Below are positions 1 to 64,000 of a stretch of 64,000 nucleotides of DNA, piece after piece. The DNA is from Chlorokybus atmophyticus (lineage: Eukaryota; Plantae; Mesostigma and Chlorokybus algae): assembly GCA_009103225.1 (NCBI GenBank), contig RHPI01000890.1, positions 33,630 to 97,629 on the forward strand. The letters run 5' to 3'. The notes under the pieces are model-generated. The model saw only the letters and a program-made list of their open reading frames with translations, had not been told where the DNA came from and searched no databases. Each line of letters starts with the position of its first letter. Position 1 is the first letter of the stretch. The translations under genes were made by a program, and so were the position numbers.

Positions 1-296
1 GCATTGTTCTTGGCTCTGAAAACGGCTGATAGCTTTTCCCAAGCTTGTCTACCATCTTCACATGCAGTGAGCATGGGAAAGTGATGCGGTTTGCTGTTCA
101 ACACAAGCAAAGAGTGTGCTTCTGCTGAATGCTCTGACCACACAGTGTTCGCTCCTGGTGTTGGTGGTGGTGCCTTCGGATCAACGTACTTCCACACCTT
201 CTTGTGGATGAGCAAGGCCTTCATCTCCACGCACCATGTGTTGTAGTTGTCGGTGTCCAGCTTTGCAATTTGCCCCTTGTCGTAGGTCGCCTCCAT
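1..296 (-). CDS. copia gag N-terminus (partial)
   Basis: Minus strand reads MEATYDKGQIAKLDTDNYNTWCVEMKALLIHKKVWKYVDPK, close to the 12919-15561 ORF start MEASYDKGLITKLDTNNYSTWCVEMKALLIHKKMWKYVDPK. Confidence 0.9.
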   Translation of the reverse strand, partial: MEATYDKGQIAKLDTDNYNTWCVEMKALLIHKKVWKYVDPKAPPPTPGANTVWSEHSAEAHSLLVLNSKPHHFPMLTACEDGRQAWEKLSAVFRAKNN

Positions 297-423
297 TTCT
301 GTCAAGTCTGCCTTTCTTGCAGTTGACACCCAAGGCTCTGCAACCAACAAGCTACCGTAGTGTAGAACTACTATGCACACAAGCTAGTCTCACACTCCTC
401 AAGCGTAGTGTGGGCCCATAACC

Positions 424-847
424 TGTTGAACGACTAGCATGCACATGTAGCTGAGGCAAGCATAGACACACAGAGACAGAGCTACCGCCACCAGAGCATA
501 CACAAGTCACATCACATTCTTCTATTATAAGTTGTCCGCTGGTTCATATACCAGCCAGTTACACACACGTCTACGTTTGCAAGCACTGCGTAAGCTATAC
601 TCAGCCTTTTGACGCGCTCTAGGCTGTGTTGTCTTCCTTACAACTAGAGCTTTCCAACAAGCTCTTACACGCCCAATATGAGTAAGTATACGCGGAGATA
701 CGAAGCAATTAGTAAGGCTCCAGTCTGGAGTCCGGAGTCTGGTCCGACGATGCCATCTTGCTAAGTCCGGACCTAGTGCTCGTCCTTACGACCTTCTACT
801 CCTGTGTGGAGGGTCGATGCTGATCGTATGTAGGAATACTCTCAACA
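424..847 (-). repeat. LTR family A (424 bp), 5' LTR of element A1
   Basis: TG..CA ends with TGTTGA/TCAACA inverted termini; near-identical copies at 3422-3846 (opposite strand) and 24156-24576. Confidence 0.95.
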
Positions 848-3380
848 GTTCGGGCATCTCAGCTATGTCAACCTCACTCGCCTTGTCGCTGAGAAGATGG
901 TTAAGGGCATCCATCTCAGCACAGAAGAACTCATGAATGCATCAGGTGCACTTTGTGAACCATGCATGGTTGCAAAGCAGCATGCTATGCCATTCCCATC
1001 ATCCTCTTCTAGCAGTCAGCATCCTTGCGAACTTGTGCACATGGATGTCTCTGGCCCTATGCGCATTGTGGCGAAGGGAGGGGTCAGGTACTTTGCTACA
1101 TTCCTCGACGACTACAGCAAGATGTCCATCATCTTTCCGTTGACGCTGAAGTCAGAAGTTGCTGGAGCTGTGCGCACAGTTGTGGCCTTGTTGGAGACCC
1201 AATCTGGCAACAAGATGAAGGCAACGAGGAGTGATCGAGGAGGGGAGTACATCAACAAGGAGTTGGAGGAGTTCTTCGCCAGCAAGGGCATACGCCACGA
1301 GACAACGGCACCCTACACCCCGCAGCAGAATGGAGCAGCTGAACGCCTCAACAGGACACTCTTGGAGCGTGTTCGAGCCATGCTCAACGACACAAAAATG
1401 GAAGACAGTATGTGGAAGGAGGCGGTACTCACTGCCAACTACATCCGCAACAGGTCTCCGGTGAGCGCAGAGCAGAAGACTCCGTGAGAGCACTTCTATG
1501 GAGCCACACCAGATGTGAGTGGTATGCGTGTATTTGGATGCACGGCATATGCACTAGTGCCTAAACAGCTCAGGCACAAGCTGGAGCCGGTTAGCAAGAA
1601 GGGCATCTTCGTTGGCTATGAACCGGGTTCCAAGGCTTACAGGATCTTGCTCGAGGACACTCAGAAGATCATCGTGAGCAGAGAGGTGGTTTTCCATAAG
1701 GGATTATCACAACCAGAAGCAGGCTTCTTTCCTGAAGATGAAGCACAGCCGGAGCATCCTGAAACAGTGGAGGCTACAGGCAAGGCCATCATCGACGATA
1801 AGGGTGAGCAGGACTCTACTGTAGCAGACAAGCAGTCGCACCTTAAGCAGGAGCACGCAGCTCGGAGATACCCAGTGAGGGAGAGAAAGGCACCTGACTT
1901 CTTACACAAGGCACACGTCACCAGTGTGCAGAATGAGGAGCCAAGCACCTACGAGGAGGCATTGTTAGCACCAGATGCGGAGCAATGGCAGCGTGCTATG
2001 GACGAGGAGATTGCGTCACTCCATGCCAACAACACTTGGTCACTGGAGCAGATTCCGCAAGGAGTGAAGACCATTCCAGTGAAATGGGTCTTCAAGGTGA
2101 AGCGTGATGGTCAGGGCAACATTGAGCGCTACAAGGCAAGACTGGTGGCAAAGGGCTTCTTGCAGCAGGAAGGTGTGGACTTCAACGAAGTGTTTGCACC
2201 TGCAAGTAAGCATACCACCTTCCGTGCACTGCTAGCTATGGTTGCTGCTGAAGACCTAGAGCTGCATCACCTGGATGTGAAGACTGCCTTCCTCTACGGA
2301 GAGCTGGAGGAGGAGATCTTCATCGAGCAACCACCTGGATATGAAGAAGGGGAGAGAGGCACAGCGTGCAAGCTGATCAAGGCACTGTACGGGCTGCGGC
2401 AGGCACCGCGTATGTGGCACATCAAGCTCACAAAGGAGCTGGAGGCACTTGGCTTCACCGCATCCTCTGCAGACCTTGGACTCTTCATCCATGCAGACAA
2501 CAAGGTCTGGCTGCTCGTGTATGTTGATGACATCATCATCACCGCTAGGCAGGTGCACCACCTGCAAGAGACAAAACTTGCTATACAGCAAGCATTCTCA
2601 GTTCGTGATCTTGAAGAGGCGAAGTGGTTCCTTGGCATGGTGATTGAGCGCGACAGGGCGGCTCGCACAATTAAGATCAGTCAGGAGCAGATGGTGAGAA
2701 GACTCGTCACCAAGTTTGGGCTCACTGAAGCGAAGACCAAGACCACACCGTTGGCACTTGGCACTACTCTCATCAAGGCAAAGGATGAGGAGGTACTCGA
2801 CAAGGCTCGGTATCCATATGGTGAGCTGGTAGGCAGCATGCTCTATCTGGCAGTGTGCACACGTCCCGATGTTGCACATGATGTGGGAGTACTTGCTCGC
2901 TACATGTCTGCACCGAGCATGGAGCACTGGAGAGCAGCAAAGGGAGTACTACGCTATGTTGCTGGGAGCGCAACAGTTGGCATCAAGTTTGGGAGCGGGA
3001 GCACTGAGTTGGAGGGCTATTGCGACTCGGACTTTGCTGGTGACCTCAACAGCAGGAGGTCCACTACAGGCTACGTCTTCAAGCTGAACGGAGGCGTGGT
3101 GAGCTGGAACAGCAGGCTGCAGCCAACAACAGCAGCATCTACATCAGAGGCTGAGTACATGGCAGCGGCAGCAGCAGTGAAGGAGGCACTCTGGCTTCGC
3201 AAGCTCATGGCAGACTTGGAGCACCCCATGGCGTGCATCGTCATCAACTGTGACAACCAAGGAGCCATCAAGTTGTTGAAGCACCCTATCGCCTCGGCAA
3301 GGACGAAGCACATTGATGTCATGCATCACTTTGTGCGTGACAGAGTCACAAGGAAGGAGGACTTGGCATCTGTGTTTAAC
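848..3380 (+). pseudogene. copia pol pseudogene: rve integrase, RT (YVDD), RNase H
   Basis: ORFs 897-1487 (LVHMDVSGP, RSDRGGEY, QQNGAAER) and 1515-3497 (KARLVAKGF, LLVYVDDII, YCDSDFAGD). TGG>TGA stop at 1485-1487. About 100 bp deleted near 3360, removing the ADxxTK RNase H end that is present in the 11681-12976 ORF. Confidence 0.9.
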
Positions 3381-3421
3381 TACAGGAGCAAGCGTTGGAG
3401 GTCAAGCTGCTCGCGTGGGAG

Positions 3422-3846
3422 TGTTGAGAGTCATTCCTACATACGATCAGCATCGACCCTCCACACAGGAGTAGAAGGTCGTAAGGACGAGCACTAGGTC
3501 CGGACTTAGCAAGATGGCATCGTCGGACCAGACTCCGGACTCCAGACTGGAGCCTTACTAACTGCTTCGTATCTCCGCGTATACTTACTCATATTAGGCG
3601 TGTGAGAGCTTGTTGGAAAGCTCTGGTTGTAAGGAAGACAACGCAGCTTAGAGCGCGTCAAAAGGCTGAGTATAGCTTACGCAGTGCTTGCAAACGTAGA
3701 CGTGTGTGTAACTGGCTGGTATAAGAACCAGCGGACAACTTGTAATAGAAGAATGTGATGTGACTTGTGTATGCTCTGGTGGCGGTAGCTCTGTCTCTGT
3801 GTGTCTATGCTTGCCTTAGCTACATGTGCATGCTAGTCCTTCAACA
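3422..3846 (+). repeat. LTR family A, 3' LTR of element A2
   Basis: Reverse complement of 424-847; preceded by a PPT. Confidence 0.95.
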
Positions 3847-4159
3847 GCATGCACAAGTGGTCTCACCTGCAGCTCCTGCTCCCCTCCCAGCCAGAGCGCT
3901 ACCACCTTCCGCGGCACCAGTCTTTCATGCACTGCCATCTCCTCCACGAGCAGCACCGGTGATTGCGGGGCAACAATCCTTCTTGCCGCCACCGGCGAGA
4001 CCACAGCACAACGCAACAACCGATGTGGCTTCTGCACCTATCTTACCCCACCCGCTGCAAGTTGAAGCTGGCAGTCTGCCCCAAACTCAGGTACTTTATC
4101 AGTCACTGCGACTCTTGCCGTCCATAGTCGGACACACCATGTGAGTGCTGTATGCGCAT

Positions 4160-5446
4160 GCAGCAGGGGTCACCACCTGCCAGCGAGTCATCAGAGGAGC
4201 TGGCCGCAACTTGCGTACAACCATCGGTCACGCTAGGTGGCCACCTCGCCTCATGGGACCACTTCAATGTGCCAACGGATGGTAATCGCTTCTACCATTG
4301 TGTGTTTCGCGCCAGGCCATCCATAGCGCAAAGTGTCCTGGATGATCAGAAGTGCCCCAGCTCGAGCAGATTGTGGGCCATGCTGGACACACTATGGACG
4401 ACGGCAATAAGGGGGACACTCTCCGCAAAGTCACCGCCAAGGCTGTCGATGCAAGCGTGGCGAGCAAAATCCTAGAGTTCTGCAGAGCTATTAATGCCGT
4501 GGGAGAGATGGCGCAGTATTACGACAAACTGCCTGCGACCATGTTGGCTGATGTCAATTGCAACATTGACCTAGCCATGGCCAAGGTGCGACAGATCGTG
4601 CGGAGAAAAGATGTGTACGTCGAGCACCTGCAGATGACCATGTTTGCCAACAAGCTGGGCTTGTTGCTTGGCTGCGTGACCGTTTAGCGCGAGCATGGGG
4701 AGTGGGTGCCACAGCCCGGCAGCGCGGTTTGGGTTGGAAATAAAGAAGCCCCCAACTCAATCCTGGTGGTGGGCAACACTGCTCCTGATGAGCCAGAAGC
4801 ACACTTTGGGCTCCTCAAGCCTGCAAGCACCGAACAGTGGTCGTGGCCTATGCATGAAGTGCCATCGGAGGTAACACACCTGATCGGAGAGTGGCGGAAT
4901 GGCGTTGCCAATTCCCCGCTACCACCGGTTGTGACCCAGAGTGCTGCGCCAACGCCTCAGGCCTCGCCTTTGTGTGCTAGGCAAGAAGTAGCCGAGTGTT
5001 CTGCACATCCTGCCTCCCCTCAACCACAGCCACATGCTCGCAATCCCAATTCAGCACCCTCCCTTCCTGCCGCGGAGACTCACTTGCCACCGCACTCTGA
5101 CCATCCGGAGGCATCTCCATCAAGAAACAGCTGTAGCTCGCCCTCTCCCTCTAAGCTTGCCACATTGATCCCAACCTGTCTTGTTGGTAATGAGATTGAT
5201 CGAGGTGTCCTGAAAGCTGCGCTGAAAGACAAAGGCTTCATGCTCGACCTCATGAAGCAACATGAGGTCGTGGAGGAACGGGAGGCAACCAACAAACGCA
5301 AGGCTGTGGAGCAAGAAGATAACGCCTTACCTCCTCTGATTGACAGTGCCACGGAGAGCGCCTGCCAGGATGTGCAGGGTGACAAAAAAAAAAGAAGAAG
5401 GTTGTTGGAACAAAGGACGCTGACAGGACCAAAAAAGGAAAGGTGA
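4160..5446 (+). pseudogene. Degenerate gene with an OTU-like peptidase domain and Pro-rich tail
   Basis: Cys-box-like VPTDGNRFYHCV (expected catalytic C is R) and His-box-like EAHFGLL; frameshift and stop between ORFs 4152, 4352 and 4706. Confidence 0.45.
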
Positions 5447-5542
5447 GGCATCGTTACAACATTAGAAGAAGCACAGCGCCTTGAAGCCTCACTGGGGCTG
5501 ACTGTGTGTCCTGAGTAGGCACAGACGGGTTGACAGCGTCAA

Positions 5543-6496
5543 GTGGCTGCTCAGCATGGTCCAGAGAGACAGCCGGTGCGGCACGAGCTGCCTAAGCTCA
5601 AATCACCGACGCGCAGACGCTTTGGGGGGCTGACTCGTAGTGCAAAGGAGTTGATCACCCTACAGTACGCCCAAGACGCGCTGCATCACCGCATGCGGCA
5701 TGCCTCGAGGTGGGTGACAAAAGTTTGCAATAAGTGGGAGCAAACGCGGTGAATGCGGTCTAAACAGACCTCTGGGTATTGGCCATGTTTGGAACCCATA
5801 CACGATATGGCCATCCGTAGTACGTCGTTGCCCCTTGCCGTCCTCGATATGATGGTGTTGTTGCTGCCGCAGCACCCCGGCAATGTGCAAGAGCTATATG
5901 CGGAGCAGAACTTCGACCTGCTGCAGCAGATGTACCTGTTGATGTCGACTAATGCGGGTCGAGATGTGTGCCACTACCTGAGCAAACATACTGGGTGGCA
6001 AGTAAAACCATTCGAGCTGTACTTGGCATGATTTGGCTGGCAGTGGCTGTATGTCATACGGCACGTTGAGCTGATTCTGTGGAAGCTCGAAAAAAATGAC
6101 GATGCGGGGGAGTACACGAGTGATGACAGCCATGTCGAGGACCTGGATGAACGCATGCTGGACGAGACCACCAAGACCAGCAGGTGGTGTATGGCGGCAG
6201 ATGGGCAACACGTGAACAAGCAGGCAGTGGAGCGTTATGCTGCGCCGTTCAGATGGGAGTCGCTACGCCTGCAATGCGATAACAGAGTTTGGTGGCAGAG
6301 GCAGCTTACACACCCGCGTGCACTATGTGTGCTGATTTGTCGCATTGAAGAGCCACCCCCCCTAGCGGACGGGGAGACGCCCTGTTGCAAGAAAGCGATG
6401 TGCCATGTCTGCATCATAGCACATCAGAAGACTGTGGCAAATAAATCAAAGAATCTACAAGCGTGTCCATTCTGCAAGCAACCTCACCCGTTTTAG
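5543..6496 (+). pseudogene. Degenerate ORF ending in a RING-type zinc finger
   Basis: ORFs 5543, 5753 and 6155 share one frame, separated by TGA stops. C-terminus LCVLICRIEE...TPCCKKAMCHVCI...CPFC has RING-like Cys spacing. Confidence 0.55.
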
Positions 6497-7031
6497 TCGC
6501 CACGCCTGATGCAAGACGCCAACGTGTCGGCGGTGATTTGGCCCCCACCTTGATGCCAATTGTGCATGTATTGTAGTTTTGTGTTGGCTTCCTGTGAACC
6601 ATGTAGGTACATGTATAGTTGCAGCATGGTGCATGGTGCACCAGAGATCTGCTGTTGTTAGAAGCATTAGCTGTACATGTGTATGATGACTGCCCGACGC
6701 ATGAGTCAATGCATGGCTTGCATACCTCGCTGGTTTAGAGCGTGGTTGACAGCAACAAACTCGGACAGCGCTCTGGGTTCCATGGCATGACAGTATTACT
6801 CTACGATCGTGGTAGTATGCGAGTATCCTTGTACTGTAGTACCATTAACAGATGGAGTACCATTCATGTTGATGTAGTACCATGCATGGGTTTGCAATAG
6901 CGTCCTTGGTACAGTCGTGCTTCACTTGAAGTATGACCCATTTAGGGTTCGTAAGATGGCAACCCTAAATTGATGCCCATACCCTAAAGTCTCGCTCAGT
7001 TTGTGGGCAGCCGTGCCGATTCCTATTTTGC

Positions 7032-8760
7032 ATGATGTCGGCGGCAGCAGTTGAATCCCCCTCACCTAGGAGACCAATCTTGGTGTGCCCACGATGCAAT
7101 GCGTACGTATGTGCCAATGGCCGTAGGCAGCAAATGCGAGCACACTTGACCGAATGCCAGCGAGTGCAGACAGTGTGCCACGGTTTTAGTGCTGCTTGCT
7201 GGCATCATATTATACACAATGTCGACGTGTTTGGCTGCCGCCTCGGCCAAGTGCTGTGCAAGGAACCCGAGTTTTTCCATTGCGTACAGTGCGTGCGCGA
7301 ATCGTGCTCGCGCTCATGCTTCGAGTGGCGAGGGGAACCCATGCGCTTCTTCACATGGACAACACCGGGACATGTGGTTAGTGGACAGGTGGTGGATGCT
7401 GTGGAGGTAATCCACAAGAGTGGACCGCGACGTATCACTGCATGTTATGTTGGGCGCATGCTTATTTCATGCATGTTGAAGCTGTTGTCGCATTCAGAGC
7501 AGTCTTGCACGGTGTGGGCGTGGGCAGTTCCATCCCCTGGCCGCTGTAGAGGAGGCAGACCATCGACCGTTGGACGACGCACTGCATCGGCTGCGAAACG
7601 CAATTAAGTTGGGATGCGAGCAGCTGATCGGTGTGAGCGTCATGGTGCATTGGCCGCTGGATGGGGAATGGTATGCGGGCGTTGTGGAATCATTCAAGCA
7701 AGCGTCACGTCAGCATCGCTTCGTGGCGTGCGAGATTGAGGACGCATCATATATGCATGGTGCAATGGAAAATGTCTTTGCAGGGCAGCACCATATAGTA
7801 TTCGATGACGATGATCGATCACAAACCATCAACTTCAAAGGGCACAACGTGTTTGCGTACACATCAGTTGACGGGGCACGCCATATTCTGCGCGCCGGAG
7901 GGGAGAACGTCAGTCGCAAAGTAAGCCCGGACGGCATCATTGTTAGTCCCTGGCCAGCACCACGGCCAGCCTTGACCACATACACGCCATTTGACAACAA
8001 GCTGGGACGCACACGCAGACCAAGGGCACTCGACCTATTCTGCGGCGGTGGCGGTGCCAATGTCGGTCTATACCACGCAGGCTATGACGTGACCGGGATG
8101 GACATAAGTCCCTCCTCTAAGTACCCGCTGCCCTTCATACACCGCGATGTATGCACCCTGAGTGCAGCAGAGCTGAGCGAGTACGAGCTCATCTGGGCCA
8201 GTCCACCATGCCAGGCCTATTCAGGTGCTATCCCGGCACCTCAACGGGCGGCACATGGCACATCCTGGAGACACTAGGATATGATACCGCTTGTCCGACG
8301 TCTGCTGCTTGCAAGCCAGGTCAAGTTTGTGATTGAGAATGTGCCAGGAGCAGCTTCCTCATTCAGACCCAATCTGTTCCTTTGTGGCACGATGTTTAGC
8401 CTATCAACTTTCCGACACCGTCTGTTTGAGACACAGCCAGTGGTAGCTACCCCACCAGCACGCTGCTCGCACGCGGGCAAGGCAGTTGGACTGCTATCGC
8501 CGCACCTGTCCGCTAGCGCGAAGAAGACAATCGTGACATCAAACGCGCCACAGCAGATGTACCCGGTCTATGGCCTTCCAAGCACCAGGGGCGGCATTGC
8601 TGCGTGGCAAACAGCGCTGGGAGTGCCATGGATGACCTCGGCCGTTTCCATAGCGAATGCAGTTCCTCCCGCAATGGCGGAGTGCATAGGGCGTCTCATG
8701 CTTGAAACAATGGATATGCGCTGTGACTACCCTCCTGTGTCATGGAACTATGAGGCTTGA
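7032..8760 (+). pseudogene. Tudor-like domain fused to a phage/bacterial-type C5 cytosine DNA methyltransferase; one in-frame TAG
   Basis: LIGVSVMVHWPLDGEWYAGVVESF...HIVFDDDD (Tudor-like, with a probable 75-bp GT-AG intron at 7709-7783). MTase motifs: I LDLFCGGGG, IV WASPPCQAYS, VI VIENV, VIII RHRLFET, X NAVPPAMAECIG. TAG at 8275-8277. The 5' exon from 7032 is uncertain. Confidence 0.8.
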
Positions 8761-8963
8761 GTGTGGTGCACTGTATTGATGCTTAATGCCACACGGCGGA
8801 CTGATTGTTGAATGTTGCATGGATCATTCGATTGTGGTGACAGTTGTGCAGTGACAGCTGCCCGGTATTGTACACGTCCACATGCAAAAGTCTTAGCATA
8901 CGATTAGCAATGCCTGACTGGCTGATATGCTCCAAACTCAGAGTAGTGAGACAAGTACATGTG

Positions 8964-10317
8964 TCACGTGGAAGTGCAGTGAACGTTCACCCAATACTTG
9001 CCCTCTTGTACACGGGCGCTGTCCTTGTCAAACATGGGGAGCACCTGGACAATGCCTTTTACTTGCTCCAGAGTCACGATATCGAGATGTGGACCGCCTC
9101 GACGCTTTTCCCATTCCAGAGCGATGCACTTTGTGTCGCTCGTCACATCCAGCTTCGTGTACCAGCGGACAAACACGACCTCCTTCCACACGCGCTCGCC
9201 GCTACCACCCCACACCACCACGCGCAGAAAAAGGAGTGCCTGAGCCCACCACGTCACGTTCACACCGTCCTCATCACCTTCCAACTCAAGTGTAGAGAAC
9301 CAAGGCCGCCCATGGAACATCCCAATTGCGCGCGCCATGCTGACTCCTGATGTCATGTACACCGCTGCGCCTCCGTTCACCACGTGAACAGCACGCCACC
9401 CGTCGGCCAACTCCAGTTGTTCCCTCCTCAACCAGCTGTCCAGGGTGGCAGGCAGCTTGTCGGCAAATGGAGTCTTCAAGGCGACTTGGCGGCTACGCGC
9501 AGATCCGCTCCAGTACGGGCTGGACTCCCTCCTTGTCAGCACATCCATCCGTAGCAACTTGTCCGTCTTCTCCATGACATTACAGCACTGCTGCCGCGCC
9601 TGCGCCATGACCGAGCGCATCTCGGGATCCACGACCATGCCATCCTCTCTCACATATTCCGCACAGCTCCATGCCTTCAGGATACATGCCTGGTAGTCCC
9701 GGTGGTTGCCACCACGCGCCCACCGTTTGATATTTTGGGCGTGCGTCTGCTCCATGCGGTTGGCGCTGAACCAATCTGGGTGTCCACTGCTGACAATTGC
9801 CGGCCCAAAATAAGTGAGCTGATGCATCTTCTCGATCTTCCAACCTGACTTCTGTGCAGAATATGACGACAGTAGCGGATGCAACGCTGCAGCTTTGAAG
9901 GCAGCCAGCTCGTTGTCAGCTGTGATCAGGGTCTCTCTTGTGTGTTCATGCGCCTTAAGCAACTTCTTGTTCCACTGGGCAAGCGATGCGGCAGCAATGG
10001 TGAAGAAATCGTTGCCCTCATTGTCGAGCAGCAAACCGTCTGCGAGGACCGGCAGCAACTGCAGCACCGCCACTTTCTCCACCACCTGAAAGGAGTGGTC
10101 GAATAGGAAGAAATCTACTATGCTTGTGGGTGCCTTGAAGTGCGAAACCCGCAGAGTCGCCTTGCATACATTTAGCTTGTGCACATCTGCTCGTGAGCAC
10201 GTGTCGTTGGCTTTTGTGTTCAACACAAAAGCAACACCAAAGATGTGCCTGGCCTGCAGAATCTGTCTCATGGATGGATGCATTCGTTCCTTCGCGGCGT
10301 CGTACACAGCAGCAAGC
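8964..10317 (-). pseudogene. Plavaka-type DNA transposase, C-terminal half
   Basis: KIEKMHQLTYF...FSANRMEQTH and FHGRPWFS...WAQALLFL...VFVRWY resemble Plavaka C-terminal motifs. Joins 26957 in frame (IIDHLL|AAVYDAAKER) once the gypsy insertion is removed. Confidence 0.75.
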
Positions 10318-10556
10318 TGTCGTGCCTGCCATGGTCGAGGGCAACCTTGTCTCGGACAGGTTGCGGAGGAGTGCTAGTGCTGCACGCATGCTAGTGCCGT
10401 GCATTGCATTGGAGTCATGCAAGCAAAAGACAACCCCCCAATCGTGGGCATAGGCTTGAAGATGAGCCTACGCGGTGTTTAGTGCAGTGGACGAGCCGAT
10501 GCCGCTCGCCACCTTTGTGTACAGACTGTGTCGTAGTGCACACAGTCAACAAACCA
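10318..10556 (-). repeat. Gypsy repeat segment A, terminal copy (239 bp)
   Basis: Near-identical to 16332-16570. Confidence 0.95.
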
Positions 10557-10562
10557 CCCCCC

Positions 10563-11227
10563 TGAAGTCAACAAGCCACTACGATAGGTAGTGCTGTGGA
10601 CACAGTTCTTTGCATGAGTGGATAGAATGATACACTGTTAAGTGAGGTGAATGAGTGTGCAACACGTGGATACAACACCCTGACTACCGAAACAACATAC
10701 CACCGTCAAGTTCACAGCAATACAGGCACAGCGCACAAGAGCATGCACCGTGTCTCACGCAGTAAGGGAATTCTTGGCAACCGGGGCAGCGTGCTTCCAG
10801 TTCAAGTCGCTTCACAAGCTCTTTAGAAACAGAGTCTTTACTTCTTGGTACTCCTAGTACTCACAGTACTCACTTACAGTGTCACCAGCCAGTCTGGTGA
10901 CGTGACTTCCTACTTATACATGTCAAATCATGACTGTGCAGTGCCACGCGGGCACTAGGCCAACGGTCACATCGAGGCCTCATGCTATTTCGGAAATCTC
11001 CTAAGACTCGATATAGCACATGTGTCATTAACAGACTTACAACTGATCAGCTACGCGCGGTCCCTACAGACAGGTCTATAAAGTAGCCCTAGCTACATGC
11101 TACATGAGTGGTACAGTAGCTAGCATTAGGCTGGGGCTCGCGCGGTCTTCATGCTGGTAGCCCGGGCGTGGGGCTGGGTGTAGGCATGCTCGAGAAGGAC
11201 TGGCATGCGAGGGTAGATGGCATGACA
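10563..11227 (-). repeat. Gypsy repeat segment B, internal copy (665 bp)
   Basis: Near-identical to 26288-26952. Confidence 0.95.
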
Positions 11228-11680
11228 GCTGTCTGTTGAGAAGCAAGCATGCAAGTGAAGAGGGCAAGCAATGACACACAGGAGAAGGCAACACACTTCC
11301 CGATTTATTACCAACAAACCGCGGGGTTATATACCCGCCAGTCAGTACACAGTTTGTACACACTGCTGGTCTACACGCAACAGCGTCCGATCTACTGAAC
11401 CGAATCCTACGCTGTAAAATGTGTCACGTAGCTAACTCAATAAGCTTTCCAACAAGCTATGCCACGTCCCAAATGACTTAGTATTCTAGGAGATATGACG
11501 ATTCTCCTAGGACCCTTCTCTGCAGTCCGCGGCAGGACCTTTATGTCCGGAGTCTTCGAGGTCCTCCCATCGAGGTCCCTTCTCTTCTCTCTTGTATGCA
11601 GGGCAGGCTGACCGGATGTAGAAATATCTTCAACACTCCCACGCGGGCAGCTTGGCCTCCAACGCTTGGTCTTTTTTCAC

Positions 11681-14600
11681 CTAAGCACATATGTCGAGTC
11701 CCTTGCAACATGCCTTAAACTTCAGCGGTGACAGTGGCTTCGTCATAAAGTCTGCAAGCATGTCTTCCGTATTGCAATATTGGAACTCAACCTCCTTGCG
11801 TGTGACTCTGTCTCGCACAAAGTGATGCATGACATCAATGTGCTTTGTCCTTGTCGAGGCAATGGGGTGCTTCAGCAACTTGATGGCGCCTTGGTTGTCG
11901 CAGTTGATCGTGATACACGCCATCGGGTGCTCCAGATCTGCCATCAGCTTGCGAAGCCATAACGCCTCCTTCACTGCAGCCGATGCTGCCATGTACTCCG
12001 CTTCCGAAGTAGATGCTGCTGTTGTAGGTTGCAGCCTACTGTTCCAGCTCACCACGCCTCCATTCAACTTGAAGACGTACGCCGTGGTGGACCTCCTGCT
12101 ATCGAGGTCACCTGCAAAGTCTGCGTCGCAATAGCCCTCCATCTTTGTGCTTCCGCAACCAAACTTTATGCCAACACTTGCGCTTCCAGCCACGTAGCGC
12201 AATACTCTCTTCGCTGCACGCCAGTGCTCCATGCTTGGTGCAGACATGTAGCGCGCAAGCACTCCAACTGCATGTGCGATGTCGGGTCTTGTGCACACTG
12301 CTAGATAGAGCATACTCCCAACAAGTTCACCATAGGGATACTGAGCCTTGTCGAGTACTTCCTCATCTTTCGCTTTGACGAGGTTGGTGCCGAGTGCCAA
12401 TGGAGTAGACTTGGTCTTTGCTTCGTTGAGTCCGAACTTGGTGACAAGTTGCTTCACCATCTGCTCTTGGCTGATCTTGATTGTGCGTGCTGCTCTGTCA
12501 CGCTCTATCACCATGCCAAGAAATAACTTGACCTCCCCAAGGTCGCGTACTGCGAATGCTTGCTGCAATCCGTGCTTCGTTCCCTTCAGGTCTTTAACTT
12601 GCTTGGCCGTGACGATGATGTCGTCCACATACACGAGCAAGTAAACCTTCTTCTCTTCATGCATGAAGAGCCCCGGATCCGCTAAGGATGCTTTGTAGCC
12701 GAGTTTCTCCAACTCTTTCGTGAGGCGAATGTGCCACACACGTGGTGCTTGTCGCAGCCCATACAAAGCCTTGATCAACTTGCAAGCCATGCCTGGCTCC
12801 CCTTCTGCGTAGCCTGGTGGTTGCTTGGTGTAGATCTCTTCCTCCAGCTCTCCGTAAAGAAAAGCAGTTTTCACATCAAGGTGGTGACACTCGAGGTCTT
12901 CAGCAGCAACCATGGCGATCAATGTGCGGAAGGTTGCATGCTTACTTGCAGGTGCAAACACTTCATTGAAATCCACACCTTCTGTTGCAAAAATCCCTTT
13001 GCCACCAACCTTGCCTTGTAGCGCTCGATGTTGCCTTGACCATCACGCTTCACCTTGAACACCCACTTGACCGGAATGGGCTTCACACCTTGCGGGGGCT
13101 TCTCCAACACCCATGTGTTGTTGGCATGGAGTGATGCAATCTCATCATCCATAGCTCGCTGCCATTGTTCTGCATCTGGTGCTCGCAATGCCTCCTCGTA
13201 GGTGCTTGGTTCTTCACTCTCGTCATTGTGCACACTAGCGATGTGTGCCTTGTAGAAGTCAGGTGCTTGTCTTTCCCTCACTGGGTAGCGTCGAGCTTGC
13301 TCCTGCTGCTTCTGCTTCTCGCCTGCTACAGATGAGCCCTGCTCTTTATTGATGACTGATGCCTCGCCTTCAACCTCTTCTTTGCTTGAAAGCTCTTCAG
13401 GTTGTGCTTTGTCATCTTCATCTTGAGGGTAGAAACCTTCTTCAGCTTCAACTTGTGATGAGCCTTCGTGGAACACGACTTCTCTGCTCACCACAATCTT
13501 GCGCGTGTCCTCCAGTAGGACCTTGTACGCCTTTGAGCCTGGTTCGTAGCCAACAAAGATGCCCTTCTTGCTGGCCGGCTCCAACTTGTGTCGCAATTGA
13601 CTTGGCACAAGTGCATATGCCACACATCCGAACACACGCATGCCACTCACATCTGGCGCTTCACCGTAAAAGAGCTCCCACGGAGTCTTTTGCTCAGAGC
13701 TTATCGGTGATCGGTTGCGGATGTAGTTGGCAGTGAGAACGGCCTCTTGCCACAGACTGTCCTCCAACTTGGTGTCATTGAGCATGGCTCGAACACGCTC
13801 CAACGACGTTCGGTTGAGACGTTCAGCTGCTCCATTCTGCTGCGGAGTGTATGGTGCTGTTGTCTCATGCCGTATGCCTTTGCTGGCGAAGAACTCTTTG
13901 AGCTGGGCTTTGATGTACTCCCCTCCTTGATCACTTCTCATTGCTTTCATCTTCTTGCCCGATTGAATCTCAAGCAATGCAATGATTGTACGCACAGCTC
14001 CAGCGACTTCTGACTTTTGAATCAAAGGGAAGACGATGGAAAGCTTGCTGTAGTCGTCGAGGAATGTTGCAAAGTACCTTACCCCTCCTTTCGCCACAAT
14101 GCGCATAGGCCCGCAAACGTCCATGTGCACAAGCTCGCAGGGATGTTTGCTACTTGAAGAAGATGATGAGAACGGCATGCGATGCTGCTTGGCCAACACA
14201 CAGGGTTCACAGAGTGTAGTTGAAGACGCTTGAAAATCTTCCTTGCTCCCAGTAATGCCCTTCACCATGTTTTCAGCGACCAGGCGTGTGAGGTTGCTAT
14301 AGCCCAAATGCCCGAACCTTCGATGCCAAAGCTCAGCCGTCTCCTTCTTCTTCACAATCATGGCCTTGCTGCCATGAGTCTGCTCCACAATGTAGAGCCC
14401 TCCTCGTTGGGTGCCGACCATGTACTCGACCCCATCCATGCGTACGGAGCAGCGTCCCTCCCGGATCACTATCTCAGCTCCCACGCGCTCAGCAACTCTC
14501 ACAGAAAACAAGCTTGCAGCAGCTCCAGGTACGTGCAATACTTCACGCAGTACCACCTCTCTCTCACCATCACCAATCTTGCATTGAAGCCTCACTTCAC

Positions 14601-15561
14601 CAACTCCTATTGCTTCCAACTCGTGACCACTAAAGCCTTCCACCTTCCTTGTGGTTGACATCTTCCTGTAGTTCTCCATCACCTCCTTGTGCGGTGTGAG
14701 ATGCTGGTCACAGCCTGAGTCAATTGCCCATGAAGTTGTATCAAACTTCCTTGAGGCAGTAAATGCAACACCCTTTTCTTTGCGTTGAGCGTTGCTACTG
14801 GTGCCTGCTTCAGATTGCTCTCGTTGGCGCTTACGACAATCCTTTGAGATATGTCCTTTAATACCACAATAGTGGCATGTGAGATTCTTGAACTTTGAGT
14901 TGCTGCCTTTCGCCTTGTTCTTGTCTTCATAGTTGCTTAATTTCTTGTATTTGTCTCGTGTGTAGAAGGCCACAGAGTCCGCTTGCTCTTCCTTCTTTGA
15001 GACGCGTTGCTCCACAGTGAGCAACTTGGGTAGCACATCGTCTAGGGTTAGCTCCGATGACGATGTCTCGAGCAGAGTAGCGACAACTTCGTACTCTAAT
15101 GGCAGTCCTGCAACAATCGCCAATACGACCTCCGTCTCTTCCATCTTGTGGCCGACGTTGATGAGGTCCGCCCACAGCTCTCTCGCACGTGCAACATACT
15201 TTGTGACCGGCTCGGCCGTCTCTTTATGAAGCGCGCTTAGCTGCTTGCGTAATTGTATCTTTCTGGCGTTGTTCTTGGCTTGAAATACGGCTGCAAGCTT
15301 CTCCCAAGCTTGTCTGCCATCTTCACATGCTGTGAGCATGGGAAAGTGATGTGGCTTGCAGTTAAGCACCATCAATGAATGTGCTTCAACTGAGTATTCA
15401 AGCCAGATGCTTCCTTCTCCTGCTCTTGGTGCAGATGCCTTCGGGTCAACATACTTCCACATCTTCTTGTGGATAAGTAGTGCCTTCATCTCTACGCACC
15501 AAGTGCTGTAGTTGTTTGTGTCCAGCTTTGTGATCAGCCCTTTATCGTAGCTTGCCTCCAT
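11681..15561 (-). pseudogene. copia gag-pol (gag, CCHC knuckle, protease, INT, RT, RNase H) with a single 1-bp frameshift
   Basis: CHYCGIKGHISKDC, WAIDSGC, LWHRRFGH, HMDVCGP, YVDD, ADFMTKPL. Frameshift near 12983: CAACAGAAGG versus CAGCAGGAAGG in copia A2. Confidence 0.95.
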
Positions 15562-15664
15562 CTTTGCCGCGCCTGCTTTCTTCTTGCAGTTAGCACTTGA
15601 GACTTGCTTTGATAATCTTCACGTGTTGTGACTTGAGTGACTTTGTTGACTTTAGTATCTTTAA

Positions 15665-15870
15665 TCTACACTTCACTCTTGAGTGACTTCAATGACTTCG
15701 GTCTTGAATGACTTCGGGCTTCACTTTACTCTTCAGCGCCTTCAGTCTTGAGTGACTTCGGTCTTCACTTCACTCTTCAGCGCCTTCAGTCTTGAGTGAC
15801 TTCGATCTTCTCTTCACTCTTCAGTCTTGAGTGACTTCGATCTTCACTTCAGTGCACTTTATCACTTTTC
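15665..15870. repeat. Degenerate tandem array (CTTCAGTCTTGAGTGACTTCG-based units) in the copia B 5' leader
   Basis: Repeated cttcactcttcag(cgccttcag)tcttgagtgacttcg units; a similar CTTCAA-rich tract occurs at about 39715-39925 in copia C. Confidence 0.8.
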
Positions 15871-16331
15871 TTCACTTTGCTTTCTTTCTCTTTCTCAAAC
15901 TCTTCACGCGTAGTGTGGGCCCATAACCTGTTGAAAAGCAAGCATGCAAGTGAAGAGGGCAAGCAATGACACACAGGAGAAGGCAACACACTTCCCGATT
16001 TATTACCAACAAACCGCGGGGTTATATACCCGCCAGTCAGTACACAGTTTGTACACACTGCTGGTCTACACGCAACAGCGTCCGATCTACTGAACCAAAT
16101 CCTACGCTGTAAGATGTGCCACGTAGCTAACTTAATAAGCTTTCCAACAAGCTATGCCACGTCCTAAATGACTGAGTATTCTAGGAGATATGACGATTCT
16201 CCTAGGACCCTTCTCTGCAGTCCGCGGCAGGACCTTTATGTCCGGAGTCTTCGAGGTCCTCCCATCGAGGTCCCTTCTCTTCTCTCTTGTATGCAGGGCA
16301 GGCTGACCGGATGTAGGAATATCTTCAACAC

Positions 16332-16570
16332 TGTCGTGCCTGCCATGGTCGAGGGCAACCTTGTCTCGGACAGGCTGCGGAGGAGTGCTAGTGCTGCACG
16401 CATGCTAGTGCCGTGCATTGCATTGGAGTCATGCAAGCAAAAGACAACCCCCCAATCGTGGGCATAGGCTTGAAGATGAGCCTACGCGGTGTTTAGTGCA
16501 GTGGACGAGCCGATGCCGCTCGCCACCTTTGTGTACGGATTGTGTCGTAGTGCACACAGCCAACAAGCCA
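16332..16570 (-). repeat. Gypsy repeat segment A, internal copy, preceded on the minus strand by PPT AGGGGGGG
   Basis: Matches 10318-10556; C7 run at 16571-16577. Confidence 0.95.
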
Positions 16571-16629
16571 CCCCCCCTGAGATTCTGGGGTAGCCCTCTG
16601 CTCCAGAACTCAGTTCCTACCGACTGTGT

Positions 16630-18020
16630 GGGGGACCGTTGATGCGGCAGTCATCGCATCAGTACTCCCACAAGGGTACTGCGTTCAGTGGAGGGTCAAG
16701 GGAGTAGCAGTGCATGCCTTGATTACAGCCGTCGCATAACATCATCAATGGGTCGTCGTCGGCGCTGCCACACTTCTCGCATCGGGTGCTGCGCAGCGGA
16801 CGCGGGTGCTGGATCTTGGTGAAGCCAGCAATGTAGGGGAGATGACAGGGCGCGCAGTTGACCATGTTGTCCTTCATGCGCTCGCCTCGTTGTCCCAACA
16901 GGTCCAGTACCCCTGTGGGGTGCACCTTCAATACCTTGTAGACAGCACGCCCGACGGAAGTATCGAGGGTGTCGCGTGTAGCCGCCATACGGTAGACGAA
17001 GTCTCCTGACTCGAAGCGGCGCTCCCGCTCCTTGTAGAAACCACTGCGCACACGCTCGTAACGCAGCGTGTCGCGGTGCTGCGCGATGCGCAGGTTGTTG
17101 AAGGCCATGGGGACTGTGTGTTCGAACAGCGCACTGCGCACTGTCAGGTCATACAACATCTCGTCGGGGTTGTCGAGATTGTCCACCACTCTATCGACCT
17201 CCTGCTGCGCGCGGAAAGGGAGCAATGGCTGCCTTCCGAACAGTAGATAGTATGGACTGTACTCTCGCAGGGCTGCCTGCTTGGACAGCCTGTAGCCCAT
17301 TTCTACCCATGGGAGGTGATCATCTCAGGTATTCTTCTCGTAGGCGAGGACGTATTTGCGCAGTGCCTTCTTGATGGTCTGCACGGTACGCTCGGCGAGG
17401 CCGTCAGCCTGCGGGTGGTCGCGTGAGGTGCGACGGTGGTCGATGAAGCATCTGTCGATAAGCTTGTCGAAGGCTCCTCTGAACTCCGTACCCTGGTCGG
17501 TGATGACTTCAGCGCAGCTGCCGAAGCGTCCGAGTACATGAGAGAGGAAAGCCTGGGCTACTCCCTCACTGCTCTTGTCGGGCAGGGGCACCAGCTCCAC
17601 CCACTTGGAGAAGTGCTCGATCATGACGAGGATGTAGCGGTTGCCTCGCGCTGAGGGCGCTAGGTCTCCGAGGATGTCCAGTCCCCAGCGGTAGAACAAC
17701 CCGGAAATGGGAAGGGGATGCAAGGTGGCATTGCGCGTGTTGAGGCTGGCGCGAACCATGTCACACTGCTGACAGTTGCTGACGAACTCCCGCACCTGTC
17801 TGTGCACCCCATACCACCAGTACTGGGTCCTGACCAGGCTGACCGTGCGCTTGACGCTGAAGTGCCCGAGCTCGGTGTGAAGTGAGGAGATGATGCCTTC
17901 ACGTGCAGCTGGTGTGGGGACCTCCTGATCTGCATTTTGTATCCGTCGATACAGCCTGTCGTTGGCCCAGCGGTAACGCTGAGTGCGTCGCCGGACGCGG
18001 TCCTTCTCGCGTGCGCTCAT
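16630..18020 (-). pseudogene. gypsy integrase (HHCC zinc domain, rve) with a C-terminal PHD finger
   Basis: LHTELGHF...CQQC, RWGLDILG, ITDQGTEF, DGLAER; then CEKCGSADDDPLMMLCDGCNQGMHCYSLDPPL...*CDDC. In-frame TGA stops. Confidence 0.9.
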
Positions 18021-18362
18021 GCCTACTGGAAGTTGTCCAGTCTGAAGCAGTGCGAGGGATGGCTCGTCCAGCCAGTTGTCTTGTCATGTGTCGGTGGGTG
18101 CCAGCTCCTCATCATCCACCTCAGGGTCGGCAGCGATTGCTTCTTCTGATAAAGGATCGGTGGTGGTGATGGCGGGCTCGAGAGCGGGCATGTCCCCGTC
18201 TGGTGCTGCCTCAGCGATCTGAGTCCTGCGTCCTGAGCGTAGCGCAGCGACAGCGAACATGGTGGCCACACCTGAAGGTGCAGCTGTAGGACCCAACTCA
18301 TGTCGGGCGCCTGTGGCGTCGTTGGTGCTGAGGTGGGGGTTACGGCTGAGGCCATCCGCATC

Positions 18363-19620
18363 CTAGTTGGCAAGGCCTGCACGGTGTTCCACCTCGAAGT
18401 CGTACTCCTGGAGCAGCAGCGCCCATCGTGCTAACTTTCCTGTCAAGTGCTGGTTGTTCATTAGCCACTTGAGGGGTTGATGATCAGTGACCAGTTGGAA
18501 CTGCCGTCCAAACAGAAAGGGTCGGAAGAAGGAGATGGCCCACACTGCGGCGAGACACTCCCCTTCGTAGCTGCTGTAGTTGGCCTCAGCACTGTTGTTG
18601 CTGCGGCTGGCGTACGACACTACACGCTCGCTTCTTGTTGTTGTCGTGCTGTACGAGCACGGCCCCCATGCCGAGCTTGCCCCAGTTTGTGTGCAGGATG
18701 AACAACCTGGTGTAGTCAGGGCGTTGCAGAATGGGAGCTGTGGTGAGGCGGAGCTTCAGCTCCTGAAAGGCCTCATGTTGTGCCTCCTTCTACAAGAACT
18801 CGGTGTCCTTCTTCAGTAGTTCGTTGAGAGGCCTTGCGATCTTGGCAAAGTCCTTGACAAACCGGCGGTAATAGTTGGCAAGGCCGAGGAAGGCCCGCAG
18901 CCGCGTGAGGTCTGTGGGGGCAGGGATAGCCACCAGTGCCTCCACTTTGGCCTGCTGTACGTACACACCATGGGGCACAATCATGTGTCCTAGGTAGGGT
19001 ACCTTGTGGGTGAAGAAGGTGCACTTGTCAGGGTGCACCGTCATCCCGACTTCCTTCAGCCTCTGTAGCACCTCTTCGATGTGCTAGAGATGCTCCTCAT
19101 TGCTGTGACTGAAGATGAGGATGTCGTCGATGTAGCAGCGTGCGAAGTCCAACCCCTTGATAGCTTTGTCCATGACGCGCTGGAACTTGGCCGGAGCGTT
19201 CTTCAGTCCGAAGGGCATGACCTTCCACTGGTACAGCTGCCGGTTTCCCCAGAAGGAAGTCTTGTGCTTGTCCTCCTCCTTGATGGCGATCTGGTTGTAC
19301 CCTTGGCGCATATCCAGGATACTAAAGACCGTGCAGTCTCCTACATCGTCAAAGATGCCTTCTGCGGTAGGCATTGGATATCTGTTCTGCTTGGTCTTGT
19401 TGTTGAGGGGGCGATAGTCGCCAAACATGCACCGGTCTGTCCAGTTGCCTGCTGAATCTTTCTTCAGGGGCATGACGGTCGCGGCCGCAAAGTCCGATGT
19501 GGACTCCTTGATCAGGCCTGCATCTAGCAGCGCCTTGCACCTCTGTTCCACCAAGTCTTCTTCTAGCTTGGAAAGGCGGTACTGTCTTCTGAACACCGGT
19601 TCGGTGTCCACTAGTTCAGT
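18363..19620 (-). pseudogene. gypsy reverse transcriptase and RNase H
   Basis: DYRPLN, MPFGLKNAPAKFQR, YIDDILIFS, FLGLANYYRRFV, EGECLAAVW, VTDHQPLKWL; TAG stops and a frameshift. Confidence 0.95.
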
Positions 19621-19929
19621 GTCCATCTGGTATGCTGAGCAGATGCCCAGCTCTTTCACACTGAAGCTGAATTGGCTCCTCCACTTGTTGAGGAGAGCCT
19701 CGAGTTGCTCTCGAGTATGGCCTGTGGCCAGCGGTCCAATGGCGTGGGACCATGAGGTAGCGTTGGCGACCACTGGGATGTCTTCCACAGTGACTGCTGC
19801 CTGCTCCTCCATGTGGGCGGTCTCGAGAGCGGTGTGTGCTGCTATGGTCTTTGAAAAGCGAGCAATCCACCCCCCAGCCAGGTGTTCGAGCTTCTGAACG
19901 GACACATGGCGGTCCTGGAGAGCAAAGCA

Positions 19930-20890
19930 CATTTCCAAGTACCACACCATGCTGTTCTGATCCATGGCGCGCCCTAACAGCTGACACTGTTGACTGGTTG
20001 TCAGCGTGGAGCTTGTGATGCTGCCCGGAGAGAATCCCATAGCACGCTCGCGCTCACGAGCATTGGGTTCTTCTAGCTGTCCAGTGTTGGAGTCTAACAC
20101 CATGCCGTTGCCTCTATTGCGGAACGCGTAGGAGCCTGGATAGGATACAAGTGTGGGTAGTGCGCGGCGCGGCTGACCAAGCTGATTGCACTGGTAGAAG
20201 TGGTGGTGGTCAAGGCGTGTGACCGGTTGCGCTGTGCGTCCAGGGTCCGGGATGTCATCGACGACGAGATTCCGTGGCCGATTGCTGTATAGGTATTCTG
20301 CCAGAAACAGGTCCTCCACGATGGCCAGGTTGGTCCACTTGGCGCGGACGCGGTGTGCGCGAGATCCATGACGCGCGGCGTTGATTTTGAGAGGATGCCC
20401 CAGCAAGGAGCATACTTGCCGATAGGCCTTGGCGACGTGATGCCGCTTGTCATCCTCGGAGTGCACATTCTCGATGATGTACCCCAAGGGCCAAGCGATC
20501 TGACTGGTCTGCAGGAGTTTGATGACTCTCATTAGCTCCCAGTTAAGCTGTGAGCGAGGATCAGAGAGCCCGTGGCCTCTGCCTGCCCTGGAGTGCCCTT
20601 GACACTCCCATCCTGCTATCAGCAGGTCAATGTTGCCGACTGCCTGCAGGTGATCCTTGGTAATCCAGCGGATGTCCTGCGGCAGAGCCTTCTGACTCCC
20701 TTGCAGTGCTGACAGCGGTAGCTGCTGCGGGTAGCGCTGGTGCAGCTGTCGTAAATGATGGCTCAGAGCCTCTTGTGCATGAGGGTCAGGGTCACAGTAG
20801 AGGTACTTGGTGACTGTTGTTCCTGTGTTGAGGACAGCCGCAAGCCCACTGCCTATGCCTCCGAACAGCTCCAGCACGGTGATGCCTTGT
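19930..20890 (-). CDS. C5 cytosine DNA methyltransferase domain embedded in gypsy pol, in frame with RT
   Basis: Inside uninterrupted ORF 19084-21489: motif I VLELFGGIG, IV AGWECQGHS, VI YIIENV, VIII RAHRVRAKWTN, IX ERERAMGF, X QLLGRAM. Confidence 0.9.
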
Positions 20891-21369
20891 TGTCGGCGGA
20901 ACATGTGGAACTCCACAACTCCAGTAGCTATGTGGTACTGCTCCTGCACTGTAGCCTGGTCTTTGTAGACAGGGAACTGTGCAGTGAGCTGAGGCCTGGT
21001 CAGTAGCATGTGTGCTGCTACTTGTGCGCTCCAGCGACGCTCGGATGGCTCCTGAAAAGCCACTTTTTTGGTGACAGTCTCATGAGACTCATCGTACGGT
21101 GTAGGAGAGTCCTCTTCAGCGTTTAGGCTCGGGCTCGAGCTCGTTGCAGTTGTCCTCGGCTGCGTTCGGGCACGAGGCACACGTGAGCTTTTTGTAGGAC
21201 TGTAGGTGGCTGCTGCGGCCGACCTTCGTTGCGAGCGGGCCTTGGCCACCAGTTCGAGAGGTAGGAATCCCTGCTCCTCTCCATCATCCTCATCCCAATG
21301 CGGTCGAAACCATGCTTGCTCAGTCCAGCAGTCCATCCCCATGCCGACAGGGAAGTTGCAATCCTGTCC

Positions 21370-21630
21370 CAGCAGTAGGTCAAAGGACCCGGCATCGGTG
21401 ACCACACACCTTTGTACAATCTCGGTGCTGTGGGAAGGGTTTAGTCCGGTGAGGCGGATGCTCACAGCCCGCTTGGTAAGGCCGAGCACCTTGTCGCGGT
21501 TGCCGGTTGCGGTGTCCAGCTGTTAGGGACAGGGAAGCAGCTCAGCGCTGGTGATGCCGAGATCTCATGCGAGGTAGCGCCCAATTATGACAGGCTGTGC
21601 TCCAGTGTTCAGCATCACGCGTTTGGGTGC
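21370..21630 (-). pseudogene. gypsy aspartic protease (catalytic D appears as N)
   Basis: KRVMLNTGAQPVIIG...FDLLLGQD; TGA at 21565-21567. Confidence 0.7.
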
Positions 21631-23401
21631 CCGACCGTTGACGGTCACGTGCTTGCCTTGGTTGGCGATCATGGCTGCATTGGCGTTGATGCGCAGCCTC
21701 TTGAAGCGACGGAACCTCTTGCGTGGAGAGACTGTTGCTTTACTCTCATCTGCGGGGCCTGACCGTAGGGCAGCCAGGGCTCCTCTACCTGATGGATCTT
21801 TTGGACCTCCTTGTCCTCGGCTTTGTCCAAACCGTCCTTGTCGCGGTTGCTGGTACACGCGTGGTGGCCTAGGCACTGGAGGTGCTGCTGCAACCTGTCC
21901 AAGTGGAGGTGCAGGAGGGTTGACCCTCTGTGCAGCTGTTGTCATGCCAGGAGGAGTGGCCAGTGGCTGTGGCGGGAACCCTGGAGGACCTGGTGTTTGC
22001 GGGACTGCCTCTCGTGCAGCCTGCTCCTCTGCATAGGTCCATCGCACAGCATGGGCTGCCTCTCTGACTAGTGTACCTTCCCATGTAGCCGTCGCATTGT
22101 TGTCCACGTCTATCCAGCAATGGTTCTGAGGCATGGGCTGCAGGTACACTGCACGTAGGAGCCGCGCTCTTATGTCGTGGGTGATGGTGGGCACCCTGAG
22201 GATCCCCGCCATGTAAGCATCCCATCTGCCGTTGACCACTCCCACTTCCAGCACTGTTATCGCTCGTGCGCGTACAGTGAGGCGGGTATCTGGCTGTTGG
22301 ACATGCTGCTCGTAAGCAGCGGCGATGCGCCTGCGCTGACGTCTTGCCTCCACTCCTGGCAAACTCAGTATAGCCTCCAGAGCTCCCTTCAGAGTGTCAG
22401 TGGCGGCGGAAGCCACTTCATCATAGGCTTGCCGTATGGAGCGAAGGAATGCGTCCACCCACGCTATTCTGGTGCCGAATGCGAACAACGGGACTGCGGG
22501 ATGGTTGGTGACCAGCCACGTCACTAACCGTGCGCGTGCCGCGTTGCCATTGTCTCGCATCCCAAGCATCTGCCGAAGTCCAATGCCTTCTTGCCGATGC
22601 AGCATGGTTGCTTGTCGTAACAGAGCAGTGCGTAGTTGTTGCTCTCCAACCAGTCCTGCTCCATCTCTTTGTGTACACCCTTGTGGTGTAAGGTAACCCC
22701 TCCCTGGCTCCCTTTGGTCCTCAGGTAGATCCTCCACCAGCGCAGGCAGCAACGGGGCGATCACCCCCCTGGTTTGTTGAGCCAACGCCCTCGCTTGGTC
22801 AGAGTTGGTCTCGACGAAGAACGGAGTGGTGCTGGAGGATGGACCAGCAGTTGGTGACTGAGGTATTGGTGCACGCGTAGCTTCAAGAGCTTGTTCACGT
22901 GCAGCAATGGCGGCAGCTTGATCCTGTCGCCAGTGATATGCTTGTTCCAGTGCGTGGTAGCGCTAATGAAGGCGAGCGGTTGCAGGAGGTCCGAGTGCTT
23001 CATCAGTGCCCAAAGGCAGGTCGGCTGCGTCGGCGATGCGCTGCTGGACGGTGTCTCGGTGGTCCCGATAAGTGTGCAGCGGGCTGGGTTCAAAGGTGGT
23101 GGTTGGCATGCGTGCAGGCTAACGCGGGGCGGTCTGCATGTTGTTGTGCAACGCTCAGAACAGCTGCAGGGCCAACTCCAACACTACAGGTGGGCTGTAG
23201 CTGATCAAGAACACCCTGTCACGCATCGGAGGTGCAGTGCCAGCAAGGATTTCATCTTCCAATTGGTGTTGAGTGAGTGCTGGAAGGGTGTGAACCTCTG
23301 GGAGCGGGAAGACGCGATCATCGCGGGCGACACGCGTGGTGCGCTCCCCCCCCCCGACCGAAGGCGATGGTAGTGGGGTCTGCTCCGCGCAGGATGGTTT
23401 C

Positions 23402-26053
23402 CTATGCTCGCTCGGCTTGCTGACCAGTTGAGACAGCCTGAGTGACGTCGAGAGCGGGCAGAGTGGCTGCGCGCGTCGCTGCAGAGACAGCGGGCTCGAC
23501 GATGGCAATTGTGGCAGTTGCGACGATACCGGTCGGTGGTGCGAGAGTTGTTTCGACGCCTACGGACAAAGGCACTGCTGCAATGGGAAGTGCACCGCCC
23601 ACTGGTGCAGACTCGGTAGAGATGGCGGCTGTTGCCATTGTGCTCACCAGTGTCGGCGTCCCGGTGTCCATCGGTGTACCAGGTTGTGGTGCAACTGGAG
23701 TGGGTGCTGCTGACGTTGGTGGAGTCGACGTTGTAGCCGGTGTGGCTGTTGCTGCGGCGGCAGCACCACTGGTGGCTTCGGAGGAGGTGCCTGCTGATGT
23801 TGTTGCAGCTTCCCCTCGTGCTCGTCGTGATGGTTGCACGCGGGACGGAGTGTTCCTGTCTCTCTCGCGTTTTGCAGCCATCAGCGCCCATCGGGCAGTG
23901 TAGCAGGCGCGGTAGTCCTGCTCCTTGTCTTCCTCCAAGCGTGCCATACGCGCCATAAGGGCTGCCATATGGTCATCAGCTGGTGGGTTGGCTGAAGCCT
24001 TGGCGGCAACAGCAGCAGCGCGCGGACGTGTCTCTGGTCCCTTACGCTGAGGAGGTCTGTTCTTCCCCCTGTAGCCTTGCTCTTCCTTGCGAACACTGGC
24101 GTTGTTGTTGTTGTTACTGCCACCAGCGTTGTTGCTGTTGTGGGCTCCAGTGTTGTGTTGAACGACTAGCATGCACATGTAGCTGAGGCAAGCATAGACA
24201 CACAGAGACAGAGCTACCGCCACCAGAGCATACACAGGTCACATCACATTCATCTATTACAAGTTGTCCGCTGGTTCTTATACCAGCCAGTTACACACAC
24301 GTCTACGTTTGCAAGCACTGCGTAAGCTATACTCAGCCTTTTGACGCGCTCTAAGCTGCGTTGTCTTCCTTACAACTAGAGCTTTCCAACAAGCTCTTAC
24401 ACGCCCAATATGAGTAAGTATACGCGGAGATACGAAGCAGTTAGTAAGGCTCCAGTCTGGAGTCCGGAGTCTGGTCCGACGATGCCATCTTGCTAAGTCC
24501 GGACCTAGTGCTCGTCCTTACGACCTTCTACTGTGTGGAGGGTCGATGCTGATCGTATGTAGGAATACTCTCAACATGTTGTTGCTATTGTAGCCACTGA
24601 AGTGGTTGCTAGTGTGGCCTCAAGTGTTGTTGCTGTTGTAGCCACCGGAGTAGTTGTGGTTGTAGCTGTTGGCGGGCCTCAACTCTGGGAACTTGAGCCA
24701 GCAGACTGACTCCACATGACCAGTCTTGTGACAGTGGTCGCAAACCAAAGTTGAGTATTCTTCGGTGCACTCCTTTTGGTAGTGCCCATGCCGTCCACAG
24801 CGATGACACAGCACAGGGGCAGCAAGTGCAGCATGAGCTGACCGTTTCCCTTTGTCGCGTGCTGGTGGAGCGTCCCGGCCACGGTCGCGGCGAGGAAGCT
24901 CAGTTGTCGTGCTGACTACAGGCCGTGCGGCGCTGCGGTTGGTGTCTAGCACTGCCTTCTCATACACCAAGCGCTTGTGGATGACTTGTGCAGTCTCGAA
25001 GGCTTCTTTGAGGGTGTAGCCAAGGGGCCTGCTGTAGTTCAGAGTCAGGCGTGTCGACTCGCTCAGAGCAGCATCCAACTCATTGACGTATATCACTGCA
25101 GCAGCCTCCTTATTGACAATCTTGTAGTCAGTGTTCTTCAGCAGGCCTTCCAGTCTGGAGTACAAGCGGAGGGGATCCTCATTGGGCTTGCGTCGGAAGC
25201 GTCTCAGCTCCTCAACCTTGGTGGTGGTCTGAGAAGGGAAGGTGCGGCGCAGGGCAGCGTACAGGTCCTTGAGTGGAGAATCAGAGATGGCAGCACCTAC
25301 GGTGATGGCTGGTGCGCGCAGTGCTACTGACCCGAGGGTGAAAGCACTGCCTCCTGCACGAGAGCCAAGTGTTGCTGGAGGTAGAGGAGTACCCCACTCT
25401 GCGGCTGCCGCTTGCTGTACAGCTCTTTGTTCCTCAATGATGATGGCAGAACGGTCAAGGATGCGGACTCGACGTGTGGCCTCCTTGGACGCAACTTCTG
25501 CAGGGGTCAAGTTGCCAAGTACCAACTCTGGTTCCTCCTCCTCTGCCTGCTTAAGAGCTGCAGCTATGGACAAGCCTGTTACTGCAACTGAAGTGGCAGG
25601 TGGAACGACACCTGCTGGACGGTGCAGAGATGCAGATGCTATGGTGCTGGCAAGCTCGATATAGCCGTCTACTCGATGCAGTTCAGCAACGGACTTCCAG
25701 ACATCGTGTGCTTCATGATCAAGATACTGAGCAGCAATGTGGAAAGAGATCTCATCTGACCAGTCTTTGTTCTTCAGAGCTTGCTGCCGCATCTTGGAGT
25801 GGAACTTGATGATGAACTTATCCAGCGAGGTGGTGCCGGCACGTTCGGAGAAGCGCAGGGATGTGGTTGAACTGGAAGACTTCATCTCGTTGTCGTCGCT
25901 GTCCAATGATAGTGGAGAAGCTTGATGACGAGGAGTAGAGTAGAGCGGGGTGAAGCTGGAGATGGAGCGCGAGCCTGCTGCTGCGGTCGATGCTCCCGTC
26001 ACTGGTCCGCTCGTAGGTGAGGTTGGTGGTTGGGCTCCAACTGCTGAGGTCAC
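23402..26053 (-). pseudogene. gypsy gag with two CCHC zinc knuckles, split by a stop and a solo LTR
   Basis: CHRCGRHGHYQKEC and CDHCHKTGHVESVC. The N/S/G-rich tract continues across the stop at 24620 and the LTR at 24156-24576. Confidence 0.85.
24156..24576 (-). mobile_element. Solo LTR of copia family A
   Basis: Near-identical to 424-847 (3-bp deletion); 5-bp TSD TGTTG at 24151-24155 and 24577-24581. Confidence 0.97.
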
Positions 26054-26287
26054 CCTCGTCTATTGGGGGGAATGGGGTGGGCCTGCTCATACAGCTGGTC
26101 CAGAGGTGAAAGGGTAGGGTGCTTGTGCTCTACCGTCTATCCTGATGCTGTTACCACCCAACATACTAGTGCTTGTACGCACTATGTGATGACAATGATA
26201 ACGAATGCCCAGCGATCTATCCCTGGGTGCAGACTGCACTACCTGATGCAGATTGCAACACACTCACTTGTGCAAAGAGGGTGACAC

Positions 26288-26952
26288 TGTAAGTCAACAA
26301 GCCACTACGATAGGTAGTGCTGTGGACACAGTTCTTTGCATGAGTGGATAGAATGATACACTGTTAAGTGAGGTGAATGAGTGTGCAACACGTGGATACA
26401 ACACCCTGACTACTGAAACAACACACCACCGTCAAGCTCACAGCAATGGCAGGCACAGCGCACAAGAGCATGCACCGTGTCTCACGCAGTAAGGGAATTC
26501 TTGGCAACCGGGGCAGCGTGCTTCCAGTTCAAGTTGCTTCACAAGCTCTTTAGAAACAGAGTCTTTACTTCTTGGTACTCCTAGTACTCACAGTACTCAC
26601 TTACAGTGTCACCAGCTAGTCTGGTGACGTGACTTCCTACTTATACATGTCAAATCATGACTGTGCAGTGCCACGCGGGCACTAGGCCAACGGTCACATC
26701 GAGGCCTCATGCTATTTCGGAAATCTCCTAAGACTCGATATAGCACATGTGTCATTAACAGACTTGCAACTGATCAGCTACGCGCGGTCCCTACAGACAG
26801 GTCTATAAAGTAGCCCTAGCTACATGCTACATGAGTGGTACAGTAGCTAGCAGTAGGCTGGGGCCTGCGCGGTCTTCATGCTGGTAGCGGGCGTGGGGCT
26901 GGGTGTAGGCATGCTCGAGAAGGACTGGCATGCGAGGGTAGATGGCATGATA
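26288..26952 (-). repeat. Gypsy repeat segment B, 5' terminal copy containing the promoter, R and U5
   Basis: Copy of 10563-11227; terminus TA (TG in the other copy). Confidence 0.95.
26599..26645 (-). promoter_or_regulatory. TATA box and predicted transcription start of the gypsy element
   Basis: TATAAGTAG begins at 26645 on the minus strand, 32 nt upstream of GGTGACACTGTAAGT (26613-26599). Confidence 0.6.
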
Positions 26953-28574
26953 AAGCAGGTGGTCAATGATGCCTCCCAGCACATGCATTGCGTCAGTGGC
27001 AAGACGAGAGTAGCAGTCAGCTCCCGGCACCCGCGACTGTCGCCAACCCCACAGTGCATTCTGTTGCCAAACCACATTGCCTGCTTTCACGGAAAGCCAT
27101 TCATCCTCACGAATGCCGATAATTTGACCATTACCTCCTCGACATGCATGGAGTGCTGCTCTTTGAAAGCCTTGGCTGTCTGGCGTGCATTCCTAACACC
27201 GCTATGCAGGTCCGCCCGCAGCTGACGTATTGCTGGTATGTAGAAGGCCTCGGTTCTCAATTCCCGGTCCTCATCCATCTCCAACAGATCTGATTTGGTG
27301 ACGAGACAAACATTGCAAGGATGTCGTGTTTGGTTGCCCGACACAGTGCGTGCGAGTGTGGCAGTCTCCTACAACACGATAAACTCAGATGTTCTACTGA
27401 CAACATCCTCCATACACTGTTTGCTGGCAGGCTGCATCCGATCACAACCATTCATGCCCACTACCGGCAAATCGCTGATGTAGTTGGCAAGCGCGAGAAA
27501 TTCACGACGCTCGATGCCATTCGGGTCGATGAGCTGCAGACCTTCTCAACTCGCCCGCTTCACATCCCCTAACACTACATTCAAAGCATCATGAAAAATC
27601 TCACGTTTCTGAATGGAGAATGATTCCTTGCCCTGCGCCCAGGTGGGATGCCCGGCCACTGCGTGAACCACCGGCAGAAGCGCTATCATAACAACCCCCA
27701 TGTTGCTAGCATACATGTCCCAATTGTAGTTGGCAAGCGATGCCATCAAAGGGTAGCCAGAGCGCTTGCCCGCGCTGTCCAACGTGGTCTTGTCACTGTA
27801 CAGAATGGCAGGCGCTAAGTAGGACGCTTCCCCCACCTCTCTCCTCAAATCCACCTCCGCATCCTTCCACTCATCGCCCGTAGAAGGATGGCCAAAGCTA
27901 TGCTCGTCATTAGTGTACTGGAGATTGAAGCCATTGGCGGCATGTGGATTGCCATACAACCGCGCGAGCCATACCTGCTCCGACCAAGAGCATTACTTAC
28001 TATGCTGGCCTCAGAATAGATACTGCATCGATACTGCATTAGGTACTGCATTTCACAGACCTTGGCCGGCATATATGTGACGCAGATGTCTTGATCCTCA
28101 GGGTCTTCAGGCTTGCGCAGGTCAGCCGTCATGTAGTTTTGATATGGCAGCACACTCGCATGTGCATATGTGACATGGCTCTGATGGTTGAAGCACATGC
28201 ACCGCACACCGTGAACACACCTCAGACTGAGAGAAAGCAATCGTGGTCCGGAGGTAGCTGGCCACATGCACACCGGTCTCCCACTGGAGCTCTTCCGTCA
28301 GGAAGTGTGCATTTCGGATGCACTTGATGATCCGCCCCATGTCGGAGGCCGACAGGCCTTGGCCATTGTTGCACTGCACGAATGCCACTGCAAGAGCATG
28401 CTCTGAGCCATACCACCTAGATTCCAACGCGTGCGAAGGGACGCCTCCACTTCCATGTTGGCGTGCCACAGGTTTCTCAGGCACACGCACACATCGAAAG
28501 CCCTCGTTCACTACCTCCTCCTCCTGTTGCTGCTGTGCGTGTGTCTTCCGAAGGAATCCTTCAGCATCAAGCAT
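26953..28574 (-). pseudogene. Plavaka-type transposase, N-terminal half with introns
   Basis: HPSTGDEW...PAILYSDKT...YPLMASLAN, LANYISDLP, CNVCLV, DAMHVLGGIIDHL; TGA near 27546. The start position is approximate. Confidence 0.8.
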
Positions 28575-31500
28575 GTGAGCATCCTAGATCGAACTCCCCG
28601 GTTCAACATGACCCGCATCGTACTGTAATGGACGCTGGCCGACATACAGCTTGATCTGCTTGCACACCCTGCTGCTAATAATGTGCATGTAGACCGAGCT
28701 GCGTGTGGCGAAGCGCATGTGGCAATACGGACAAAGGACTCCCATATCTCACTACTAACGTCGACACAGGTGTCGCCAATGTAACCTGCATCATATCCAG
28801 CAACACGCACACCCGCCGCCGCCGCCGCCGCCACCGCCACCGCCACCGCTACCGCTACCGCTGCATGCCAGAGGCGGGAAACTTGGCCGCCAGTCACTGG
28901 CTCCGTCGTACCATTATAATGGTACGATCGAGCCATTGAACGTCCAGGGTGAGTCTGGATATATATATATATACATATATATTCTGATTGAACCGTTTCA
29001 ATGGTACGAAGATGCCTTTGCCCCAAGGTATAGGCATTATACAAAGGTACCATTGAAATGGTACCTTTGTACAATGGCAATGGCAGTTCGTACCATTGAC
29101 AACTCTGGCAATGTCAGTCCCCCTGCGCATGAAAACACCATTGATAGCTCCGCCAAGCTATGCCCTTACAGGGGCGTGATGCCGAGGGTATGTGGCGTTT
29201 GGAGGATCGTTGGCGGCGCTGCCAGGGGCGTAGTGGGCATTGTGGTCGAGGTCCGGGATGAACAGTGACTCGGGCGATATCTTACAGGGCTCCCCATCCG
29301 AGTGGGCAAAGGCACACCACAATACTGCCTCTAAGAAAATCCGACCCACCAGCAGCTGCGACCACGGCGACATGATTGAAGGGACCAAACAAGACTGGCA
29401 TAACCAAGGTGGGTTACGATGCACTGTCAATGCCACATGCTAGGGTTCTTTTATCTTGCACATGCACAGCCTCAAGTATCTTGCACTTGACATACATTGT
29501 CAATACCACATGCACACCCTCATGCACAACCTCCAGTGTCATGCACATGAACAGCACGACCAATCTCGCAAATGCACAGCCTATTTTTACTTGCGGGAGC
29601 TCACAAGTCGCAAAAGAGAAGCTGCGGAGTACCACGAACGGGTAATCCATGACCTAGTTTAATGTTTCCAGCGGTAATCAAGCAGTATGCTTGCAGATTG
29701 CCATGTTGGTCAGAGTGAACCGAGAGTAGCGCGGCAGGCTGACTGTCTGCCTAGCGGAGTGCAACAAAGCGGAAGACGAGGTAAGCGTGTGTATGCTGAT
29801 GGGCTAGTCCTCTGGCAGCACGCCACTCTTACAGCATTACCAAATGCAGGTGATCACTCTCAAAGCGACCATCAAGCGCATGCGCGTGCAAGGCGAGGCG
29901 CTGACATTTAAGCTGAAGGACGAAGTAGCCGCTGTACTGTCAGCGATCGAGGCAGCGGTTGAAGATGATTCCGGCGTTGAAGCAGAAGACTCGTCGGAGG
30001 AGGAACAGGAGGAGGGGGTTTGAGGAGGAGTTCTGAGGCAGGCACCACGAGTTGACAAGCTGCGTATGAGTCCGACAGCTAGACTCAATGTTATAGGGTA
30101 GTTTCATGCGCAAGTCGGCTGCTCAGTTGCAAGTGGACATACTCTCACCACTGCCCGTACATTGTATATATTGTGGGCTTTTAGGTGCAAGACCAAACAA
30201 TCAGTCCAAGGTTTGTACAAGCTGCATGGCATGTTAGTTTTGGCTTACGGCAAGAATTGCCAACTTTTGTCAAACGGCAAGGGTCACATATTAATAGCAG
30301 TGCAACGGCAAAGAAACTGCCGGCTATTGCTGTCAGCTGTCCGTAACTACCGGCTAACGGCCGTCTGTGCACATTGACCAAAGGGTAACTGGTTGACAAC
30401 TCTCGGCCGGTTAGTGCCACTGACAACCACTTTCGGCCCGCGGCCGTCTGCGTCAGTCCACTTAAGCCAACGGCAAACCCAACAGTCCAAAAGTAATATT
30501 TCAGGCAGCGACAGGCAGGCTCAGGCAGGCTCATGCACCAGTAAGTCCCTCAGTCCTTAGTCAGTTACCGTGTAAAATTTGCGACGAACAACCATGCTGG
30601 CCTCAAATTAGATACTGCATTTCACAGACCTTGGCCGGCATAACTGTGACGCTGATGTCATGATCCTCAGTCTCCAGGCCTTGCGCAGGTCAGCCGTCAC
30701 GTAGTTGGGATATGGTAGCACAATCGCATGTGTATTTGTGACATGGCTCTGATGGTTGAAGAACATGCACCGCACACCGTGAACACACAGACTGAAAGAA
30801 AGCATTTGTCATCCAGAGGTAGCTGGCCACATGCACACCGGTCTCCCGTTGGAGGTCTTTCGTCAAGAAGTGTGCATTGCGGATGCACTTGATGATCCGC
30901 CCCATGTTGGAAGCCGACAGGCCTTGGCCATTGTTGCACTTCACGAATGCCACTACAAGAGCATGCTCCAAGCCATACCACTTGAATTCCGACGAGTGCA
31001 AAGGGACGCCTCCACTTCCATGTTGGCGTGCCACAGGTTTCTTAGGCACACGCACACATCGATAGCCCTTGTTCACTTCGTCCTCCTCACGTTGCTGCTG
31101 TGCGTGTGTCTCCTGAAGGGGTCCTTCAGCACCAAGCATGTGCGCATCTCGGATCGAACTCCCCGGTTCAACATGACCCGCATCGTGCTGCAACGGACGC
31201 TAGCCAACATACAATTTGACTTGCTAACACACCCAGCTGATAACAATGTGCCTCTAGATCGAGTTGCATGCCAGAGGCGGGGAACTTGGCCGCCATTCAC
31301 TGGTGTGACGGCTCCGTCGTGCCATTATTATTTTCATTATGGTACGATCGAGCCATTATACGTCCTGGCTGGGATGAGTTTGCATATATATTCTAATTTT
31401 ACTGTTTTAATGGTACGAAGATGCCTTTGCCGAAAGGTATCATTGACATGGTACCTTTGTACAGTGGCAACGCCACAGTTTGTACCATTGACAATGCTGG

Positions 31501-33045
31501 CAATGCCAGCCCCTGCGCATGAAAACACCATTGATAGCTCCGCTAAGCTATGCCCTTACAGGGGCGTGATGCCGAGGGTATGTAGCGTTTGGTGGATTGT
31601 TGGCGGCGCTGCCAGGGGCGTAGTGGGCATTGTGGTCGAGGTGCGGGATGAATTCCATGGTCACACAAGGCGGGCAAGGTGCCGGTAGGGTGTTCTTGGT
31701 GTTAAACCCCACCATGCCTACCAAGGGCACAGCCAATAACAACAGTGACTTGGCGATATTTTACAGGGCTCCCCCTCCGAGTAGGAAAAGGCACACCACA
31801 ATACTGCCTCTAAGAACGTCCGACCCAGCAGCAGCTGCGACCATGGCGACATGATCGAAGGGACCAAACAAGATTGGCATAACAAAGGTGGGTTAACCTT
31901 TGACTGTGAATCGTAACGTTACGATCCACAGTCAATGCCACATGCTGGGGTTCTTTTATCTCGCACATACACAGCCTCAATTATCTTGCATATGACGTAC
32001 ATTGTCAATACCACATGCACGCCATTATGCACAGCCTAATTCTGCTTGCGGGAGCTCACAAGTCGCAAAAGAGAAGCTGCGGAGTACCGCGAACATGTAA
32101 TCCATGACCTAATTTAATGTCTTAAATGGCAATTAAGCAGTATGCTTGCAAATTGCTATGTTAGTTAGAAAAAATTAAGAGCAGCGCGCCAGGCTGACTA
32201 TCCGCCTTGCGGAGTGCGACAAAGCGGAAGACAAAGTAAGCATGTGTATGCTAATGGGCCAGTCCTCTGACCCATTAGCACACAGCACGCCACTCTTATA
32301 GCATTACCAAATGTAGGTGGTCCGTCTCAAAGCGACTATCAAGCGCACGCGCGCGCGCATGACGGGTGCCGACATTCAAGCTGAAGGACGAATTGGCCGT
32401 TGTATTGTTAGCGAACGAGGCATCAGATGAAGATGACTCCGATATTGAAGCAGAAGACTTGTCGGAGGAGGAACAGGAGGAGAGGGTTGAGGAGGAGTTC
32501 TAAGGCACGCACCATGGGTTGACAAGCTGCGCATGAGTGCGACAGGTAGACTCAACGTTGTAGGTGGTTTTGTGCGCAAGTCAGCTGCTAAGTTGCAAAT
32601 GGACATACTTTCACCACTGCCGGTATGTTGAATATATTGTGGGCTTATATTTGCAAGACCAAACAATCAATCCAAGATTTGCACAAGCTGCATGGCATGT
32701 TGGTGTCCACTTACGGCAAAAATTGTCAACTTTCGTAAAATGGTAAGGGTCATATATTAACAACAGTGTTATGGCAAACAAACTGCCGGCTATTGCTGTC
32801 AGCTGTCCGTAACTACTGGCTAATGGTCGTCTGTACACATCGATCAAAGCGTAATTGATTGACAGCTTTCTACCGGTCAGTGCCACTGACAACCACTTTC
32901 GGCCCGCGGTCGTCTGCGTTAGTCCATATAAGTCAATGACAAACCTTGCAGTTCAAATGTAACATCTCAGGCAGCGGCAGGCAGGCTTGATGGGCTGAGG
33001 CACCCGTTAGTCCCTCGATCATAAGTCAATCACTGAGTAAAGTTA
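28010..33045. repeat. Two diverged tandem copies of about 2.5 kb (28010-30590 and 30590-33045) covering the transposase 5' end and upstream region
   Basis: Collinear similarity, e.g. ORFs 28122-28574 vs 30690-31193 and 29158 vs 31548 (DHNAHYAPGSAAN...HHAPVRA). Confidence 0.85.
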
Positions 33046-33674
33046 TTAAGACAAGCATATTATAATTGAGATGCAATGTTTGCACATTGCGGTGATTGTC
33101 CACCAACTCATAGCATTCATATAATTTTGAACATGTTACACAGTATAAAAGCACACGCACACAACCGTGTGCACAAAAGTTCTATTGTACGGGTACAGAC
33201 TGTATGTTTTAAAATCGGATATTTTGTTACGTATTTTACGTAAAAACCGACTTTAAAACAATGCATTCTGATGACTTGATTGCTGCAGTAGCGAATGAAC
33301 GAAATAAAAGCTCAATGCTCAATGCAGGGTTTGCGTGAAAAGTTTGTGTCTCTACGGTAGATGGGTGATCTTATTGTTAATCAAAACTACAAAGACATGA
33401 AAACAATTCTGGAGCACAAAGGCACATGTGGTGCACTTTTCGTACTTGATGAGTTGGGTAATGAGTCATTACTAATGACGACGCACTGGGTTACGCCGAT
33501 ACACCGTAACTTATTGAATACGGCCTTTCACCCACATGATCAGCGATGTGACACGTGGCACCGAGGCAAAGCCGGCGGCGGCGGCGGCGGCGACAGGGGT
33601 GACGTCGCCGCCGGTAGGGCAGACGGACGGCGAGGAAGGGAAGCTGGCGTGTAGCGGGAGGTAGCTTCCCGGCG

Positions 33675-35983
33675 ATGGCGGGCTGCGGATGCGTGGGCGG
33701 CAGCTGCGTCAGCACCCGCTGCAGCTGCCGGCGGTCGGGCCAGGCCTGCGGGGCGCTGTGCGGCTGCAACCGGGCGGCGGACGCTGACAACGGCACCAAC
33801 GCCGCCGGCCCCTCCGCCTGCACCAACACGCTCCATGCCCTGCTACAGCAGCAGGCGCCCCGCCTTCGCCGCCCGGGGATCAGTGTGCCCGCCGACCTCC
33901 TCCGGCCCTACTCCCGGCAGCCCGTGAGAGGCGGCCGCCGCCCGCCCGATCCTGCCGCCGCCGCCCAGGCCGCCGCCGGCGCTGCGGCTGCCACCATCGC
34001 AGGTACTACTCTTACTACGAGACCCAGGTTCAGTTGCTGCCCAACCCCAGCTTACTGCTATCTGTTGTTGTCAGCCAGATGAAGTACAGCTAGGGTTTGA
34101 TCTGATTGTCAACAGCAGTTCAGCAGTAGCGAGCTGAATGTTGTTGAGCATGTTGCGTGGTGTTTGTGAGAGCATGGCTTGTCCTCCACTCGAGCAATAC
34201 TACATCTCGCCTACGCACACGTATGCATCGCAAGTTCTTATTGCCGATGTTGCACTACATGCTTGGAGTGTGCATTCGTTCAGTGCAATGGTCATGCAGC
34301 GGTCTTTTGCAGTATTTGTGGATGCTTTCGCAAACACGTATATCAAGGCGTTTGCTGTAACATCATACCTTGTTGCTAATCTGGTTGGCGCTGTTGTCAG
34401 TGAGATGAAATTTGAACACTGATACATAGGATAGGACACACATGCTGACTAGTATTGCACTTGCAGCTGCGGCGCTGCCACCGCACGCCTTCCATCACCT
34501 TCACGACTTGTCTTCTCGTGACAGTGGCGCCAGCACGAGCAGTAGCAGCAGCAGCAGCGGGTCGGAGAGGGGAGGAGGGAGTGCGAGGGGGCCACATCCG
34601 AGCGGCAATAACAACTCTTCAACAACAAACAGGCATGTGGACCTCATCCCAGCAACCCGCCCATTGAACAATAACGCGGATATCGCACGTCCCAGTATGG
34701 CGACGCAACATCATCAACAACAGCACCAGCAACGGCAAAGGCCTGCACCCCCGTGCCGGTATTTTGCTGCAGGATGCTGCAGGTGAGCATGGACAAGGTT
34801 TCTGATATGTTGGTAGTTGTGCTTTGGTATTGTCTAACAAGTTGTTTGTGTGCAGGTTTGGGGCGGAGTGCATTTACTCGCATGATCAAGCCGCAGCAAA
34901 CAGGCCAATGCGTGAAAGGCCTGAGACGCCAGTCTGCGTGTACTTTGTATCCGGCAATTGCAGAAACGGCGACAGCTGCATGTTCCGGCATGTGTATGCA
35001 ACACCTACATCTTCCGAGCAACAGCAGGCGCCGGTTGCTGTGGCAGTTACCTCAACAACTCCCACTCTATGCGCAGTCTCGGACAACATTGGCACAGTGT
35101 GTGCATCTGAGGATGAAGGACCGGACACTTGTGGCGTGTGCTTTGAGGACGTACAGAAGGCCAAGAAGCGGTATGAGTCATAGCTGGCTTGTTCGTTTGT
35201 CTGCGTAATCTCTATCAACGATGGGGCTTGTTGTGTCGGTTCAAAAGGAGAAGCACTTACCCTTGTGTGCAGGTTTGGGCTGCTGACAGAGTGTGACCAC
35301 TGTTTTTGTTTGGAGTGTTTGCGCACGTGGCGGCAGCGCGAGGGGCAGGAGCTCTCCGTGGTGAGGTCCTGTCCAGCGTGCCGCAAGCTCAGCCACTTTG
35401 TGGTGCCGTCCGCCACGTTCTGCAAGGGGGAGGAGAAGCAGCGCGTGATCGCCGCGTACAAAGCAACACTGGCAAGACAACCGTGCAGATACTATCAGTC
35501 CTCAGGTATAACAAAGCGTGCTTTAGTGCAGATCAAGGCTATTGTCGCTTGACTGGAAGAGAAGAAGCATGTGTTGGTTGTATTCTTATTGGCTGACCTG
35601 CTTGTGCGTGTGGCTGCGTCTCTGCAGGTACTTGTCGGTTTGGGCCCCATTGCTTCTATGCGCATGTGGACAGCGATGGCACGGACGCGAAGCCGAAGCA
35701 GGCGCAGGATTGGACGAAGCGGGCAGAAAGGCGGCGGCGGCGGGAAGAGCAGGCTCAGCAACAGCGCAGGCGTGCGATATCTGCTGCGCATGCGTTCGGG
35801 GCAGGCACCGCTGCAACAGGCGACGGCAGCACCGCCTCGGACGTGTCCAACACCTTCCAGCGCATGCTTGAGATGCTCGAGGAGCTCTACTCGGAGACGG
35901 ACTCTGTGTCTGAACTGCTCTCTCAAGGCGACTGGCTGGAGGATGAGGACTACGGCTATTCCTCGGAGGAAACGCTTGAATAA
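33675..35983 (+). CDS. MKRN: Makorin-like CCCH/RING-HC E3 ligase with an N-terminal Cys-rich module
   Basis: Predicted exons 33675-34002, 34467-34782, 34856-35170, 35273-35505, 35628-35983, all GT-AG and in phase. CRYFAAGCCRFGAECIYSH, CVYFVSGNCRNGDSCMFRH, CGVC...CDHCFCLECLRTWR...CPACR, CRYYQSSGTCRFGPHCFYAH. Confidence 0.88.
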
Positions 35984-36764
35984 AGAATCTAGCCGTGAGA
36001 TTGATAACGCCATGAATGCTCTTGTGGCACTTGTGCAGACTTTTTTCATTTTCATTTGTAAAGTGTGGTGTTTTAGCCATGGTCCGGTGCGCAGTCTGCC
36101 TTGGCATGCTGCCCTGCGGTTGTAAAGAATACTATGGAAGGGCTGACTGCTGTTTGGCGTGCGTGCTGCTGGGGCAGTGGTACACAGTGCTGTTGCACAG
36201 TACAGCACATGTCATGAGACTTTGTTAGAAGACGGGAAACAGAATGACGCGAGAATAGCCTGTGTCAATGCCTATCACAACCCCGACTCCAACCTGATCA
36301 GATCAGTGCTACTACATATCGAGGTACATAAGCACAAGTACATACGCAGGCCAAAATGCTCCATGATTGAATCGCGTTGCCGTATATTGCGATATAGTAG
36401 TGACACAGCAATTGGTATTGGCAATGACTCGCTGCATAACACATGTCTATGCATGTGTCATGTTGTTGCATACATAGTTGCACTTTCTGTATACAATAGT
36501 GCGGAGTAGTGGTACACTACATCCACTGTAGATGTAGAACCCGTTGGTAGAGCATGCATGTGAAGCTGTTGGTAATGTGAGTGGTGTGTACAGAAAATGC
36601 AAGTGATCATGATACATGCAACATGCATGACACATGCATTGTTCATCAAGCTCATCATCATGCAATGATTATTTACCACTGGGTCTACCTACACTAGCCA
36701 CACGTAACTATTGTAACTACTGCCTTCAACCCCCATCAGACATACATGCATGCATTTGCTCATA

Positions 36765-39700
36765 CTGTAGTTTAGAGTCAGGCGCGTTGACTCGCTCAGG
36801 GTTAGATCCAACTCATTGACATACACCACTGCAGCAGCCTCATCACTGACGATCTTGTAGTCAGTGTCTTTCAGCAGACCTTCTAGCCTGGAGTACAGGC
36901 GTAGAGGGTCCTCGTTGGGCTTGCGTCGAAACCGTCTCAGCTCCTCCACTTTGCTGAGGGTTTGAGGTGGGAAGGTGCAACGAAATGCAGCGTATAGGTC
37001 CTTGAGTGGATAGTCAGAGATGGCAGCACCCACAGTAATGGCTGGTGCGCGCAGTGCGACTGACCCGAGGGTGAAAAGCACTGCCTCCTGCACGAGAGCC
37101 AGGTGTTGCTTGAAGTAGAGGTGTGCCCACCTCAACGGCTGCAGCGCGTTGTTCTTCAAAGATAGCAGCAGAATGGTCCAGGATTTCGGCCCGTCGTGCG
37201 ACCGTCTTAATCTCAATCTTTGCAGGGGTCAGGTTGACGATCACAAACTCAGGCTCCTCCTCCTCTGCCCGCTCGATGGCTGCAGCTACGGACAAGCCGG
37301 TGACTGCAGCTGGAGTGGCAGGTGGAGCGACGGCTGCTAAACTGTGCAGTGACGCAGATGCTCTGGTGCTGGCGAGCTCGCCATAGCCATCAACTCGATG
37401 CAGTTCAGCAACAGGCTTCCGGACATTGTGTGCTTCATGGTCCAGATATTAAGCAGCAATGTGGAAACAAATTCCATCCAACCACTCGTTGTTCTTCAGA
37501 GCTTGCTGTCGCATCTTGGAATGGAGCTTGATGACTGCATCCAGAGAGGTGGAGCCAGCATGTCCGGAAAAGCGCAGGGATGTACTTGAGCTGGAAGACT
37601 CCAACTCGTAGTCGCCGCTGTTAGACGATAGTGAGGAAGCTTGATGGCCAGGAGTAGACCGGAACGGAGTGAAGCCACAGACAAAACGCGAGCCTTGTTG
37701 ACATACACACATTGAAATGCACATGCACACGGGTGACATGCTACATCACACTACAGCTTGTATTAAGGCAACAAGTCCGCGGGTCTTATACCCGCCCGAT
37801 TCTGCACCAGATACACACACTGCTGGTCTACAAGCTACACCGTACAAAATACTTAACCGAATCCTGTGCTATAAGTTGCACCACATAGCTAACTTGAAGA
37901 TCTACACAACAAGCTACGCCACTATGCATTTGGCTTTGTATCCACCAAGATCCAACGGTTCTTGTAAGCCCTTGCTCTGCAACCTGCTCGGACCCAGTCC
38001 GCAGTCATCGAGGTCCTCTCGTGTATTCCTATGCAAAGGGCAAGCTGACCGGATGTAGGAATACCTTCAACACTCCCATGCGGGCAGCTTGGCCTTCACC
38101 ACTTGCTTCTTTGTCAATCATGTATGGTGAACTCCCACGCGCTCCTTGCTTCTCTTCTTGGCGACCTTGTGCGCGATCATGGTTGAACGACACCCGAGCT
38201 CCAGCTCTTCCATGCTTCCCATCAACGCTTCAAACCTGTTCACCTTGACGTTCTTGTTGTCTTCACCCGCAAGCTTGATCTCCAGCTTGCTCTTCTTCAC
38301 TTGCACTTGCTGCACATGCTTGTTACCGCCCTTCACTTGCTGCACCTATCTTCCTTTGAGAGAACTTTTGCCTTCAGTGATCACCTTGACTTCGTTCTTC
38401 ACCACCTTTGGCACCTTACTATCAAGCGCTTGCTTGTAGCTTTTTGCAGCTCCCACGGGCTCTAAGCTTTCCTTCACAGCAATCTTCTGTGCCTTCTTGT
38501 TGCTCTGACCTTGTGGTTTCTTCTCAACCACCCTTGCCATTGTAGCAACTACCTTGCGCTCATTGTCCTCCTCCACGTAACAAAGTCCACCCTTATTGAT
38601 GCAGACTAGCTGTGTAACACCCCCAAGCACTATTCTAGCCTTGTACATATTTACAAACAGCAGTCGCACCAACCCTCGTGGCTACATGCACTGAGAACAA
38701 ATTTGCTGATGCATCTGGCACATGTAGTTGATCAGCACAATCTTCCTCACTTCGCCACCAACCTTGCACCTAAAGTTGACGTCCCCTTTTGCAACTGCTT
38801 GCAACATTGTCTTATTCCCGAAGTCCACCGTGACAGGCTTTGTGAGAGGAGTGTAGTTGACGAGCTTGCTCCTGTCGCTGGTGAGATGCCTCAAAGCTCC
38901 CGAATCCAGCACCCACCTAGGATACTCTGCTTCGTCTTCCGTTGCATGAAATGCAACCACTCTCCCTCTCCTCTTCACTTGACTTCTTCAACTTGGGACA
39001 CTTGTACTTGAAGTAACCACCCTCCCCGCAGTGCCAACACTCTGTACTGTTGCCTTAAGCGCTCTTCTTTCCGTATTTTAAAGCCGCAAACCGATTGCGT
39101 GACGCCACACCTCCGGGCGATGCTCCATTCTCCACTTCATCATCTTTCTTCAAGCGTTGCTCTTCTTGAAGAAGAAGAAGCCTTAGTGTCACCCCGTCAA
39201 GCGACAACTCTTCCGTCGTTGACTTCAAAATGGTAACAACCACTCGATACTCCATGGGCAAACCCGAGAGCACAGCCCACACCACCTCAACTTCCTTGAG
39301 CTCATGGCCAATGACCAACAAGTCTTTCCATAACGCTTTCGCCCGTGCTACAAACTTGCTTATTGGCTCCCCGCTCAGCTTTCGCAACTAGTTGAGTTCT
39401 TGTCTTAGCTGTAGCCTTCTAACCATGTTGCGCGACTTGAAGTGGCTTACCAACTTCAACCACAGCTCCTCCTTCGCGGTGCTGCATTCTCTCACCATCA
39501 CCAGATGATGCTCCGCAACATTCAAGCCTATCAAGGCTAATGCCTTCTTACTTTGTGTCGCCCAAATACTTGCTTGCCCTGCGGGCACTTTTTCTTTGGG
39601 GTCGACATACTTCCACAAGTCTTTGTGAATCAGTAGCAATTCCAACTTCATACTCCACATGCTATAGTTGTTAGCTTCAAGTGGCTCTGTTGTGATCTTC

Positions 39701-41334
39701 AAGCCGTCCATGCTTCAATTCTTCAAGTTGCCTTCTTTGCCTCTCGCAAAACTTGCAACCATCTCTTCAACTCTCGCCCAAGCTTTCAAAGTCTTTGAGT
39801 TGCCTTCTTAGTCTTTCGCCAAGCTTGCAACTTTCTCCACCAGTCTCTAAAGCCTTTTGAGTCTTCAGAGTCTTCAATCTTCAACCTTCAACCTTCAACC
39901 TTCGAAGTCTTCAGAGTCTTCCCGAAGCAACCACAGCTATGCACACAACTGCAACACACTTCAACCTACATGCATTTGTGGGCCCATAACCTGTTGACAT
40001 ACACACATTGACAAGCACATGCACATGGGTGACATGCTACATCACATTACAGCTTGTATTAAGGGCAACAAGTTCGCGGGTCTTATACCCGCCCGATTCT
40101 GCACCAGATACACACATTGCTGGTCTACAAGCTACACCGTACGATATATTTAACCGAATTTTGTGCTGTAAGTTGCACCACGTAGCTAACTTCAAGATCT
40201 ACACAACAAGCTACGCCACGTGTTATTTGGCTCTGTATCCACCAAGATTTAACGGTTCTTGTAAGCCCTTGCTCTGCAACCTGCTCGGACCCAGTTTGGA
40301 GTCATCGAGGTCCTCTCGTGTATTCCTATGCAAAGGGCAAGCTGACCGGATGTAGGAATACCTTCAACAAGCCTCTGCTGCTGCGATCGCTACTCCCATC
40401 GCTGGTCCGCTCGTAGGTGAGATTAGAGGTTGGGCTTCAGCTGCTAAGGTCACCCTCGTTTATTGGAGAAAACGAGGTGGGCCTGCTCATACAACTAGTC
40501 CATAGGTGAAAGTGTTTAAAGGGTAGCGTGTTCGTGCTCTACTGTCTGTCTTGATGCTGCTACCACTCACCACACTAGTGCTTGTGTGCGCACTATGTGA
40601 TGACAGTGATAACGAATGCACAGAGATGTATCCCCGGATACAGACTGCACTATCTGATGCAGAATGCGACGCACTCACTTAAGCAAAGAGGGTGACACTG
40701 TGGGTAAACAAGCCACTACGATAGGTAGTGCTGTATATACAGTTTTTGCATGAGTAGATGATGTGTTACACTGTTAAGTGAGGTGAATGAACAAGCAACG
40801 CAGAGATGCTATGTCCTGACTGATGCAGCAAACACATCACCGCCAAGCTCACAGCAATGACAAGCACAGCGTACAAGAGCATACACTGTGTCTCACGCAG
40901 TAAGGAAGTTCTTGGCAACTGGGACGGTGTGCTTCCAGTTCAAGTTGCTTCACAAGATTTAAAAGGCAGAGTCTTTACTCTTAGTACTTACTCACAGTGT
41001 CACCAGCGAGTTTAGTGACACGACTTCCTACTTAAACATGCCATGACTGTGCCACGCGGGCACTAGGCAACGGTCTCATCGAGGCCGTATGCTACTACGA
41101 AAACCCTCTAAGACTCGATATAGCACATAAGCTGATAACAGGATTTTGATTGATCAGCTACGCGCGGTTCCTACAGAGAGGTCTATAGAGTAGCCCTAGC
41201 TACATGCTACATGAAGTACAAAGTAGCTAGCAGTAGGCTGGGGCGCGCGCGGTCTTCATGCTGGTAGCCCGGGCTTGGGGCTGGATGTAGGGATGCTCGA
41301 GGAGGACTGCCATGCGAGGGTATTTGGCATGACA
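36765..41334 (-). mobile_element. Truncated second member of the gypsy family (B repeat 40699-41334, leader, gag 5' part), interrupted by copia C
   Basis: 36765-37695 and 40370-40690 are homologous to 25030-26287; the B-like repeat ends GGCATGACA. Confidence 0.88.
37696..40369 (-). mobile_element. Ty1/copia derivative C (gag and protease only, no INT/RT/RH)
   Basis: LTRs 37696-38072 and 39992-40369, PBS at 39980-39991, PPT CGCATGGGAG, TSD AGCCT at 37691-37695 and 40370-40374. gag NNYSMWSMKLELLL, protease WVLDSGALRHLT. Confidence 0.93.
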
Positions 41335-43143
41335 GCCTCGTGGTTTAAGCAAGGCGCAGCCATGCAACAAAACATTACATCTGACCAGTTGGGGGTCTTG
41401 ATTGCATGGTAGCTCAACCTGGAGTCAAACTTGATTATGATCCATTCGTCCAGCGGTGTTAAACCAAGACGTCTAGACAAGGTGAGACCATGGGTGAAGC
41501 CTGCTGACTCCATGTCCTCATTGTCGAGCTAGTCCATGAAGTCTTCAACTCGATGACGAGAAGTGGTATGTCTCTGACCGTGTGCTGTTGATTTTCGGTT
41601 CGGTGTTGTCGTCGCCCTCTTCTTCGCCGTATCGGCGGTAGGATAGGCCAAAGCCCAACCAGCTGCTGAAGTCGCTGGTGTTCTCTTCAGCAACAAGAGA
41701 AAGTCTGTAACGATGCGTGGACTCTCTGGCTGCTGGGGACGCACTCATGCAAATAACACGGTGAGCGAAGGAGAATGCGAGGCAGAGTGTGTGTGCTCTA
41801 CTCCAACTCTCTCAATGCTACCACCCAACACACTAGTGCGTGTAGCTGCACTATGTGCTGAAAATGATAACACTACACTGATGCAACCAATGTCACTGCA
41901 AGCAACACTAATACAATGCACTCACTTTTACAAGGAGGATGACACTGTAAGTCAACAACCCACCACGAGAGGTAGTGATGCTTATATAGTTCCTTGCATT
42001 CCTCTGTTAAGTTAGGTGTATAAATGCGGCAACACGTAGATACCAAACTTCGATGCGAACTACACAACGTGCACCCACGCAACCACAATCACATCAAGTG
42101 ACAAGCAATGCACGTGTGTATGCACTTCACTCTCTCACGTGTAGCATGTGTCTTGGCTTACGGGGTGGCGAGGTGATGCAGTCACATCAAGCCACAACCC
42201 TCAGAGAGCAAGTTCAAAGCACTTGTAAAGATTACTTCGCATTTTACAATTCCCAAGTCCTCAAGTCTCACTTACAGTGTTATCAACGTACAGAGACTAA
42301 GCCTTTATAGTCAAGCAACAACTGTTCAGTTTTTGAATAACGGGTAATTTACGAAATGACCCTAATACACCTAGATCATTCTCACAACGGATCAGCTAGT
42401 ACGGCTATGACTGAATGTCAGGTACCTATGCGATCTGACTTCGAATGGCTGCGTGTTGCGCGGGACCCATGCCGATAGGCGGAGTTGATGCCTGGCTATA
42501 GGCATAGCTGACGGTAATGCCTCCTGATGCTGGTAGCGCGGGTGTAACGGCAAGGTAAATAAGATTACCATAAATTGATCATATAAGCACCAGGTCTTTT
42601 GTGGTCAAGTGGGCTGTGACATTGGTCATCAGAGTTTGAGACCCGGGTTCGATTCCTGCTTTGCACACGATTTCCGCGGTCGTTGTTTCTCGATCCAATA
42701 ACATCGTAAATGGTCATTTATAAGTGCCATCATCAATGGGTCGCGACTTGCCTAATGGCAGTCGCGCCGAACTGACCAGTTCAGTCGGCGCGGCAGGGCG
42801 CGACCTGCCTATCGCGGCGACGCGACCTGTGGGGCCAGCAGCGGCGCGATATGCGCGCGTTGACCGGTGTGGGCCTAAATTGGCCGGTCCTTGGACGGTG
42901 GGGCCGGTGACCGACCCTAAATCAGACCCCTGGGATTGATTCCCCAGCTGATGGGCGCCAGCTGCCGAGGCCGTCAGCGTTCTTAAGTGGGGGGGAATGT
43001 AACGGGAAGGTACATTAAATTACCACAAATCGATCATAAAAGCACCAAGTCTTTTGTGGTCGAGTGGGCTGTGACAGCGGGGATAAGGTTTGGTTGTAAG
43101 CATCTACGATGAAGTTGGCCCCTCCTGGACCGCTAGCGTGACA
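41335..43143 (-). mobile_element. Third, more diverged gypsy family member (B-like repeat 41946-43143 with a TRIM inside, leader, gag N-terminus)
   Basis: LDEWIIIKFDSRL...NWSD...LNHEA is homologous to gag LDKFIIKFHSKM...DWSD...LDHEA; the repeat starts TGTAAGTCAACAA and ends GCGTGACA. Confidence 0.75.
42543..43076 (+). mobile_element. TRIM (534 bp) with 79-bp LTRs
   Basis: LTRs 42543-42621 and 42998-43076 (TG..CA), PBS-like TGGTCATCAGAG at 42623-42634, PPT GGGGGGGAA before the 3' LTR, TSD GCGGG at 42538-42542 and 43077-43081. Confidence 0.92.
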
Positions 43144-43767
43144 ATAAATGCATGAGAGTTAAAAAGATATGAGCTGGGGAGGAAGCATGAACCCGGTTGT
43201 GAAGCATGTACGTCATTTTCAGGCCATGATGCATGCCAGCATGCGCATCTTTGACACGGTGCAGCATGTTCAAAGTGTACAAACGAAAAGGGTATGCTGC
43301 TGTGCCAGCATGCATGGTGTAAAACATGCCACCAACATGCATAGCGTCGAACACAACGCATCCACCGCCATATATATCACAACACCGCCACCGGGCTGCG
43401 GCTATCCACCATTATAACTACTTTACTACCTGCCCCGTTAGTCCTGCATACATGCATGGTCAGGTTGGTCACCTGCACCGCGGCTGTGTGAAGCAACATT
43501 GTGCATGCTGCAATTGTTCTTTGCATCTATCCACACATGCCGTACACTGTCCTTCTGTCATTGCTGTTAGCTTATGCATCAGCCACGGATGCAACGATGA
43601 ATAGGAGGTGATGCATAGTACGCAGGCAATTGGCAGCTGGCATGGTGTGCGGCACAATGCTGCAATGTTCCATGCATGAGTACAACAAACCTACGCGCAT
43701 CAGCAATGACAGCTCAAGTATGTGCAGTGCCATTGCAATATTTCTCAACAGTCAAAGCACAGTCGAG

Positions 43768-46700
43768 TCAGTGTATTTCTTTGCGCTCGTCCATGTGCAC
43801 TCCCAACCGCTGCAACTCTGCCAGCACTGAGGACAAAGCAAAAGTTAGCGACTTCAATGAGTGACAGATTTCACAGCTCAGAACGTTGCATGACCACAAT
43901 GCAAGCCACTGCACACGCGAGGATGAGTCACATGGGCAATGTATGCATCATCAACTCACCTGGCTCGTAAACTTGAGCACTGATTGGCCGAACCACACCA
44001 AACTGGTCGATGCATCCAGACAGAAGCAACATCACGCCTATGGCAGCCGGGAGGCCCACCGTGCGTGCCATGGCTGTATCCCGCTCATCGCCAAATGCCA
44101 GCAGGGTTGCACTATGCTGCTCCGAGGCACGTGATGGGTACACAACTTGCAACTCGTGATGCAGCAACACCATATCCTGCGGACCATGGGAGAGTCATGC
44201 AACTGCTTCACTCTGTTTGATTGACTCGATTGGGCACTGCACCTAACCACCAAGGAATGCACGCACGCACGCATGCACATGCAGGGACACGCATGCAAAC
44301 ACACACACAAGCACCTGCTGCCCAGGCTGGTACATCAGCTTCGACTCCAGCAATGAGCACATCGCATCCATGGGGCTTTTTACGTTCGCGTGTATGGGTG
44401 TGTCATCCAGAAACCCAAGTCTCCTACAGCATGAGTCCAATTCAGTGAGTTTGTTCATGTATACACTGAGAGCAACGCTCGGGGTTATACCTCAGGCTAC
44501 CCATGATGCCCTTTGCATCAGCGACACTGCCGCAAGCTCCCACCGCAGCCATAGCTGATGCCACAGCGCTCAAGTCTTCGTCCTGTCCAACTTGCTGCTT
44601 CTTGCGTGCCAAAGCCCAAAACAACTGCAGTACACCAGGGCCAGAATTAGCTGCAAGTCACAACTGATGAAAAACAGGATGATAAGCGGAGCAATAAGCC
44701 TACCTGCTGGTGATTGCGAAGCTGTCCCAGCATAGACAGCTGCAGCTCCGCATCAAAGTACCCCAACCATGCGACTGCGTTCATGATCTTACTGAAGCCC
44801 TGATACCGCAAGGTGGCCCGGAAAACAGTCGAGGCTTCGGCATCGATGCCATACAACTGACCATACGACAGGGAATCGCGATTGGGTAGCCGTTCGAGTG
44901 CAAAAGCAGGGAGCTGCGGAAGACTCATTGGCACCGCCGACTTGAACAGATCTTCTCCGCGAATCTGTTGAATGAACATGAGCAAGCCGTGACACAACAA
45001 GTCAACATGTAAAGACTGACCTCAACTTTGCGACCATCCCACTTGTATGACGCGGCATTGCGGCCGGCCGCCAGAGCCCCGCGCGGGTTCCAGCTGAACC
45101 TGTAGCCCAGCGGGTTGTTGGCCGCAGCGGGAGCCGGCAAGCCACCGCACATGGAGATGAAGGACTTCACCCTACCGCCCTCGCTGTGAACGCGATCGAT
45201 CATCTGCATCGCCGCCATATGATCTGCATTTACCAACTTGCTCAGTCAAGTTTAGTCTTGTTGAAATGAGGAAGGCACTTCTACTCTATTACATACCAAC
45301 TCTTGCACCAGGATGGCACAACATGATGCTTACCAATGCCTGGATCGAGCCCAAGTTCGCATAGTAGTGTGACTCCGGCAGCTTTCGCCTTGTCGTGGAG
45401 CGCGGCCATCTGTTGGCTGACGTAGCTCGCAGTCACCAGATGGCGCCCTGACGCGATGCACAGCTCCGCAACCGATACGTGGCACTCTGGCGGCAGCAGG
45501 CTGACCACAACATCCGCCTGAAGGAGTCAATGAGAAACATCACACGAACTGAGTACCTCTGACCTCATGATCCCAACAGACAGCCAAGATAAGGCTGGAG
45601 CACCTGTTGGACGCAACTCTGTGTGGCAGCCAAGTCTGATGAGTCCAGCTGCAACGGAGTAGCTGAAGCACTAGGCAGGCCATCAGTCACCTGTAAAGAA
45701 GGTATCGTCTCTGAGAACCCTTGCACAAGGGCTACACGCATGAGGTTGTGATGCGAACAATGACTGAGCAAACATGAAAGCCGAATGCAAAGAGAAGCAA
45801 ATGTCAAACAATCACCTTCTTAGCGTCTTGCAGGTAGAGAGAGGCCACAGTAACATGAACATGCTTGCCATGGACATTGATGCTGGCAAGATACCGCACG
45901 AGAGGAGCGCAGACCCGTCCGGCACCTAGAACGAGCACCTTTCTGTGATTGCAAAATTTGTCGGAATGGGTCCGCGACGGTGCTTTGTGGTCGAGGCTCA
46001 CGTGCAGCTCTGCCACTTCCGTGCTGATGGACGGTGACAGCTTTGGAGACGTTATCCCCGCAACTTCAGCTATGCGGCGAATGATGCCGTCCAGAGCGTC
46101 TTTGGATGCTGCAGACACCTGCAAACCACACATACCAATTGATGAACCCAATCTTGTACCAAGTCTCGCATGACACGCGTACTCATTTACGCATACACGC
46201 ACATGCAAGCACACACACGCAGACACATACACACAAGCAAATGCTGATATCTTATGTCCTCCAGGCAATCAACCAACCCGTAATGCAGCTGTGGAGCTGT
46301 GAAGTCTGGTCTGGCCCAGGTTCCAGTCAACAAGCCTGAATCTGCCGCCAGCTTCTTCAATAATGTCGAGCGCATCATTGATGACAAACGTGTCGAACAG
46401 GTGCCCCGTGAGCGACACGGTTGTAGCAAAGGGGTGCTCATCATCTTCACTCTGCAAAGTCACAGATCAGGAGCAGCTTTGATATGCACTGTCATTCCAG
46501 TCATGTTCACCAGCCTGGGGAGAAAGTCAACTAAGCTTACCTGTGGGTGGCCGCGCTGCTCCTGAGCCACCTGCTCTTGCCGCATGCGCTCGATGTACTC
46601 ATACAAAGGTGTCAAGCTGGAGACACAATATCAACAACAGCAATAAGCAGTACGCTCAGGCAATGCACTCATCGTCAACGGCAGCATTTCTTTCTGGGAT

Positions 46701-49700
46701 GCACCAGCGAGCACTACCTGCCACTGAAGGCGATGCATGAGCGTCGCAGCGAGTCACTTGTTTTGTGAGGCGACTTTGCTGTTGCGAGCTCTTGGATGAA
46801 CGGAAACAACGCGTCTCCAAAGTACTTTGTTGCCTCCAGAGGCAGCTCTGAGGGCAATATATCAACACCCAGCACGAAGATGCCCGGCCCGTCCATGTCG
46901 TCATGCCAGGAGCCTGGCATCATCACAAAGGCATATCAGTGCTACTGCTTTGGTACCCACAAGTGTTGAACCAATAAGTCATGTCTGTTCAATGTTTGAG
47001 CCACTTACCTGCGATGGGATCATAACGGAAGAATGGGCGTTCTACAGTGGTGTGCGTTTTCAGGCACTCGATAGAGCCCTCTAAATCACAGGTGATGTCC
47101 GCAACACCAAACAAGCGTGTGCGCGATTGGTGGGCATCTGCCTCATCCCTCGGCTGGTGCAACAAAGTCAGTGCCACATGGCTGCTACCATCTCTTGAGG
47201 CATTGGCGTATGTGAATAACGCTACCACTCACCTGGGTGTGCCTTGACTCTAATTGCTTCAACTGCTCGTTTGACAACAGTTTCGGGAAGCGATATTCCC
47301 AATACATGCAGTTGATAACTGCAGATATGTATGGCGCCACTCGCTCATGAAACACGGGCCGATAGCGCTCAGGAAACTCTGCACAAGGGTGAATACCATA
47401 AGATAACAAGCTTGCACATGTAACATGGGCATATGTCACACACCGTAGTACTCTGCTTTATCGAACGTTGCCGACGGGTCCACTGGGGCCACCATGTGCT
47501 CGGCGGTGATGATGGTGCCATACAGCACATTCTCGCCGTACAGATTTCGTCTGGTGGCGATGTTAGGCAGCTCCTCTGTCGACACCATCTTGTGCGGGAG
47601 CAGTTTGAATAACTCAATTGCTCCGGAAGACACTACAGGACCAAAACTGCAACAGCATCAGCACCAGACTGCAATTACATTGATCATTGATTATTGATTG
47701 AGTGCATGGATACCAACTACAAACACATGTGCACACGCACACACAGCCACTGAGATGGTTTATCAACTTCCGTAACATTACCTCGCCCGGTGCCGGTGAA
47801 AGCGAAGACGAGGGGGCTCAAAGCAGGCGGCAGGCCTTGCGATGCAATGGCTTCGCCAACGGCTATCACCGCGGCTTTTGCGGCGGACAGCGACGGGTAC
47901 ATGTATGCGGATCCCATCGCAAGAAACGGTGTGGAGTAGCCCAGCGCCAACAAACCTGAGACAGCTACTTGCTTAGGACGGCACCAGCAGAGCAAAAGGT
48001 TCTGTGTCTGTACTTGTATGTATGTGTGCGCGTGTTTATGTGCCTGTTTCTGAGCCTGGAGCACAGCCATTTACTCATGCACAGTGATTGTGTGCGTGCA
48101 CCCTGCCTATGTGTATGCATGTGCGTGCTTGCATGTGTGCGTCTGATCGCAGAATACATAGCTGTGTGCAATGGGTGCGTGCGGGTGAGAGTATGCATGT
48201 GATCATGTGGGGGTGCATGCGTGTTGGTCCACAGATATGCACGTGCGCACACATGTACATGTAACCATGTGGGGTGCACATGCTTACGTTCTCCCAACCC
48301 CCGCAGAAAATCTATCATTCCAGCTCGGCCCGCGAATGCTCCAAACGCCACAAGCCTTCGCTTGTTCTTGTCCACGATGCATTCATAGTCGTATAGAGCA
48401 ACTCGTTTCTGCAGCACCTGGAGCAACACATCTCGTTTTGCGTGCTGAGCATGGTCGGCAATCGAGACCACGCAACACGACACAGCAAACACTGGTGGTG
48501 AGCACGTGTACTTGCATGCATCCATGAGCATGTGTGCGTGCATGTGTCAGCTTATGTGGCAGCGTTTCATGCGAGCAACATTATGTGGGGGCAGTGCTTC
48601 AACAGTCCGCAGAGGAGGACTGGAAAGTTATTGTTAACACTTGGAGACTGACACAATAGTGGAAACATTTGCCAACGTTGCCACCATTAGCACGCCAAAC
48701 TTGTTAGCAAGCACTTATGTAGTACATACGCAATGTCTACGGGCACCATGCGCATGACATGACGTGCACGCATATGTTCATGTTTGGTACCTCGTCCAGC
48801 ACAGGAAAGTTTTGTGGCTGCGCCTTCACAGTGTGGGAGAAAAACATGTACGACCTGCCCGGCAGAAGGCTCCCCACCTGTGCAGTTCATTTATCACAAG
48901 AGAGCCTATGGTTACACTTACGTAATTGCTTATCGCAGACATGCATGCTGTTGTGAGTGCACGTGTGTATGAGCAAATTATTGAACAATGTGCTTTGCTT
49001 GAAACCAGCATGTGCGCGCAAGTATGCACACTTGCGCGCAAAAGTCGTGCGTGCTGGTGGTCATCGCCTTGCAACAATAGTAACATGTGCACGAGTACAC
49101 ACACAATTACACACATGGGCACAAGTACCAGCGGTTGCTTGACGCCCAGGATGGTGCCGCAAGGCGAGAGATCATCAGACACTTCGCAGCCGGCATCGGC
49201 GTACTGAGCATCGGAGTGGATGCGCTTCGTGCACGGCTGCACGACGATCCGCACTACTGCACCGTCGCGCAGCAGCCGTGCGCAGTGCGACGGCGTCAGC
49301 GGCGCCCTCCTCTCCCACTTCAACCTTGCCTGGGGTGGGGAGTATTCAGTAATGCTACAGTGCTCTCTCAATTCAATGGCTTCCCTATTGGTCAATTGTT
49401 ACGGACATTGCTGTTGAATACTACTATACTTGCTGTTTGTCGCATTGCATGACTTCGTCTTAGTTGCTTCAATTGCACATGAATAGTAGAATCAGGGTTT
49501 GAGGCGACAAGCAAGTTTGAGCAAGCTGGAGCCAAGCCATTGCTACTTTAACCCGCGACTATCTTATTGTTTGCCCCATTTGCATGCAACGCTAGCTGCT
49601 AATCAACAAGAATGCACACGATCATCCGCCGCACAGATTGGTGTGACAGATAGTTGAGCTGTCTTCAACATCAGGTGCTAAGTTTTCCGCAACACAGTGC

Positions 49701-49858
49701 AATGCAATGCCGCTCTCAGTGGTGGTGACAGCACACAACCGGCTGTAATTGACCAAACCCCTCACCTCGCGAAGAATGCCGAGCACGCCGTTGCCGATCA
49801 CCACTTCACTGGACATCGCAGGTGCTACCTGCCCAGCAACGCCTGCCTGAGCCATCAT
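43768..49858 (-). CDS. LKR/SDH: Bifunctional lysine-ketoglutarate reductase/saccharopine dehydrogenase, plant type, many introns
   Basis: GNGVLGILRE, KWERRAPLTPSHCARLL, ALYDYECIV, FGAFAGRAGMIDFLRGLG, VINCMYWE, ADITCDLEGSIE, plant linker VSLTGHLFDTFVINDALDIIE, VLVLGAGRV, LCELGLDPGI, SMCGGLPAP, AMARTVGLPAAIG; last exon VLAELQRLGVHMDERKEIH*. Confidence 0.95.
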
Positions 49859-51127
49859 CCTACGCTCCTCACAACGGGCACTGCCCCAAGGCTAGCCCCA
49901 CGCTACCGCCTGCACGCCGAATCAACGCATGGAAGCTCTACCACAAGTGAAAACCCACCGACACCTGCTCACACTCTTGCCCCCGCCCCCGCCGTCGCCG
50001 TGCAGATCGTCCTTCCTGACAACGGCGACGCTGCTGCTGGGGCAGACACTGGCAGGCCCGCCCTTTTCCCCCAACGAGCGTGGTGTCAGCGTGCGTGGCG
50101 GGTCGGTAGTTCGGTTCAGCCCGTGCGTGTGTCGCGGTCAGCATGGCCGCCGCGCTGATGTGGCACTGGGGTGGCAATGCACAGGACACCCTCCTAATAA
50201 GGGGTTGGGCATCATTTGCATCAAGCTGACCATTGCTGGAATGACATGATTTGATGGTGTGACCATAATTATAGAACGTAACACACCATGTACATAAAAC
50301 GGTATGCTTGCCTACTTCAATTTTGGCTTTCTTGTTAGTACATATTATCACAGCTATAACGATAAACATCATTACAATTATATCATTGTTGATTTAATTT
50401 AAATAATGCTATTTGATGTTTCCAATTATTTCAGATTAATCTACGATGATGACCTTGACGTTGATCTATTACTAGTATATAGACCGCAAATTATTACTTT
50501 AATATACTATACGGGTGAGTATGGTTTACGATGGTACAAGTATTGACGTGGATAAACAATACCATAGTATTAAAGAAAGGGCATTCTCTTATTCATGCCT
50601 TCTACGTGAATGTCACCATTGTACGACACAAGCATCTCTAGAAGCAAAATCCGTGAACGCCATGTTGCTCTGCATGTACACGAGTGCACGATGGTGTGAC
50701 AATAATAACATGGCAATTGGTTGTGAAAAAAGGGTCACAATGTTATCAACATGTCACTTTGTTAGAATAAATAACTACATGTAGTTATTGTCATCGTGAT
50801 ATTTGTATGTGTGTTGGAAATCTATCTCTACATTACTGGGCAATTGCACATCACATAAATTTATGTGCGCATGACTCTTACATGTACATTTACAACTGTT
50901 TCACGTATGCAAGTGCTTGTTTTTGGAACATCACCATCTGTGGTTTCAACTCTGCATTGCATCTGACTGGTTAGTGCTAAAGGCACAATGTCGTATAAAT
51001 GGCACGTGGCTCCTTATATGGCAGCTGCAACGACTTTCGCTGTCATATCATAGTTGACAAGACGCTGGTGTCATACACAATCAACCACAAAGCGGTAAGG
51101 GTGGCATAGCAAGTTGCTGTTAGTTTA

Positions 51128-51175
51128 ATATTATTATTATTATTGTTGTTATTATTACTATTATTATTATTACAA
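51128..51175. repeat. (TTA/TTG)n microsatellite
   Basis: ttattattattattgttgttattattactattattattatt. Confidence 0.9.
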
Positions 51176-51643
51176 TTAATAAATTGACTAGCAGCGGTCA
51201 CGTACTTAACCAGTGTAGTCAATCGATTCACTTGGTTTGATAATCCGGTTTTAGCAGCTTTGGCGAATACTTGCTGGCCCCACAGCCACAACCATCGCCA
51301 ACCCCACACAGCCCTCAGTCCCCAACCCATACATACCATGACAATCAAGTTCAAGGTATGTGATCAGCATCACCATACCAATAAACTTGGCATGACACAA
51401 GTCGGGTTGTGTCAAGAAGTCTCATGACATTTGAAGGTGAAGCACATAATGGACTCGGTGGCCTCCGAGTGAACTGAGTTCATGCCTTGCATCACACATC
51501 AACCAGTTGCCATTAACTCCTTCCGCTTACAATGATTGCAATGTAATCACACTTACATTGCACGACTCCTCAACCATCTACACTACACTACACATAACTA
51601 CCCATACGCGTGCCAACCTGCAACTACGTAGCATGGTGCTTTT

Positions 51644-54320
51644 CTACCAGATACGCCGCTTGCGGCAATACTTGAGACTCGCACCCAACACGATTGCCGA
51701 GATGACCAACACGGACGCGCTCGCTATGGGGAAGGCGTAGGGGTTGTTCTCCATATGGGTAACAAGGTTCATGCCTGTGAGTGCGACAGCTGTCAATGCT
51801 ATGTGAATCACGCATATTCGCACTGCCTTGAGCGAGTGACAATACATTTCATAAGAGAGGAGAACAAACTCACCAAACACGCCAGTGACAACAGCACCGC
51901 ACGCGACGGCAAAGGTTGCGATGGTGAAGAAGAGCTCCGTCTTGATGAGCGTATTGCGCGCGCTGCATCAGCGGTGCACACGCAATGACCTTTCCATTCT
52001 CGAAAAAATCATCAACAACGAAATGTCAATTTTTATCATTGAAGACACAGCTTGTACCTTGCCAGCATCAAGCGGACAGCCTCCTCAGTGGCAGAGACGT
52101 TGCGGTGAATCCCGTGGATCGTGATGGCGGTCTCACTGACTCTTTTGAGCATGGTTTCAAGCAATTCCTCCATCTGCGCGCAGCGCACAAAGGCAACAAC
52201 ATGAGGCTAAACTCCTCTGCACACAAACACCGCAGCCCTGAATGGTGTATACTTACTTCTTGGTGTTGGTCTGTCCTCCTTTGGTGCCCGGCACTTGTCT
52301 TGACTGTAAGGTACATTGCAGCCATGTCCTGAACGCATGTAGCACAACAGTCTATGTCAGCAAGTACTGTCGACCCACATATCCTAGGCCCATCAGAAAT
52401 ACAGATGACCAATGTGGCAGCACAGCTGACTCAATTAGTCAGAAGTTGTTGGGTGGCATCATCTCACCTCATCGTTTTTGAGCAGCTCATCAAGTGCGGC
52501 TTTGAGTTGGTTCACTTCATTCTCAAGCTCAGCAAGCCTGCCAGCTTACGCCAGTGGCAGTGAAAGTCAATCAATCTGTCCTATGCGGAATAGTGCACAG
52601 TACTGTGTCATGCAAACAGGCATGCAACACAACATACACACAACACGCACTCTGTCTTGAGTGGCAGCAACTCCTGCGTCCCAATCAGATCCGCCCCCTC
52701 TGCATGCTTGGCCATCAGCTTTAGAATGGGCCCAACTTGTGCCTCTATAGCCTGCATGCATACGTGTGACAACACATCAGAAGTGCAAAGCATAGCCACG
52801 GCGCAGCCTATCACTCAGCAATAACAGTGCACGCACATGCACACGTATGCATGCAAACAGCACACGTGTGTGCCAGAGAAAAGCTTGTAGTTACCAAAGC
52901 CCCACCTCAGCGCGCCGTTTGAGTTCTTCACACGCGTAGTCTAGCAGAGCTTCCAAAGCACGAAACTCAAACGGCGCCACCGGTTGCCCTTCCCATCCGA
53001 CCGAAGCATCAGACAGCTTGGACATCAACTGCTCCACTCTGCACAGATAACCATTGCATTGCACATACCAATCACACAAATTACACAAAAAGTAACCACC
53101 ACATGCATGCATGAGCGCGACAACTTTCCAGCATGCATGAACACATAGTCACAGACACACATACATCGGGCTTTTCATGTCCAAAGGCTCCAGCAGCAGC
53201 ATGCGCCTGGCGAATATCATCGCCTTGACTGCCAGCAGGTTCACGAGGATGGCTGATTGGCGCACCGTGATAGTGAATATCTGTTGAGTTAGCAGGTCAG
53301 TGCCACACAAATGTACATATGAAGCAAGAACCAACCCTTGTAAAATTGCCTTCCCACCTCGTCGGGGAAAGTGGGGTCGATGACGCGCAAGTCTCGCCGC
53401 TGAAGCCCGCCTTCCATGCATAGCTCTGGCCTAAGACAGACCAATCTCATTAACACCAGGGATTAACACGAACATGTGATGGTTGCTGCACGTCTCACGT
53501 CATGCGTACACGTCAATGCTAATAGCTATAGAAGTTGTACGATTAGCAGCAGCACTATCAGCAACGCATTGCGTCCAAACTGCTATGTCCCACGATAGCT
53601 TACTGTTTGACTAAGGGTTGATTTGTTCGAGGAGTGTGCTTAGAGTGATCAAAGCTTTTCCATTTCACTTGCGGCAAGCGAAGAAGGTTGTTTTACTTAA
53701 CCACAACCACAAGCAACAACAAGCTGAAGCAAGCAACTAGTGGCAGTGTATCTACTGAGAATAAAGCCGAATGGACGACATCACAGAAGCCTAAGCAAGA
53801 AGCAAGCCAAGGAGTCAAACCTGGTGAAGACTGTGAGGTAGGGTCCATGCGGTGGCAGCTCCTGCAGCTGCAAGGCGTGGACCTTTTGGTTGTTGGACGG
53901 GCCTGCGGCGAGCACCTCGGCTGCCCTGCTGGAGGAGGAGGTGGAGATGGAGGTGAAGGTGGAGGAGGAGGTGCAGGAGGAGCCTTGAAGCTGTCTCACA
54001 TGCACCAAGCTTGCAGCTGATAGTGTTGAAGTGGAGAGCTGCTGCCCAGCGCAGGCGGCGAGCGGCCACAAGGAGGAGGAGGAGGAGGAGCTGACGCCTG
54101 ACGACAATATTAACAAGCTTGGTCGACTGTGCAGCACCCGACTGAGCGTGCTGCTGGCCACGGACCAGCTGCAGCCTGGTCCTTGGTGCTGGGCTTGGCG
54201 AGCAGCAGTGGTAGCGACGCCAGTGAATGCCTTCCACAGGGAATGACTGAAACCGCCTCCACAGCCGTGTGAGGCTCTCCCCGCCCTTGCAACAGCTGCC
54301 ACCACCGCCAAGGCGGCCAT
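51644..54320 (-). CDS. MRS2: MRS2/CorA-family Mg2+ transporter with a probable organellar transit peptide
   Basis: LQRRDLRVIDP, AILVNLLAVKAMI, PFEFRALE, TGMNL...ENNPYAF (GMN motif); Ala/Ser-rich N-terminus. The start is uncertain. Confidence 0.88.
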
Positions 54321-54999
54321 GTGCGAGGGCGCAACAACTGCAGCTGGCAGGGGCTGAGAGTCAACTAACAGTTTTGCAGAGCTTGGTGCATACACTGCAC
54401 ACAAGTTGCCTTTAACACGGCATGATCACTACCAGGCCATGCACAGCATCCAGGGGCAGGGAATGTGGACCATAATTTTGGTTTTTGCGTACGGCACAAT
54501 GCATGCTGTACTTGCTAGCGTTACGGATTATGGTTGTACATAGTAACTTGACAGTGACATGAATTGAACCTCTTAGCAACATACTGATAGTGTTTGCAGT
54601 TATGGTCCGTTCTCGCGCTGACACCAACACATGCGCGCTTCCAACAAACAGCAATACCAACAACTGAGACCGACAACTATGGCCAAAGAAGTGTTTCATG
54701 TTGGTGTAAGCATGAACGCTAACCACACTATGACGGCATGTGCGCACCGTACATAGCAGTGATGGTTCAATGACATATGACAACAACTATAAGCACAACA
54801 CCAGGAAGGGTATATGTACCAATGAATGCAATGCAGGATTATGTCCAATAACACTGCTGGGTACTTTCAGATAACAGTTGCCAGGAACAACTGATGTTTG
54901 TAAATGCTGTTGGCACAAAGCAAAACAGCCCACTAATGGCTATTCACTCAGCTAGCATGCAGTCAATGGTCTGAATCTAACTGCTAGCGCAGTCGCTTG

Positions 55000-57500
55000 G
55001 CCGAAGCAGCGCCGTACTTGCAAAAGCAACAGCGGCACAACACCCTCACCGCCGCCCTCGAACTGATGTTCCATCCTGTAACAACATGCGTATCAGTCAA
55101 ACCACATGTGAGAAGAAGCCTGACTTGACATGGGGCTACACGTGCAACGAACTGCTCCGCTCAGATTCCAAATTATGCTCACCGCTGCATAGCAGCTCGA
55201 CAGTCTAACATGTACTTGGTGTGTGTAACATCATAGCGGGCTGTTGAAGCAAACAACAGTAAAATAATTATCAGGCCTCAGACGCGAATAGACTGTGCCA
55301 CAGCGAACAAGGCGATCTAACTGGTAGGTTCTCCTGCAAAGCAGGTCCAGCCAACGCCTTTGCTGACACTCTCGAGTAGTTGACATCACCGGCCGACCAT
55401 GCACGTAGACACAATTATAAGATACACAAACAGGTTGTTTACTTGAGTTACCACGCAGGTAGTCTGACCACTGGTCCTGTGCTCAGAAGCCAAGCGTGTG
55501 TGTTACATCTAGCCCAGGCGCCTCACCCCGCGCCTGCTATCAAACACAGTCCTGCATCACGGCACGGCAACACCAGTGGTCAGACTACTTGCTCGTGATG
55601 TAAGTTGCACGCACTGCAGTAACACATAAACAGCCAGAATGCTGACAAAGGACATAGTGGCTGCTCAGCTGCTTTAGTTATCAATCAAATGGTTCAGCAC
55701 CGTAGTAATAGCAAGAAGCATCAATGCAGCCACTTGCGGCATCCGAGCCACACATGGTCAATGACTACAAACACCAAAGCATGTGCTAAAGTATTTTGCA
55801 CACCAACAACTGACATGCTTACCTGACGTGCTTACGGGCCCATGCACCATGTCACCAGGTGTGATGCAACTCTTAATGACTGTCCCACACTGGCGCTGAA
55901 AGACCTGCAATGTGCACAAGCATTGTGAGTGTCCCACATCTTTCGTCTCAGAGAAGCATAGCGCTGAACCAAGATAGCGGGACATGGGTGCTGTGGTGAT
56001 TGGACAAAGGCTCTTCAACTCCCGTCCAACCGCAACGCTGTAAGCTTGAGGGAACGGGCCCATAGACATTGACAGCCAGCAGGCCAACTAAGAAGCTTGA
56101 AACTACACAAACAGTATCTACACGGTGCCTCGGCAAGAGAGTTATGGATATGTCATAGGGTTAACCTCCATCACAATAAACATCGTCATCGGCACAGTAC
56201 CAATAAACAACCACTGCCACTACACATCTCGCCATACCTTGTTAGAAGACGGTCTGCGGTGAAGTCAATGCGGTAAGGGTGTTCAGGCTTTGCGCCTTGG
56301 CATCATTGCATATCTACGGGGCAGAAAAGTAAGGACTGTTAGCTTCAGCATGTATGCAACACATGGACACTTGCTGCCGAGCTAGTCTTTATGTCTAGAC
56401 TGGTGGCACCCTTGAGCGATCAGAAAACTTTGAAGACTATATGGTTTGATCAACATCCACGCATGTCTGAAGCAAGTATCCTCATCTCGCCAGGGTTGCA
56501 TACAACAGAATGCTTGAGCAGCATCATGCAAAGAGCTTCAATGAGAAGCAGCTACCATACTATACCAGCAGTGACTGCAAGAAGCTCAAGCATGTGCATG
56601 CAGAGTCGCCAGTCATGGATCAGTTACTGGCATTGCCCCAACAGGCATAATAGCATTGCTGGAATCAGCGTCGATCATTTGGGGAAAGTGTCCTCATTTC
56701 CATGACAAGCACGACAACCAGCTAAACCAACAAAGTGTAATACCTTTGGCATGGATGAGGCGGTCAGAGAAAGCGCCTTGCGCACATGCAAGACACCTCA
56801 ACAGGACCAGGGCTAGGGCTGCAGCTTGCTTTGATCACATATCAAGCCTGTGTCTTGCAGCTGTGCCTGTTCAGAGAGCATACCTATTGGTTCAGCGGAG
56901 CATGCAAACAAGCCTATGAACAAAAGTAAGGGTTTGGTTAGTGGGAAATGTTGATCGCATGGTTTGTCCGACAGGGTAAAGGCGGCATAGCCGCTCCCTA
57001 CGGCAATGGAATATGCGACCCCGCCCTAATGGCAGGAGGCTGGAAGCCTACGACTACCGGGCATCACTGTGAAGACGTTTGTGCAGGGATTTACGCCGTG
57101 AAAGCCTGCGGAAGCAAAGCAGGACGCCCCAAACATACACATGGAAGCTGCCGCGGCCAGCAGCAGCAACCCCGTCTATGGTGACACGCTTCACTTACAA
57201 GCACGGGGAACAGCCTTAAGCTGCTCTGCATCACTGCATGCAAAAGCTGACAGTCAGCTTTTGCATGCAGTGATGCAGAGCAGCTTAAGAGGGCCACCAG
57301 CAGCATGGGCTCAATGCGAAGATCACCAAACATTCTCTCTCTCGCAGCAAAGCCTTGTCTTCAATCAAGCATCCACTGGCAGACTGCAGCAGGGAGAGCT
57401 TACCATGAACTGCCTTACGCCGTTGCGCCAGTCCACCTTGAGGACATCGCTGTTGTAATGTAACGCATATAGGCGTACGACGGACGTCGCCATGCTGACA
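55000..57500 (-). CDS. Probable multi-exon gene, product not recognised
   Basis: Exon-like MATSVVRLYALHYNSDVLKVDWRNGVRQFM followed by GTAAGC, plus further GT-AG bounded segments. Boundaries are uncertain. Confidence 0.35.
57215..57289. repeat. Perfect inverted repeat, 37-bp arms with a 1-nt spacer
   Basis: CTTAAGCTGCTCTGCATCACTGCATGCAAAAGCTGAC-A-exact reverse complement. Confidence 0.97.
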
Positions 57501-57959
57501 GCGGCAGCGCCGGCGACGAGGTGCCCGCCAGCGCCGCCACAGCCGCCGGCATGCAACGCAAATGCACACTTCAGAATGGCGGCAGCGAAGGTCTGTTGAT
57601 GTACCAAGAAGTTGCCCTGTTGTGAACAAATCAGGACTCCGCAGCGTGCGACACCAGCAGCATGCACCCTGCTTCTAGTACGACGCGGCACTGCTGGCTT
57701 ACCGCGGCCTACTGTAAGACAGTAATATGTGCACCGTACCGTTGTTTTAACCACGTGTCAGAACAGTCATGCAGTTTCCCCCTAGTTGGCGGTGACAGCG
57801 CCGTCAGCGTCGTTGTTGTTGGCAGGGGATAGAACTAGGGTACTGGGTGAGGACCGTCCAGGCAATGATGTCGGTGCCGTTGCCGAGTTTGGAGCATGCC
57901 GTCGCGTCGGCAATAAGGTTTGTGGCGCTACAATGCACGCAGCCAGCTGCGATACAGGT

Positions 57960-57963
<4 letters not shown>

Positions 57964-58001
<38 letters not shown>

Positions 58002-58010
58002 GTGTGTGTG
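57964..58010. repeat. (CT)n then (TG)n microsatellite
   Basis: ctctctctct... followed by tgtgtgtgtg. Confidence 0.9.
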
Positions 58011-58399
58011 TGTAGGATATATGACGTGCTGTTGTGCACAAGCATGCCACATCACTCAACCGTACCGCGTTACGCACGTCTAGTATAACCGGGGTCACGC
58101 TCATTCGCGTCACCCGCATCCATGACCGCCGTGGCCGGCGAGAGTAGCGCCGGCACTACCACTTCGCCTGCGGACGCGAGCACTCAAGCATGCGTGTATT
58201 AATACTTGCACACCATGCGCACGCACCCACACTAACGCCCACACACTCACACACCCAGGAGCGAGCAAGCGTGGTCCACGAGAGCTCTGTCAGCCCGCAG
58301 ATTGAGCAACTTGTTCAAGGTATCGTCCAATCACCTGCACATGGATTACTTAAACACACACCCAAGACACATGCGAGGTGTGAGAACTTCACAGTCTAA

Positions 58400-61300
58400 C
58401 TGAGGGCAGCTTGCTGAAGCACTTCAAGTTGGCTGTCTCGAACTGGAGTGAGAGACAGGAACCATGATTGCTTGGTTGTCAGTTGGTCTTCAGCAAGGGG
58501 AGCAACTTGCGGCGGCGGCCTGGATAAAGTCAATGGTGTGCAGCACGGGGACAGTGCTCACTTGAGACTATTCGTACACAAGCGATGTGTTTGTTGACCA
58601 TCTGAAATATGGCAGTGTACCAATCATGGAATCACGTAAGCGACTCTGCATATCAAGTATCAAAGCCAGCGTTTAACAAGTTGTCTCATGACTCGTGCAT
58701 CATACACGTGGAATGCGTACTAGAGTAAGCGACAATCGATCTGACAAGCTTGATGGTCGCTTTATGCTGGTCTTTCACCACTGCGCAAGCAACTTGCTCA
58801 GTAACAAGCCAATGCAAAAGTACGACCATATACTGTACTGCAGGGCCGTTGATTGCGGCACAGCGGCCATGCGTGGCTTCGTTAACATACATTGAACCAA
58901 CCTGTTTAATAAGCAGTGCTAGTCTTGCACGCAGGGATGATTGCTTTTCCGCAATTGGTGGTAATTGCAGCTACTCCTCGCTGTAGTTGCTCCAGAGCGC
59001 TCATCGTCTTTGTTGAATCCTGCATGCAGTTCGTCAGTTCATCCCTCCATTCCTGGCAATGTCACATGCATAAAGTAGACAATTACTAGAAGACGTCACA
59101 AAGACGTCATACTGCACATGCAGTGAAGGCCCGTATACCTCAGCTGGTGGTTCCATGAGCTCCTCCTCTACACCGGCACGTAGGTCTCTCTCTCTCACTC
59201 ACAGGCACACGCGCATGCGCTTACAGTGCAGACATAACAACAGCATGTATGTATAGAGAGGTGAGGTGGCTCAGCCAGTGGCTGTCGCGTGTCGTAGCGC
59301 TGCTCTTTTTGCTGGTAAGGCTGTGAGTCGATGTGAGCATCTTGACTACCATGGTAGCTGGCATGTAGGGAGAGAGTAGGGGCCTTTCAGCGCAAACAGC
59401 CATAGGGGTGCCTTGAAAACTCCTGGAAAGCAATGCACGCTTTCGCAGCAGCACAAAAGACCACTTAGACTGCTCAATGAGCACAGTGTTGCGCTGAAAT
59501 CCATCGACAACTTTGAATGCAGTACATTGCTAGCAGACAGTGGCACTGAGCAACCAGTTTGTCTCTAGCACCCACATTTTCTTAATTGCATGGCATGATT
59601 ATGTTATTAGTAGAGCGTTTCCCAAGTAGGTTGTATGGCAAGAGTCAATGGTCGAATGTCGTTCACAGCATGCAGTGATGGTCAACCCTAGTAGCCAAGC
59701 AGCTCAGCTTGATGCATGGTGAATGGGTAGATAAGTATGTCCGTGCATGCGTATGTAAATGTAAGCAACGCATATGCGCTCTACATACATACACCAGACG
59801 CTCACATACTTTGCATGCCATAGCCGCCAATGTTACGTCGCCAGCACCCCTCCTGGAGTTGCATTGGCTGTCGTATGCAAAATAGCTGAGCGTCCGGTGC
59901 ATGTATGTAGAGCGATGCTACCCTTGCTGGATGTGCACACACTGTGCATACAGTCCGACTGTCGGAGGATCCTCGGTGTCAAGTTGGTTGTTTGGCGTCA
60001 TTATCCAGTTGGTAGAGCCTCGGCTTGTGAGATGTTATGTTGTGAGACACAATAGCTTGTATGTCGTACACAGCCTAATTGTCATCGAATAACAAGCATC
60101 GAGTAAGCGCAAGGTTGATGTTACCCCTACCCATACTACTTGTTGTTGCATTGCACGTTGCTCACACATCAACAGGATGTCCTCATGCAGGGCGTTTTGA
60201 CACAATGCAGTCGACTGTGGTCCAGCCCTGTCTAAAGAGATGGCCGAAGCAATTCTGACTCTCTCTCCCAAAGATCAGCACTTGGTTCCGCAAGTACATT
60301 GTTTAATGCGTTGAACGACATCACTGGCATCACACGCTCATTCTTGAAGGCTTCCTAGTAACCAGCATGGTTTTCTCGCTTTACATGCACATGTCCACGT
60401 GGTATGATGACGATGGGTGATTGCAGATGCTCAAGTAGTGGGCAACATGCAAAGTAGGTGAAGATGATCTCGCCTTTATACTCGCTTGGGACTACTCCGT
60501 CGTCCCCAAGTTCATAAATGTCACAAACCGTCTCGCCGACCATCAGCCACCACAACCACATTGGATCTCAACCCTCCCTGGAAGTATAACAGTGGACTCG
60601 TTTATTCGCAACGTCGTGCTTTATCTGGCCCAGGTTGCGGGAATGTGATGGTAGCACCCAACAGTGTTGAGCAGTACTTTGGCGTGGCTATGTGCTTGCG
60701 AGACATCAAGCTTTGTGCAAGCGTGCATGAGCTCGCTCCCGGCAGCTTCGATGCTGGCTCATATGGGGATCATGAAGGATCGGCGCATGGCGCGTGCGAC
60801 ACACCTGTCTGCGTACATGCCTCTCACTGATGCCATCAGCGTGTTTAGGTAGTTGAACACTTAGCTATTTGCATCAGTAGTTCTCTGTTTGCGGCCATGT
60901 TGGGCAAATATGACGGTGTGCCCAGTGGGATGTTGGCTGGTGTGTTATTGAGGTGAAGTGTTGGAGACCGCACATGCCATGTACAGGTGTACATAAAGTA
61001 GTGTTTTCCCGTTCTTGTCTCTGTGGTGTGTTTATCATGTTGGTTTGTATTTGTGTGGCAGCTTGCATATGGCGCGCATTGTGCACGACCTTGCTTGTTC
61101 ACCCCGTTGGCTCAACCTGGCCCACCATGCTACTGTTAGCTGAAGGTATGTTGCATATTGTGCACATCACACATGCATGCATCTACACGAACACGCGCGC
61201 ACGAACACTGCATACACCACACTGTATGTACACGCACGCACACGCTCAAATACGCATGCAGGCACATGCGCGCGCGTGCGCGAGCGCACAACCACATTAA

Positions 61301-62800
61301 ACGCGCACATCCCCTATCTTTATTTACTGGCCCTATCAACTGACAAATCAGATGCAAAGGGGTCTTGTGCATGTGCTCGTGCATGCTCGTGTGTGTGCAT
61401 ACACGCGTGTGCGTCCATGTGTGTGCCCGTGCGCGTGCACGCGTGTGCGTGCATCTGATACCAATAAGCTTCTCTCTTGCGCAGCCCAGTCAGCCAGCTG
61501 AGGGCCGCTTACGCGCCTTCCAGCGTCAGCAGCTCGAACAGCACAACAAACGTGTGTAACACTATCGGTGACACTCACATCTGCACACACAATATAGACC
61601 AACATAGTCACCTTTCGCCATGCGCAGGTCGCTTCCGATCCGAATCAGGACGTCACGTAGTCTAGGCTCATACTACGAGTTGAGAGAATCCCCGGGGGCC
61701 CTGCATGCACATTCTCTCTTCTTCTCAGACAGTGCTTGTCAATACACAAGTGTGCCTAGCACCCACTTTTGCTACCAAACCAGGAGCAGCGTTCCATGCC
61801 GTCAACCTGGAAGCACAGTGCCGGCGGCTAGTTGTTGATGCGATTGTTGTGGCTGATCTTTTCTCCCAGTTGTATCTTGCTCTTCTCCTGCACGTTTTGG
61901 GCGTCGGCTGCTGTCGCTGCTGTTTGCAGCAGTCTGATTGACCGCGACAGCAGTCCGCAGCATGCGCCTCTGCAAGACTAGCATACACATCTGACAACAG
62001 ATTTACCACTGGTGCAGCTGTCTTGCTTTGCGTGTCTACTCTCTCGGTTTGCATGTCGCTTCGCATTGACTCGGCACCAAGCTGAAGGGACTAGCAGCGC
62101 TGCCACAACTAGTCAGCAGTTGTTGTGGGCGTGCATGCTTCACAGATTTGCATACAGTTCGCACCAACGGGCTGTAACATCCCAAAGCAGCTTACTCTTA
62201 CTTGATAAACAACCGTTGCAGCGCACAAGGGGGGGGGGGGGGGGGGGNNNNNNNNNNNNNNNNNNNNNNNNNNNNNNNNNNNNNNNNNNNNNNNNNNNNN
62301 NNNNNNNNNNNNNNNNNNNNNNNNNNNNNNNNNNNNNNNNNNNNNNNNNNNNNNNNNNNNNNNNNNNNNNNNNNNNNNNNNNNNNNNNNNNNNNNNNNNN
62401 NNNNNNNNNNNNNNNNNNNNNNNNNNNNNNNNNNNNNNNNNNNNNNNNNNNNNNNNNNNNNNNNNNNNNNNNNNNNNNNNNNNNNNNNNNNNNNNNNNNN
62501 NNNNNNNNNNNNNNNNNNNNNNNNNNNNNNNNNNNNNNNNNNNNNNNNNNNNNNNNNNNNNNNNNNNNNNNNNNNNNNNNNNNNNNNNNNNNNNNNNNNN
62601 NNNNNNNNNNNNNNNNNNNNNNNNNNNNNNNNNNNNNNNNNNNNNNNNNNNNNNNNNNNNNNNNNNNNNNNNNNNNNNNNNNNNNNNNNNNNNNNNNNNG
62701 GGGGGGGGCGCAACAAGAGATGCATCAGCCACAGCCGTCACCGCCGCCGCCGCTGCCACCGTGACAACGTCGTGGTGTCCGGCAGCCTCTGCTGGGGGAG
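58400..62800 (-). CDS. Probable multi-exon gene, product not recognised, spanning the assembly gap
   Basis: Exon-like segments (TVCDIYELGDDGVVPSEYKGEIIFTYFACCPLLEHL; VVNLLSDVYASLAEAHAADCC) between (CA)n/TGCATG-rich intron-like tracts. Confidence 0.3.
62248..62699. other. Assembly gap (452 N) flanked by poly-G runs
   Basis: N run with G tracts at 62229-62247 and 62700-62708. Confidence 1.
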
Positions 62801-64000
62801 AGAGGGCGGGGCATAGGAGCTCTGTTCCTCTCTAACGCGCAACCTTAGGCTGTGTGGCGGCGGCCGAGGAAGGAGGGAGAGAGGGGTTCGGAGGTTGACG
62901 TGGGTTGGGAGGAGGACGGGAGAGAGACAAGCGGGCAGGCTCTGCCCCTTCTCCTGAAGAGCGCCGCTGGGCACAGCCACGCGGGCAACCCTGCCAATGG
63001 TGTGGTGGGGCGTCTGATGACGCTGACGCGCAGGGTGAGTGTGCTGCTGGTCTCGAGCACACGCATGCATGCATGCATGCATGCATGCGTGTTTTTGCGC
63101 TTTACCGATTGAACAGCGCCCTGAAGGAGCCCTTGTTTTTTCGCACATAGCGCGCACACACACACACACACAGCCAAATTCACGCCAAAGGTATTGCGCG
63201 ATTTTTTGGTCCAACTTGACTGTCGCTGTGCTTGTCATGTGACTGAGGGCACTTGCCCCAGATGGTTGACGCTGATTTCAACAATTCTGTTATTGCCTAT
63301 CCACGGCAAATCCAATGACCAAATTATGGTCCTGATGCTGGTGACTGGCATCTCTTCTTGCACGTGCTTACGTGCCCTTTACCGCTGTCAAGTTGATGTA
63401 AAAGGTCCTTATTTTTGATCCATGTTCATCGCGCAACTTGCTGCGTTTATTAAAGTTCCTTGTTCGCTTTAGGTGCCACCACCGTCTAGCAAGAGACGTT
63501 TCTTAGCAAGTGTCCAAGTGTTTTGCACACTGCTGAAAGTAACTAAGTAACTAAGTTCTTTGTTTTGCCAGGTAGGTTTGCGTTGATGCCAAGGCAAAGC
63601 TTGCCACTTGAACCTCAAGGCAAAACATTGTTCTAGAAGGTACAGTGCTCCGAAGCTGTGTTGTTGTTGTTATGGACAAGTTTCGGGTCCACAGCACGAT
63701 TGAAGTTGCGGCGGTTCAACTGTGTTTGGGGTGAGTGCACACCCAGTGGGTATGCGGCATGCAGGTAGGTTGCAGTAGCGGTTGGTTGCTGTGTTAGGTA
63801 TGGTTGCCAGCAAAGTGTTAGCATAGCAGCGTTGATGGTGACTAAGCTGTAGCTGTGCATGCTCAGATTGAGTGCATGCACAACTAAAACACGTAGCTTC
63901 AGTATAGCGGTAGCCTACCGCTATACTGAAGCTTGAAGACGGTCTATAGGGCACGGATGGATGTTGTTATTTTCATCGCGATGTAACATTGTCCTACCTC

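Follow-up and report, generated by a model that had tools for sequence, protein, structure and literature searches.

How a retrotransposon equipped with a DDE integrase comes to be inserted with its terminal repeats in the order known from tyrosine recombinase elements is the question raised by a locus of the alga Chlorokybus atmophyticus. The window analysed comprises 64,000 nucleotides of contig RHPI01000890.1 (positions 33,630 to 97,629; assembly GCA_009103225.1), and all coordinates refer to this stretch. Ty3/gypsy elements (Metaviridae) have two complete LTRs, 5'-TG..CA-3' ends and a target site duplication (TSD) of 4-6 bp. Elements of the PAT, Ngaro and DIRS type encode a tyrosine recombinase (YR), lack a DDE integrase and produce no TSD. 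Their split direct repeats, one at the 5' end and the order other-first-other at the 3' end, resemble those of the window element, which in contrast carries an H2C2-rve integrase, a 4-bp TSD (GCTT) and TG..CA-type ends (with a G>A change at the 5' end).

The element spans positions 10318-26952 and is read on the minus strand in the order B1, PBS, gag-pol, PPT, A1, GC, B2, G6 and A2. The 5'-terminal repeat B1 (26288-26952) starts at 26952 with TATCATGCC, which differs by one G>A change from TGTCATGCC, the start of the internal copy B2 (10563-11227; start at 11227, end ...GACTTCA); both copies are identical at 652 of 667 positions. The internal repeat A1 (16332-16570), located directly after the PPT, and the terminal copy A2 (10318-10556), ending ...GGCACGACA at 10318, share 234 of 239 positions. 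No repeat A is present upstream of B1 at the 5' end of the element. Instead of two complete identical terminal LTRs, there is B only at the 5' end and A-GC-B-G6-A at the 3' end, and the integrated ends are T(G>A)TCATGCC ... GGCACGACA. The original prediction had given this repeat order with its coordinates, and all repeats were found in place; the permuted terminal repeats and the ends at an internal palindrome are confirmed.

The PPT (G7, 16571-16577, preceded by CTCA) has a counterpart at the equivalent place in the relatives, AGGGGGG(N2-3). The G6 spacer at the B2-A2 junction (10557-10562) is similar to the PPT and looks like a remnant of the plus-strand primer. The PBS (ACAGTGTCACC, 26280-26290, directly after B1) pairs at 11 of 11 positions with GGTGACACTGT (26603-26613), which lies in B, 28-32 nt after a TATAA box (26645-26641); a pairing of this kind is also present in the two relatives in the window, R1 and R2. 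Judging from position and complementarity, GGTGACACTGT is likely to be the start of the transcript (its first 11 nt) and to act as a Tf1-type self-primer. Self-priming Ty3/gypsy elements of the Tf1/sushi type have a transcript 5' end complementary to the PBS, to which the 11-nt stretch near the putative transcript start of the window element, complementary to a PBS directly after U5, would correspond. A snap-back inverted copy of the 5' repeat (X), found after the PBS and integrated at a half-site in two relatives (L046 and L047), fits self-priming as well. Tf1 itself integrates conventionally, with two full LTRs. The definition of the LTR as A-GC-B, proposed from the PPT, agrees with the positions of both PPT and PBS and with the putative self-priming complement downstream of the TATA box in B.

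A1 and B2 stand 5.1 kb apart in the window, with a 5.1-kb Ty1/copia element between them (11234-16330, minus strand; Pfam Retrotran_gag_2, rve and RVT_2) which does not belong to the gypsy element. It has 402-bp LTRs (TGTTG..CAACA, 98% identical) and a 5-bp TSD, GACAG, at 16335-16331 and 11233-11229, and its insertion point is exactly the palindrome of the A1-GC-B2 junction. Removal of the copia element together with one TSD copy restores GGCACGACA-GC-TGTCATGCC, each half of which corresponds to one of the integrated ends, as had been claimed. A solo copia-type LTR (TGTTGAAC..CTCAACA, 24156-24576, 5-bp TSD TGTTG) is likewise foreign to the gypsy element, and both copia-type insertions are later than it.

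The coding region, all on the minus strand, has the domain order of Ty3/gypsy elements (RT, RNase H, integrase). The gag ORF (24620-26053) gave a weak zf-CCHC Pfam match for its zinc knuckle, below the cutoff. The pol region (18363-21489) is broken by frameshifts and has homologues in Marchantia, Closterium and Calypogeia. Its ORF at 19084-21489 encodes a DNMT domain (PF00145, E = 3.4e-9, residues 270-350) upstream of RVT_1, and RNase H (RT_RNaseH) is found at 18363-18620. PF00145 is also carried by the homologous database proteins, the closest of which (34-49% identity, best 44-49%) stem from Marchantia, Closterium, Calypogeia and metagenomes. The integrase (H2C2 zinc finger and rve core, 17325-18020) is followed at its C-terminal side by a PHD finger (16659-17300), both identified with Pfam; the region encoding them (16659-18020) contains two stops and is 51% identical (tblastn) to the integrase-PHD protein of the relative L005. 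No PF00589 or other recombinase match was obtained in 17 minus-strand ORFs of the element (7 scanned at E<=0.01 and 10 at E<=1, a part of its ORFs of at least 70 aa). The element is a real but decayed Ty3/gypsy element of a streptophyte clade carrying DNMT3 and a PHD finger, with the DDE integrase and without the YR, as predicted, within the ORFs scanned.

The insertion site lies within a Plavaka-type transposase gene. The TSD copies, GCTT in element orientation and AAGC on the plus strand, are located at 10314-10317, where the empty-site contig ends, and at 26953-26956, flanking B1. When the flanks are joined without the element, a stop-free frame of 529 codons results, with a Plavaka Pfam match just upstream of the element (27546-27959, minus strand); both the AAGC duplication and the restored Plavaka frame had been anticipated. 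In contigs of two public runs (X1 and X2), 9958-10317 runs straight into 30 bases of 26957-26986, with 12 differences in 360 nt, an empty site that is either allelic or paralogous. The uninterrupted target in them indicates that 10318-26952 entered as one unit. Among the short unitig contigs shown, none bridges the junction between flank and A2 or that of B2, G6 and A2.

Two relatives in the window share the B boundary, as had been noted before. The 5' B repeat of R1 (40704-41334, minus strand, 81% identical) starts with TGTCATGCC at 41334, where it abuts the gag of R2, R1 being located inside this gene. The 5' B-type repeat of R2 (41955-43143, minus strand) starts with TGTCACGC at 43143 and contains a nested miniature element (42543-43076). 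The permuted layout was also found in Calypogeia, Closterium and ENA/JGI contigs, and in Marchantia (L001 and L003) with the palindrome CACGACA-GC-TGTCATG and the TSDs CCCT and GGTT. The palindrome core CGACA-GC-TGTC is kept in the relatives from Marchantia, Calypogeia, Closterium and moss-associated metagenomes. In a census that included 80 moss-metagenome loci, approximately 21 independent long copies (B-internal-A-GC-B-A), approximately 17 short copies (B-internal-A) with the 3' end exactly at ...CGACA, and one double form (B-int-A-B-A-B-A, L004) were obtained. None of the long and short copies has conventional LTR ends. The ends of the relatives are TGTCATG...CGACA, with a perfect 4-bp TSD in 9 of 11 copies, and all relatives examined possess PBS and PPT but not two conventional LTRs. 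The layout had been suggested to be the norm of the family, and it holds for the clade across streptophytes.

Independent copies in Marchantia and in moss have an identical, flush B-A joint, which fits very precise joining but also a templated process. Of the predicted G-run at the LTR-LTR junction, the G6 at B2-A2 is real, but the joint is flush in all other relatives read, and the run is peculiar to the family of the window element. The right tips in the RT frame of Marchantia, Calypogeia and L005 lack CA and should therefore serve the integrase poorly, in contrast to the palindrome, which provides TG..CA in every case.

A similar structure has been reported for KnitGypsy-Dnmt3 of Klebsormidium nitens (de Mendoza et al. 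2018, PMC5890265), a Ty3/gypsy element of another family in another host, whose pol includes a C5 methyltransferase of the DNMT3 type. The legend of Fig. 4c of that paper gives a DIRS-type repeat structure with Gypsy domains, and both the DNMT inside pol and the DIRS-like order (one-genes-other-one-other) recur in the window element. In its available passages, no TSD, palindrome, PBS/PPT frame or mechanism is given for KnitGypsy-Dnmt3, and the term PHD, as for the finger on the integrase, does not occur. The permuted layout is already in print (2018, Klebsormidium), but within these passages it is not explained. The suggested link to a multi-LTR group, Troyka, did not hold. According to the part of Kojima 2025 (PMC12440569) available, Troyka is an LTR-retroelement lineage of animal phyla outside Metaviridae which also has non-standard termini; it is, however, not a multi-LTR group, and it has 3-bp TSDs and 5'-CG..CG-3' termini, compared with the 4-bp TSD, TG..CA ends and streptophyte hosts here.

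The explanation to which we give a somewhat better than even chance is that 10318-26952 is one decayed insertion, for which the DNA tips would have been joined before the integrase cut the palindrome inside the LTR. PPT and self-primed PBS would set reverse transcription and thereby the LTR, A-GC-B. Rather than the tips of this LTR, the DDE integrase would use the halves of the internal ...CGACA|GC|TGTC..., so that integrated copies would begin with TG of B, end with CA of A and be flanked by a 4-bp TSD. The full-length form B-int-A-GC-B-A would contain the equivalent of two LTRs, rotated in their order. As a first step, the U5 and U3 tips of the DNA copy would be joined, in a 2-LTR circle or an equivalent DNA reiterated at the 3' end, and in the family of the window element only, a PPT-derived G6 would be enclosed at the junction. 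Cutting of the palindrome in the 5' LTR would follow, in the way retroviral integrases cleave LTR-LTR junctions in vitro; cleavage of palindromic junctions is documented for PFV and HIV-1 (PMC1180852, PMC1905944, PMC4372172). The 2-LTR circle originally proposed is a plausible candidate route.

As in retroviral 2-LTR circles, a DDE integrase would cleave a CA-NN-TG palindrome to yield two processed ends. Retroviral DNA with joined ends is likewise a possible precursor of integration, and PPT or PBS remnants can occur at the joints. In retroviruses, however, the palindrome is made by joining the LTR tips and represents a side route, whereas in the window element it is built into the RT-defined LTR, cutting would take place away from the joined tips, and no form other than the rotated product was found in the clade.

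Given the arrangement of PBS and PPT, the B-A joint could not be copied from RNA and would have to be rebuilt in every cycle. Since the two palindromes of a symmetric 2-LTR circle are identical, B-A-B-int-A would be expected as often as B-int-A-B-A. The former was not seen at any of approximately 16 informative 5' ends, where no A-type repeat lies upstream of the 5' B-type repeat, nor at the five loci with a short 3' end for which 5' data were also at hand; therefore, either the palindrome must be chosen directionally or the substrate lacked the symmetry of such a circle. The copy in the 5' LTR might be preferred as the first, or for long the only, double-stranded palindrome after plus-strand transfer. 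If true, such a kinetic asymmetry would leave B-int-A-B-A as the only permutation ever found. The asymmetry that a symmetric circle needs in addition is a point against end joining with palindrome cutting, and so is the short B-int-A form. It makes up approximately 45% of the moss copies, shows the same decay as the long form, and may be the primary product of linear DNA with both LTRs cut, for which a circle would not be required.

A linear route without any circle appears unlikely, even though a single rule would cover the series with no, one or two extra units and the missing permutation (approximately 17 short, 21 long and one double copy). Template switching of the reverse transcriptase at the U5 tip would add variable extra 3' LTR copies, and the integrase would take the outermost half-sites, TG of B in the first LTR and CA of A in the last, to give B-int-A (dead on arrival), B-int-A-B-A (replicative) and B-int-A-B-A-B-A. 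In the window, CAG is common to the joint and to the bases immediately preceding the G-run of the PPT, as expected from a microhomology switch onto the minus strand that takes the G-run with it; in other lineages the microhomology of 1 nt is at chance level. L046 and L047 demonstrate that aberrant RT products do integrate at a half-site; the half-sites of the linear DNA, however, would be 110-660 bp away from its tips, far from where retroviral-type integrases usually process. Against the linear route, all six young copies are long, compared with 15 long and 17 short among the old moss copies (one-sided Fisher approximately 0.02), and this points to a later origin of the short forms through A1 x A2 deletion.

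Less probable still is a logic as in DIRS and Ngaro elements, in which the whole B...A unit including the B-A joint would be inherited via RNA running from B1 into A2, the internal A-GC-B would template the rebuilding and joining of the missing tips, and the integrase would open the rebuilt junction. The repeat order, which is that of PAT, Ngaro and DIRS elements and appears as DIRS-type in the legend in PMC5890265, speaks for it, and it would account for the directionality as well as for the identical flush joints in independent copies. Against it stand the PBS, which follows B1 immediately, and the PPT, which immediately precedes A1, both conserved in the clade: in the standard scheme, minus-strand DNA would jump to B2 and never copy the B2-A2 joint or A2. 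The 4-bp TSDs and TG..CA ends, moreover, are signatures of an integrase, and the scanned ORFs encode no YR.

A one-off rearrangement, a recombination of two copies or a misassembly, with normal copies being conventional, could be imagined from the unbridged junctions and the many nested repeats of the locus, but is close to refuted and barely credible in view of the exact TSD, the empty-site contig, the B boundary shared by R1 and R2, the recurrence of this layout, with the palindrome and the length of the TSD, in dozens of metagenome contigs and four further taxa, and the lack of any conventional copy among the relatives. Mobilisation in trans by the YR of a DIRS, Ngaro or Crypton element elsewhere in the genome, for which the split-direct-repeat order is the sole support, is highly improbable as well, since YR elements produce no TSD but 9 of 11 copies have an exact one of 4 bp together with TG..CA ends, the clade has retained an integrase of its own, which L003 and L005, both young relatives, encode in intact form, and the scanned ORFs of the element contain no YR domain.

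With end joining and palindrome cutting as the preferred explanation, it is possible, though short of an even chance, that the clade as a whole has uncoupled its integrase frame from the RT frame, with end-joined DNA as the obligatory substrate and cleavage at a built-in att palindrome. LTR finders that expect two equal terminal repeats will mis-annotate or miss such elements in algae, liverworts and mosses, and with DNMT3 and a PHD finger aboard, the true element boundaries matter for studies of transposon-borne methylation. If joined ends and the internal att palindrome are true, the clade would offer a natural example of productive LTR-LTR joined DNA, which for retroviruses is a dead end. 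Such a system would be relevant to the long-standing question of circles as integration precursors, and would show the end recognition of an integrase drifting away from the termini defined by reverse transcription.

The main copy, a decayed Ty3/gypsy insertion on the minus strand (10318-26952), reads in element orientation flank, GCTT, B1, primer-binding site (PBS), gag-pol, polypurine tract (PPT), A1, a G, a 5.1-kb insert, a C, B2, G6, A2, GCTT and flank. According to repeat finding and self-BLAST of the window, A2 (10318-10556) and A1 (16332-16570) are identical at 234 of 239 positions, B2 (10563-11227) and B1 (26288-26952) at 652 of 667. B1 begins with TATCATGCC and is directly followed by the PBS (ACAGTGTCACC), while the PPT (CTCA-G7) lies directly before A1. 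Both A copies terminate in GGCACGACA, and B2 extends from TGTCATGCC to GACTTCA. The insert is a nested Ty1/copia element (11234-16330; 402-bp LTRs, 98% identical; 5-bp target-site duplication (TSD) GACAG; Pfam Retrotran_gag_2, rve and RVT_2), and once it is taken out the palindrome GGCACGACA-GC-TGTCATGCC is restored. The A-GC-B palindrome of the original prediction is thus seen only after excision of a copia element that was not mentioned there, although the predicted coordinates leave room for it. Since the sole internal junction is split in this way, a search of the whole window revealed no second, intact palindrome.

The copia element (11229-16335 with its TSD) hit the att-like palindrome exactly, with GACAG of CGACAG/CTGTC as target. 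Its LTRs have diverged by 2%, the same as the gypsy repeats, and it therefore entered soon after the gypsy element. A copia-type LTR of 425 bp is present as a solo copy within the gypsy element (24156-24576, TSD TGTTG), and two further copies face in opposite directions within 1-3847 (424-847 and 3846-3422). With copia 11234-16330 as reference, the segment between these two LTRs is oriented opposite to the adjacent gag-side fragment, which may reflect an inversion or two abutting fragments.

Reverse transcription of the element can be framed by the two priming sites. G7 directly adjoins A1, and the 11 nt that follow B1 (26290-26280) are perfectly complementary to GGTGACACTGT at 26613-26603, a stretch located 28-32 nt downstream of a TATAA (26645-26641). 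This would be a self-priming arrangement of the Tf1 type. The pairing is kept in both relatives inside the window, R1 and R2. From the G7 before A1 and the putative self-priming PBS after B1, linear DNA should carry LTRs of the structure A-GC-B, in line with what had been predicted.

When the flanks are joined (26953 upward to 10313 downward), a frame of 529 codons runs across the joint without a stop. Immediately upstream, an ORF at 27546-27959 on the minus strand matches Pfam Plavaka (E = 7e-14). On the downstream side, a host ORF of 447 aa gave neither homologous proteins nor a Pfam match; the putative Plavaka identity of the host gene is carried by the upstream ORF only. An imperfect tandem duplication of approximately 2.5 kb (28038-30579 and 30607-33044, 80-88% identical) is located upstream of the Plavaka fragment. 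Stronger evidence than the joined frame comes from contigs of two sequencing runs of one sample (X1 and X2), which cover 9958-10317 and continue with 30 letters corresponding exactly to 26957-26986. They differ from the window at 12 of 360 nt and represent the uninterrupted target, either allelic or paralogous. The open frame and the empty site together mean that 10318-26952 arrived as a single piece with a 4-bp TSD, as proposed originally. No contig bridging flank and A2, or B2, G6 and A2, was found among 24 of about 200 short contig pieces from public runs, and the filled locus is thus without independent long-read support.

Pfam domains on the minus strand comprise a weak zf-CCHC in gag, DNA_methylase and RVT_1 (19084-21489), RT_RNaseH (18363-18620), Integrase_H2C2 and rve (17325-18020) and PHD (16659-17300). 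No recombinase domain was identified in 17 scanned minus-strand ORFs (7 at E ≤ 0.01, 10 at E ≤ 1), which agrees with the expected rve integrase and lack of a tyrosine recombinase. Because pol is spread over several frames and the integrase-PHD (IN-PHD) region contains two stops, the main copy is dead. Within 16659-21489, pol has a C5 DNA methyltransferase domain ahead of the reverse transcriptase and, following the integrase, a PHD finger; both are kept in relatives, namely in the polyprotein of the ENA contig L006 and in L005, L088, L089 and L090.

Both relatives in the window start at the predicted B boundary. The B repeat of R1 (81% identical) begins with TGTCATGCC at 41334, flush against gag codons of R2, and that of R2 begins with TGTCACGC at 43143, abutting unrelated DNA. 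The 5' ends of both are without A, and their 3' ends fall outside the window. R1 (36765-41334) is truncated at 36765, which is equivalent to position 25032 in the gag of the main copy, and contains a nested element of 2.7 kb. The 378-bp LTRs of this element (37696-38072 and 39992-40369, 93% identical) show a distant relationship to the copia LTR (11234-11635). The B-type repeat of R2 harbors a miniature element (42543-43076), the direct repeats of which are 79 bp long (42543-42621 and 42998-43076, 89% identical).

With the methyltransferase-reverse transcriptase ORF as query, proteins with 34-49% identity come from Marchantia, Closterium, Calypogeia and metagenomes. At two loci of Marchantia the repeats are arranged as X-int-Y-GC-X-Y, in which X and Y are the counterparts of B and A and int is the internal region, with the palindrome CGCACGACA-GC-TGTCATGG, the PPT AGGGGGGCGA and the TSDs CCCT and GGTT. 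The Closterium locus (L002) carries GCGACA-GC-TGTCGC, and the same palindrome core is found in ENA and JGI contigs (L005, L088, L089, L090). This core is the only sequence common to the alga and liverwort LTRs. The Calypogeia locus (L004, TSD AGGT) has one additional X-Y unit (X-int-Y-X-Y-X-Y at 15454-16429) with two identical X-Y joints; the extra unit could stem from unequal exchange or from further reiterated DNA.

Metagenome contigs were scanned with an alignment of three full-length IN-PHD sequences, yielding 80 loci, mainly from moss-associated samples, on which the repeats were mapped and from which duplicates of one site were dropped. Counted approximately, and together with the copies described above, about 21 independent copies have the long 3' form (int-Y-GC-X-Y, then flank), about 17 the short form (int-Y, then flank, ending exactly in ...CGACA) and none a conventional 3' end. 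All of approximately 16 informative 5' ends pass from flank into X without a preceding Y, all five short-3'-end loci with 5' data have a single X, and a perfect 4-bp TSD surrounds 9 of the 11 copies with both ends. The split-repeat layout is therefore the norm of the clade, as suspected. In a moss metagenome copy (L046:3242-3878, L047:1293-1929), int-Y-GC-X-PBS(CTCAAAGAAC)-TATG is followed by an inverted X (about 181 to 1), stopping exactly at the inverted TGTCATG half-site; it resembles a self-primed reverse transcript that snapped back on itself and was nevertheless integrated at a half-site. L006 (1-16317 of the 21.3-kb contig ctg158368_0x_c) holds a tandem array of almost identical full-length elements (period 8426 bp), in which one PPT-Y-(CACGACAGCTGACGC)-X block separates the internal regions. 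This array could be chromosomal, or concatemeric or extrachromosomal DNA; the suffix "c" may, at a guess, denote a circle called by the assembler.

The short form B-int-A could be primary, arising from palindrome-cut linear DNA or a 1-LTR circle, or secondary, through later deletion between A1 and A2. Integrase decay did not differ between the forms (median stops plus frameshifts per 100 aa: long 1.38, short 1.46), and none of the insertion sites in the census occurred in both forms across samples. The six young copies are without exception long (that of the window, L001 and L003 from Marchantia, L005, L088 and L089), while the old moss copies comprise 15 long and 17 short ones (one-sided Fisher approximately 0.02, on a post hoc count). 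On this mixed evidence, deletion is tentatively favoured.

DDE integrases need a CA at the tip. The right tips in the reverse-transcription frame lack it (...GATTTTA in Marchantia, ...CATCGTTT in Calypogeia, ...CGTTTT in L005), and TG..CA is always provided by the palindrome. With a PBS after B1 and a PPT before A1, the standard scheme would never copy the B2-A2 joint from RNA, so that we infer its renewal in every cycle by joining of the U5 to the U3 tip. The G6 at the joint of the main copy, one G fewer than in the PPT, looks like a retained copy of the plus-strand primer, as had been predicted, but the joint is flush in all other relatives read, which makes the G-run a peculiarity of this family rather than a general feature. 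CAG is common to the B1-PBS and B2-G6 borders and the bases before the PPT, making a microhomology-guided switch or joining possible. Cleavage of palindromic LTR-LTR junctions is documented for retroviral integrases (PMC1905944, PMC1180852, PMC4372172), and by analogy cutting at CA/GC/TG with 4-bp staggered insertion would be ordinary chemistry.

A closed 2-LTR circle would contain two identical palindromes, and if it were opened at random, B-A-B-int-A and the observed form should be equally frequent; no B-A-B-int-A copy was found in the census (about 16 informative 5' ends). The predicted opening of a 2-LTR circle is thus reasonable but unproven, and requires a directional step. Either the palindrome of the 5' LTR would be preferred, speculatively because after plus-strand transfer this LTR would be double-stranded long before the 3' LTR, or linear DNA with reiterated 3' LTRs would be cut at its outermost half-sites. 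An LTR consisting of B alone is at odds with the missing polypurine tract before B2, with the 4 bp after B2, which differ from those before B1, and with TSD and empty site, which enclose B1 to A2. That A is an independent small element inserted twice is contradicted by the A-GC-B-A order and palindrome kept in distant relatives, in which A and B are otherwise unalignable.

The split-repeat order is shared with KnitGypsy-Dnmt3, for which a figure legend gives the order without TSDs, palindrome or mechanism (PMC5890265); our literature search for split direct repeats or permuted LTRs in Gypsy elements with an integrase returned nothing beyond this 2018 legend. The suggested tie to Troyka did not hold, as these elements are described with 3-bp TSDs, CG..CG termini and animal hosts (PMC12440569). 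PAT, Ngaro and DIRS have only the repeat order in common with the main copy. The split-repeat arrangement is real, and to its description are added here the empty-site contig of the main copy, the copia insertion within the palindrome, the count excluding random circle opening and the frequency of the short form.
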